A stretch of DNA of 64,000 bases, taken from Antedon mediterranea. Lineage: Eukaryota; Animalia; Echinodermata. Below the pieces are notes generated by a model, which was not told the DNA's origin, did no database searches, and saw only the letters and a program-made list of their open reading frames with translations. Where the stretch lies: assembly GCF_964355755.1 (NCBI RefSeq), contig NC_092673.1, positions 186,001 to 250,000 on the forward strand. The letters are read 5' to 3'. This document shows, piece by piece, positions 1 to 64,000 of this stretch. Positions within the stretch are counted from its first letter, which is position 1. Every line of letters starts with the position of its first letter. Position numbers and translations under genes: made by a program.

Positions 1-56
1 AAGAATGCACATACAATGGAATGCTTTGTTGCATTGACTTTATATATTTACATATC

Positions 57-280
57 TTTCTGCTGCATAACGCAATTTAACCGGTTATTTTAAAATAGAT
101 TAAAAATAGATAACAATAACAAGACCGCGTTTCTGCTCAATTTGTGCTCCGAAATAACCGGTTAAATCTATGGGTGGTCGTCGACCAAAACGTCATCATT
201 ACCCAAAATGCAATACACTCAGACGGAAGTAGAAGTTGGCTGTTTGTTTACATCGACGTCGTGAGTACACACGTGTGTAT
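57..280 (+). mobile_element. DNA-transposon-like end sequence rich in AACCGGTT; inverted copy at 49761-49985
   Basis: Near-identical to the reverse complement of 49761-49985; the AACCGGTT motif recurs at ~1440-1650. Confidence 0.7.
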
Positions 281-514
281 TATATCGCCAAACATCTCAC
301 TCAAACATGTTAAAAAAATAAAATGTTGTCTCCAGGTCTACAAGTTTTGTTTTTTGTAAAGCCTACTTACATCGCTAATAAAATTAATTCTCATGGCGCC
401 TTCAATAACATGATGGGGAGGGTCGTGAAGCGCCCGATCGCCTAAACTAGGATAATTTTTATCCTCAACAAAGGCGATGACATACGGCCCTTCCCACGTG
501 AACGACTGTTGTCT

Positions 515-1157
515 TTCGCGAGCGCGGTCCTACAAAACACCAAACGGAAACAAAAACGAGACTCAGAATGTTGCAATACTTACCAAACGAGAGTAGATAA
601 TTGTTAATTAATTATGAAAACCCAACTTTTATAGCAAAAATCGTCCGAATTTATGTTAAAAACGATGAGTTTAGCCACAAAAACTTAAATCAAACGAGAG
701 TATCCAAGTCATAGAATATCGCACGCATATAGTGCCTTTAATAAAATAATGAGTATTGAACATTATTTCGTATATTTATGTACTAACATAAATAATAACA
801 CATTTCTATGCTTAATAAAATCATATCAATTATCAAAGGCTCTGATTACCTTTGTTTTCGGTCGATGTGATGTTTTTCTAAAAAATTATATTATGTAAAA
901 CGATCAAAGTAAGAATGTTCATTGTTCTCCTATTAAAGGCACTAAAGGCATGCCATAAATACGCTCGTTTGGATTAAGTTTTTGTTGCTAAATTCATCGT
1001 TTATAACATAAATTCGGATGATTTTTGCTATAAAATTTGGGTTTTCATAATTAATTAACCATTATCTACTATCGTTTGGTAGGTATTTGCAACATTCTGA
1101 GTTCCTTTTGTTTCCGTTTTGGTGTTTATATAGGAGACCATCCATACCCTTCGCGAG
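515..1157. mobile_element. Foldback/MITE with ~230-bp imperfect inverted arms
   Basis: ~515-743 is the reverse complement of ~931-1157 (e.g. CTCAGAATGTTGCAA/TTGCAACATTCTGAG and TAGTGCCTTTAATA/TATTAAAGGCACTA). Confidence 0.8.
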
Positions 1158-2689
1158 CGTGTACTAACGCCTCAAATTGCTTAGCTTGGGTAGTCCCCGG
1201 AACTCCACCCCAAACTCCTCTTTTACTTTCGCAAAAATGCTCTTATTTATTATCTGTGATTCTTTTATATTCCCTGCCATCCTTCCCCGTACTTTCTCTC
1301 CCCCCACAACTGAATAACATATCTTGTGATTTCATTCATCCACATACATGTTCACTTCTTCGTTCGACTGTCAAAACCACGAGGAAAACACACATCGTAT
1401 GCGACGGTATCTGACCCGGGGTCACAACTGTCAATCAAATAACCGTTATTTCGTGTTGCAGCTAAGAATTGCTCAGCGATAACCGGTTAAACGGCGTTCT
1501 AACACCGATTTAAATTGGTGTTTTTAACCGGTTATTTTGCGCTGCCTTTTAACCGGTTACCACAAATGTGTCCTGTTTCTGCTGCCAAGAAAATGGAGTT
1601 AATTTATTCACACTGATTTTAATTTATTCACACCGATTTTAACCGGTTATTTAGTCTTACTCTTAGTAGAACATTTTCCAAACTCTCCATTTAGAGAGTT
1701 GGCCCTAATGCAAATAGATCGATATTGGCGTTTGATGTCACTTTCATTTGAATTTTACTTATAAATTCACAATATATTATAAGATAAAATCATATACAAA
1801 TCATCAACAAAAACATTTCGGTATGATATTGCACCGTTTTTAATGATAATATCAATGTATGCCACTATAATATAATCTATTGTCCACTTCTTTGTTTTTG
1901 TTTACTAACGAGATACACTAATCATCGTCATTTTCAATATTACACATGTTTTCATTTTAATCGACCTAATGTACAGTAGTTTATAGCCGGAAAGTACAAA
2001 AATAGGATATCTGTTCTGGCGTCTTGGTATTCTCAAATCACTTAGCGATAACCAGACATCATTTTATGGAAGTGAACATCTTCAATTTAAGATGTTTCAA
2101 ATTAAAGATGAGCATACGACACGATGATTTCTCTTTCATTTCGTTACTGTATAATATTCCCTTATGAACTCTTTGTGCTAATTGTAGAATAATATTCAGC
2201 AACAATACATGTAAAGTGCAACGTCATTAATTCAATATTAATTTTACTCCTATTTTTAACCTACAATTACCATTAATTTGGAGACTTCCTCGTTTGTTGT
2301 TTTTGTTATTTATATTTAAATGAAAATGAAAGAACTACAATCGAATAACATTTTCATTTTTACAATAACCATTGCAATGTTATTTTAACATTGATTATTG
2401 TCATACAATTATTAATATGATTGATTATTTTACCATTGTCATTCTTTGGCGTCAATGTTGTACATTAAAACAAGGATAACACTTTGTAAAGTTATTACAA
2501 TATCGTTTGATTGGCGAAGTTAAATCTGACCGAAATCTGACCTATATTGTTTGTGTCATGGTCATGATTATTGTAGAGTGGCGAGGTAAAATTAAACTTA
2601 TACAGGAGAAATTACCAGTAATTTCGATTTTATAGAAACTCTAGTACATATTGTTTGAACTAAACAAGCCAATATTACAGTTTATACTA

Positions 2690-3050
2690 TAGAATCAACA
2701 CCTGAAATCGCCTATACCTTTATATCTTATAACATGTATTCCGTTCTTTAAAATATGATATTGTTTCGAAAATAAAACCATATTTAGGAAGACAAAGCGT
2801 GCTTGGGGGTATAATAATTGTCGGAAAACTATAAAGAAAGACAAGGTAATGTTTGGTAGGTCAATGTGTAATGTATCCTTAATTATCGATAGGTTTAAGA
2901 TGAGTATCTTAAGATTTCCACGAATTAGGTTCCACATTATCAAAATTACTGAAGTATTGGATATGGAGCTCAAAGCATATATGTTGTCTGTGAATGTTAG
3001 ACAATTTAAAGTCATGAGGTTCACTTAAATGAAGATGTGACAATATCATA
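2690..3050 (-). mobile_element. Highly decayed LINE 3' remnant
   Basis: Residual ...PQAR...IRYKG.. motif at a position typical of L2-type ORF2 C-termini; heavily degenerate. Confidence 0.35.
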
Positions 3051-4799
3051 ATAGAAAGCAGATCCCGTATACATGTCCTAGATTAGTATCTGTCATTCTA
3101 AAACTATAATATCAATTTCCTGAACGCGATTGTAATTTGTCAAGAAAATGCAATTAAAATGTTTATTGAAACATTTCCATTGAAAAACAATAAAAATGAT
3201 AATAAAAAAACTATTACTTTATTGCTCCATTGCTTTTAAACACGGTTATTTATTTTATGCTTTTATGCTTCAATTATGCTTTCAAATGTATTATGTGCTC
3301 CTGGCGCCGCATCTTTCCTGCACGGTAATACTCTAACCAGGGAACGTATGACTAACACTATAATGGATAGATATAGGCTAATAGATTATAGGTGAATTAC
3401 GTATATACCTAATTAATCATATGCACTTTGAATATTATCAGTAAATTTATATATTTGTGAATCAAGACGTTTTACATCGATTTGAAGTACTTCCGACTGA
3501 ATCCTTTCTTCTTTGAGACAAAATACACCAAAAGAGAATGTAAAGAAACAATGATACTTATTATTCGGTACAATGTCCATAGGTCTAACGTGGTAATGTT
3601 TGTTTTGTTCATCGTATATTCAAACAGATATGGAGGATAATGTTCATTACTAGTAAGATTAAAGTTCCAACTTGTAGGTTTTATCAATAAACTGTGACCC
3701 ATGTCGTTTTTAATATTAGCGACATTCGTTCGTTTTATGTTCTAATATCTTGCTATAATCAGTCTATTGAACACGTGATACCATGCATTATTATGTTTTA
3801 ACCAATATATTTGCGCACCAAAGAAAGAGTAGAAGTAGTTAGGATGTAAGATATATTTGCCATCAGAGGGTTCGACATAATATTGAGGTTATTTTCAATA
3901 GGCCTAACAGAATTGTTAACGAATTCCAGTTACGCATGTATAAGCATTGAATAATCCTGGATTGAATGAATGGTTTTCGATTTGACACAAAACACGTTCA
4001 CGGTATCGCTGAGAACTGAATAACACGCGTCTTTGTCTTGCGTGATTCGTTCATAATTAATTCATAAAGATTATTAATGAATACATCTCAATCAACTTCA
4101 ATCTGTCTAAACCTTAATAATTTTGTATCTTATTGTAAATTAGTTTCCCAGCCTAATTAATTGGATATAATCCAGTATTTCAATTCTGTACACGTACCAC
4201 GTTCGCGTATAAACAAAAATGTTCTCATCTTTAGACAATAGAGTTAATATAGAGATTTGGGTGATTCAATAGATAAACACTATGAGCGAGAGAGTACTTT
4301 TTCGCTTCTTGCGACATTTAACTCGAGAATACGTCAATTTAAACGATGAAATAAATTAATAGACTTTTAAATGGAAGCAACTATTTAGGCTTAAGAATAT
4401 CTACAAACATTGGTAGCACCATTGTTCGAAGAATAACCTTAAATACGACAACTATTATTTTAGCTCGAGTATATTTGGTTGTTAGCATGTACTTTGCTAA
4501 TGTATCATGACATACATCAGCAAGTACCACTGAAGTAGAACATGCTTGTTTTACACTTAATGCACATTGATATGGTTTAGTGTACGCAAAGTGCCACAAT
4601 AATAAATTAAGTAATGCCCTACTTTTGAGAAAGTCTAAAAATATTCAAACACAGACGCTTTATCTGTATATATGATCTTATTCCTCCAGGATGTAAAAAG
4701 ACAGGGAAAGGTGATTCTGATTATTTTTTCAAAGTTTGCTCTACAAATTTGATGTGCGCGCGCACCCAAAAACCCGTACTTTTATTATCAATAATAATT

Positions 4800-5730
4800 A
4801 GTAGTGTGAGCGTATTGTTATTTGACAAATTGTAATGTCTATGCTTATTATTTCTAAAATTAACGGTAGGCTTCGTTTCCTTTAAAGGCATAAACAATGT
4901 TTATCTCTATCTTCCAGAAAACAGTTATGTTCCGCACTAAGTCAGTGCTTATTTGACTATGGTGCCTGTTCTTGGTATTCCAATCTAAATAAATATCTTA
5001 AACGTAAATTGCATTAATCAGAATAAGATGGCACGCTTTATTCTGGGTGCTAATTATATGTTTCATATTGGTCTCGGTACCTTAATGTTAAGACTAGAGT
5101 TAAATATCTTAGGTTATGTCATGTTTTTAAAATTGTTCATAACCGACACGCCTCTTACATGTATTCACAATTTTCTAGAGTCTGTAATTGTCATGGTCAC
5201 ATCACCCGGAACAGTATATACAACTTTATTGTTCACAATGCTAGGGGTATCGAATCTAAAGCTTTCTACAATATAGGAATCAAGGACTGGAATGCTCTTC
5301 TCAATGATCCAAAATCCATCAATAATCAATCTATTTTTAAAATTAAATTAAGAAAGTATCTCATCGCTGATATTCCTATCTGATTTTATATATTCCGGTT
5401 TTATGATATTGTTGCTCTTCACTTTATATATATTTTTTTTTTTACTTTTTTTATATTACGTTTTTAACATTTTATATGTGATTTTTTATTATGTCTTTCA
5501 CATTTCCATATGCTTTTCTTATGATCCTTGTTCACTTTCACATCTCAGATTTCTCTTGCAATGGACCCCATTGGAAATAAATTGACATGTCGATTTTATG
5601 GGTCGTCCTTGCACCCATTCACTTTGGTTTTAATGAATTTTATTATTTTAATTATTTTGTATTTTTTCTTTGTTATGTATTTTAAATGTATTGTTGAATG
5701 GATGCTAAATGAATAAATGAAAAAAAAATA
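4800..5730 (+). mobile_element. Decayed CR1/L2-type LINE 3' end
   Basis: Broken frames read SKINGRLRFL, LFDYGACSWY, QNKMARFIL, HGHITRNS...FYNIGIKDWNAL, followed by a T-rich 3'UTR, AATAAA and a short A tail. Confidence 0.75.
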
Positions 5731-8700
5731 TGCTGTGTTTCTCTAAGCATTACCGCCTATCGATAATATTCATCAGCACCTAGATTTCATACGGTTACTA
5801 ATATCGACACTCTCATATGATCAGGCATCGACTCTTTTGTAGATATAAAATGGACTACAAATTAAGTCATTGAGTCGTTTCGAGTTTACAATGAGAAGAG
5901 TTTCGTGCTGTTCACGATGTCGTGATAACTATATATATATATACTAGTCCATTATTATCAAGATTGTTAAAAATGGGAGTGATTAGTGGAGGAAACAAAT
6001 CTTACTAATAGGTACCAATATATGCATCAACTTCAAATACTATAAACTTGTTGATCTACTTTCAATAAGAGTTTTATCTGAATTGGCACCCACAACCTCC
6101 TGTCGTTAATGCTTATACACCCATACAAGGCTGTAGTCATATAAGATACCTCACAGAACATATACTTTAGGTAGGAAGTTCGAACAAGGCTGTACTCATA
6201 TAAGAGATCCTGTATAGTTTCCCTAGTTCTTCTTTTATGCATGTCATTACTAGTTGTTCTGTGTGTTAAGCTGTAAAGACTTTTTTAATAAGCTACACTA
6301 AAGTGAATCCATTAAAATCGATTGTCAAATCCAATCAATAGTATATGGCTGATTGCTGTGTTAATGTTCCGTTTCCTTCCTATTGACAGATTACACCGCT
6401 ACATCAGCGTCATTTATAGGAATTACGTTCTACGATTATTCATTTATTAATATCGGAATTTAGTAGTATATTAGTCGGATCGACTTATTAAAGCTTAATC
6501 CACTGGAGATTATTGTACAGATTTGCAGCTTTATTTTTCGAATTCATGTTTTCAGAATATTTTTGTAATTCACCTTCATGTTAAGCCTAATGGGTTCAAT
6601 CAATTTAGAGTTGCTTCAATCCTTTATATCGTGTCATATGGCCTACTCAGCCTTTCGGAATTAGTTATCAATGAACGTGAAGATCAAGTAAAATACACGG
6701 ACATCAATTTAAATTAAATAAAGTTCAGTTGAAACATTTGGCTGGCTAACTAATAACCTTAGTACACATGATAAATGGTATCTAATAGACCAGGTGATAA
6801 GGCGTGAGATTTGAGGGGCATTGCATCCGTTTGAATACTGACTTTATTTTTCGCTCAACCTCACGATTAATGTGCGAATAACGATTGCAGAACAATTTTA
6901 ATCTATTATTCACAAGAAAAACAAATCTAATATGTCAGATACGATGGATAAAGCGAGACTATTAATACATTGTAGGAACAGGTGTTACTTTAACAGTACA
7001 CAATCGTTAATAGTTTGACAGAATATATCTATTATTTTCTCTGTCTTTATTAAAAGTAAAAACAATTAATTTGTAATACTCGACATGTCAGAATAATAGA
7101 AACAGATTGCAGACACGAATGTAAGAGCTTGATGATCTTGAGAAGTGAACGATGATATTGATAAAACACTAAAACCAGCGATACTCAAGTGTTTTAAAGT
7201 CGCGACTAATATTTTACTGCCCATAAGCTTAAGCTTTAGATGGGACTATAGTCTGGGATGATCTTGTTTAATATTTGTTTGTTGACCATACACTGTACAC
7301 ATTGGAGTTCATGCTTTTAAAATACAAATAAGTTAAGATACGTTACTACTAAAGCTTTTCATTGATTTTGATAAACTTCCCTGTTCGAATTCGGAGGAAA
7401 TTTTAAATGGCGTACTGTAAGCCTGAGGAGGATTCGATCCCAATTACAGAATTAGTCAATTAGCGCATGCGCATCATCTAAATATTAAATTTGAACTACA
7501 GCATTCTATGATTATGAAATATGCGTACATATTATGAAATATGCGTACAGAAAGACTATTAGGTATGGTGTTTTGTTTTGAACTGTTTTAACATTCTTTA
7601 TCTCTTGTATGTTGTAAATTTCTGTTATAATAACTGCCCCGAATGGGAAGAATACGGGTTATCTCACATTATTTCGTATGAGAAAGTAATTTAAATGTAT
7701 AAAACAGGTAGAAAAACATCTTTTCATTATTAATAATTTGATTCTCAGTTGTATACTTTTCTTTTTAAAACGGACATTATTGTTGGAATACATCAGGGCT
7801 AATTGTTATTAGCCTTGAATGCAAACGGCGGTATATTTGAGGAATGAGACAAAACACCGCTAAAACAATGTAAACGTTTACTTAACTTATATGTTATTAT
7901 ATTATAACACAAATGATGATAAATACGATGTGTGGTACATAATGTCCTATTTGACGTCCACAGAATATACTCATGATTGAACATCACATGCCATCCGCCA
8001 AATGACGTTCCATAAGTCATGTATTGTAATGTTTTACAAGATGCCGACAGATTCGAGTGACAATGTATGAATTACTTTAGACGCATTAGGTATTTTGAAA
8101 ATGTCTTCTTTATCAAAAATGTTTAACTGGTGGATGTGATTGTTTTGTTTTTTATTCAATGAAGCAAGTGGAATCGCGATTCTTTCCGGCAATCCTGCAA
8201 GGTTTTCTAATTTTCAAAATTTATCCTAGGGTGCATACTTTTTCATTTTCCGTTCAAATAATTACAATTTTTATTTCAATGTTCTATTCGTTAACCTGGG
8301 TATACATTTGTATAGTAGGTCTAGCATGTTTAACAAGGGTGTTTAATTAAGTTCGAATACAGTTAGCATGCACACAACATGTTTGTAGTAGTAAACATTC
8401 GGAATTTCGATGAATTTCGGTATATTTTGTCTCAAACTATACTGTACTCTAGGGGCACGTAACTTGTTTGCCGTATTAAACATTCGGAATTTCGATGAAT
8501 TTCAGTATATTTTGTCTCAAACTATCCTGTACTCTAGGGGCACATAACTTCAGTGTTTGGGAGCGTAGCATAATCACGTGTGAATTAATTAATTGATTAG
8601 AAAATCAATCGTTATAAAAGCATTTTGTGTTATTTTGCTGTTGAATAATGCCTCGGTGACTTCGTGATCAACAGTTAATTACAACTAATGCTTTGGATCA

Positions 8701-10185
8701 GTTTTAATAGCTCATTCATGTAGTCACATAATAAGATTAGTAATGCCTATCATTTCCACCAAACAAGATAGAGTAATTTCTTATTTTTAATCACTTCATG
8801 CATTTTATATTCTATTTTCCGTACAGCACTGCAATTACGTAATTGTCATTGTCACTAGCCAATAGTTTGTATCTATAATTGTATGGCGCTGTATCTCGTC
8901 CATTCGACGTGCTGGAGACGGTTCTCTACACTCTGTATAGATATTTTGGTAGCAAGTGTGTGAACATTACTTACATTGCTTCTACCAGCTCTCATCATTA
9001 AACCGAATTTTAAGTTATCTCACACTGCTACTTTATTTTTTATATTGAAGTTAAATAGGCTTCTACCGTTCATTGAAGTATTATTCGTGAAAATGTTAAC
9101 TAATTTAGGTGTCACATTGAAATTAAGCATGGAACATCGTTAAACCCTACGAGTGTTATGGTAAAATACACTAATTGTTACCACGATATGTTTATGTGAC
9201 GCATGTAGATAGAATAAACAAAGACTTACAACATTGTCTTATTAACGTCATTATAAAAACAATTTGTATCGAATGTCTTTCACAAATTATTTGAATTTAA
9301 TTTGTTTTCCAAGTTGAGAATCACGAAAACATTGTGACCTAGCATTTGTTTGTATATAGCATGACCTTATCCTTCCCATAATCCTTCTCTTGTTCCTGTT
9401 CTTCTTCTCTTTCTCTCTTTAAGAAAGACAAATTTACCTCGGCATTGAACCAATAATATCTCAATAAATACAGATATTACTGTGAATATATGCTCTATAT
9501 TATAAATTACTGTATTGTATTCTCGTGCGTCCTGTTTAGTTTAACAGATGATGACATGGGCAGCAACCAATAACATAGGAGTTGAACATAGAAAACAGAC
9601 AAAATTGGAATATGACATAATAATCGTGTTGTTACGACGTCACTGTGATGAAATCTCAGAAATGTTTTTATATTCCACTAACGCATTAAATACGGATTAG
9701 AATTATTAATCAATTCGGATTACCTGATACACCATTTTTAATGTTGATGCATAAACATTTCATAACTGCGTAATCTAGTCCATCATAAATGAGATTAATC
9801 TTAATAGCATAAATGTGTGGAATATGTGAGTGATTGTGCTGCAGCTATTGTATTAATAACGTAGCAGTGTAGCAAGGGATACTTCAAGATAGTATATTGA
9901 GTTATGAAGTAAAAATGCAGCGTAAAGGATACATCATAAATAATACATGAATAATAAGCATGAACGGTCTATTTAAATAAACTGTTTCTGGTTTCGTCTT
10001 GTCATATGTTGTAAGGACCAGAATTAATTTGGCCTGGCATTGAAAGGTCCATTATATTATGTTATTATATTAAGTGGCGGAATATTAAATTTGTAGTAGT
10101 ATAATTAGTACGTAAAAACGGTCATATCGAACTATACTTACAATATCTATCATTAATAATCATTTATTTATTATTTAATTCACAG

Positions 10186-13100
10186 GAAACTTTGATGAAA
10201 GTTCGGAGAGCACAAAGTGCTCGAGTTTTAGCAAAATTGGTAAGTTTTATTTATTGTATTAATATTTTTTGATTGGTTGTGTTCTATTACAAACATAATT
10301 TTTAAACTTACTCTGAATTATTAAAACATTAATTGCATTTATTTTGAGAATGATGGTTAAGGTTTACCCAGTATCCATTTACACTTCTAATTATTAAGGT
10401 TATATTACCTTTACTTTATTATATTAACATGCGTCACCTCTTCAATTCTGTATGTAATGAGGCTTAATAGACAAATATAAAATCCCTCCATGATGATGTT
10501 TTGGTATTGATGTCCCTAGCGACCATTTTACAAAAAGAAACCTAAATAAGAGCACATGGACCATATAAGTTGATTATACTATATTTATTACTTTAATAAA
10601 CTAATTATATAACACAATATGGTTTGTAAATAATTTTTATTAATGATTATTGCATTTGTCTGAAAGCTGGAATGTTACTTTAAACAGATTCAACATGAAT
10701 GTCACCGAGTTATAAATAACTCAATGGTAATAATACACACAAGTTTACATACAAATATTCTCATAAACGCTTATTGACTTTCTCATAATGACCATCAAAT
10801 ACATCCATGCTCCTAGTAACCGGAGGGACTTGGTAACGTTACTCTGGAATGTTTTTAATCTGTCACTTGAATGTATGTGTAATTATATTTTGATGGCTAG
10901 TACCTAATGGCGGTTATTAGTCGGCTCAGCAATGCAGTCGTATTAATCAAGCACAAGCCAGTCTATAAATGAAATTGTGACATCATCATCCAAGTGTACG
11001 CACCCATTCGTGTGTGACTTAACGTAACGCACTCGATTATTTCATATCAGTTATACCACCGTCATGACGGGTTATTTTGGGTTAGCAACCGCAGGGCCCA
11101 TGTAGCGATGATGACAGCGACGAAAACTTGTAAATAAATACGATAATTGTATAAACATAGATGTATAGCAATTATCATTGAATCTTTAATTGACAGCATT
11201 ACCACCCATTAGTATTTATTACTTTTGTCACAGAATACATGCAAATGATTATTTTGACGTATCGTGTTTTTCATAGCTAAAAATAAAATAATTTTATTTT
11301 GCGGTTGAAATGATTTATCTTTTACTCTAGTCTTCTGAATCATAATTATTTATTTATTTATTAATCATATATTTGGAATATAATCCCACAAAATTGTACA
11401 CAAGGTACATTTATTTTATTAACTCTCACCGTACGTTATAGTATTATTAGAAATAAAGCACAGAACAAAAACAAACGCAAATTTTTTTTGAAAAATGTGA
11501 AATTCTTAAAATGTCCTGAAAAGGGCATTTTTAACTTTCAAAGCTTGCGTACGCAAAAAAACCTAATCTTCACAATTTTGCTGATGATACAGGAAGATGA
11601 TCCTTGACATGAAGCCTACATGTGTCCAAGTTTCATTTCAAAAAGGCTTTTAGTTTTTAAGTTATAGTCAATTTAAGAATTTCAAAAAATCTCCAGAGAG
11701 CTGATAGCCTAATATAAATGTTTACAAAAAAAATTGATATGAATAGACTAAACAACCAAACTTATAGTCCAAACTCCATTCGTAGAATAAACGCGTTATG
11801 TATGAATCTGGTCGTCGGCAACAAATAAAACCGTTGACGAGGGTGGCGGGGTGTTACAAAAGGAACATAAATTTGTGTGACGATAGAGAGGGCGCTCTTC
11901 AATTTAAACTAATAAAGACGGCATCGGCGTTGAGCCACAAAGTAACTAACACACTGGAATTGTACTATGGTTATCACTATGTCAATTTTTATTATTTACA
12001 TCGTAATTCAACAAAAGTACGTCAACATCTGCCTTCTTAGACATTGTTTGTACTTTGTAGTACTTTCTACCAAACGAGTTACAGCAATAGGGAGCTATAA
12101 CGACTAATTAAGTTTAATCGTAGATTCTAGATTCCTTGTTTATTGTTATATCTTCAACCTCTTTAAATTTAAATTATCTAAACTGTACACAACACTACAA
12201 ATATAAAATGTATTTCAGTAAAAAAAAATATTTTTAAAATTAAACAAATAAAAAATACTTGTTGCATTAGAGTGCATCATATACGCCTTCTGTTTAACCG
12301 GTTATATGAAGTCAATCAACCTATCAGTGAATGTACTGTTTGTACAGCGTTTAATGCATAGAACATGAAAGAGGAAAATACTGCAACAGGATAAACATCA
12401 ATTGGTAAATTGATGCACATAATTTCACTATCATAATTACCTAATTTTTTACTAATTATTTGTAATATAGTAATATATGCATACAATTTTAAACTAAAAC
12501 AAACATGGGAAGTAATAATTCGACATTTTTGTCTGATCACATCAGCAGAAGGAATAATAAACTTGTTATAAGTAAATATTCAGTATTCAAAATACACTCT
12601 TTATGTCTGTAAATCTATCATCACGATAAAAGCTGTAATTAGTGATAATATGTCCATCAACTCGTTCACACAAATCAAGCGGTCAGTAAAACGTTAATAA
12701 TGACGATGAACTCAAGCTAGGAAGAGATGACTAGTTATTGTATTAATTAATCAAAGCCACGGGAGCAGCTGAAAGAGGCTTTCAATGACTGAACTGCTGA
12801 AGATATAAAGCATTCGCAAAACAATAACATCAGTAATATTAAATAATCTGTGTTATTACTTAGTAACACATAAATAACGTAAATTATTGAAAGCTTGTAT
12901 GTCTGTAACAAATACAATGCAAATGTCAGTTATCTATTCAGACGTACAAACATAAAAGAAACTGTGGTCGTTTCTTTATCTTGCGGTAATTTATTATTCA
13001 AAAATAAACTTGATTTTAGACCTATATTTAAAGGAATAAACATACACCTCAAATGTAATGGAGGCCCTGTTTACTAATTTAATCGTTTTATCGTCATTAA

Positions 13101-14915
13101 AACCGTCGTATAAAGCTCTCAGTGTGATATTGTAGTTCACAACTGATCACTAAAACTATCAAAGTGGTTTACATTTGGGAACAGATGACGCACTCAACTC
13201 TCTGCTTCTTAATTTGGTATCATTACACCAATAATATTAACGACTTTATGTACATTTTCTAAATGCAATGCACGTAATATCAAAACGTTATTGGTAATAA
13301 TGTTTTAATAAATATATGATGCGGAGATATGAATTGAATAATATTAATAGTATTGAAATTATTGCCCGTCTGCTTAGATGTGTATTTATATAAATTATGC
13401 AGATAAACTTGCACTGCAACTGTATCAATATTAAACAATACATATTATATATTCTATTCTTCTATGAAAATACGTTGAATTTAAAAGTTTATTTTGTTAT
13501 TTAGTTTTATCATTAAACATTGACAGAAATATTAATTTATAGTATAATAAAATAATATTGCTGCTGCTGTAAAATAATTTAACAACACCACAAGGATGAA
13601 TAGATTTCATTTTATTATGCTGTTAAATTCATTTGCACTTGCGATTGTGAAAATTAATGGAACATGTGGTGTACATAGAATAGGTTATGCTTAGACAGGT
13701 ATTTTGAGGTGGCCATTAGGCCTATAAACGGTGAATTGTAAGACATAGGGTGACGTACGTATCACGAGGGGTGGCCATTAGGCCTATAAACGGTGAATTG
13801 TAAGACATAGGGTGACGTACGTATCACGAGGGGTGGCCATTAGGCCTATAAACGGTGAATTGTAAGACATAGGATGACGTACGTATCACGAGGGGTGGCC
13901 ATTAGGCCTATAAACGGTGAATTGTAAGACATAGGGTGACGTACGTATCACGAGGGGTGGCCATTAGGCCTATAAACGGTGAATTGTAAGACATAGGGTG
14001 ACGTACGTATCACGAGGGGTGGCCATTAGGCCTATAAACGGTGAATTGTAAGACATAGGGTGACGTACGTATCACGAGGGGTGGCCATTAGGCCTATAAA
14101 CGGTGAATTGTAAGACATAGGGTGACGTACGTATCACGAGGGGTGGCCATTAGGCCTATAAACGGTGAATTGTAAGACATAGGGTGACGTACGTATCACG
14201 AGGGGTGGCCATTAGGCCTATAAACGGTGAATTGTAAGACATAGGGTGACGTACGTATCACGAGGGGTGGCCATTAGGCCTATAAACGCTGAATTGTAAG
14301 ACATAGGGTGACGTACGTATCACGAGGGGTGGCCATTAGGCCTATAAACGGTGAATTGTAAGACATAGGGTGACGTACGTATCACGAGGGGTGGCCATTA
14401 GGCCTATAAACGCTGAATTGTAAGACATAGGGTGACGTACGTATCACGAGAGGTGGCCATTAGGCCTATAAACGGTGAATTGTAAGACATAGGGTGACGT
14501 ACGTATCACGAGGGGTGGCCATTAGGCCTATAAACGCTGAATTGTAAGACATAGGGTGACGTACGTATCACGAGAGGTGGCCATTAGGCCTATAAACGGT
14601 GAATTGTAAGACATAGGGTGACGTACGTATCACGAGGATTGAGTTCACATCTTTTTGTTTTTAAGGATGAAAATGTTTACTTTTTACTCTATAGGCCTAA
14701 TTATTCGTTTTGTCCTCACTCTAACAATAGTTAAGGAGTTTTAATGTATATGCACATAATTTTATCATTATTTTGTATTATCTTATTTTGAACAGTTAAA
14801 AGATTACGCTGAGAAAGTCATGTTTGATTCCGATGGTGATTATATACAGAGGCATCATGCTGGTGATAATCAAGAATACTATTCAGGCTTTGACCCGCGG
14901 TGGTACGAAGGATAG
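10186..14915 (+). CDS. Candidate exons of an unidentified small gene (10186-10239 and 14796-14915)
   Basis: A 54-nt exon with a T-rich CACAG acceptor and G|GTAAGT donor (ETLMKVRRAQSARVLAKL), and an exon after a T-rich AACAG acceptor open for 39 codons (LKDYAEKVMFDSDGDYIQRHHAGDNQEYYSGFDPRWYEG*). A phase-1 reading is also open. No upstream exon was identified. Confidence 0.4.
13706..14637. repeat. 62-bp minisatellite, ~15 copies
   Basis: Unit GGCCATTAGGCCTATAAACGGTGAATTGTAAGACATAGGGTGACGTACGTATCACGAGGGGT; copies nearly identical. Confidence 0.97.
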
Positions 14916-15050
14916 GTTATGTTTAAAGTTGTAAAGACAATTTTGGATTCGACTCAAACAGGCTGAACATTCTTCAAGGATTGCAGCTAGCTCATCACAT
15001 TCCGTTCATTATGTTTATTATAGCCTGACCAGCAATCGGATCGTACCAAG

Positions 15051-15320
15051 TTACTGAAGCTACTGCAGTATCTGAGATGCTGAGACACTGAAGTTACTGC
15101 AGTATCTGAGATGTTGAGATACTGAAGGTACTGCAGTATCCGAGATGCTGAGATACTGAAGGTACTGCAGTATCTGAGATGTCTGAGATACTGAAGGTAC
15201 TGCAGTATCCAAGATGTTGAGATACTAAAGGTACTGCAGTATCTGAGATGTCTGAGATACTGAAGGTACTGCAGTATCCGAGATGCTGAGATACTGAAGG
15301 TAACTGCAGTATTTAAGATG
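15051..15320. repeat. ~33-34-bp minisatellite, ~8 copies
   Basis: Variants of TACTGAAGGTACTGCAGTATCTGAGATGCTGAGA. Confidence 0.9.
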
Positions 15321-17619
15321 CTGGATTGAATTTTCAAACCAGAATTCTCTACAAGCAAAATCAGAAACAATATATTACAATGCGCTGAATTATGTCAAGG
15401 AAGCTACAGTTCGAAAAAGAATGAATGAATAATACCATCCATAATGTTGATATGTATACTTTGCAGTAAGATTGTGGGTGTGCAAGCAACTCTTGTTATC
15501 AAAAAAAAATTTTTTTTTTGATTTGCCTATTGCAAATATTACGTTCATTTTTAGGTAAAATTGGGATACCATAATTGTAACAAATAATGGTTTTATATAC
15601 AGGGATTTAACAGAAAGTTAGATTAATAATTTTAAATAATTTCAGTATGGATTTATCATAATTCATGTTTGCCAATCGTCCTGACACAATATACAAACGT
15701 CAATGTAAAGACGATATTATAGGCCTAGGCATATGAATAAATCCCGTCTTTGGAACAACCATATGCCTAATCAGGGGACTCCAAAAACACTTTAAAATAT
15801 AAGAAAATTGCAAAAAGTATTTCATAAAATAGTCTTCGGGGGATATGGAAATCATAATATTTTAAAAGATGATGATGATGTATCATCAATAGCTTAAAAT
15901 TGAAGCAGTAGGCCTCCCCATCCTTATAAACAGATGGTTTTCGAGTTTCTACCGACACCCAGTTATACATAATATACATAATCATTTACTAAATACATTT
16001 ATGGGTTAGGTATGTATATAATAATTATGTGATCATATAATGTAATTATATACATGCATTATATTTAACAAACATGTATAGTATAATATGTTAATAAAGT
16101 ACATTTATATACATTTATCTATCAGTAAATACTTTACAAACGGAACATATTTATTTGCATATTGTACATTCACAATGAATATAATATTATTATGTGTTAG
16201 AACGTAGTCCAAGATAGCAACAAGCTTCTCGTCATTTTATTTTGCTAATCAATCAAAATAAGTTGAAATTGTATGTAATAAATGTTCTACACATGGTTTG
16301 ACTCATTATTAAGATCCATAAATGCGGTGCACTTACAAGAGAACATTAACAACATTGCGTATGTCTATTAGAGTTATACGTTGTTATGTTGTTGTAAGAA
16401 ATTGACATAGTTTGGTAACGAAGTTTGGAGCGGCTTTTGTCGTACGTTGTTAAGGGACACCCGTCCAGTAATTAATTTTGTTGATCAAGATTGTGGACCT
16501 AAATGCCCAAGAAAATGATCGTGTGCTGAGTGTCGATATGTTCACAGGAATAAACTTTGAAATCTGGATACATTACCATTCGTCGTCTACTGTGTGTTAT
16601 TTTAATGATTGAGTTATCATACATTGTAGAAATTCAAATGCATGTGAGGGCGTCATTTCATTCATGCCGACTAACCTGCGGATATTGATGATGATATTAT
16701 TGAATACTATATTGTATTTCATAATTGTTTAACTTTATCTCAAACTAAGAACGACCAATTATATTATGCTTTAGATCTTTTTACGAAGCAATATTATTTT
16801 ACAATATTGACGAATGAAAATGTTTAATTATAATTACAAAGACTTACAATATTAGGCCTATGTGACATCATAATTAAAATTTCAAATTTAAATGAGTATT
16901 TTCTATCTAAAACCCCACAACCAAGCAACGCATTCAAGCGTATTCTGGGTTTTTTTTTAAATAAATAAGGGCAACAATGATGGGTAATATTATATGATAC
17001 ATTGCTTGTGATTGGTGAATTTAATTGCATGCGCTACATGTACGTCCCAGGGAATTTACACCTGTATGAGCATACCTGAGTAGCCACCTGTAAAATTACT
17101 AGGTGAGTTGTTGTATCACGTTAAAAGAAAGATAGGCTTATGTACCGCCTCAGAAATGGCATCTGATAGCTGGAGAGGAAGGCGTAGGATACAATGAGAC
17201 AACAAAGTAAGTGACCACCTAGGAATTTTAGTGACATTATTTCAGTGGAGACCCTGTTTGATGTCCGTGCAAGAGTTAGATCGCTAGTGTGCCCTTAAAG
17301 TACACAGACAAAATTGGTGTTTCCGTTTGTAGGTCTATGATTTTAGGATTTGTTTTTCTAATTGTTGCATTATACAGTATGTCATTCCTCATGAGCAACG
17401 TCGCTTGATGTTCAATTACTGAACAGCTCCGCTAGCCAACAAAAATGATGATATTAAAACCAGCCTTTAATAATTGTTGAAGGCGCAAGTGGAATTTCTC
17501 TCCACCCATTGCAGGTCTTCAGACTCTATCCTTACTCTAATCCCAGTCACCGGCGTGTAACTGTGTCTTGACAAAATACCCGGATTGACTTTTTTAGGCG
17601 GATAAATATAGATCATTAT

Positions 17620-19342
17620 AAATAAGTAAATGTTAAAGCGTTTGAATATCTGCCACTGAACGTTCGTGGTTGCCTGAAATAAGTAAATGTTAAAGCGTTT
17701 GAATCTGCCACTGAACGTTCGTGATTGCCTGAAATAAGTAAATGTTAAAGCGTTTGAATATCTGCCACTGAACGTTCGTGATTGCCTGAAATAAGTCAAT
17801 GTTAAAGCGTTTGAATCTGCCACTGAACGTTCGTGGTTGCCTGAAATAAGTAAATGTTAAAGCGTTTGAATCTGCCACTGAACGTTCGTGGTTGCCTGAA
17901 ATAAGTAAATGTTAAAGCGTTTGAATCTGCCACTGAACGTTCGTGGTTGCCTGAAATAAGTAAATGTTAAAGCGTTTGAATCTGCCACTGAACGTTCGTG
18001 ATTGCCTGAAATAAGTAAATGTTAAAGCGTTTGAATCTGCCACTGAACGTTCGTGGTTGCCTGAAATAAGTAAATGTTAAAGCGTTTGAATCTGCCACTG
18101 AACGTTCGTGGTTGCCTGAAATAAGTAAATGTTAAAGCGTTTGAATATCTGCCACTGAACGTTCGTGGTTGCCTGAAATAAGTAAATGTTAAAGCGTTTG
18201 AATCTGCCACTGAACGTTCGTGATTGCCTGAAATAAGTAAATGTTAAAGCGTTTGAATCTGCCACTGAACGTTCGTGGTTGCCTGAAATAAGTAAATGTT
18301 AAAGCGTTTGAATATCTGCCACTGAACGTTCGTGGTTGCCTGAAATAAGTAAATGTTAAAGCGTTTGAATCTGCCACTGAACGTTCGTGATTGCCTGAAA
18401 TAAGTAAATGTTAAAGCGTTTGAATCTGCCACTGAACGTTCGTGATTGCCTGAAATAAGTAAATGTTAAAGCGTTTGAATCTGCCACTGAACGTTCGTGG
18501 TTGCCTGAAATAAGTAAATGTTAAAGCGTTTGAATATCTGCCACTGAACGTTCGTGGTTGCCTGAAATAAGTAAATGTTAAAGCGTTTGAATCTGCCACT
18601 GAACGTTCGTGATTGCCTGAAATAAGTAAATGTTAAAGCGTTTGAATCTGCCACTGAACGTTCGTGGTTGCCTGAAATAAGTAAATGTTAAAGCGTTAGA
18701 ATCTGCCACTGAACGTTCGTGGTTGCCTGAAATAAGTAAATGTTAAAGCGTTTGAATCTGCCACTGAACGTTCGTGGTTGCCTGAAATAAGTAAATGTTA
18801 AAGCGTTTGAATATCCGCCACTGAACGTTCGTGATTGCCTGAAATAAGTAAATGTTAAAGCGTTTGAATCTGCCACTGAACGTTCGTGATTGCCTGAAAT
18901 AAGTAAATGTTAAAGCGTTTGAATCTGCCACTGAACGTTCGTGGTTGCCTGAAATAAGTAAATGTTAAAGCGTTTGAATATCCGCCACTGAACGTTCGTG
19001 GTTGCCTGAAATAAGTAAATGTTAAAGCGTTTGAATATCCGCCACTGAACGTTCGTGGTTGCCTGAAATAAGTAAATGTTAAAGCGTTTGAATCTGCCAC
19101 TGAACGTTCGTGATTGCCTGAAATAAGTAAATGTTAAAGCGTTTGAATCTGCCACTGAACGTTCGTGGTTGCCTGAAATAAGTAAATGTTAAAGCGTTTG
19201 AATCTGCCACTGAACGTTCGTGATTGCCTGAAATAAGTAAATGTTAAAGCGTTTGAATCTGCCACTGAACGTTCGTGATTGCCTGAAATAAGTAAATGTT
19301 AAAGCGTTTGAATATCTGCCACTGAACGTTCGTGGTTGCCTG
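17620..19342. repeat. 55/57-bp minisatellite, ~31 copies
   Basis: Unit AAATAAGTAAATGTTAAAGCGTTTGAAT(AT)CTGCCACTGAACGTTCGTG(G/A)TTGCCTG; explains the stacked 62-81 aa ORFs. Confidence 0.97.
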
Positions 19343-21092
19343 ATAACGCTATCATCGTTGGTCCATTACGATGTCTCGCTTTACCTTTAATGATTATGAA
19401 AACAGGTTAATAATACCTTTACTATTATTATACGATTTGATATGTAACTATTTAATCTAATAAATAAATAAATAAATAAATATTTATGCAATAATTTACA
19501 TTTGAAAATGAAGTCATACTGGGCGTAAAGATAAACACTTACCTTTAGGCCTATACGGAAAATTAAAAAGAAGAAAAATAAGTTGCACAATTTCAAGATC
19601 CTAAAGTTGTCCTTGTATAATTCTATAATATAAAATAAAAATATAATATATATTCTATAATATTCTTTATAAAAAACTATTGATGAATATAAACAACACA
19701 TAGTCAAGGTGTAATATGGTGCATTTAATTTTTTCTTCAATTTACACAGTCATAAAAGTGGGCTTATTCATTAATTGCAAAGATTTTAAAAGTTACATCT
19801 TACATCAAATTCGTCCGTGAAACCATGCACAAATGAAACACGTTTATGCTGTGAGTGCAAAATTGCGACTTTAGTCAACGTTCGTACACATGGACGTAGG
19901 CTAGATGAGGCACTGGGAGTTCCATAGTTGGGAACCAAAAATATGCACCCCATTCATCAGTTTAAAAACAAAGACATGGAAAGCATATACATTTTGTCAA
20001 ACAATAGCCATGATTTTCGCCTCCAGTGTTTCGATTTTTTTTTATTTTACTCCTTACACCTTAACCAGTCTACGTCATTGCTACGCACGACGCACGCGTC
20101 AAATAATGTGACGTAATGTCACAGACTAATTTAAGACAAAATGTTAGCGCTACCGTTAGGATTCTAACGTATTATACATAATAAATATACAATCATTTAT
20201 CATTGATTTACACATTTTTACCGCAGGCATTATTTAGCTTATGAAATAATTACAGAATTAACACAAGACACGACATTGTTTTGGTTGGTTACAATCTTTA
20301 TAAAGTGTTACTATAGACTAAAATGATTTTATTTATAATGTATGTATTGTTTTCACCTCTCCAAATGTATCGTGAATATATATTATCAGTGACATGTGAA
20401 CAAGTCGAACCGATTTTGTAATTTTAATGTAAATTTTTTAAACTTTGTATAAAACAAAATGAACTATGATTGTAGGAAAGAATGACACTCTCCGCTGGAC
20501 TTGTTGATTTGCGTTTACAGACTGTTTATCAAACATCGCGTACACATTCATCAAAATAGTGTGATTTTATACAGCACAATAATATATAATACATTTTGGA
20601 CGTACATAAATGAAAGTCACCTTACCCCCTCTTTGATATTCTTGAATTGAGAGAGCATTTGATTAGACATCATATTTTAGGGACTATTATGTTGTCTTAA
20701 TATCAAAATATTGAAACTTGAAAAGACCACGATGAGTTTCTGTAATTTAGGCCATTGAGGATAGAAACACCACCATTCTTTTAAAACATAAAATTTGAAT
20801 AAATAAAGAAATTCCTTCATAGGCTAACTACAATAAATCCACTAATCGGTTATATAAAAAATGTTTTGTTTATTATAGCAATTTTAAATCACCAACATAG
20901 GTTTTTTTTTTTCATTTTTAAAAAGTAACAGATCATTTTTTTCCGTTGGACCATCAAATGCAAATTATTCAGTCATCAGAGTTGACTTTGAAATGATAGA
21001 ATTCTCTCTGTGCTAATTATTGTAACATCTGAAAATAAGTTTATATTATAGTTTAACAACGATTAGCCTATCCTATAAAATATAAAAGACGT

Positions 21093-24041
21093 TTATTTTC
21101 TCTCTTCGTATGCATTTCTTTTCCGATTAAAAAAGCCGCTTCTTTTAGCTGCGTAATCGCCTATTTTTTGCCAGTCTACATCGTATGCGTTTTTTCCTGA
21201 ACGTCTGTTGAAAAATCCACTTCTTTTTGATTGGCTTCCTTGCAAATATTGGTTTCTTAAATGATTCAAATATTTGATAATAGCTTCATGTTTTGCGATC
21301 TGTTCTTCAAGTTCAGCAATATCGCCCTCTTCTGGCCAAATTTGTGGTATACCAAGTCCAAGTGTGTTTTGAATCTGAAAGGACAGATAATAAATCGATT
21401 ACGCCATGAATCAATCAATAATTCGATTACGCCATGAATCAATCAATAAATCGATTACATCATGAATCAATCAATAAATAAACTACGCCATGAATCAATC
21501 AATAATTCGATTACACCATTAATCAATCAATAAATCGATTACGCCATGAATCAATCAATAAATCGATTACGCCATGAATCAATCAATAAATCGATTACGC
21601 TATGAATCAATCAATAAATCGATTACGCTATGAATCAATCAATATATCGATTACGCTATGAATCAATCAATATATCGATTACGCTATGAATCAATCAATA
21701 GATCGATTACGCTATGAATCAATCAATAGATCGATTACGCTATGAATCAATCAATAGATCGATTACGCTATGAATCAATCAATAGATCGTTTACTCCATG
21801 AATCAATCAATAGATCGATTACTCCATGAATCAATCAATAGATCGATTACTCCTTGAATCAATCAATAGATCGATTACTCCTTGAATCAATCAATAGATC
21901 GATTACTCCTTGAATCAATCAATAGATCGATTACTCCATGAATCAATCAATAGATCGATTACTCCATGAATCAATCAATAGATCGATTACTCCATGAATC
22001 AATCAATAGATCGATTACTCCATGAATCAATCAATAGATCGATTACTCCATGAATCAATCAATAGATCGATTACTCCATGAATCAATCAATAGATCGATT
22101 ACTCCATGAATCAATCAATAGATCGATTACTCCATGAATCAATCAATAGATCGATTACTCCATGAATCAATCAATAGATCGATTACTCCATGAATCAATC
22201 AATAGATCGATTACTCCATGAATCAATCAATAGATCGATTACTCCATGAATCAATCAATAGATCGATTACTCCATGAATCAATCAATAGATCGATTACTC
22301 CATGAATCAATCAATAGATCGATTACACTATGAGTCAATCAATAGATCGATTACACTATGAGTCAATCAAAAAATCGATTACGCCATGAATCAATCAAAA
22401 AATCGATTACGCTATGAATCAATCAAAAAATCGATTACGCTATGAATCAATCAAAAAATCGATTACACCATGAATCAATCAATAGATCGATTACACCATG
22501 AATCAATCAATAGATCGATTACACCATGAATCAATCAATAGATTGATTACGTCATAAATCAATTAAAAAATCGATTACACCATGAATCAATAAATAGATC
22601 GATTACACCATGAATCAATAAATAAATCGATTACACCATGAATCAATCAATAGATCGATTACACCATGAATCAATCAATAGATCGATTACACCATGAATC
22701 AATCAATAGATCGATTACACCATGAATCAATCAATAGATCGATTACACCATGAATCAATCAATAAAGCGATTACACCATGAATCAATCAATAAAGCGATT
22801 AAACTATGAGTCAATCAAAAAAATTGATTACTCTCTGAATCAATCAATAAATCGATTACGCCATAAATCAATCAATCGTGATATTAAAATAGTCAGTACT
22901 TGAATTAGTCGGATGTGGGAGGTCCATTCTCTGATTCTAATTGAATGTTGTTTTCATTACTTCTTCTATGGCTTTAAAATTACTACTGAAATATCAGTAA
23001 ATGTTTGTTTGTTTTATGTTCCAATAGAAGGTATCCATGGAAATAATATATCGCACCTGATCGTATCTATCACCGTCACACAATACCTTATTGATATATT
23101 ATATACAATTCTACCTTAGATGGCGGTTTATATATCATTATCTGTATCGTATCACAGTAATATATAATTTCAGAGTAGTATATTTATTTGTGTATACTGA
23201 TGAAGCTAAAGTGTTCATAATAGTTAGTTGTATACGGGTAATTTTACATTATTGAATATTGTGTAGTAATTTGAAAAGATTATGGTGTCAAATTGAATTG
23301 AACTATAGGATGAACGATACGCATGACGTCTCTCGTAACTTGGACGTAGCGCAATGCATGTAACAATCATGGCGTGGTGATGTGTCACTAATATCGTCGC
23401 TTGTAATTGGTCAACGGACTTGTGCTTCGTGTACGCCTTGTGGGAAACCAAGTTTAGGTAAGAGATTGCGCGCGTCCCAATCAATGATGATGATGATGAT
23501 GATGATGATGGAACAGTTAGGGCACTAACTAAATTTGCTATAATAACTTTATTTTGACATTTTGCAAGCGCTTAAATCTCCATAATACGCATTACTCATG
23601 AACATGTCAATCGTGTCAACAATAATTATACAATATATTATATTGGAAAAAACTCTCCGACCATTAATAGTAGTTGATTGTGAAACCAGTAATAGAAATA
23701 GGTTTGGACAATGTTCACACGCTAAAATGTCATATACAATAGTATTATGTAATAAATCATTCTACATAGAAATTTATATACTCAATGGTTCTGTGCATAT
23801 TCATTGGTAATGTTGTGATGTATTTCCCTAATCATTGCTAATACTTTCGCTGAGTGATTTTGCGATAAAATTACCTCACTCATCAACAATATTTAAGGTT
23901 TAATATTCGTATGGAGTGCAATTTGTGACAAATATTAGCATTATAACTTACTGGCCCTGATTCATATTCTGCTATATCTTCTGTACTTCCACATCCAACC
24001 ATCGTGATGGTAACCATCACAGTAAACAAAATTGAATACAT
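21093..24041 (-). CDS. Putative neuropeptide precursor, 123 aa, signal peptide plus two SGFFN peptides (achatin-like?)
   Basis: Exon 24041-23952 encodes MYSILFTVMVTITMVGCGSTEDIAEYESGP and ends at a GTAAGT donor; its acceptor TTTCAG is at 24091-24096, so the exon starts in 5'UTR. It splices in phase 0 via a TTTCAG acceptor to exon 21374-21093: IQNTLGLGIPQIWPEEGDIAELEEQIAKHEAIIKYLNHLRNQYLQGSQS-KR-SGFFN-RR-SGKNAYDVDWQKIGDYAA-KR-SGFFN-RKR-NAYEERK*. Hydrophobic N-terminus, acidic spacer and repeated dibasic-flanked peptides are typical of prepro-neuropeptides. Confidence 0.88.
21389..22876. repeat. 28-bp minisatellite, ~53 copies, intronic in the neuropeptide gene
   Basis: Unit AATCAATCAATAGATCGATTACTCCATG with blockwise variants. 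Confidence 0.97.
23484..23509. repeat. (GAT)n microsatellite
   Basis: ATGATGATG run. Confidence 0.9.
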
Positions 24042-25859
24042 ATTCTATGCTTTCGTTATTGGTGTACTACCTCGCTTGTACGCTTTTTATCTGAAACAAA
24101 CAAAATAGAATACCATGTTAAAATGTTGGAACATTGCATGGTATTACTATACCAGTGTAAGATTAAAGTATTCAGGGTTTACACTATATGTGATCAGGTG
24201 TACTACTATACTTCCTCATACTAATTCCTATAATATTTCATAATATAAATTCCATTCATTACTTTTAAAATTATCAATATTATTAGCATATTTCCACTAT
24301 GTGATCAGGTGCACTACCCTTTCCTCATGTTGATTCCATAATATTTCAAGTTCATTTATTAATTTTAACATTATCAATATTATTTTAGGCCATCCAATTA
24401 ATGACGTCAATATTGTTTCCATATTTAGGCTATATAATGATCTATTCTCTAAGTATTTGATTATATTTGTTTTTGCTGCTAGTAAGAAATTAGATCTCCC
24501 TCCCGGCCCATGGGAAATTTAACGTTATGAATTAATTAAATTTAAGGTATAGAAAGAAGAATTGAATTGATATTAGATTTTCCGTCCAGGGTGATGCTTG
24601 TTTACATGTTCTATTTAGGTTAAAGGCTGCTTTTAATTTCTGAAATTGTATGTGGTTAGCCACTAACTTCTTAGTTAGTTAGTACTTCAACCACCATAAC
24701 TCATGGCCACATTTATTCTACAGTACTGCCTCATCACACCTCTTTTCTAATTTTTTTTTTATAGAATTCTGTGCGCAATATGTCTGACTATTATCTGCCC
24801 TTTTATAAAGTGCACGCTACTTTGCAATCAAAAAAGATGGATAAATGATAATAAAATGAAAGTGTAATGAAGAATGAATGCAAAGTTGAGTAAATCTCTC
24901 AAAAGACAACACAAATAAGGATCGTTTACATAGTGGGTGTCTTTATACGAGTAAGTTGCCAACAGATTCAACAAACCCACAATATCGCAAGAGTCATCTA
25001 GCACTTCCAATGATTTGCCTATCTATTACACTCGTCTTTAATTCCCTGAAGCATGTAGAAATCTTCATCCGAAACCAATTATCCTTAATATGTGATTCCT
25101 ATCGCACATTAAGCGACTGTAATTGAACATGAGAATTTTAAATCCAATATTCGAAAATGTTGCAGATTTAATCTTAGAATGCGAATAAATATCAATATAT
25201 AATATAGATATATAGTCTTCTCACTAATGAATAGGAGCTGTGTTATGATGTCGTCGAATAAGTGTCATCTTCAAAAATGACATAGTAAAGTATACTAATT
25301 TATTTCTACTATTAGATCATCACATAGCTGTTCACTCCTGTACCGTGTCTTACTCCTGTACCGTGTTCTACTATTAGATCATCACATAGCTGTTCACTCC
25401 TGTACCGTGTTTTTTTTATATATACTATCTATAGTATGACATGGCCTTTTGAAAAACGTTTTCCGTCATTTCCACGACTTGTTTCTATATTTTTCTGTTT
25501 TGGGCAGGATGGTTTGTTATTGTGCTAAAGTCTACACTTTTTCCTTTTAAATCATTTTATATATAATAATCTTTATTGTCTTTCTTTCTTGTTTGTTCTT
25601 TTTCACATACATAAAATCAAAACTAAAGACAAAAGACCAAAAATAAAGCTTTCGCTTATCGAGTTTTGGCCTTTTAAAGTAAATAAAACTTAAACTAGAA
25701 CGTATATCATTTCTGAGAAAGAAAAATCTGAAGAAAATTAATTACATAAATGAAAATTAATAACTCACTGGCATTATCAATATGAATATGAAATAAGTAA
25801 TAGAAGAGTATTATACACATTTTTTTTGTTTTGTTTTTTAAATAAAAAAAACTAGAAAA

Positions 25860-26140
25860 AAACTAAGCATCATATAAGGTTATTAAATGTTCTTTGACTT
25901 TGATGGCAAATTGTGTTCTAAATGAAATTGACTTAATATTTACTGGGAGTTTATTCCAGAGTTTGGGACCTTGGTATGTTATATTGGTTTGACATAGAGT
26001 TGTACGGCAAAAGGGGATCGAGAGATTAAATATTTGGTTTATCCAGTTATTATTTATCAATAATGTGGTATAAATTTGGAAAGCACTAATTACATTCTAT
26101 TAACGGAATCAGGTGGACGTGATAACATTTTGCATTTATT
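25860..26140 (-). mobile_element. L2/CR1-type LINE 3' remnant
   Basis: IPFCRTTLCQTNITYQGPKLWNKLP matches the typical C-terminal LINE ORF2 motif G...WN.LP. Confidence 0.7.
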
Positions 26141-26145
26141 AACCT

Positions 26146-27781
26146 AAAGCTTGCTTCCCACGTGACGCAACGCAAGGACGTATACGCAACCTAAAGCTTG
26201 GTTCCCACTAGAACGTAACGCAAGGACGTAAACGCAACGTCCTTGCGTTACGTTCTAGTGGGAACCAAGCTTTAAAGCGTGGTTCCCACTAGCGACGCAA
26301 CGCAAGGACGTAACGCAACGCAAGTGAATTGACCAATCACAAGCGATGGCTTATTCGCTTGTGATTGCTAACTGTCTATAACTTCGCTTGTCATTAGTTA
26401 AAACTAGATGGTACGCTCGCTTCGCTCGCGTACCATCTAGTTCGTGCCCACAGATGGTTCTCGAATACATAGTAATTTCAGCGTAAAAAAACTGGCGATT
26501 TCAAATGTACGTACGGCAGGACTATAAAACATTGTCGTTTACAGAAACAAATAAATAGACACAATGATTTATGTAGTCAACCAAAATTAGCACCTAGAAA
26601 CTTGTCACAAAATGAGTCGAAATTTGTTATTTGGACTCATTTAAACAAACCCAATTTTGTTAAATTATTCTTTATATTTCTTTATTATCCAATCAGTAAC
26701 GAAATGTTTTTTTTATATAGGCCTATAAATAATATACCACTAAATAGAGTCAAACGATTTAATACCGTACTTTATTAAAACTGTCTCTGTCTCATGGTCG
26801 ATTGAAATAGTAAAGTACAATTAAAGACCACTAATACGTTTATATTTTTGTAATTATTAATGAATACAAACGTTGAGAAACAACTGACAGTAAAAAAGTA
26901 TATATTATTATGTGTTTATAATCTAAAAGTAGGGGCTACCCACACTCACAGTAATAACGTTTATTAGTATATTTGTTTATATTATATCTAACAGTACCAA
27001 CACACTTTTGATTCAAATGGCGATCAAAAGTGGTTAATACCTATTTGCAGTATTGTATAGCATTACAATACTATTTCTGTTTATTCTCCAAGGGTCTATA
27101 AATTGACCTACTTGTGTTAACCCATGGAGGTAAGCAATAATTTGGAATGTTCCATTCATTGCAAATCAATACATTTCTATAAACGTTATTAAATCTATCA
27201 AAATAGTATTTTTTAAAGAAAATCGGCCTGTCTTCAACATTATGATGCTGTACTCGAGCTGTTCAACCGGTTTTCAGCCATTAAAAACAGTTATCGTAGG
27301 AGGAGATAGGAAAATGCGAAGCATCCTCGTATTATTGTATGCGGGTATTTTTCACGATGGACATATATTAAACAGTGTATACCACGATCGGAAAACACCC
27401 CTATTTGGGGCAAATAATGGAACCTAAATTCGTTTTAATCGTCAATAACTAATTATCTGACTCAATTTAATTAGTAAACAGGGTTACATCAGGTGGTTAA
27501 AATCAGTACCGAAAGTACGAACCAACTGTGTATACCATCGAGTAAAAATTCTAGAAGTAAGGCGCGATTTACCGAATTTTGCCCTTACGTAAATTTATAT
27601 ATAGACGCTTGCGTTGCATTTACGTCTTTGCGTTACGTTCTCGTGGGAACCAAGCTTTAAGCTTGCTTCCCACGTGACGCAACGCAAAGACGTATACGCA
27701 ACGCAAGCGTGTTGACCAAAGGCAGCTCACTTACGTTGCGTCTACGTCCTTGCGTTGCGTCCTAAAGGGAACCAAGCTTTA
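26146..27781. mobile_element. Cluster of nested and tandem Harbinger/PIF-like MITEs (AGCTTGGTTCCCAC termini, ACGCA repeats)
   Basis: Several copies with AAGCTTGG/CTTCCCAC...GGGAACCAAGCTT termini separated by TTA/TAA; related copies at ~43255-43420 and ~51631-51750. Confidence 0.8.
26404..27605 (-). mobile_element. Non-autonomous Helitron nested in a MITE
   Basis: The minus strand begins TC(TATATATAAA) and ends with the hairpin CTAGATGGTACGCGAGCGAAGCGAGCGTACCATCTAG; there is no TSD. The flanks rejoin into the ...TTAGTTAAAA|CGCTTGCGTTGC MITE sequence seen in related copies. Confidence 0.8.
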
Positions 27782-28615
27782 TTAAATGAAAGTATTATGG
27801 GTGTAATCGACTAATTCAAACAAACTTTTCAATCTAAACAAAATTTAAGCTTAAAATTATTTTTGTACAATAATATTTTTACAAAAATACAATCAATTTA
27901 GACACTGCGTTGTTGTGGAATTCGCATTACTAAAAGCTGAATCATTAGAATGCAATTTTTTTATAAAGAAATTGCTTATTTTAATATATTTTAAAGTATG
28001 TTTTATGTATGACCGTTTTCAACAAACCGATAATTATCTGGGAAATTATTCCAATTCTATCTTTTTATCATTTTGAATGGAATTAATTTGTGAATGTAAT
28101 GTAACAGAAGAATAAAAATAGATTATTATATCAATTCAATCCAACGCATGCGCGGTAGTGACAGAATCTTCTCGGAATTTGGAAGATGAGTGAAAGTATT
28201 TGGAGAGATGCTGGCCGTAGTGGTGGAATCTTGTCTATTACGTCATAAATTGAGTTAACACTCTAACTCGATATGTTAATGTGTTCCTATAATAAGAAAC
28301 TTTGGTTAATAAGTATATCAGCACACCTCTTTGAATTGTCGGTTTAAGTTCATCATCACAGGATTCATTCAATTCAATTCAATTCGACCAAAATTGGCAA
28401 ACATCAACATAAAAACAAAACAAGAAAGTATCATTTGGTCAAGGGAAGACTGTTGCCCGTCTTCATAATTACATAACGTATGCAAACAAAGAAACAATTT
28501 TACAATAAATAACAAAAAAAAGCGCCCAATTTAACAATCGGTTGACGGCACAAGTCCGTTGTCAATGAACAAGAACATAAATAACGAAGGATTAACGTTA
28601 ATAGAATGTTCATTA

Positions 28616-28776
28616 AGCTCTGTCTACACTATCGAACTAGTTTGACAAAAAAAGTGTGATGCGCCCAAATATGGTAGTGATATGCTTAAATATGGTAGTG
28701 ATATGACATCATTGTGTCCATATATGGGCACATCACATTTTTTTGTCACATAAAGTTTGATAGTGTAGACAGAGCT
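28616..28776. mobile_element. Harbinger-like MITE, TTA target duplication
   Basis: TIR AGCTCTGTCTACACTATC...GATAGTGTAGACAGAGCT flanked by TTA on both sides; a partial second copy lies at ~45283-45382. Confidence 0.85.
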
Positions 28777-30121
28777 TTACACAAGGATTGAAGTCACGTG
28801 ATACTATTATAACATTTATTTATTATACGATTTACAAAAAGGTTAGATTTTTTTAAATACACAATTTAAATTCAAAAATAGGTTTTATGTTCTAAAGTAA
28901 ACCTAACATAAACATATCTTATATTCACTACGTAGAGTTTTTTTTTAATTATTATCATTATTATTGTAGGTCGGTTATAAATATTTTATCAAATTGTTGA
29001 AGGTCAGCATTAGTCTCAATGCCATAGCTTTTACACGTAAATATACAATAAATAATTCAGTTTTTAATCCACAAAACTTTAATTGAAACGATGTATTTTT
29101 TATACTCTGTAATTTTAAAGAACATTTGGATTAAAATAAATAAAAACGAACTAATTTGTTATTTTTAAAATCCATCAATCATTTGTAAATTGTTGTTATA
29201 CTACAACACTTTTGAAAGGTTCTTAAGAATCAATCGGTTTATTTAAACGACAAGAAATTAAAAAAAAACAAATTAATGAACTTTTCTACTAATAACGTAA
29301 TACAAATGACAGAATACTTGTACTACTGGCAATGTATTTATTATAATTTGCTTAATATTTCATTCCTTATAATACAATTACATTTCACATAAACGTACGT
29401 GATCAGTTGATTAAACATTAAAATTAACGCCACGTTTCCATTAGACCCTTCTAATGGAGGAGTATTCAATATAGTTAAAACGGGTATTTTAACTCTATTT
29501 TTTTAGCAATGTTTTAAGCGTGATAGCTTTCATTTCATGTGATTTAAATGATAAGATAATGGATATGTTGCTCCATAGTAGGTTTATATACAGCCACAGT
29601 GGCTGTGAGCTGCTCACCCTTCTTTACTCGTGACTATGGACTATTACAGGTGTATTGATTGGGATAGCGGTAGACCTTATTAAAACAAACTCATTTTTAA
29701 TTTGCAGTTCTTATAATCCTTTGTTTCACAATCCGATTCTTATTTTTAATTGTTTCTTTAAACATAATACCGTCGGCAATTATGCCAATTAATTATCAAC
29801 AAGGTAGAGTTGGTTATTTGCCACCTACTTCTCCATTTAAGATTATTTTTTCTGAGACCACATCCCTCAATGTAAGACTGTTTGCCTCCGTCACTGTAGA
29901 CCACCTCTGTGCTTTTAGACCATCCCCCTTAATTTAAGATTGTATGACTCTGTATGATGTAATTCTCACACCCCTTAATGTACTGTTTGCCTTCATCACC
30001 GTAGACCAGCCCTCGTTTTAAGATGGTTTATCTTTGTGATTGCACACCATTCCCTTCAATTTATGTTTTCTCCTGTCACTCTTGACTACACCCTTTATGT
30101 AAAATTGGTTCGCTTCTGTCA

Positions 30122-30545
30122 AGGTTTGCCTCTGTTACTCTAGAACAACCCCTTAATGTTCGCTTCTGTCATGTCAATGTAAACCACACCTCTCTAATAT
30201 TGCATGTTACCTCTGTAGCTACACATCCCTCAATTTAAGCTTGCTTGCCTCTGTTACTCTAGAACAACCCCTTAATGTTCGCTTCTGTCAATGTAAACCA
30301 CACCTCTCTAATATTGCATGTTACCTCTGTAGCTACACATCCCTCAATTTAAGCTTGTTTGCCTCTGTTACTCTAGAACAACCCCTTAACGTTCGCTTCT
30401 GTCAATGTAAACCACACCTCTCTAATATTGCATGTTACCTCTGTAGCTATACATACCCCTCAATTTAAGCTTGTTTGCCTCTGTTACTCTAGAACAACCC
30501 TTTAATGTTCGCTTCTGTCAATTAAACCACACCTCTCAATTTAAA
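30122..30545. repeat. 114-116-bp tandem repeat (~3.5 copies) built on an older ~38-bp unit
   Basis: The unit TTTGCCTCTGTTACTCTAGAACAACCCCTTAATG... repeats; degenerate ~38-bp relatives extend back to ~29830. Confidence 0.85.
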
Positions 30546-33500
30546 CCTGTAGACCACACTCTTCATGATTATTTATGATTTCTAACCTATGTTTAATATG
30601 TGAACCATTGTAATTTCATTAGACATTATCATATTTTTCCAATAATTGAATGGTGCATCATCAATTTTCCTATATTTACGATGTGCATTAATTATACCCA
30701 ATGTTTGTAATTGACATGATAATTTTGTAAAAATATAGTCCATAACCTACGCATTATCACTCGTCTGTGATCTAATAACCAAGGCTATAGAGCGGAATTA
30801 TACTACTGCGAAATAAGCGTAAAATAATATCGGAAGCGGTCAAGTTGATAATGTTATATAAAGCTAATTGCAAAGATTATAGACTTGATGGTGTCATCTA
30901 AGTGCGTATCTGAACGTTTGAAGTATATTCATTACAATGATATAAGTGTCATGTAGTGGCTAACTTGATGTTATTACCATTGTAGTGCTAACGTGCTTAT
31001 TAAGTAGCGTGATAGATGTTGAGTAGATTAGATTTTTTTTACATTTAACTTAGGCAATTTTATTTTTTATAATTTCTTTTTTATTCATTAGGATTTGTAA
31101 TATTTAATATAGGGATTACGTTACAGAAGCTCACACATCAGCTCTCCAATAAATCATAAATAATACTTTTTTTTTAAGTTCGAATGTGTAACCAGTCTCA
31201 AATGTCCTATTTTTTTTTCAAAAGCTTTTCCAACTTTCATAAAGAAGTAGCTGATATAAACTACTTAAAACAATTTTTAAAAACGTTCGGCGTTTTCCCG
31301 AAATGTAGAATAAACAAGTATTTGTAATGACATTTTAAATTTAATATTATCATTTTATTAAATTTATTAATATAGATAACATAACAAAAGTATAACATTA
31401 ATGTTTGAATTTTCCTGGCGCCTCTAAAATGACGGGAATAAAATGATTCTAATCTCAAAGCAAGAACCACATCAAAAAATCAGAAATCAAATTGATATTC
31501 TAGAATATTGATCAAGCTGATGTACTTCGAATAACAACGATTATACAGCCTTGAACTGATAAATGTGAGACAAAAATAAAATAGATAAATTATTCGACTA
31601 AGTCTCCATTAAATGGGCAGTGGAATAATCAGAATGACATTAACAGGAATTGTTTGGAAGAGTTGATGGAACAGACTTTACTAATAGCTTTTAAAAGGTG
31701 TTTTTATCAAAATTAATATCAAGAATATAGAGAATGAGAGGCTATGGCAGTATAGCGACTGTCATACAATATTATTGTATGCTAAAGGTTATTTTGAGTT
31801 ATTGCTAATTATTTTATAATAATTGGTTTGCTTATAATATTCATAATTGTTGTTTTCTTTAAAATAACACATTTTCATATGAAATTTAAAACACTTTATT
31901 CGGTGGTCAGTAATCTATAGGCCTATTTAACAAAATTGTAATTTTATATTTTATAACTCAGAGGTTTATTTATCATTTATCATCAACTGTCCCCCTACGT
32001 CATAAATATAGGTACTTAGATAAAGACTACACAGTTTTATTTAGCTCCTTAATTATGACTAACAACTATCGGAAATACTATCAACAAATATACATTTAAG
32101 TATGGCAAGCCAATATTGCATTTATCTTCTTTAACTTAGTAGGCCTACTTGTCAGCATGGAGTAACCTTTTCTCCATGACAAGACAAAACGGATTTTTAG
32201 TAAACCAAAAACTAAACTTCAATTACCGTCCAAATCGACCTTCAGTTTTTTCTTCGTGGGTTAACCAAGTAACGATCAGAAATGATGGGAAACAAAATAA
32301 GAGCGGCTAAAACGATAGAAAATTTAATATGGTCAGCCAACATTGCCTTTAGCAGTTAAAACCAAGTCAATCTAAGAATGATGGAATCAGACCAATATTA
32401 AGGAAGATGATACTTGCTTTTGAATCCGAGCTAGTCAGTCGATAATGTAATATAATACTCAAAATGTTAATTCTATAGCAATATCGCTTCAAACGCAACA
32501 GGCATAAATATGATAATTGATACAATAGATATACGTATCTATTTCAAACTCAAGAGAAAGCGTTTATGTATATATGAGATGGTTAATATATCGTAGACAA
32601 AGATTAAAATGGCAAAGATCAAATTAATGCAATACATTTCGGTACTTAGAAGTTGTTTGAAGATCTATTTTAAAGGATCGTTTCCTGTTTCTGCTGCAGC
32701 CTACGTGTTCAGATTATGTTTTAACGAACATATCAAATTAAATAGCATGTTTTAGGTAAACGAGAAGATATTTATACTCGATCGAACACGGAAAGATGTG
32801 CAAGATCAAATTTAATATTTTTGGTAAATTAAACCGATGCTCTATTTGCCGAATCTACTCAAATCTTGTTATAACGAATCATACCTTGGACGAGTTTGAA
32901 TACAGATCTATTGAAAAAGACAATTCTTAAGCCAATCGTGTTTCAATACTGTGAAACCAGTTTATTGTAAACGAATCAAATGAAAGGGGGATAGGGCCGA
33001 TTAAACAAGACAAAGTTCGAAATTTAGACATATAGGTTTAAGATTTTAATACATTTTTTTCATAACATTGCAAGAAATAAGAAGGAAAACACTGACTTGT
33101 GTTATAGCTTATAAAAGTAATTTTGAATTAGTGACGTATAGTAGCATTTCCAATAGATGTTAATGGTTCTTGCGGCCTGCCTTTCCTGGACTCTTTATCT
33201 TAAGCAGCACTTAAACATGTACTTAAGAATGCAATTCACATTCTTTTTGTTCCCACCCCTTCTCATTATAATGGAAGTCATTTAAAACTCGAACTCTATA
33301 ACAATTACCATAAAGATAATGTTGTGTGTGCGTGTTTTTTTTCACCTTTTTTATGTATTATCTGTTTTATTTGAAGATGTTGTGTGTGCGTGTTTTTTTT
33401 TCACCTTTTTTATGTATTATCTGTTTTATTTGAAGATGTTGTGTACAAAAACACATTTCTAATGTAATGTTTCTTTTATTGGAAAAAACGCGCATTCATT

Positions 33501-34612
33501 CATTCATTTTATTTCTTCATTTATTACATTACTATTTGAATCCATTATTCATATGATATTCAAGAAATTCCCCCACGTTGAAAGAACATTCAGATGAATC
33601 TTTATGAAGAAAAGACTTCACTACTAAAGCTGATGTAAGACCCAGGGAATCCAGGTTTTTGCAAACATATTGTTGCTTATTGTGCCAATATTAAAGAACT
33701 ATCGAACGTAAAGATGTTTCCGTGACTCAGAAACGTCTATGAGAAAGAAAATAATGTCCGTGACTGTTTTACAAAACTAAAGAGTATTAAAGATAACACC
33801 TGCAATAAGGAAACACATTAATGTTTGTTACGCAGGTAAAAGGTCTAAGAAGCTACTAAATCTATTTCTTATTTAATATATACATTTACTCGGTCAGTTA
33901 ATTGTTTGTTTTTTTTTTTGTTTTTTTTTTATTATATTCAGTTCACCAACAGCGATGAAACCGCCACTAACAGGTTGAATCAAAGAACGTGAAGATGATA
34001 ATACTTCTATACGAATATATGTAACTTAAATACCGATGCCATTGTAACATAAATAAAAGTGATAATTACAATTAAAATTTATAGGGATACTGATATTGTC
34101 TCAATTGGTAAAAGCGCGCAGTACCTTATGGCAAAAAAGAATTAACCAATGTGATAAACGGTAAAGTGTCTACGACGCTATTTTGATGTTTCCTTTACAA
34201 GATAAAATTTAAAGTATGTATGTATAACAGACAAGCACATTCGTCATTTATTTTATTTAAAATCACAAGTAAAAAAGTTTGTTTTGAAAAATTACCAGTT
34301 ATTCAAAACAGTTAACCATTACCGATGAGTAAACGTCATAACTAAATTTGGCTCTTACATCATCAGTCATGGAAACAAATCGTGACCTTTGGTTTCAAGG
34401 GTCTTTAAAAAAATGAGTATAGGATGAATGTACCTTTTTAAGTCATACCCAGTTGTAAATATTATTTGCTAAGATTTTGTTTAATTACTTGTTCAAATTA
34501 GACAAATTAACGCCCATGTCAGGCTATCCAAAGTATTTTTCCAGAGAAAAAGGAAGAAAATGACGCAATTCAGTTACATAATGTAAAATATATGTTCTTT
34601 GCCTGATTTGTT

Positions 34613-35165
34613 TATATATATATAAACACATTAGGCAATGAATATTAAAATTGAAATTCAATTAATTAATTTGAAACGATAAAGATGAGGAAATCTGTGA
34701 GAATGAGAAAAATTCGCCCCAACCGAGACTCGAACCCGGACCGCCTGCTTCATGCAGATGTCCTAGCCATTAGACCACTGGGGCTTTCATGGTATTGTTC
34801 AAACTCGATTGGATAGCGACTCTTTAACATTCTCGGCGAAGTACGGCGGAACAGCACTAGTCCTCAGTTGTACGCACGCGCACCAGAGATCAAATTGATT
34901 TATTCACGAGGCGGGATCTCCGAAGAGATACTTTTATATATATAAACACATTAGGCAATGAATATTAATTCAAAACCGCCCGGTGATATACTGAAATTCA
35001 ATTAATTAATTTGAAACGATAAAGATGAGGAAATCTGTGAGAATGAGAAAAAGTCGCCCCAACCGAGATTCGAACTCGGACCGCCTGCTTGATATGCAGA
35101 TGTCCTAACCATTAGACCACTGGGGCTTTCATGGTATTGTTCAAACTCGATTGGATAGCGACTCT
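34613..35165 (-). repeat. Tandem ~340-bp repeat with tRNA-derived cores (34716-34784 and 35055-35126)
   Basis: The minus-strand sequence GCCCCAGTGGTCTAATGGTTAGGACATCTGCATATCAAGCAGGCGGTCCGAGTTCGAATCTCGGTTGGGGCG has A and B boxes and cloverleaf stems but a non-canonical anticodon loop, which is partly deleted in copy 1. Confidence 0.8.
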
Positions 35166-36601
35166 ATAAACCAAACAAAAGTGAGAATAACAATGAAATA
35201 GTTATTATTATTATTATTGGAAATAACTGTATTGAAGAGGAATTGAATAAATAGTGGTTAACCCCACAAAAAAAAGATTTTGTTTAATACTTGTTCAAAT
35301 TAGACAAATTAACGCCCATGTTAGGCTATCCAAAGTATTTTTCCAGCGAAAAAGGAAGAAAATGAAGCAATTCAGTTGTCGCTTAAAACGGTGTCAATGA
35401 AATAGTAACGATTATATCCTGTCAACGCGAATCAGACAAAATAGCCTGAACTAATTAAACTAAACCATTAATGTTCATTGAAAATCATAAAATACACATT
35501 CAAGTACACGTAAATTTTATTAGATTAAATACACTGTTATCATTAGTTGACAGATAATGTTACTCTTATTTGAAATGACAAATTTAGAAATGTGTTTTAT
35601 AAAAGAAAAAAGTCTGCAACTCAATTAAAATAACAGGGTTAGTAATGAGCAGGAACTACAGTATAATATAAAGACTACAAGATTAAATTGGATAAGAAAA
35701 AACGCATTCTAAAGTGCTGATTTGCGTTTGTATTTCCACCGTCAATGCAATTTCAAAAAGGAAGACACTACTTCACATCGTCAACGACCAATAGAAACGT
35801 CCAGTGTCACTAAGAGCAATAACTATAAAACAATGTTTAAAACATGTAAAACAAAATCGATAAAAATGACAAACGCAAAATGAAAAATAAGATACAATGG
35901 TTAAAATGCAATGGTATCCAATGGTTACCAAACAACTTACCTTTGCATTTTGCCCAAATAATTCTAAAAAATATGATTGATTACATCAACAACAGCCTAG
36001 CTGTGACACCATTCGTCATATTAAAGGAAATGCTGACGACATTATGCTATGTGAACCAATGCTTTTTTTGATTGACCATTACGCAGGTGTGAGTACATAA
36101 ATAGAATTATTGATTGTCATATTATTCTGGTTAAAGGTATACGAAACAATTAACTTCAACATTAATAAATATTAATTTAACTTCGATATAGACACTGACT
36201 TTTGTACAATATTCCTTGATCGTAAAAAATAGATTGTCCATAGTATAACATTTAAACAGCTTGCAAATAAGCGGTATAATTTATCCGATAAAAATTACAA
36301 CTTTGTTAAATGGAATCCAAATCAAGTTTAAAAATGAATTTAAATTCAAGTCCACATTGTTTATATAGCCAAAAAGCTACATGGACCTTACACAAGAAGA
36401 ATGCATTTTCTTTAGCTAAGTCCCTTTACAAACAAGTAAGGTACAAGACAGTAACATAATAGAAAAAGCAGCGCGAGTTTCAACAAAAATTGTAGCTGCA
36501 TGGATCTAGATATATTTCTTTAACACGTTAGTTGGGAAGTAAAACAATATTCAAAATGTTCACTTGATATTGATAAAAATACTCTGAAACAAATCAGCTG
36601 T

Positions 36602-36790
36602 AAGTCCTATAACGTATAAAGATATTTGATTAAGTTTAATACTACAGTAGGTTCCCTACATGAAGTCCTATAACGTATAAAGATATTTGATTAAGTTTAA
36701 TACTACAGTAGGTTCCCTACATGAAGTCCTATAACGTATAAAGATATTTGATTAAGTTTAATACTACAGTAGGTTCCCTACATGAAGTCT
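36602..36790. repeat. 61-bp tandem repeat, 3 copies
   Basis: AAGTCCTATAACGTATAAAGATATTTGATTAAGTTTAATACTACAGTAGGTTCCCTACATG repeated exactly. Confidence 0.95.
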
Positions 36791-37281
36791 TAACAAAATA
36801 CCGTAGCAATAATAATTTGGCCAAAACACCTCGTTACTGTTACTCTATTTCTTTCTAAACATTTTCACGTTTTCACACATTGTACAATTATTTAAAATAA
36901 TCTTGTTTTTAGTGTGATATTATTGAATTTCACAAGAATAAGAACTTGTTTAACAAATTCAAGATTCCATTTCCAACGATTTAATAAATAAATTAACGCT
37001 TACTCGTGAAGTTTGATGCGACATCCAGTTCAATTCTTTGTTAATTTTTCATGTTTCAATATTTATACTAGTTAATTATTAAATCAATGTTTAGTATTCT
37101 CGTTATGTTACAAATAATCTATAAATACATATTAACTTTAATATATAGATATTAAAGACATTCCGTCCTGGGAACATTTGTAATTGGATCAATCTTAGTC
37201 ATACTATAAATTTGTCACAAACTATAAACTGTAAACATTTGCTTACTATGCTGTTTTTTTTTATACAGTCAATTTGTTTAT

Positions 37282-37414
37282 GCATAATAGAAAAATAACG
37301 CTTAAAAAAGAACGACGTTTCAACTCCATCATGGGTTCATTATGGAGTCGAAACGTCGTTCTTTTTAACCGTTATTTTTCTATTATGTAGTTACAATAAG
37401 CGTACCCTCATTCG
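37282..37414. mobile_element. Hairpin insertion with a 12-bp TSD (Penelope-like end?)
   Basis: ~50-bp inverted arms at 37283-37387 plus a 27-nt tail, flanked by CAATTTGTTTAT at 37270-37281 and 37415-37426. Confidence 0.7.
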
Positions 37415-39291
37415 CAATTTGTTTATTCTTATTAAATATTGAAAAATACTTAATTGTACATATTGAAAACACAATCATATTTAAATAAGGTTCGCGATAT
37501 CACCTATTGAAACTTTTTATTAGTTTTAAATCAGAAGAGATTAGTTTACTTCTGATATGATCGATTACTGTAAATTATTTAGTTATGTAATACAGCTATT
37601 AAATGCATTCACTCAATAACAAAAAATAAAATTTACTGACTAATTACGACTGGAAAAATGTGATCTAAAAAAACAAACTGAATTGAAGACTTGACGTTGT
37701 CTCTTCTATGTCAACATTCGTTTAGTCTCGGCAGCAGAAAATACAAATGCCATACACGATAAAAGAGTAACGTTACCATTATGTTTATACATGACATGTT
37801 GTTTTCCATTATCAATTTATTAATAAACACAAGAGTCAAACGTGATGTTTTTACATTGCATTTCGCACACTAAATAATATCAATGACACGACTGTATTAA
37901 AACGCTTTGAGTAATAGTTTTTGATATTGTTTTAATTATTGCAAATTTTAAATATAGACCTGAAAATGCCATTAGGAATGGAATTGAAATATCAGCTTAC
38001 ATTATTGAGCCTTTCGATCATATTAAACGTTACGTTATTCAAATACAATTATATTTAGGAACCCGTCACCAATGAGATAAGCATTACTTTTCGAAGATAC
38101 GTCAACGTGACGGGCGCGCACGTGCAGAGACGCTTCCGCCGATGAATTAGTGATGAGTTTTCAGTTCGATCACTGTAAACTCAAAACAGAGGGTTAGACT
38201 GTATTTCAAACTATAGAAAATCTTTCAATTACATTTTCAATCTAGATTTTGAATAATTCTCCTAATTCTAAAGCTCAATTAGTTACTTGGATTAGTCTAT
38301 TTTTGTGTCTGGATTATCATCGTACACTTTTGGAGTTATGCTATTCGAATTAGTTGATTGTGTGGGTAGCGTCCATTATCCCAAAATGGAGAGATTAAAG
38401 CCTCAATCTGTTCACTTAATGACCGTCAAATGTGTAGATATATTATTTACGTGTTTGGTTATTTCAAAACAGATATGAATATTTGTATATTGTTTTGTTC
38501 GAACTAAATAATGCCAAAACCATCTTACGATTCTGGTCCTTATTTTTTTCAAAAGTTACAAAATACAAACCGTCATCTAATTGTGAGAGCCTTTGAATTG
38601 GATAGTTCTTGGCTTGTCTGTATCATTTAACCTAAATATTGGCACCTGAATGATCGAACCAATAACTTTCTCAATTCCAGCGCAACATACCGCCGTACGT
38701 AATACGCACATTGCAACGCATTGGTGAGAAACGCGTACTGCAAAATATATACGAGAATGAAAGAAAAACGATAGCTCTCAGCATTTAATTTACTGCGGAA
38801 AAATATAAACGCGTGTAACATATTTATTAGAAACTTAACCCTGACTAAGTATGTCAACAATATTAATTGCAGCCAGAAGCAATCGCTTTCTAATGAAAAA
38901 ACTGTTGCTTTTGAGAAGTGATAGGAACAGATATAATGAGGTTATATAGTCCATTTAAAATTATTATGTATAAAATAACATTTCTTTATAAATACAGTAC
39001 AGTACAGTATGAGTACAGTATACATTATTACTACAAAGGCGTTTCTAAATTTCATTTTGCATATTCAACATTATTCATGGTCTAAATCCTAATAATATTG
39101 AAATTTAAAATGTAATCTAATTATCATGCTAATTATTGATTGGTGTATTTAGATTACAAGACTCGGTGTTGATCGATTAAAACCTGCGTCTACGTCTTAA
39201 GAATTATGCTGGTTTGGTAAGAAATTACTAGCAATCTCAAAAAACAATATTATACTATATAATGATAATTTTTTTAATAGATACAACTTAC

Positions 39292-39460
39292 CTACTTTTG
39301 TGAGGCTACCAACAAATTTACTGTCCGTAGCGAAATCTCCCGTTAGCTGCGATCGTTGCGAGGTACTTTATAACTATGAATTGTCTTACCAAACTTAGCT
39401 TGCTTATCGTCGGCGCGCCACGTTCCTATTGGCCAGTATTTCGTCATCAACTACGTCACA
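39292..39460 (-). promoter_or_regulatory. Candidate non-coding first exon and Pol II promoter, probably of the neuropeptide precursor gene
   Basis: On the minus strand: CRE-like TGACGTA (39452-39458) and TGACG (39442-39446), CCAAT (39428-39432), TATAAA (39367-39372), then a perfect AG|GTAAGT donor at 39292/39291. The link to the 24090 acceptor (15-kb intron) is inferred. Confidence 0.45.
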
Positions 39461-41502
39461 AGCACTGCGTGAATTATGCGTGTCGTTTTTCATTGTTACT
39501 TGAATGTGTAAGTTGTGCGTTCAGATTTGCTAGCTAATTACACTCAACAACATCTCCCCCGTATCGTCTATATTGACCAGCTCAATGGTTCATTTGATCA
39601 CACCAATCGACACAATATAATAAGATGACAGATTTCAAATGAAAACGTCAAACAAATATCTCGCGAGTTTATTAGTTTCAAGTCGAAGATTTGGTGGAAG
39701 AATACATCACAATGGGTTTCCGTTGTGGAGTAACTAACCGACTAATCAGATACAACGATGTATAGAAAAGTCATTGCACTTCAAAAGGTACAATCAATAC
39801 TAGTAAATAATGATGGTATGCAATAACATTTTCAGACGGTGCCGGTTCGAAGCGCAATTATGCAAAATGTGACTGAGAGTAAGTTATTAATTTAGTCACA
39901 TTGTAATTTAGCTTGTTTACCCAATTTGTCTTTGCTTAAATATCGTCAATAGATCTTAGCAATATTTAATTATCTAATACAGGCCTATTGTATGTAACTG
40001 CGTGGGTACGGTAGCCAATATCAAAAGTATATATTATTTCTGTTTTTGCTTATGCACGTATATATATGGCCTAAACCAGATTCCGTCTGCTATAACATTA
40101 TATGTTAAGTGTTAAGCTAGTCCAATAAATACCAATATTAAATACCACCAATCAAATCTTTACTCCTGCTCGTGTTTATTCATAGTACTTTAGAAAATGT
40201 TATTGCATACCATCATTATTTTTTATGTATCGAAGCAAAATATAAAACATATAGGCGTACAGTAGTAACCTTGTAAATGTCATAAATTGCGTCAGGAAGC
40301 AACAAAAAAATTAACTCAAACAATATAAGATGATAATTTTGAATCAATATAGGCAACAAAAATAACAACAATATCAAATACATAATGATTCCGGAAGTAA
40401 AATGATCGACATGCATTTGACTTATGTAAACCTTTATGAAACCAAACACTTGAACTACATAGAATCGTTAACAATACCATTATATACCATTATACCACAA
40501 TACCATTATATTACACTATTACTACATAGAATCGTTAACAATACCATTATATTACACTATTACTATTATGAATGTACATGTACTGCTGTAAAGTTCTACA
40601 TCTTTGTAGGCCACTACATTTTGTGATATTTAAACGATCGCCAAAATTAAGTTTTTGCGGAGAAATTAAATTATGTCGTCAAAATTAAAGCTAATTTTTA
40701 AAGGGTAAGGCCACAAAAACAATTGAACTTGCAATAACATGACGTGTCTAATAGGTTATGTAGTGTTTGTTTAGCTACTTTATGTGATATTAAAAAGATG
40801 ATTAATTATGAACTCTAGTGGTGATAAATACCGTAGTAGTAATACATGCAACAAAATAACATTTAACGTGAAATAATTATCTCTTGACATGTAATATATT
40901 GAGAGGATAAGATGTAGTTATGAACACGTCATCATGTTTTATGTACAGAGTCAGATGGAAGGATGTGTTCTCTACAAAGTTCCTATAATTTGATTCATAA
41001 TAACATCCAATGAATTTGTCCACAAAGCAAGTTTAACCAGAGTTCTTTACTCGATATCTACGATCGGCATGACACACACTTCATTTGAAAGTAAAGCTTG
41101 TTAAATTATATTTGTTTATGTTTAATTAATGCATTTGTTGCGTCTATCTTGATTAATTGTAAATGAATTTCCACTTTATAGAAACAACTTCAGAGAAAAC
41201 ACATTGAAAATTAATTAATATATTGTTGGATCTACGACGGCAACATCAAAAACAATACAGTGCTTCTGAAATTAGCTAAGTTCATTAACTCTGTCTGCCT
41301 GTAGGTCTATTCCATTCAAACTAATTCAATTGTAACTTCATAAAAGTGAAATAAAATTGTATCTATAACTTCTCAGTTACTTTAAGAAACGGTGCTTCCA
41401 ATTTAATACAACAATTGTGTATTGCACTGACACGGGCTAATGTTTCCTATTGACAATAAATAATGTTTAAATTACATATTTTTGTAATTGTGTGCATAAC
41501 AA

Positions 41503-41616
41503 TTATTCGCGTGCAATGTGACTCTATAGCTCACTATGTCGGTCGGTTGGTCGGTCGGTCGGTAAACACTAACTCAAATTTGCGCACACGACTGCAGCCA
41601 TGTATATGGCCTTGTT
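41503..41616 (+). mobile_element. Short Helentron-associated (HINE/DINE-like) element
   Basis: 5' CGCGTGCAATGTGACTCTATA, an internal (GTCG)n microsatellite and a 3' hairpin GCCATGTATATGGC followed by CTTGTT. Confidence 0.6.
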
Positions 41617-43254
41617 AATTTTAGTTCTTACAATAAATAATACAACAATTAAAATTTAAATATTTGTAAGCGCTCATTTGAGACAATGCATAATGCGACG
41701 TGCAGTTAAATAACAACTTCAGTCTCTCTCACTATAACTAACTCAGTGATGGTTGTAAACAAGTCTTGTGTAAATCCACGTTTTATGTGTATGAGGGTAA
41801 CTGGGTCAACTATTCATAATACTGTAATTAACAGAGAGGAAGTTCTTGTCAAAATTACATAAGTAATAATGACTGTCTAAAAGTTAATGATACGTTGTTC
41901 ACAATATTCCACGTCATACGTAGTGTTTAGATTTGGACTTCTCACTTAATTTACGATGAAAAAACAAGGCTGATTTGCGAGAGACGTGGCGTACAATTCC
42001 CATACATCAATCCGATTCCTATACAAACTCCCTCACAAATTTTAAACATCAGCTTAATGTATATTGTCTTCTAGTTAAAGTTCACATCAACTGGTACATA
42101 TACTGTGCATTAGATTTTATTGTATGACGTTAGAGCAAAGAGGGGACTAGACTACACAGCAGGTAAATTGTTGGTGTATTTAACAACAACAGAAACGTCA
42201 TATCTTATGCAACGTGTGCATAAATAAAATATGTTAGGAAAGACACCTTTCGAATATTCATATATTCACACTGTATTGCCACTAAAGAAGGCTAAAAAAT
42301 TACAAAAGATCACATAGGCCTACTACCAAAAAGGTACATTAAAATGTAGGTGTCATGCCAATCAATCCCGCAGGTAACAAGATTTTTTTTTTTTAGAATA
42401 GTGCAGTATAAAACTATACGTTTTGATTAAAACATTGAGAAATAGATTTTCCAAGATTAAAATGAACGCTTTAGGTTTCCAAACTTCCTTAAGGTACATA
42501 ATGAAGTGACAGATTTGATTAAAACCATGTATATGAATATATTATATAATGACGTCATAAGAGGGTTAGTTGATAATCGGTATCAAATTTCTTCATGACG
42601 TCATATGGATGCTATCCTGGGTGGTCTATGACTTCATATTATACTAATAATAATGATATTGAGATTGATTTATTTAGGTAAAACCAATATTTCATCAAAT
42701 ATTAATTTACAAATGAATTGGATATTTGCAATAATATATTGATGAATGACACTTTACACGTATACAGGATGTTGTCACGTGGTAACAATATGTCCATGTG
42801 AAATTGTTCATTCTCCTTTTATAAATTAATTAAATATTGCAATACGAATGTAACTGTAAAAACTTATTTTGTCAGTTTAATCGGTATTTACGTAACGTAA
42901 CGTAATAATGGTGATTGTTGTTGTTGAGTATAAAGTATTATAAGAGTAAGTGACCATCCATAACATGATAATTGATTTAGTCAATTAAAATGTTCGCATT
43001 GCTGATAATGTTAGAAGTAAGACTTATCAAAAGGTTCGCATTGTTAATATGACTTTCCATAACAACTTCTATTGAACTTCAACAATCCTAATGAGTTTTA
43101 AAGAGTTTATTTATTTTAGATGTTTTTTTATAAGTGATAATTTTTTTACAGTAAAATTTATTCAAACATTTTGAATAAAACGAAATGAGTTGAAGCATTT
43201 TAATTAGTTACTTGGCGTGTACGCAAACAAATTGCATTCACATTGCGCACTTCC

Positions 43255-43420
43255 TAATGCTTGGTTCCCACTATAACGTAACGCAAAAACGTAGACGCAA
43301 CGCAAGCGTGTTGACCAATCACACGCGACTGTTTGAATAAGTCATCGCTTGAGATTGGACACATCAGTTTACGTTGTATTAAGTCATTGGGTTGCATCCT
43401 AGTGGGAACCATGCTTAAGC
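43255..43420. mobile_element. MITE of the same family as the 26.1-27.8 kb cluster
   Basis: GCTTGGTTCCCACTA...TAGTGGGAACCATGC termini, ACGCAACGCAAGCGTGTTGACCAATCAC core. Confidence 0.75.
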
Positions 43421-45654
43421 ATTTTCTAATACCGCGTGCATATTCCATGATCCTTACTTTAAAGGAATCACATTTAAGTTTGACTTAAGTGAATCAGGCT
43501 CTGGGTTAGATGAGCGTATTATAAGCTTGTTTAGTTAAACTGTTGCACGTTTGCTCCGTCTAAGTTATAGTATCAGTGTACATGTACATTTATGTTACAC
43601 TAATTATGGCAGTACGTCAATTCACTTACCTTCATTAGAATAATATATGAAATATGAATAAATGTGATACCAGGTATTAGATAATCAATATCTCATGTGT
43701 ATATCAACATTTGTTGTTAGTTAACAAAAGGTGTTATTTTTTTTTATTTGTTTGTTTTATGTGTTATAGTTTTTATATTTCTTTGAAATCATCGTTATAA
43801 TAAATTAAATCTTTCATATACCATGATGCTGTTTATAGACAACCTCAATTTACCTTTAGATCCTGTGTAGTGTGTGTGTGTAATCATAATATTATAAATA
43901 CAGTTTAATTAAATTAATTTTCAGACAGTCTCCTCTTGTCAACAATCATTTTAATATAGGCATATTACACTGGAACTCAATGTTTGCACAGTATATTGTA
44001 TATTAGTGTCAATATAACATATTGCATTACACAATCCTTAGATCATCGAAACCCAATTCAATTCCTTCCCCCACATACAGTATTACAATACTCATCTTAT
44101 CTGTGCTTTTAAATTGGGTGATTGTATTATTTAATACAACTTAATGTTACTCCTACACACTTAATCACGGTTGATGGTGGGACTTAATCACGGTTGATGG
44201 TGGGACTTAATCACGGTTGGTGGTGGAGGATTTTATTTCAGATATTAGGCTGGTTGTTTAAAATTATATTTTCATATCTCTATCTTGTTTTTTTGCTCTC
44301 ATGGAAAACCTCTATGAATGCTTCGATTTACTTTTTACCTGTGATCGATACATTCCTTACATGAATACATAATCAACGCACGATAAATATATATTTAATA
44401 TATAAATATGGTGTTATCATCACTGCTGACAGCGAAAATTTTACTTAATTAATCTGGGCCGAGTTACCTAAATGTGTCATTTTCATAGCCACTCCACACT
44501 CTCATATTTTTTGTTTTATTATGTCAGAATATAGTAGCTTAATATATTAGTTTAAAAATATGTAAAAAATTTCCATCACAAGAAAGAATAGGCCTATTAT
44601 ACAAACACAATTTCTAATACGTGACAGAACAGAATATTGGTGTTTGCATAAATTATAATAATTTCGTACATTATACAAAAATAAATGGACAATGGGATCA
44701 TAATGAAACCATCAATACAGTTTTCAATGCAACTTATGTGTGATGTGTAGGCTATAAAACTTGCGGACAAAAGAATAATACGACATCATTATAGTAATGA
44801 ATGATTGACATGTTCTTGTCGTCACAAATAGGTAATTTAGGTCATCATGTATACTTATTGACTTGACCAACTTAATAGTGACTTTGTACGATATGATGAT
44901 ATTGATGGCATTGGTTTTATGTTCATTATTATTATGTTGCATTTATTTTGCATATTGTAATTTAATAATTAAGTTTATTAAGCAGTTAATCAAATAGCAA
45001 TTATAAGATGGTTTGATCGATATTTAGGCATTGCATTATAATACGGTCATGTCAGTTTTTCATTGTCACATGATCAACTGTGCGTATGTCGCTATGTATG
45101 TGACAATTTTTACACGTGATTCAGGGAGTGACACTTTTATATAGACGCATTCATCATGATTAATTTATGTCATAAATCTGTGATAATCACGAGTTATGAG
45201 TAGGGCTATTGAAATGTAATTAATTACATTCATTATTATGTTGTTTTGTTTCATTTTGTACACTAAGCGTCTAGTAGGCCTCTAAAGCTCTGTCCACACT
45301 ATCCAACTAGTTTGACAAGTGTGTTGTTCCCAAATATGGTAGTGACATCATCATGTCCATATATGGGCACATCACATTTTTTGATGTATATGTATTGACT
45401 TGTCTCAGGCTCTAGTTCCATTAAATAGTATTCTCGTTTTTATCTTTTTGTCAGTACGTATGAAAAGATATGTGCGTTAAAATGTCATTTCATCATCAAG
45501 AGTGTCGTCATTAACAACCACAACCTTCATCAATTTTCATAGACATTGTTTGTTTTATTATTTATTTCATACGCATCCAACAGCGAGTAACTCGGGATAA
45601 TACGGGATGGATAAACTATTTCATAATTTACCATGCTTATAAATTAAGTCTCAT

Positions 45655-45790
45655 TTGAGGCTTAGGGAGTGGAGTTGTTAAAGAGTCGTGAGTTACAACC
45701 CTGCCACGAGGTCATGATTGAACCATGGACCTTGAGATTGGAAGGCAAGCACGTTAAGCTGCTGTCAGCTCCACTACTTAACCCCAGGCT
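45655..45790 (-). mobile_element. Degenerate tRNA-derived SINE head
   Basis: GTGCTTGCCTTCCAATCTCAAGGTCCATGGTTCAATC resembles a tRNA anticodon arm and B box. Confidence 0.5.
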
Positions 45791-47647
45791 GCTCCACTAA
45801 CTTCTGTTGTTAATTGATATATGTTTTCCATGTAATTCATACCGGTACTCAATTTAAAAACGACAAGTTAATTAATTAGACCAAGTGTGTTACTGTTTTA
45901 AGTATCAGATATTTGATTGTTTACTTTTCTTAGTTTTATATTCTTTTATGCTTTGTCGGGTCGTCGCCCAGACCGAGTATGGATCATCATATCAATCAAT
46001 TAATATAAGAATTGAGAAATCAGAATAATAGAACTATTTAGTATAAATAACACGTGCTTTGTCTTTCAACGCCAAGAAGGAGTCTTTTGTTCTAAATATT
46101 TTAATACGAGTGAATGATAGTAGAAGAATATGATGAGGCATCGGTATTTTGAACACATGCCGAAAGCAGAATGTCTTAATAGAATTTACCCATATTTATT
46201 AATACTTTTATGCGCTTTATTTTCCATAAGCATTAGTGAATAAATTCAAACATTGATTTTATTATAAACTCGTACATCTTTAAAGTCGTTTTTCCATGGA
46301 TAGAATGGAAATGAATGACAGTCAGGTAGTGATTGGTTTATGCTATCAATCAACTGTTGTATAAGGGACAGGGTGGGGAGGTGTACGTGTTTTTCCAATC
46401 AAACTTCCACACAAATTGTATATGTAGAAAAGAAACAACATTAATGTTACCAGAGTCAATTCTTATATTTTATGATCTGTAGAATTAAGTAACAGAAAGT
46501 CAGCTACTAAGTTATTTTACGTTTACTTCATTACGCGTCTTCATTTCCTCTCATATGCTATTTCAGAGTGGGATAAAATTGTCAAATTTCAAAAATGGTA
46601 TCTTAGATGATCCGTCGACAGATACATATAGAATATGACATTTGATTTTAATAGCCTTACTCAAATGAAGACAATTGTACTAGGCTATCATGTGTGTGTA
46701 CTAAGGCGCCAATTCATTCATCTTTTAGGCAACCTATATTGCACAATTATCGTTGTGTAACTATACTGTGTTCATTTATGTTTCTATATTAATTCAGTAT
46801 TCATAATCTGAAGAAGAACGATCTTATATTCAATAGTGTTTTACAAAACGTTATAATACGTTCATAATGACGTCATGATAAGTATTACTATAACGAATAA
46901 GTAAATCTGTCTAGAATCATTAACAAATTACACCGAGGTTAAATTACACCGAGGTTAAACTTGGCTTTTAAAAATAGAAGTAATCTGTTGTTAAATTAAA
47001 TTTTATTTTGACGTTTCAACGTTTGCTAACAGCATCACAAATCGAATTGTTATAAAATGCATGTTGGGGGTGAGGTGGGACAATTATTTTTTTAATACCG
47101 ATATCCAAAGGACAGAATAAGCCTACATAGATGTACGACCTGTTTTAACCTGAAATTCCCTCTACCCGCATTGCAAATATTGTCAACAAAAACAAGAATC
47201 ACCCATTTATACCCTTTCTTTACCTCCACACATCGCCATCTATCACCAAACCATCCAGAAAATTAGAATCTCCAAATACAGTTTCAAACCAGAAATGATC
47301 GATATGCATATTTCAAGATAGAGGGCAGCAGGTGGCGACTGTATTACGCATGATTCTATTCTGCACAGTTCTCTACGGTTCGGTATATTATTTGAGTCTC
47401 AGCTTTTATAATATCAACACTTGGAGTCATTAAGAAACAAACATTTGAATATATACTGATTTTAGTTTATTATTTTTTTAAAGAAATGTCCTTGCATCAA
47501 CGGTTATTAGCTATGAAATATGTATACCATCCCAATGAGTATACGGTTATTGGCTATGAAATATCAAGGCCTTAAACTGTAAACATACATTAAATTGCTA
47601 TTTAAAAACCGTGTAAATTCTTCTGCTTGAAAATCTGACATATCAGC

Positions 47648-48073
47648 TTAAAGTACGCCTGTAATGAAATCAACCAAATAATTAGAAATGGGTATATCGA
47701 TCACTTTCAATTAGATGAACATTTGTGTTTTTTCACCCAATGGAAAATAAATTTAATAAAAATAACATTAGGCCTATCATATACTTACATTCATATGTGA
47801 CCTCCAGATATTTTTAGGTGCCAACACATGGATCACCAAACACATTGTTTTTGGCAATTACACTGCACGAACTCTTGCCATCACAAATCTGGTTTACCTT
47901 TGAGATGGATGTTTGCGCAAGGCATGACAAACTGGGCGATGATGCAGAGCCTGCGCAGCGTGAACTGTAAGGCACGGACCGTCCGTATGCAGCACACAGT
48001 ATATTAATCTTGTGATTTCCACAGTTTATCGACATTGTGTCGCGTTCACACGCAAATCTAGTGACGGCAGCAT
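47648..48073 (-). pseudogene. SUEL/D-galactoside-L-rhamnose-binding lectin, copy 1, premature stop
   Basis: Exon 48073-47789 (TTTACAG acceptor, GTAAGT donor) reads AAVTRFACERDTMSINCGNHKINILCAAYGR...C...C...[32 protein letters not shown]. This has the SUEL YGR and DPC.GT.KYL motifs, with TAA (47814-47816) where Tyr is usual. The terminal micro-exon 47658-47648 gives CVL*, and AATAAA is near 47470. Confidence 0.9.
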
Positions 48074-49584
48074 CTGTAAATTTGTAATAATAGATAGTAA
48101 ATTAGGTTGATGTCTGCCAACACTTTATCAAAAACCACCGCAAAAACTAATGAGGAATGCGCATGTGTATTTTCTCCCATTCTTAAAATGTTAAATTAGT
48201 TACCAGAGCCACAATTACGAATCTTTCTTCAACCTACGCCTGGATACCAGCTCATTTTTTAGGATAATATAATAAATGTATAAATGTGTAGGCCTTCGTA
48301 TAGATTTGTAAGACAATGAGTTGTAAAACAGTGTTGTAAGACAATGAGTGTTATAGGCTACTTATTGATCATTTTGCATTTATTGACAAGTTATGTGTCT
48401 TACTTTTATAATGACTTTTCAAAATGAAGGGAAAAAAAAGGATTTCATCGCCGATATGATTGTTTTACATGCAGGTATTTTAGTAAAATTTAAAACGCTA
48501 CATTTTGACCATGGAAAAACTATCGTACAGTATCGTGTGCGTGTTTTTTAAAAAGGGGAATCCCCGACGGTCAGCAGAAAGACGTAGCAGCTGTGAGGAA
48601 ACAGATACCAGAAGGCGCAGCTCCGATTGGTTTCAGAGAATGTTTCAGATAGCGAGTCGCCTTTTATTCAACAGCACAATGATCATTTTACTGAAGAAAT
48701 TCTTTTCAACCCTTTTGGTTTTAGAACATTCTAATTAACATGCCTAATAAATATCCTCATATCGGGTGTATATTTAATTTTAAATTAAACAAGACAGTGA
48801 AGAGGCACGGAATAATACGTACGACGAATACACACACGCACGACATATAGTGGTGATATGATGCAATTTTATAATTGATATAATGATGGGATTGCCTTTC
48901 CAGGCTTACAATCAATGTCCATTGTAATACTATGTATATAATACTAAACTGAATGTTTATAAATAAATTGTTTTACGTAATTTGTTGCATATAAAATAAA
49001 AGACACAGACGCAGTCTACGTTTCCTATAAAATATTTCACATTTAAATAATTATGTACTGTCAAATGACATTATGCTGGATAATACTATAATCTTAAACT
49101 ATGTTTACAAATTGTCATTTTTTTAAGGCACACATCTTTCCCATCATACTGACCTGTAAAATAAAAACAAAAATCAATTATTAATATAGGCCTAATAATA
49201 ACAATAAATATTCATCGACCAAAGTAAAAATAATCTAGATCGTATAACATCATTTTTATCGCGACCAAAATTAAACGCGACCGATTTCGAACGCGACTGA
49301 TATCATCGTAAAACTCCGGCGGGGTTTCCCCATCTTCAGAATGGTGCGTTGTAGTGCGACAACGGCGGAGTAATTACGGGGTTTCCCTCTGCTGGTAAGC
49401 TATAGCACGTTAGTGCGACCGCTGAGTGATTAGTCGGGGTTTCCACTCTGATGATAGGGGTGCGTGCCGATCGTGTGACCTGAGACTACATGGCGGGGCT
49501 TCCCCTTTTATGCCTACACGTTCCGTGTTATTTTGTGTATCATTGCGACATTTTACGCACTTGTAAACTATTTTTTAACGTTTT

Positions 49585-49750
49585 GGGCGACTTTGCGATA
49601 GGGCGACTTTGTGATGGGGCGACTTTGCGATGGGGCGACTTTGCGTTCGGGCGACTTTGCGATGGGGCGACTGTGTCGGGGCGACTTTGCGATGGGGCGA
49701 CTGTGTAAGGGGCGACTTTGTATGGGGCGACTTTGCGATGGGGCGACTTG
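49585..49750 (+). repeat. ~16-bp GGGGCGACTTTGCGAT tandem array, likely subterminal repeats of a DNA transposon
   Basis: About 10 imperfect copies; source of the spurious ORFs at 49490-49834. Confidence 0.8.
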
Positions 49751-49760
49751 ACTAGCATCC

Positions 49761-49995
49761 ATACACACGTGTGTATTGACGACGTCGATGTAAACAAACA
49801 GCCAACTTACTACTTCCGTCTGAGTGTATTGCATTTTGGGTAATGATGACGTTTTGCTCGACGACCACCCATAGATTTAACCGGTTATTTCGGAGCACAA
49901 ATTGAGCAGAAACGCGGTCTTGTTATTGTTATCTATTTTTAATCTATTTTAAAATAACCGGTTAAATTGCGTTATGCAGCAGAAACAGACCCTTA
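49761..49995 (-). mobile_element. DNA-transposon end (GGGTCTGTTTCTGCTGC terminus, preceded by TAA)
   Basis: Inverted copy of 57-280 that retains an apparent terminus and a TAA flank, which is Harbinger-like. Confidence 0.7.
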
Positions 49996-50039
49996 GTTTC
50001 TGGTAAAAGCCCGGAAAATATTGAAAATTCTTTAAGTAC

Positions 50040-50250
50040 CAACCTTGATTCATGTCACACTTGGTTAATCAATCATGAACTTTCACTACACGTTAATAAA
50101 ACTGAGGCTATTCTTTTTGGCCCAAAGAAAAAAGTTAAACATGTTGAAGAATTTAAAGTATATTGTAATGGTAAAGAACTATCACGGAAGCATTCTGTTA
50201 AATACTTTTGTGGTGAAACCATGGTAGGAAACGTACTTGTAAAAATGTAT
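50040..50250 (+). mobile_element. LINE RT fragment
   Basis: Reads NLDSCHTWLINHELSLHVNKTEAILFG...SVKY, typical of the RT region after YADD. Confidence 0.65.
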
Positions 50251-51939
50251 GATTAACAAAATCAAAATTTAACAGTGTGGCGTGTTGACCGCGAATAACC
50301 ATACCATCTTTCCCACTACACCTCAACCATTGCATAACAACGCACGGCATACCAAATCGTTTCGCACACCTGCGATGAAATATAAATTCAATTATTTTAA
50401 AATTAAGGGCACTAAAAATAAAATTTAAAGGTTGAAAAAAAATTAAATTAAAAAAAAGATGTTACATGTGCTCTCCCTGACTCAGCACTAAGGCCCTGCC
50501 ACAGCCTTTTGGGGTCGTTTCCAGCACATCACCAGATGCATGTGTTGTCGCCCCATGATGTGTGGTGAAAAGGGGGACGTATAATTCTGTGAACTCCGAA
50601 CACAGCTGCTCGCATAGCTTTAACTATTCCACCGATCAGCGTGGGAATCAAAACTCACGACATACGTCGTGTTGTTAACACGACGCTCATGCGACTGATG
50701 TAACTGGTCATTTTGGTTTTAGAAGGTTAATATGATACTTTTGATGTAATGATGAATATACACGTATAAATAGAATATTATCAGCTGTTTAGTAATGTAC
50801 TACTTTGTGGCGTAACGGATAATGCTCAGGTTTGAGTGTTCTCCGCTCTAGATTGGGTTCGAACCTCTACGGTTATTTTTTTTTAATTGAAAATAATGAA
50901 TATTGTTTTTTATTTTGAAAAAAACATATTTTGAGGGTTATAAATGTCAGGCCTAAACAAGTGGACCTTTTCTAATCAGAAACAAAGTTGTATTGCATTA
51001 TTTTCCATTAAATAGACTGCCATAAAAAGAAGCCCATTTACCCCTTCATTTTTAGTACTCTTGGTGGGCTTCTTTTCCACATCGAGATTACTTTTGTAAA
51101 CTAAAGGAGGGGAACTGCTAGGTTCCCGCCCGGAAAATATTTTATTTAAATGATTTGAACAATCTGCTAATGTAAAGATGAACAACATCAAAATGTAACA
51201 GTGTGGCCTGTTGACCGTGAATGACTATATACCATCTGTTTAAAATAGAGGTGCAAGGTCCCCGGAAAATGACATCTATTATTTTTTTTAACAACATGTA
51301 TAAGAATCTTAAGTACCCCACTATGGTTGGGGCTGAGCAAAGGAAATTTTATAAAAATAGAGCTGCATAGGTTCCCGCCCGAAAAAAATGACACTTTACA
51401 TGATTTTTTGAAAAAATATATGAAACAAACTATATAAGACTAACCAGGACAATAGAGCTTGTCCAATTTCCGGGCACCTCCACCCAACCATTGGTGGGCT
51501 TGTCATGTAGACTTATAATTTCGTTTCATATTTTAATGTAGGCCTATACGTGCAATTTCATGTCGTAACATCATTAGGAAACAAACCAAGATAATCTTTT
51601 GAAAATGTAAATGTGAAGACGCAACGTTGTTTAAGCTTGGTTCTCAAAATTTCTCATACGCCGCAACGCAAACCAATCACAAGCAAGTTGAAATAAGCCT
51701 ATCTTTCGATTGGTCAATTGGCTTGTGTTGCGTGCTAGTGTTAACCAAGTTATAATTGCGGCCTGCCTTTGGATTTATTGTTTATTCCTGATGATGATAA
51801 CATTAAAATAGAAATGTTAAATTAATTTGTCTGTTATTTGGAGTTAGTGTTATACTATGTTATTTAAACATCATTGTATACATTGGTTAAATACGTCGAT
51901 TTTTAAATATATATATAATCGAATCTTCCAGTGGTGGGA

Positions 51940-52220
51940 CTACATTTAGAAAAAAGTAGAGCTATTCTTAAAAATATTAATGCCTTGTTCAGTGATTTCG
52001 AGCTCATGTCCATGGGCGTCGCTTTCGATGCCCGACATGTAGAACAAACCGGAAAAGAAATTCGTTTTTGCCAGTGGCCATCCAGACTCTTAAATTCTTG
52101 AACTTTGACTCTTGTTATATTATATTGTGATATTTTTTATATTTTGTAAGATCATTTTAATTTTTATCTGAATTGCCCCGTGTGGGATGATGATGAACAT
52201 TTTGAATTGAATTGAATTTA
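51940..52220 (+). mobile_element. Rex/CR1-group LINE 3' remnant with (ATTGA)n tail
   Basis: GRRFRCPTCRTNRKRNSF resembles the C-terminus of the 56-58 kb element; ends in TTGAATTGAATTGAATT. Confidence 0.6.
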
Positions 52221-52893
52221 TAGATTTGAAACATTTTAATTTTTTTAGGAGGCGCTTTTTTGAAGACTAATGTTTATGAATGTCTTGTTTATGAATGTCT
52301 TGTTTACGATTAAAGTTAAAGTTATAATTTTTAGTACGGTTTTATTTCTTATTGACAAAATAAATTACAATAATTTGCCTTATAAATAGTTATATGTTGA
52401 ACCGCCGTTGATACACACGTCACCACGAACTGTTTCCAATCTGAACTTCCCTCTACCCACTTTGTAAAAAAAAATACAAGAATCACCCCATTTATACCCT
52501 TTTCTTCACCTCCACACATCGCCATCCATTACCAAACCAAACATCCAGAAAACTGGAATAAAATCCAGATTATCGTATGCATGTTTCAAGATAAAGGGCA
52601 TGGTGCCGACTGTGTTATGTCGGATTCTATTCTGCACATTTCACTGTTTGGTATATTCATTTGAGTATCAGCTTTTATTGATAATATGAACACCTAAAGT
52701 CATTAAGAAAGACACATTTGATTATACTGATGTTAGTTTATTATTTAAAAAAAAACTGGCATCAATATCAACAGTTATTAGCTATGAAATATGTATGAGT
52801 AGGCCTACACCATAAACTTTAAACTTATGCCTATATTAAATTGTTATTTAAAAACCGTGTAAATTCTTCTGCTTGACAATCCGTCACACCAGT

Positions 52894-55103
52894 TTAAAAT
52901 TCAACTGTAATGAAATCAACCAAATAATTATAAATGGACATATCGATCACTTTAGTTTGTTTCTATAACAAAATTGTAATTTTTTTAACCTAATGATGAA
53001 TTTGGAAATATATCTGATTGGATATTTGAATATGTAAAATTGTAATAAAATCTTTTTTATATTTAACCGATGTTTTTAGGCTATACTAAGTAAAATTAAA
53101 TCGGGAGAGTATTGTTAATGTCAATAGTCAACTGATTTCCACGGTAATGTTAGATAAACGTTTGTGAAGGTGGTGGATGAGGAATACAGGTCATGTGGAA
53201 GGAGGAGGAAAATACACATAAATGAAAATATACATTAGGCCTATTATACTTACATTCAAATGTGACCTCCTCAAGAAATTAAGTGTAGGTACCTGGATAT
53301 GGATCGTCAAACACAATGTTCTTGGCATAAACACTGCACTCTCTGTTCCCATCCATACAAAGCTGTTTTTCTTTGAGTTGGATGGTTGCGTAATGCACGA
53401 CCGTCTGAGTGGTTTTGAAGTGGAGCAGTGTGCTCTGTACGACACAGGCCGTCCGTATTCAGTACAATGTACATTAATCTGGTGATTTCCACAGTTTATC
53501 GATATTGTGTCGTGTTGACGGGTGTCACGAAAGCTCAGACCACGAAAACTCAGACCCCCTAAGACCTAAGATCACGAAAGCTAAGACCCAACACCTAAGC
53601 TTACAAATACTAAGATATACTACAGATTAAAAACAATACTTGTTTATCCATACATAATTTTAAACACAGTAGGTTTCATTTATTACCATAAATATAATAT
53701 AATACTACCGCAAAACATAGATAAACTCACATTATTTTCGCCCGTTGAGTAAATGTATATTTTTTCTTTACAACAAACAAACTTGACGGGTTGTTTGTTG
53801 GTATATATTTACTCCATTGTGTTGGTTCAGAGGATGTTTTTCTTACGCACCTGCCTTTCTTGTATTTTGACTCCAAATTTGTTGACTAACTTTATCCTGA
53901 ACACCACACTTTAAAATTAGGACTTATAAGTACTTTCAGAATGAGAAACACATAATAACAAATAAATAAATCCTTTAAATTGATGATTTTACATATGTGT
54001 TTCTTTGTATACTGTAATGTAACTCCTCGAGCTCCCACCATGCTCAATGTTTTTGTTTCCATGGAGCGCCAAAAGAGCAACAATAATAGTACAAGCATAA
54101 AAACAGAAAGAAAACGAAACAAAAAAACTTATCATGATTTTTAAATTAAAATTTATTTGCCAGTATTTATTTCTTCGTACTTGCATGATTATACTATTAT
54201 CATTACAATTTCAATTTTACATTGTTCCATCCACACTGTAGATGGACTCCACAGAGTTTTCAGCCCTCTATATAATTTTTGCTCTTTTGACGTTCCATAG
54301 AAACAAAAACATTGAACATGGGGTAGGCCTACTGTAGTACTGTAGGCTAGTCATTTTGTGTGCGAGAAAAACGTCTGTAAAATCATCAATTTAAAAATGT
54401 ATTTGTTACTTTTTATGTGATTCTTTTTCATGAAAGTGCCAATTCTAAGGTGTGGTATTCAGAATAAATGTTGGGAGTTAAAATACAAGGCAGGTGCGAA
54501 AGATAAATATTTGTAATCTTAGGTGTTGGGTCTTAGCTTTCGTGATCTTAGGTCTTAGGGGGTCTGAGCTTTCGTGGTCTGAGCTTTCGTGACACCCTCG
54601 TGTTGACACACATATCTAGTGACGACAGTACCTGTAAATTTGATAATCAGTGATAATAATTATTCTTTATATCGTTTGAAGATTTGCATGGCGTGATCAA
54701 ATATTAGTTCTGAAAAGAACTGTTGAGTTTTATGACGTTTCGATCAATACTGCGCTTTGATCGTCCTAAGGAGAGAGAATTAATGTTTCGAAAACGAAAC
54801 TTGAGTTAAAATACGGTATCAGCTATATTTATTCAAATTTTCTTTAGCTCAGCTAGCTCCAAGGTTTAACACCTTTCAAATAATCTTTGGCACCGGTGCA
54901 TAATTTAATGATTTACAAAATACAACAAAAAATAATCTTTTGGATTTATCGGCCGATTTCGTCATAGAATAGTTGTAGAAACATTTTTAAACCAGGGGCT
55001 AAACAAGTAATTTTTTTTATATTTGGCCTAGTTAACGTATGTAATACTCACTACTTGCTCCGAAGAAAACAGCCAATAAGCAGACAGCCACAAAGATCTT
55101 CAT
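52894..55103 (-). pseudogene. SUEL/rhamnose-binding lectin, copy 2: signal-peptide exon plus a lectin exon disrupted by a MITE and frameshifts
   Basis: Exon 55103-55052 encodes MKIFVAVCLLAVFFGAS with a phase-1 GTGAGT donor. Exon 54631-53254 reads TVVTRYVCQHDTISINCGNHQINVHCTEYGR... once the 53520-54597 insertion and one TSD copy are removed, and is frameshifted relative to copy 1 after SK. The terminal exon starts at 52904. Intron and 3' flank sequence is homologous to copy 1. Confidence 0.88.
53520..54597. mobile_element. Non-autonomous MULE-like DNA transposon (MITE) inside lectin copy 2
   Basis: ~80-bp TIRs (GGGTGTCACGAAAGCTCAGACCACG... and ...CTTTCGTGACACCC), further internal inverted repeats, and a 10-bp TSD TCGTGTTGAC at 53510-53519 and 54598-54607. 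Removing it restores collinearity with lectin copy 1. Confidence 0.93.
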
Positions 55104-55285
55104 TTTTTATGTTTCTGTATTCTGCAACTGAAATTAATTGTGAATCGAATGATAAATGTGATGGTATTTATACTTTTCCTCAAGGAAATTTAACATTCCG
55201 GATAAAGGAAAAGTTTACTGAGTTGTTTGATGTTTATCTTATATCTGAAACATCTGAAAAGGGGTGCAGCAGCCATGGTTATATA

Positions 55286-55945
55286 GATAGTTTATATCTG
55301 AAACATCTGGACCTTGAATTTATAGAAAAGGGGTGCAGCAGCCATATATAGATAGTTTATATCTGAAACATCTAGACCTTGAATTTATAGAAAAGGGGTG
55401 CAGCAGCCATATATAGATAGTTTATATCTGAAACATCTAGACCTTGAATTTATAGAAAAGGGGTGCAGCAGCCATATATAGATAGTTTATATCTGAAACA
55501 TCTAGACCTTGAATTTATAGAAAAGGGGTGCAGCAGCCATATATAGATAGTTTATATCTGAAACATCTAGACCTTGAATTTATAGAAAAGGGGTGCAGCA
55601 GCCATATATAGATAGTTTATATCTGAAACATCTAGACCTTGAATTTATAGAAAAGGGGTGCAGCAGCCATATATAGATAGTTTGTATCTGAAACATCTGG
55701 ACCTTGAATTTATAGAAAAGGGGTGCAGCAGCCATATATAGATAGTTTATATCTGAAACATCTGGACCTTGAATTTATAGAAAAGGGGTGCAGCAGCCAT
55801 ATATAGATAGTTTATATCTGAAACATCTGGACCTTGAATTTATAGAAAAGGGGTGCAGCAGCCATATAGATAGTTTTAGAAACATCTGGACCTTGAATTT
55901 ATAGAAAAGGGGTGCAGCCATATATAGATAGTTTTAGAAACATTT
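55286..55945. repeat. 65-bp minisatellite, ~10 copies, upstream of the lectin signal exon
   Basis: Unit GATAGTTTATATCTGAAACATCTAGACCTTGAATTTATAGAAAAGGGGTGCAGCAGCCATATATA. Confidence 0.95.
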
Positions 55946-56096
55946 AAACCAGAGGCTAAACTTAAATATGTTTGCTTATATTTGGCCTAGAATCTAACGT
56001 GTGTAATACCCACTATTACTTGTAATAATAAGCAGACATCAGCCACAACAAAGAGCTTCATTCATTCAGTTTGATGATTCTGTATTCTGAAACTGA
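55925..56096 (-). pseudogene. Degenerate duplicate of the lectin signal-peptide exon region
   Basis: Diverged direct copy of 54965-55135; it reads ATG(56061) MKLFVVADVCLLLQVI followed by a GTGGGT donor in a different phase. Confidence 0.6.
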
Positions 56097-56189
56097 CATC
56101 GCTTTTCATCCATAAATTTGGAAATTACAGTGTTCATAGCTTTCTCTCTCATCAAATATAACAACAGACTTAAATACAGACAAAATAAT

Positions 56190-58050
56190 ACGACTAACGT
56201 ACATATCTTCTATTGAAAAGGCCAATACCTCTTGGAATGAAAGAGTTGGGATATCGGTTCGTGTTAGCCGCCGGTACCCTCAGTCTACCGCTGCGTTGTA
56301 CCAGGGAAGAGTTAAATTAACTCTTCCCTGGTTGTACTATGCAACTGCTAATAGTCGAATGCAACGGGTGACTTTCGTCAGACATTACGTCATCAAATTT
56401 ACCAGCTAATCGTTCTTGGTAGAGTGTACCGACTGCAATTCTGTACCGATAATCCTCTCAAACCTATTGACAAACCTTTGTAGTCTGTCCCTATCACCTT
56501 GTGAGATGTTTCCACCCCAGCAAACCAAACAATGGCTATATAAACCGAGAATAATGGAATTATAGTAAGATAACAATATTTCTTTTCGTACATCAAATGA
56601 ATTCAGTTTCCTGAAACAGAACATCCTTACGTTAGTTTTTTAACCAAATGATCAATAAAAATACCCCACGAAAGTTTGTTATCGTATGTCACCCCCAGAT
56701 ACTTATAAGATGTGACCTGTGCGATTTCTTTATTTTCAATTACAATTATTTCTTTCTTTACCCGCTTTTGTTTTCTATAATCGATTACCATTTCTTTGGT
56801 TTTCTCAGTATTAATTTCAAGAAAATTATCCTTACAGTAAGCAACAAACCTTAGGATTTCTGTATAATATTTTGACAGGTCGTCCTTCTTAATCAGACCT
56901 AGGATCACCGAATCATCTGCGTATTTAATTGTGGGACATTCGATAGCTGATCTGAAATCAGCAGTGTATAGGCCTATAGTAAACAGAAACGGAGCTAGCA
57001 CGGTGCCTTGTGGGGCGCCAGTACTAGTATACAGGGTATCGGAAAAGAGGTTACCAATTCGTACAAATTGTGACCGATTCGTCAAATAATTAAGAACAAA
57101 AGTGATGAGATAACATGGGACATTCATATTAATCAGCTTATTGGCCATAACATGTGGTTGAATTGTATTAAAAGCTGATGAAAAGTCTAAATACATCAGC
57201 CGCACTGAATGTCCCTTGCTAACTTATTCTAAATGAGAGTAAATTCTGTCATTTTTAAAAAGTAATGCATCTTCAGTGGAACAATTATTACAATACGCAA
57301 ATTGCAGAGGGTTCATATAGTTCTTAACTAGTGGTTTTAACATATTAACTACAATTTTCTCAAGAACTTTCATGTCCGTAGACGTGAGAGCTATTGGACG
57401 AAGATCATTCATCACACTGATCACTGGTCGTTTAGATATAGGTACAATACATGATTTCTTCCAGATATTCGGAACCACCTGTTTTGTGAGACAGAGATTG
57501 AACAATCTGTTAAAAACAGAAGATAACTGGTCGGCACAGACCTTCAGTACCCTAGGCAGTATCATATCCGGACCAGATGCTTTCGATGTCTTAAGGTTCT
57601 GAAAGTACTTACGGACAACAGATTCTTCAGTAGAACATTCAGTCGTTACATTATTATTTCCCAGTTTGTCTAATACCGTATCTCTTTCAACTTTAAAATC
57701 ATGCTTGTCAAAACGATTGAAGAAGCTGTTCAATTTATTTGCATAATCACATGATACATCTGGAAGAGAGGTTGATTGTTTCTTGCCATTCGCAAAGCCA
57801 TTTAACAGTTTTTGTTGGTAAAATACTATCAGTACAACCAGGCAATCTATGTAGCCGCATTCATTAATGTCATTTGAACTGTCCAGGAAAACCCCCCAAT
57901 CTGTACATTCAAATGCTCCAATAAGCTGTTCTTTAGTTTCATGTGTCCATCTACGAACAGTACGTTTCTTCGGCTTTTGTTGTTGGCAAATCGGTTTATA
58001 TCTAGGTGCAAGTGAAACGAGGTTATGGTCACATTTTCCTAGGTTAGGAA
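56190..58050 (-). mobile_element. 5'-truncated, decayed non-LTR retrotransposon (Rex1/Babar-CR1 group) reverse transcriptase
   Basis: ORF fragments 57224-57733 (KASGPD, LRPIALTS, LQFAY, STEDA), 56627-57205 (LDFSSAFNTI, GAPQGTVLAPFLF, YADD, YKYLG), 56399-56624, and a C-terminus HPLH...SGRLRVPAANTNRYPNSFIP; interrupted by stops and frameshifts. Confidence 0.93.
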
Positions 58051-58664
58051 AACTTCATACGTATTATTTTTTTACTTTTACTCCTTATTATAATAATCGA
58101 ATTAAGAGTGGGACTATACTTTGGAAACATTTTTCTTTTTTATGAGGCTCTTTTTCAAAAACTTTTTACGATGTTTCAAGACAAAATAGGCCTAATTTGC
58201 TGAAATACATATCGGAAATATTTAAAACATGATGGAATTAAAACTAATTCATCCGCCGTTTAATTATCTGAATAACTAATTGAAAGTGAACCAAAAAGTT
58301 TAATACCCAGAAGATGCTCAGGAAATGTTTTGGAAATGGTAACATGTAAAATCAAATAGGCCTAAATAGGCCTACTCTCTAAATATGAAAACATAACATA
58401 TTTAATATCGAGAAGTGATACAGAGTAAAAATTGTAACTGCTTTGTAAATTGTAATATCATGTCAAGAATTCTACTTCAAATAGAAATACAATATTGTGT
58501 ATATACCGTAATGCATTGTGGCGGGGCGTTTATTACGAGGGAGGTGAGTATTCGAAGTGGGGCGTTTATTCGAATAAAGATACTATGTACGTGGCGGCGC
58601 ACTATACTATGATTTTCGTGACCATTTTTGGAGACCAAAACCGCGGGAGTTTATGTTTATCATC

Positions 58665-61600
58665 ATGTCGAAGAGAACCCTGAAAGAAATACAAAGTAAC
58701 AACATTTCAAATTTAATTATACAATCTAATGTGCCATCAATTTGTGGAGATGAGCCATGTTGTCTTGGAATTGATGAAGCCGGAAGGGGTCCAGTTTTAG
58801 GTAGGTTAAAATGCTAGGCCTCCCTAGCAGGGATCCCCTAACTAGCCTAGCAGCTAACCTACTAAAAGGCCTGGCTAGTCGATCTCTCTGACTAAGCTAG
58901 TTCGTGTAGCGTAGGCTAGTCGATCTCTCTGACTAATCTAGTCCGTGTAGCGTAGGCCTAGTTAACTAACTACCTAAAAAAGGCTCTACTACTAGGCCTA
59001 GGCTTAGTAGTAGGTTAGACTCTTAAGGCTATACAGTATGTTGAATAATGAATAAAAAAACACGAATTCTTTGTTATTTTATTTATATATAATTCTTCAT
59101 CATACTTGTTATGTTACTTGTTTACTTCTTTTTGTGTTTGTATGTAAACATTAAATGTCTTTTTTTTTGTAGGGCCTATGGTGTATGGCATTTGCTATTG
59201 TCCAGTTTCAAAGAAAGATAAACTGAAAGAAATGGGATTTGCAGGCGAGTTTAGTTCTTTTTATAGTCTAATTTTTTTACGCCGTGGTTAGGATTCCGGC
59301 ACCGGAACTCAACTGCCCAGCGTTAGGGAATCCGACACGCTATTGCGCATGCCCAGAGCGAGGTAATCGGCGACTCTATACTTATCAACAGCGATGGATC
59401 ATTTCATAGCACGGCGAACTAGCCTAGATGCATACTATACGGGATCCACTAATCTAGGCTAGGGCTACCAGTTAGACGTGACCAGTGGGTCCTATTTATT
59501 TTGTAATTAAAAAGTGGTTGCTTCATTCATATATAAACTTCATATCATTATGAATTATATAATTACATGACTAGTTTTATGATTTTTCATAACGCATTAT
59601 ACTGTACATAACAACATGCAATCACAAGTTGATTTGTTGACGGCAAAAAAACTGTTCGGGAAGTCAGGGTCGCAACGCTAAAAACAGCATTACGATTCAA
59701 GATAGATACTGATACTTATTAATATCATTATAATTATTTTAACGCGTGGCGTAGTCGTATTTTAATTATTAATTCATGTATGGCATCGCAGGCCAAGTTT
59801 CATCCATGGCTCTCTAGGCCAAGTTTCATCCATCGCTCTCTCGCTCGCGCAACGACTATCTAGGCTACAGTAAATCCCTATAACACTCCGACTCTCGGTG
59901 GTGTGGTGTGTGTGTGGCACTATTAGTGCAAGCTATAATTCACTTCCCAGAGCTCTGGGCATGCGCAATAGCGTGTCGGATTCCCTAACGGTGGGCAGTG
60001 GAGTTCCGGTGCCGGAATCCTAACCACGGCGATTTTTTTATGAAAATTGACTTCCTTTCTTTGTGAAATAAAGAGGCAGCTGACGATGTTCGTAAATTGT
60101 CTTACAAAACTTTTGTACAATGTCAAGAACTTGGTAATAAGTTTTATTTCTTACTTTTAGAATTTGTACAAATAACTTTGACAATTTACTAATATTTTCT
60201 GCAGATTCTAAAACTTTATCAGAAGAAAAGCGTGAAGCATTGTTCACAAGTATAGAAGAGGCCAATGATGTATTAGGGTTTGAAGTTGAAGTTATATCAC
60301 CTACATTTATATCCAACAATATGCTAAAGAGGTTAAAGATTTTAAAACAGAAATATGCATAGACATTTTTAGAAACTGTGTAGAATATTTCCTTCTCTCT
60401 AAAATTCATTCCAACTTCCATTATTATTATTTGGTTTGGTAATTTGAAAATCATATTAAAATATAATTCAGACTACAAAAGTGCACAATATAGGTTGTGT
60501 TTTACATCGCTTCTTTACGGAATCAAATTAATATGTCAAATATCAAATATATATGAGTGTGGCTCTTGCATGATGTAATATTTGTTGTACTGGTTATATA
60601 AAAAATATATAATTACTGATCATGAGCATAATGAAAATAATCAATTCTTTATTCTTGCAGAAGCAAGTACAGCTTAAATGCAATATCCATGGACTCTGCG
60701 ATAGGTCTTGTCAACCTTGCATTGAAAAATGGAGTTAATCTCACTGAGGTAAGTTTTAGAGAGAAAGAATCTAAAATGTGAATTAACAAATAAGATCCTG
60801 TTATACTATGAAGGCATAGTCAAACTTTTAAATCAAAGGAAAAGGCATGCTCTGTTATGCATTTAAATTATGCATCCACCTGAGTTTCCCAATAATTTGA
60901 TAGTTTACAAGGAAATAATTAAAATTTAAAAAAAAATTACATTTAAACATTCAACATTAAAATAAAACAGTAATGTCACATAAGATTACGTCTTATATGA
61001 GTTGAGATTATACTGTTTTGTGATGTACAAATAAGGGGTTAGAGGAAGTAATGTTATACACCATGAATGATATTTTTACTTAGGTTTTTGTAGATACAGT
61101 TGGACCTGCTGCCAAGTACCAAGAAAAGCTGCAAGGATTATTTCCAGACTTAAACATTACAGTTGAATCTAAGGCTGATGCAAAATTTCCTATAGTCAGT
61201 GCTGCCAGTATATGTGCAAAGGTAAATTATTAAACATAAAAATCAAACACAAAATGTTTTTATCAATTGTAACCTATGATCGAATCGTGGTAGTAATCAA
61301 TCACAGAGTCTTGAAATCCAGCTATAAATACAACACTTTATCTCCATCCTCAAACCCACAAGGTCTCTCCGTGAACTATATAGTGACGTTCACTTATAGG
61401 GTTTCAATATCATAGAATTTGATTGACCCTAAACTTTTTAAATAGGTGGTTCGAGATAGAGTTTTAAAATCGTGGACATTTCCTGAGGGTGATCAGTATA
61501 CACTAGGTGAAAATGGTGTCTCAGGATATCCTTCAGGTACGTAAGACTTCAAATTCAAGACTTCAAAAAAAACATACAGTACATAATATTTATTTCATTT

Positions 61601-62202
61601 CATTTTCGTTTCAAAACAAGGACAGTACAAAGGTACAACAATAAAAATAACAGAGAAACAAGAGATGACAGGTTAAACCTGTATTTATCTGATTGATGCA
61701 CTAGGAATTAAGCTAGGTTTTGGAAGGCAAGGGTGTGAGGCTTTGCATAATGCGCTATATAGCCCTGTACTTGATACTACTTCATGCTTGCTGTTTGCTT
61801 TTTATATAACAGATCCAAATACAAAAAAGTGGCTTCGTGAAAATATCGATAAAGTGTTTGGTTTTCCAAGTGTTGTGCGATTTAGTTGGTCTACGGCCAG
61901 CTTTATTCTAGATGAGAAAGCAGTCAAAGTATTTTGGTAAACACATTTTTGTTTTTTTCTAATACTGTTTTGGATAATATACTCTGTGATATCAAAACAC
62001 TCTGAATAGAATTATATTTAAATAGTATATATTGTATATTTATATTATTTGATTTTTGTTCTTTAGGGATGATGAAGAAGAAGATGAGGATACGAAAGGA
62101 ACAAAGTCAGTGCTTACATTTTTCGCCCCTAAGGACTCCGACAAGTTTAAAAAACATAAATTCTTTGAAGAACGACATTTAACTCAAGTTACTGAATTTT
62201 GA
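58665..62202 (+). CDS. RNASEH2A: Ribonuclease H2 catalytic subunit A, 8 coding exons, ~303 aa
   Basis: Exons 58665-58800, 59173-59244, 60205-60331, 60661-60748, 61084-61221, 61446-61536, 61813-61936 and 62067-62202 splice in frame (912 nt including TGA). The translation contains the RNase HII motifs [53 protein letters not shown] and FGFP..VRFSW. All acceptors are AG; donors are GT except GC at 59245. An alternative in-frame ATG lies at 58653 and AATAAA at 62257. Confidence 0.97.
59280..60031. mobile_element. Non-autonomous MULE-like MITE in RNASEH2A intron 2
   Basis: ~80-bp near-perfect TIRs (CGCCGTGGTTAGGATTCCGGCACCGG...) and a 9-bp TSD ATTTTTTTA at 59271-59279 and 60032-60040. Confidence 0.92.
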
Positions 62203-62903
62203 ACATTTTTGTAAATATTTATACACAGTTTTTACACTTTACAACTTCATTGGAATAATAAATTATCATGAAATATTAAATTTGCGCAATACTGTTTCAT
62301 ATTTAAGTAACTGTACTGTCTCTCTTTCAAAACATTAGTGGGAACCACGTGGTACATCAGTGGTCCTGTCTGGATTCCATAGAATCCTTTTTCTGTTTTG
62401 TTGATTTACAGGTATTTAGAAAGCAGATAATGTAAAGTTTTCAAGCTGAAGCAATGAAATGTAACAGCATTTACTACAGAACTCGTGGTGTACCGCAAAC
62501 TTTTGATTTTGCCATGCAAACTCTTGTTTATATCATCAAAGAATATTCTTATTTTAATGTAGTGAGCCCTCTATCACATAAATTTTCTTTGTGATAATTC
62601 TATTTTCTTGAAGTGAGCCCTCTATAATTTCGTCTCTAAACTTTTACCGAAATGGCAACTTGTTATTTTTCCAGCTCTATATATATATATTTCTGATAGA
62701 GAAGAGAATTGTTCATTTAATTGTAATGGTCTTCAATTGTGCTATATAAGAAAGTATAGTTTACACATTGAAATTATTTATAAATTCATGAGGCAAATGG
62801 AAGAACCACGGAGTCAATATTCGTTGATATTTTTTTTAAACAGCAGACAAGGAAGGCAACGGCGGAGTTGTTTTAAAATTGCTTTATTTATTTGAATACC
62901 TTA

Positions 62904-63033
62904 TAGTCAGGCAGCATTTGTATTTTACTTCATATATTTAGCCAAGTTTGATTTTTCACTTTTAAAAGTGAAAAATCAAACTTGGCTAAATATATGAAGT
63001 AAAGTTAATATAGTGACAAATGCTGCCCGACTA
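62904..63033. repeat. Palindromic element with an 80-bp loopless core
   Basis: 62924-63003 is a perfect palindrome centred on TTTT|AAAA; the outer arms are TAGTCAGGCAGCATTTGT and ACAAATGCTGCCCGACTA. Confidence 0.9.
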
Positions 63034-63285
63034 TTAGCCGTTCCCTGAATGAATGACCAGACTGTTTTAGTAACACGCAGTATAAAAAAGTGTTACAAAT
63101 ACTAAAAGAACTACTAGGCCTACTGAAGTTATTAGTAAACATTTAAATTAAAGAGTAAAATTGAAAATAATATTTCACACAGAGGCTTCATGCATGCACA
63201 CGGATGTATTAATCTCCGCTGAGTACAAATTAAAATATTATACGTACAATAAAAAATAAAAAAACATAGTACTGTAGTCGTAGAA

Positions 63286-63412
63286 CTAGTAGTAGTAGTA
63301 GGCCTACTAGTAGTAGGCCTACTAGTAGTAGGCCTACTAGTAGTAGGCCTACTAGTAGTAGGCCTACTAGTAGTAGGCCTACTAGTAGTAGGCCTACTAG
63401 TAGTAGGCCTAC
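63286..63412. repeat. 15-bp palindromic tandem repeat (TAGTAGGCCTACTAG)n, ~8 copies
   Basis: Seen directly; source of the PTTSR and LLLVG ORFs. Confidence 0.95.
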
Positions 63413-63694
63413 AAGACAATATAATACAACTGCGACCACTGACTTAAACTTAAGTTTTGTGCAATATGTGTGTGTTATTTCTTCTTATTCGTAAAATCTT
63501 TAAGAAGAATTTCTATTGTTATTTTATTATGATAATTAATGGACAAATAAAGCATTTCGGTAATTTCTTCAGATAATTACCAGATAAAGCTATACAATTT
63601 TCAATCACCGACACGGTAAACCGTATCAGATCGATTAGTCATGGATGAATGGACACATAAAAAAGGTCAAGAAAATGTCATTGTCTTCGCCATT

Positions 63695-63856
63695 TCTGAC
63701 CAATCAGAATACTTTACATGGTTGGTTTGTCCAATCACGTTAGCTCTATTCAAATGATTTCGTTTGGATACAGATTTTAATTTTCATCATCTTTTTATCC
63801 GCTGTGGAGAATCGTATTGTTCATAATTTGTCTGTTTTGTCTCAACAAACTGAAAG
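63695..63856 (+). promoter_or_regulatory. Possible promoter and first non-coding exon of a gene continuing beyond the window
   Basis: Two CCAAT boxes (GACCAATCAG ~63700, TCCAATCAC ~63731) followed by an AAG|GTATGT donor at 63856/63857. Confidence 0.35.
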
Positions 63857-64000
63857 GTATGTTTATTATATATGCTTCTGCATAATATATTACGAAATAC
63901 TATAATTTACAATATATAAGAAACATTATAAATTTCTATGATATTAACTGCTCAGTCAGGTTAAAAAGAAGTAAAATGTGCATGATTACCACCACCAGCC

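Follow-up and report, generated by a model that had tools for sequence, protein, structure and literature searches.

The neuropeptide precursor PCNP10 from Antedon mediterranea, a feather star, is a likely divergent crinoid orthologue of the NG-peptide (neuropeptide-S/CCAP-type) precursors. Its gene lies on the minus strand of the window, the 64,000-nucleotide stretch of DNA analysed here (contig NC_092673.1, positions 186,001 to 250,000), and encodes a protein with two copies of the pentapeptide SGFFN. We describe PCNP10 as a likely rather than a proven member of the family because Asn-Gly, amide and neurophysin are absent and database searches gave no link. The proposed NG link was not met in the literature covered; PCNP10 as such has been published before, and the finding is to that extent less surprising.

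Structure and transcription of the PCNP10 gene

The coding sequence is composed of two exons on the minus strand, 24041-23952 and 21374-21093, which join into 372 nt encoding 123 residues and a stop codon. The splice donor (CCA/GTAAGT) and acceptor (CTTTCAG/) are canonical, as the first-pass annotation had proposed, and the coding intron is of phase 0 and 2577 nt long. In the two-exon model of the Anneissia orthologue, the first coding exon is 96 nt long and likewise ends in phase 0. A non-coding first exon is located 15.2 kb upstream of the coding exons. The features of the gene are as follows.

39292..39657, minus strand: exon 1, 366 nt, 5′ UTR only; ends at a GTAAGT donor and matches the published PCNP10 cDNA
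24091..39291, minus strand: intron 1, 15,201 nt, GT-AG, with abundant dispersed repeats
23952..24090, minus strand: exon 2, 139 nt; contains the remainder of the 5′ UTR, the ATG (24041), the predicted signal peptide and the first part of the acidic spacer
21375..23951, minus strand: intron 2, 2577 nt, phase 0; contains 53 tandem copies of a 28-bp repeat (21389-22876)
21093..21374, minus strand: coding part of exon 3, residues 31-123 and stop
21297..21338, minus strand: spacer motif 1, W43-I56; W, with I at +6, L at +9 and I at +13
21228..21272, minus strand: spacer motif 2, Y65-S79; YL..RNxY..G..S, directly before the first KR
21207..21221, minus strand: SGFFN copy 1, residues 82-86, KR before and RR after
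21126..21140, minus strand: SGFFN copy 2, residues 109-113, KR before and RKR after
19760..21092, minus strand: 3′ UTR, with AATAAA at 20874, 20333 and 20046

The gene is real, transcribed and spliced. A 1738-nt contig of sequencing run X1 spans 19760-21374, and its loose end at 21374 starts with the last part of the upstream coding exon in reverse complement. The 23952/21374 junction, for which the first-pass annotation had suggested a search of RNA reads, is present in this spliced contig. Run X1 is RNA by guess, a guess based on the splicing of its contig. In runs X3 and X5, contigs read on into intron sequence as far as 21418. Exon 1 matches, by eye, the opening 366 nt of the A. mediterranea PCNP10 cDNA in print, and X1 contig sequence spans 39424-39658 in the exon 1 region. 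The joint of exons 1 and 2 is absent from the 15 joints listed out of 1073, a listing dominated by repeats and neutral on this point. The earlier gene model was right in its coding exons and made no mention of this further non-coding exon at 39657-39292. At the other end, the length of the published cDNA (1857 nt) predicts a terminus near 20023, and the X1 contig extends to 19760.

Residues 1-18 are hydrophobic, and the predicted signal peptide comprises about residues 1-19. The signal peptide was predicted for PCNP10 in the 2022 paper (PMC9793003).

The window protein is identical, letter for letter by eye, to A. mediterranea PCNP10, described in 2022 by Aleotti et al. (PMC9793003) from Antedon mediterranea, Florometra serratissima and Anneissia japonica. 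The published entry is the same protein with the same two SGFFN copies. The first-pass annotation had called the gene hidden, which does not hold for a precursor already in print. It had also named a match to a described precursor family as a point against itself; such a match exists at the level of the gene, and the accessible sections of the paper assign PCNP10 to no family. For PCNP2-20, these sections report no homology and do not mention achatin (PMC9793003). For PCNP10, the sections examined contain no data on gene structure, on expression or from mass spectrometry. In full-text literature, PMC9793003 is the only paper matching either SGFFN together with neuropeptide, or PCNP10.

The Anneissia orthologue (XP_033126457.1) is 77% identical and is the only database homologue found. 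As a side observation, PCNP9 presumably resembles protease inhibitors of the potato inhibitor I type rather than neuropeptide precursors. The PCNP9 sequences in the supplement of PMC9793003 share the pattern WP.LVG...DFR.DRVRI.

Processing sites and conservation of SGFFN

Across all six frames of the window, no ORF other than PCNP10 has a dibasic-flanked peptide that is repeated. Both copies lie where the first-pass annotation had placed them (KR...RR at 21207-21221 and KR...RKR at 21126-21140), and the stop codon follows 10 residues beyond the second. The copies are encoded by AGT GGA TTT TTC AAC and AGC GGC TTT TTT AAT, so that four of the five codons differ and every change is synonymous, in agreement with the earlier codon comparison.

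The peptide is also conserved between species. SGFFN and its basic flanks are unchanged in the PCNP10 sequences of Antedon, Florometra and Anneissia (PMC9793003, supplement). A contig from a second organism (run X2) aligns over 21058-21357; the 20 substitutions listed affect 18 codons (synonymous in 11, non-synonymous in 7), and the SGFFN codons contain none of them. The orthologue check suggested in the first-pass annotation thus finds SGFFN invariant in three crinoid genera, which supports its view of a neuropeptide precursor under purifying selection on this peptide.

The residue after Asn is Arg in both copies. With no C-terminal Gly, a free C terminus is predicted, and the earlier claim that the peptide is not amidated is upheld. 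The Arg codon after copy 1 (21206-21204) occupies the position of the amidating Gly in NG precursors. Any Arg codon can be turned into a Gly codon by a change of one base; such a step is easy, yet it is not evidence.

Similarity to NG-peptide precursors

SGFFN fits the length and the x-G-F-aromatic-x pattern of NGFWN and NGFYN from Saccoglossus and of NGFFF and NGFFY from sea urchin, starfish and brittle stars. The second copy can be written as KR-xGFFN-R-KR, against KR-NGFWN-G-KR in the hemichordate. PCNP10 carries two copies of a dibasic-flanked pentapeptide behind a signal peptide and an acidic spacer, in line with a pattern of at least two x-G-F/I-aromatic-x copies so placed, and the NG precursors of urchin, starfish and brittle stars likewise carry two copies (PMC4422128).

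The spacer contains two motifs that recur in NG precursors. The motif p values discussed here (2e-5 to 0.05) are post hoc, the motifs having been picked by eye and the null composition assumed; only three control motifs were scored, and the NG precursors compared are related to one another. The tryptophan of motif 1 lies at residue 43/45 in crinoids and, by eye, at residue 40 in Saccoglossus, 45 in Ophionotus and 45 in Asterias. Local scores of motif 1 against these three precursors are 35, 30 and 26, with p values of 0.002, 0.012 and 0.046 against random 40-mers and of 0.008, 0.046 and 0.16 against random 120-mers, respectively. A single unrelated control scored 23 (p 0.12 and 0.37 for 40-mers and 120-mers). 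In a published brittle-star alignment of 27 rows, some of them duplicates of a species (PMC5627052), the tryptophan is found by eye in 19 of the 23 rows that cover its column, and all 19 have I or V at +6.

Motif 2 immediately precedes the first KR and reads RNQYLQGSQS in the crinoid and RNNYQAGLES in one brittle star. Scored without the KR and without the peptide, it gives an anchored p value of 1.7e-5 (1 of 60,000) for this brittle-star precursor and 0.005 for a second one; the unanchored values are 0.006 and 0.004. RNxY is present in 14 of the 27 rows of the brittle-star alignment and RSxY in 6 further rows, together 20 of 27 (by eye, PMC5627052). The brittle-star NG precursors contain both motifs in the order seen in PCNP10, namely signal peptide, motif 1, motif 2, KR and peptides. 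The Saccoglossus NG precursor has one of the two, motif 1, in common with PCNP10.

The coding intron of PCNP10 follows codon 30 in phase 0. The Apostichopus NGIWYamide gene likewise has a phase-0 first coding intron just past the signal peptide (PMC6586643), after codon 37 (CDS 1-111). The shared phase lends weak support to NG orthology, as one NG gene was compared and phase 0 is common.

Differences from NG precursors and homology searches

PCNP10 differs from NG precursors in several respects. Position 1 of the peptide is Ser instead of Asn, and the amidating Gly is replaced by Arg. The Asn-Gly motif is absent, with Ser-Gly in both copies of all three crinoids; because of this replacement, PCNP10 is not classed here as a strict NG peptide. 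PCNP10 is about half as long as the NG precursors, and its copies are 20 residues apart, whereas theirs are in tandem. PCNP10 encodes no neurophysin, and a regular-expression scan of the six frames of the window found no neurophysin-like pattern. A scan of the same kind for a vasopressin/oxytocin-type gene was negative in the window. The Apostichopus NG precursor is without neurophysin, like PCNP10.

Neither spacer motif is clear in the NG precursors of urchin, Apostichopus and Branchiostoma (three of the six inspected by eye), and motif 2 is recognised in brittle stars only. An unrelated precursor, a calcitonin-like one from Meara, has a similarly placed WP..DIA stretch (PMC6188537).

Homology searches returned the Anneissia orthologue only and no NG precursor, and a further search among 4919 longer candidates linked none to PCNP10. 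Pfam has no family for the precursor. A feature search of the ESM Atlas returned DH31, PBAN, FARP and NPFF precursors, which are generic matches, with no NPS/CCAP/neurophysin cluster among the matches listed; in a structure search of the same resource, TM was below 0.5 in all 10 rows. The 2022 authors, with brittle-star and starfish precursors as queries in BLASTP (E 0.1) and CLANS, found no homology (PMC9793003). No title proposing a PCNP10-NG link was found for crinoid or Antedon NG peptides, with subscription papers, theses and bioRxiv supplements outside the coverage.

A rival reading is that PCNP10 belongs to a crinoid-specific family, its likeness to the NG motifs being due to chance or to convergence on a generic amphipathic sorting helix. 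Homologues are found in crinoids only, the specialists of 2022 reported no homology in the accessible sections of their paper (PMC9793003), and acidic spacers containing W occur in unrelated precursors (PMC6188537). Such a family is nevertheless unlikely, as the peptide pattern, the two separate motifs of the spacer and the order in which they stand jointly indicate one family, and retention of the NPS/CCAP receptor suggests that its ligand was retained as well. An NG-type ancestry of PCNP10 is preferred.

Comparison with achatins and pedal peptides/orcokinins

The first-pass annotation had proposed an achatin-like signalling system. In such a system, Ser would be trimmed to leave GFFN, Phe2 would be isomerised to the D-form, and the product would act on an achatin-type receptor. 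Like SGFFN, the achatins (GFGN in Saccoglossus, Branchiostoma and xenacoelomorphs; GdFFD in Aplysia) are short, non-amidated and dibasic-flanked and are of the G-F-x-N kind. No Gly precedes the basic residues of PCNP10, which leaves the C terminus free as in achatins. GFFN is one residue from GFGN of deuterostomes and xenacoelomorphs (PMC6188537) and from Aplysia GFFD (PMC4721866). Some achatin precursors have a bulky residue at position 3 (GFIN, GFFD), and in Xenoturbella N-terminally extended achatins (TP-, EP- and DP-GFGN) are known (PMC6188537). Achatin signalling is present in hemichordates (PMC5818035, PMC10508912), and the main texts of the starfish, brittle-star, sea-cucumber and crinoid surveys searched name no achatin-type precursor.

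The details of the peptide, however, fit poorly. Achatins are usually Gly-first tetrapeptides, GFGN in deuterostomes and xenacoelomorphs (PMC6188537), whereas SGFFN has five residues and starts with a Ser that is invariant in both copies of three genera, so that no Gly-first tetrapeptide follows the cleavage site. In Aplysia GdFFD it is residue 2 that has the D-form (PMC4721866), a place taken in SGFFN by achiral Gly, for which no D-form exists. The Xenoturbella extensions are X-Pro dipeptides and not a single Ser, and the achatin precursors inspected in full carry at least five copies, compared with two in PCNP10 (PMC6188537). The ten residues before the first KR resemble those of two achatin precursors at chance level (p 0.68 and 0.97), and the tryptophan of motif 1 was seen in none of the displayed achatin precursors, some of which are partial. 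With a Ser-first pentapeptide, an achiral second residue and no spacer similarity in the two scored precursors, the achatin link is not supported and appears quite improbable. On sequence grounds, an NG-peptide precursor is the better fit.

Pedal peptide/orcokinin-type peptides often end in SGF-like motifs. PCNP10 could on this basis be a minimised precursor of that type: the peptides are often non-amidated, crinoid members have an aromatic residue near the C terminus, and no such precursor is reported for A. mediterranea in the accessible sections of PMC9793003. We consider this very improbable. Anneissia, with 12 peptide copies, and Florometra each have a pedal peptide/orcokinin precursor in addition to PCNP10, and SGFFN has neither the N-terminal Phe nor the Asp-X-Leu core nor the many copies of the crinoid peptides (PMC9793003).

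A multicopy precursor of SFWN-amide in Xenoturbella (SFxNamide) resembles NGFWNamide, SFRNGVamide and SGFFN; it was treated as xenacoelomorph-specific (PMC6188537). To judge from these peptides, it could belong to the same family as the other three.

A candidate ligand for the feather-star NPS/CCAP-type receptor

A. mediterranea possesses an NPS/CCAP-type receptor (KP171537), and an NG precursor was not found in this species by BLAST or NG-motif search (PMC4422128). The accessible sections of the 2022 survey likewise report none among three crinoids (PMC9793003). An S-G peptide without neurophysin would be missed by searches of these kinds. The vacancy is not unique to NG peptides, since other families, among them GnRH and corazonin, are also missing from the crinoid list of monomeric peptides in that survey (PMC9793003). 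In urochordates, NPS/CCAP receptors and their precursors were lost together (PMC4422128), and this coincidence suggests that a crinoid lineage that retained the receptor also retained a ligand. PCNP10 may well be the NG-peptide gene of crinoids, and its SGFFN the natural ligand for the feather-star receptor, which has been without a known ligand since 2015.

The proposed maturation follows standard prohormone processing. The signal peptide would route the precursor into secretory granules, prohormone convertases would cut at KR and at RR/RKR, and a carboxypeptidase would remove the basic tail, giving two copies of free-acid SGFFN per precursor. By homology, SGFFN would then act on the orphan NPS/CCAP-type receptor of A. 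mediterranea. In the sea urchin, the receptor of this type responds at 0.4 nM to NGFFFamide and at 367 nM to NGIWYamide, the more divergent of the two; given this weaker response, the crinoid receptor would have co-evolved with its peptide. In other echinoderms, NG peptides affect muscle, spawning and the stiffness of connective tissue (PMC10603993). By analogy, SGFFN may modulate muscle or connective tissue and is a candidate regulator for crinoid arms.

The history envisaged for PCNP10 comprises a change of Asn1 to Ser, a change of the amide-donor Gly to Arg, and the disappearance of neurophysin from the C terminus. Neurophysin has been lost from the NG family separately in sea cucumbers and vertebrates (PMC6156427), so that the crinoid loss, if real, would be the third among deuterostomes. 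PCNP10 would in that case be an invertebrate deuterostome member of the NG family with neither Asn-Gly nor amide nor neurophysin, and would indicate that a receptor can follow its ligand even when the family motif and amidation are lost. It would also fill the crinoid gap in the neuropeptide-S/NG/CCAP family and inform the ancestral ambulacrarian peptide: the C-terminal Asn, found also in hemichordate NGFWN and NGFYN, would suggest that the ancestor of ambulacrarians had a peptide of the xGF-aromatic-N form. The proposed pairing offers a cheap and direct test that takes one pentapeptide and one cloned receptor.

Neighbouring genes and repeats

A second putative neuropeptide gene lies tail-to-tail with PCNP10, about 5-6 kb away. 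The segments 10183-10239 and 14796-14915 on the plus strand are the last two coding exons of a 113-residue uncharacterized A. mediterranea protein (P0002), whose database label agrees with A. mediterranea, an echinoderm, as the host. The database protein has a hydrophobic N terminus followed by a peptide ending NRWKS-G-KR; the part that encodes the peptide (residues 1-55) could not be located in the window. Starfish corazonin ends NRWKAG-NH2 (PMC9974683) and sea-cucumber corazonin ends YRWRAG. From this similarity, P0002 is likely a crinoid corazonin-type precursor, a type unreported for crinoids in the main text of PMC9793003.

PDB sequence searches with two ORFs neighbouring PCNP10 were empty. 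The Pfam scan of the window covered 145 of its 1042 ORFs of at least 30 residues, chosen by a crude coding score, and three proteins. An exon of a SUEL rhamnose/galactose-binding lectin was found at 47817-48101 on the minus strand (E 4e-12), and a degenerate SUEL-like stretch lies near 53200-53560. A gene labelled latrophilin-2 adjoins the vasopressin/oxytocin-type gene in other echinoderms (PMC10532012); nothing in the window shows the SUEL exon to be that gene. At 56630-58054 on the minus strand lies the reverse transcriptase of a non-LTR retrotransposon, broken and in two frames. The window further contains long minisatellites at 13708-14637 (62 bp x 15), 17620-19343 (55 bp x 31), 21389-22876 (28 bp x 53, within intron 2 of PCNP10) and 55256-55934 (65 bp x 10.5). 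Finally, a multi-exon gene for the catalytic subunit of RNase H2 extends over 58700-62200 on the plus strand, with Pfam RNase_HII matches in four ORFs.
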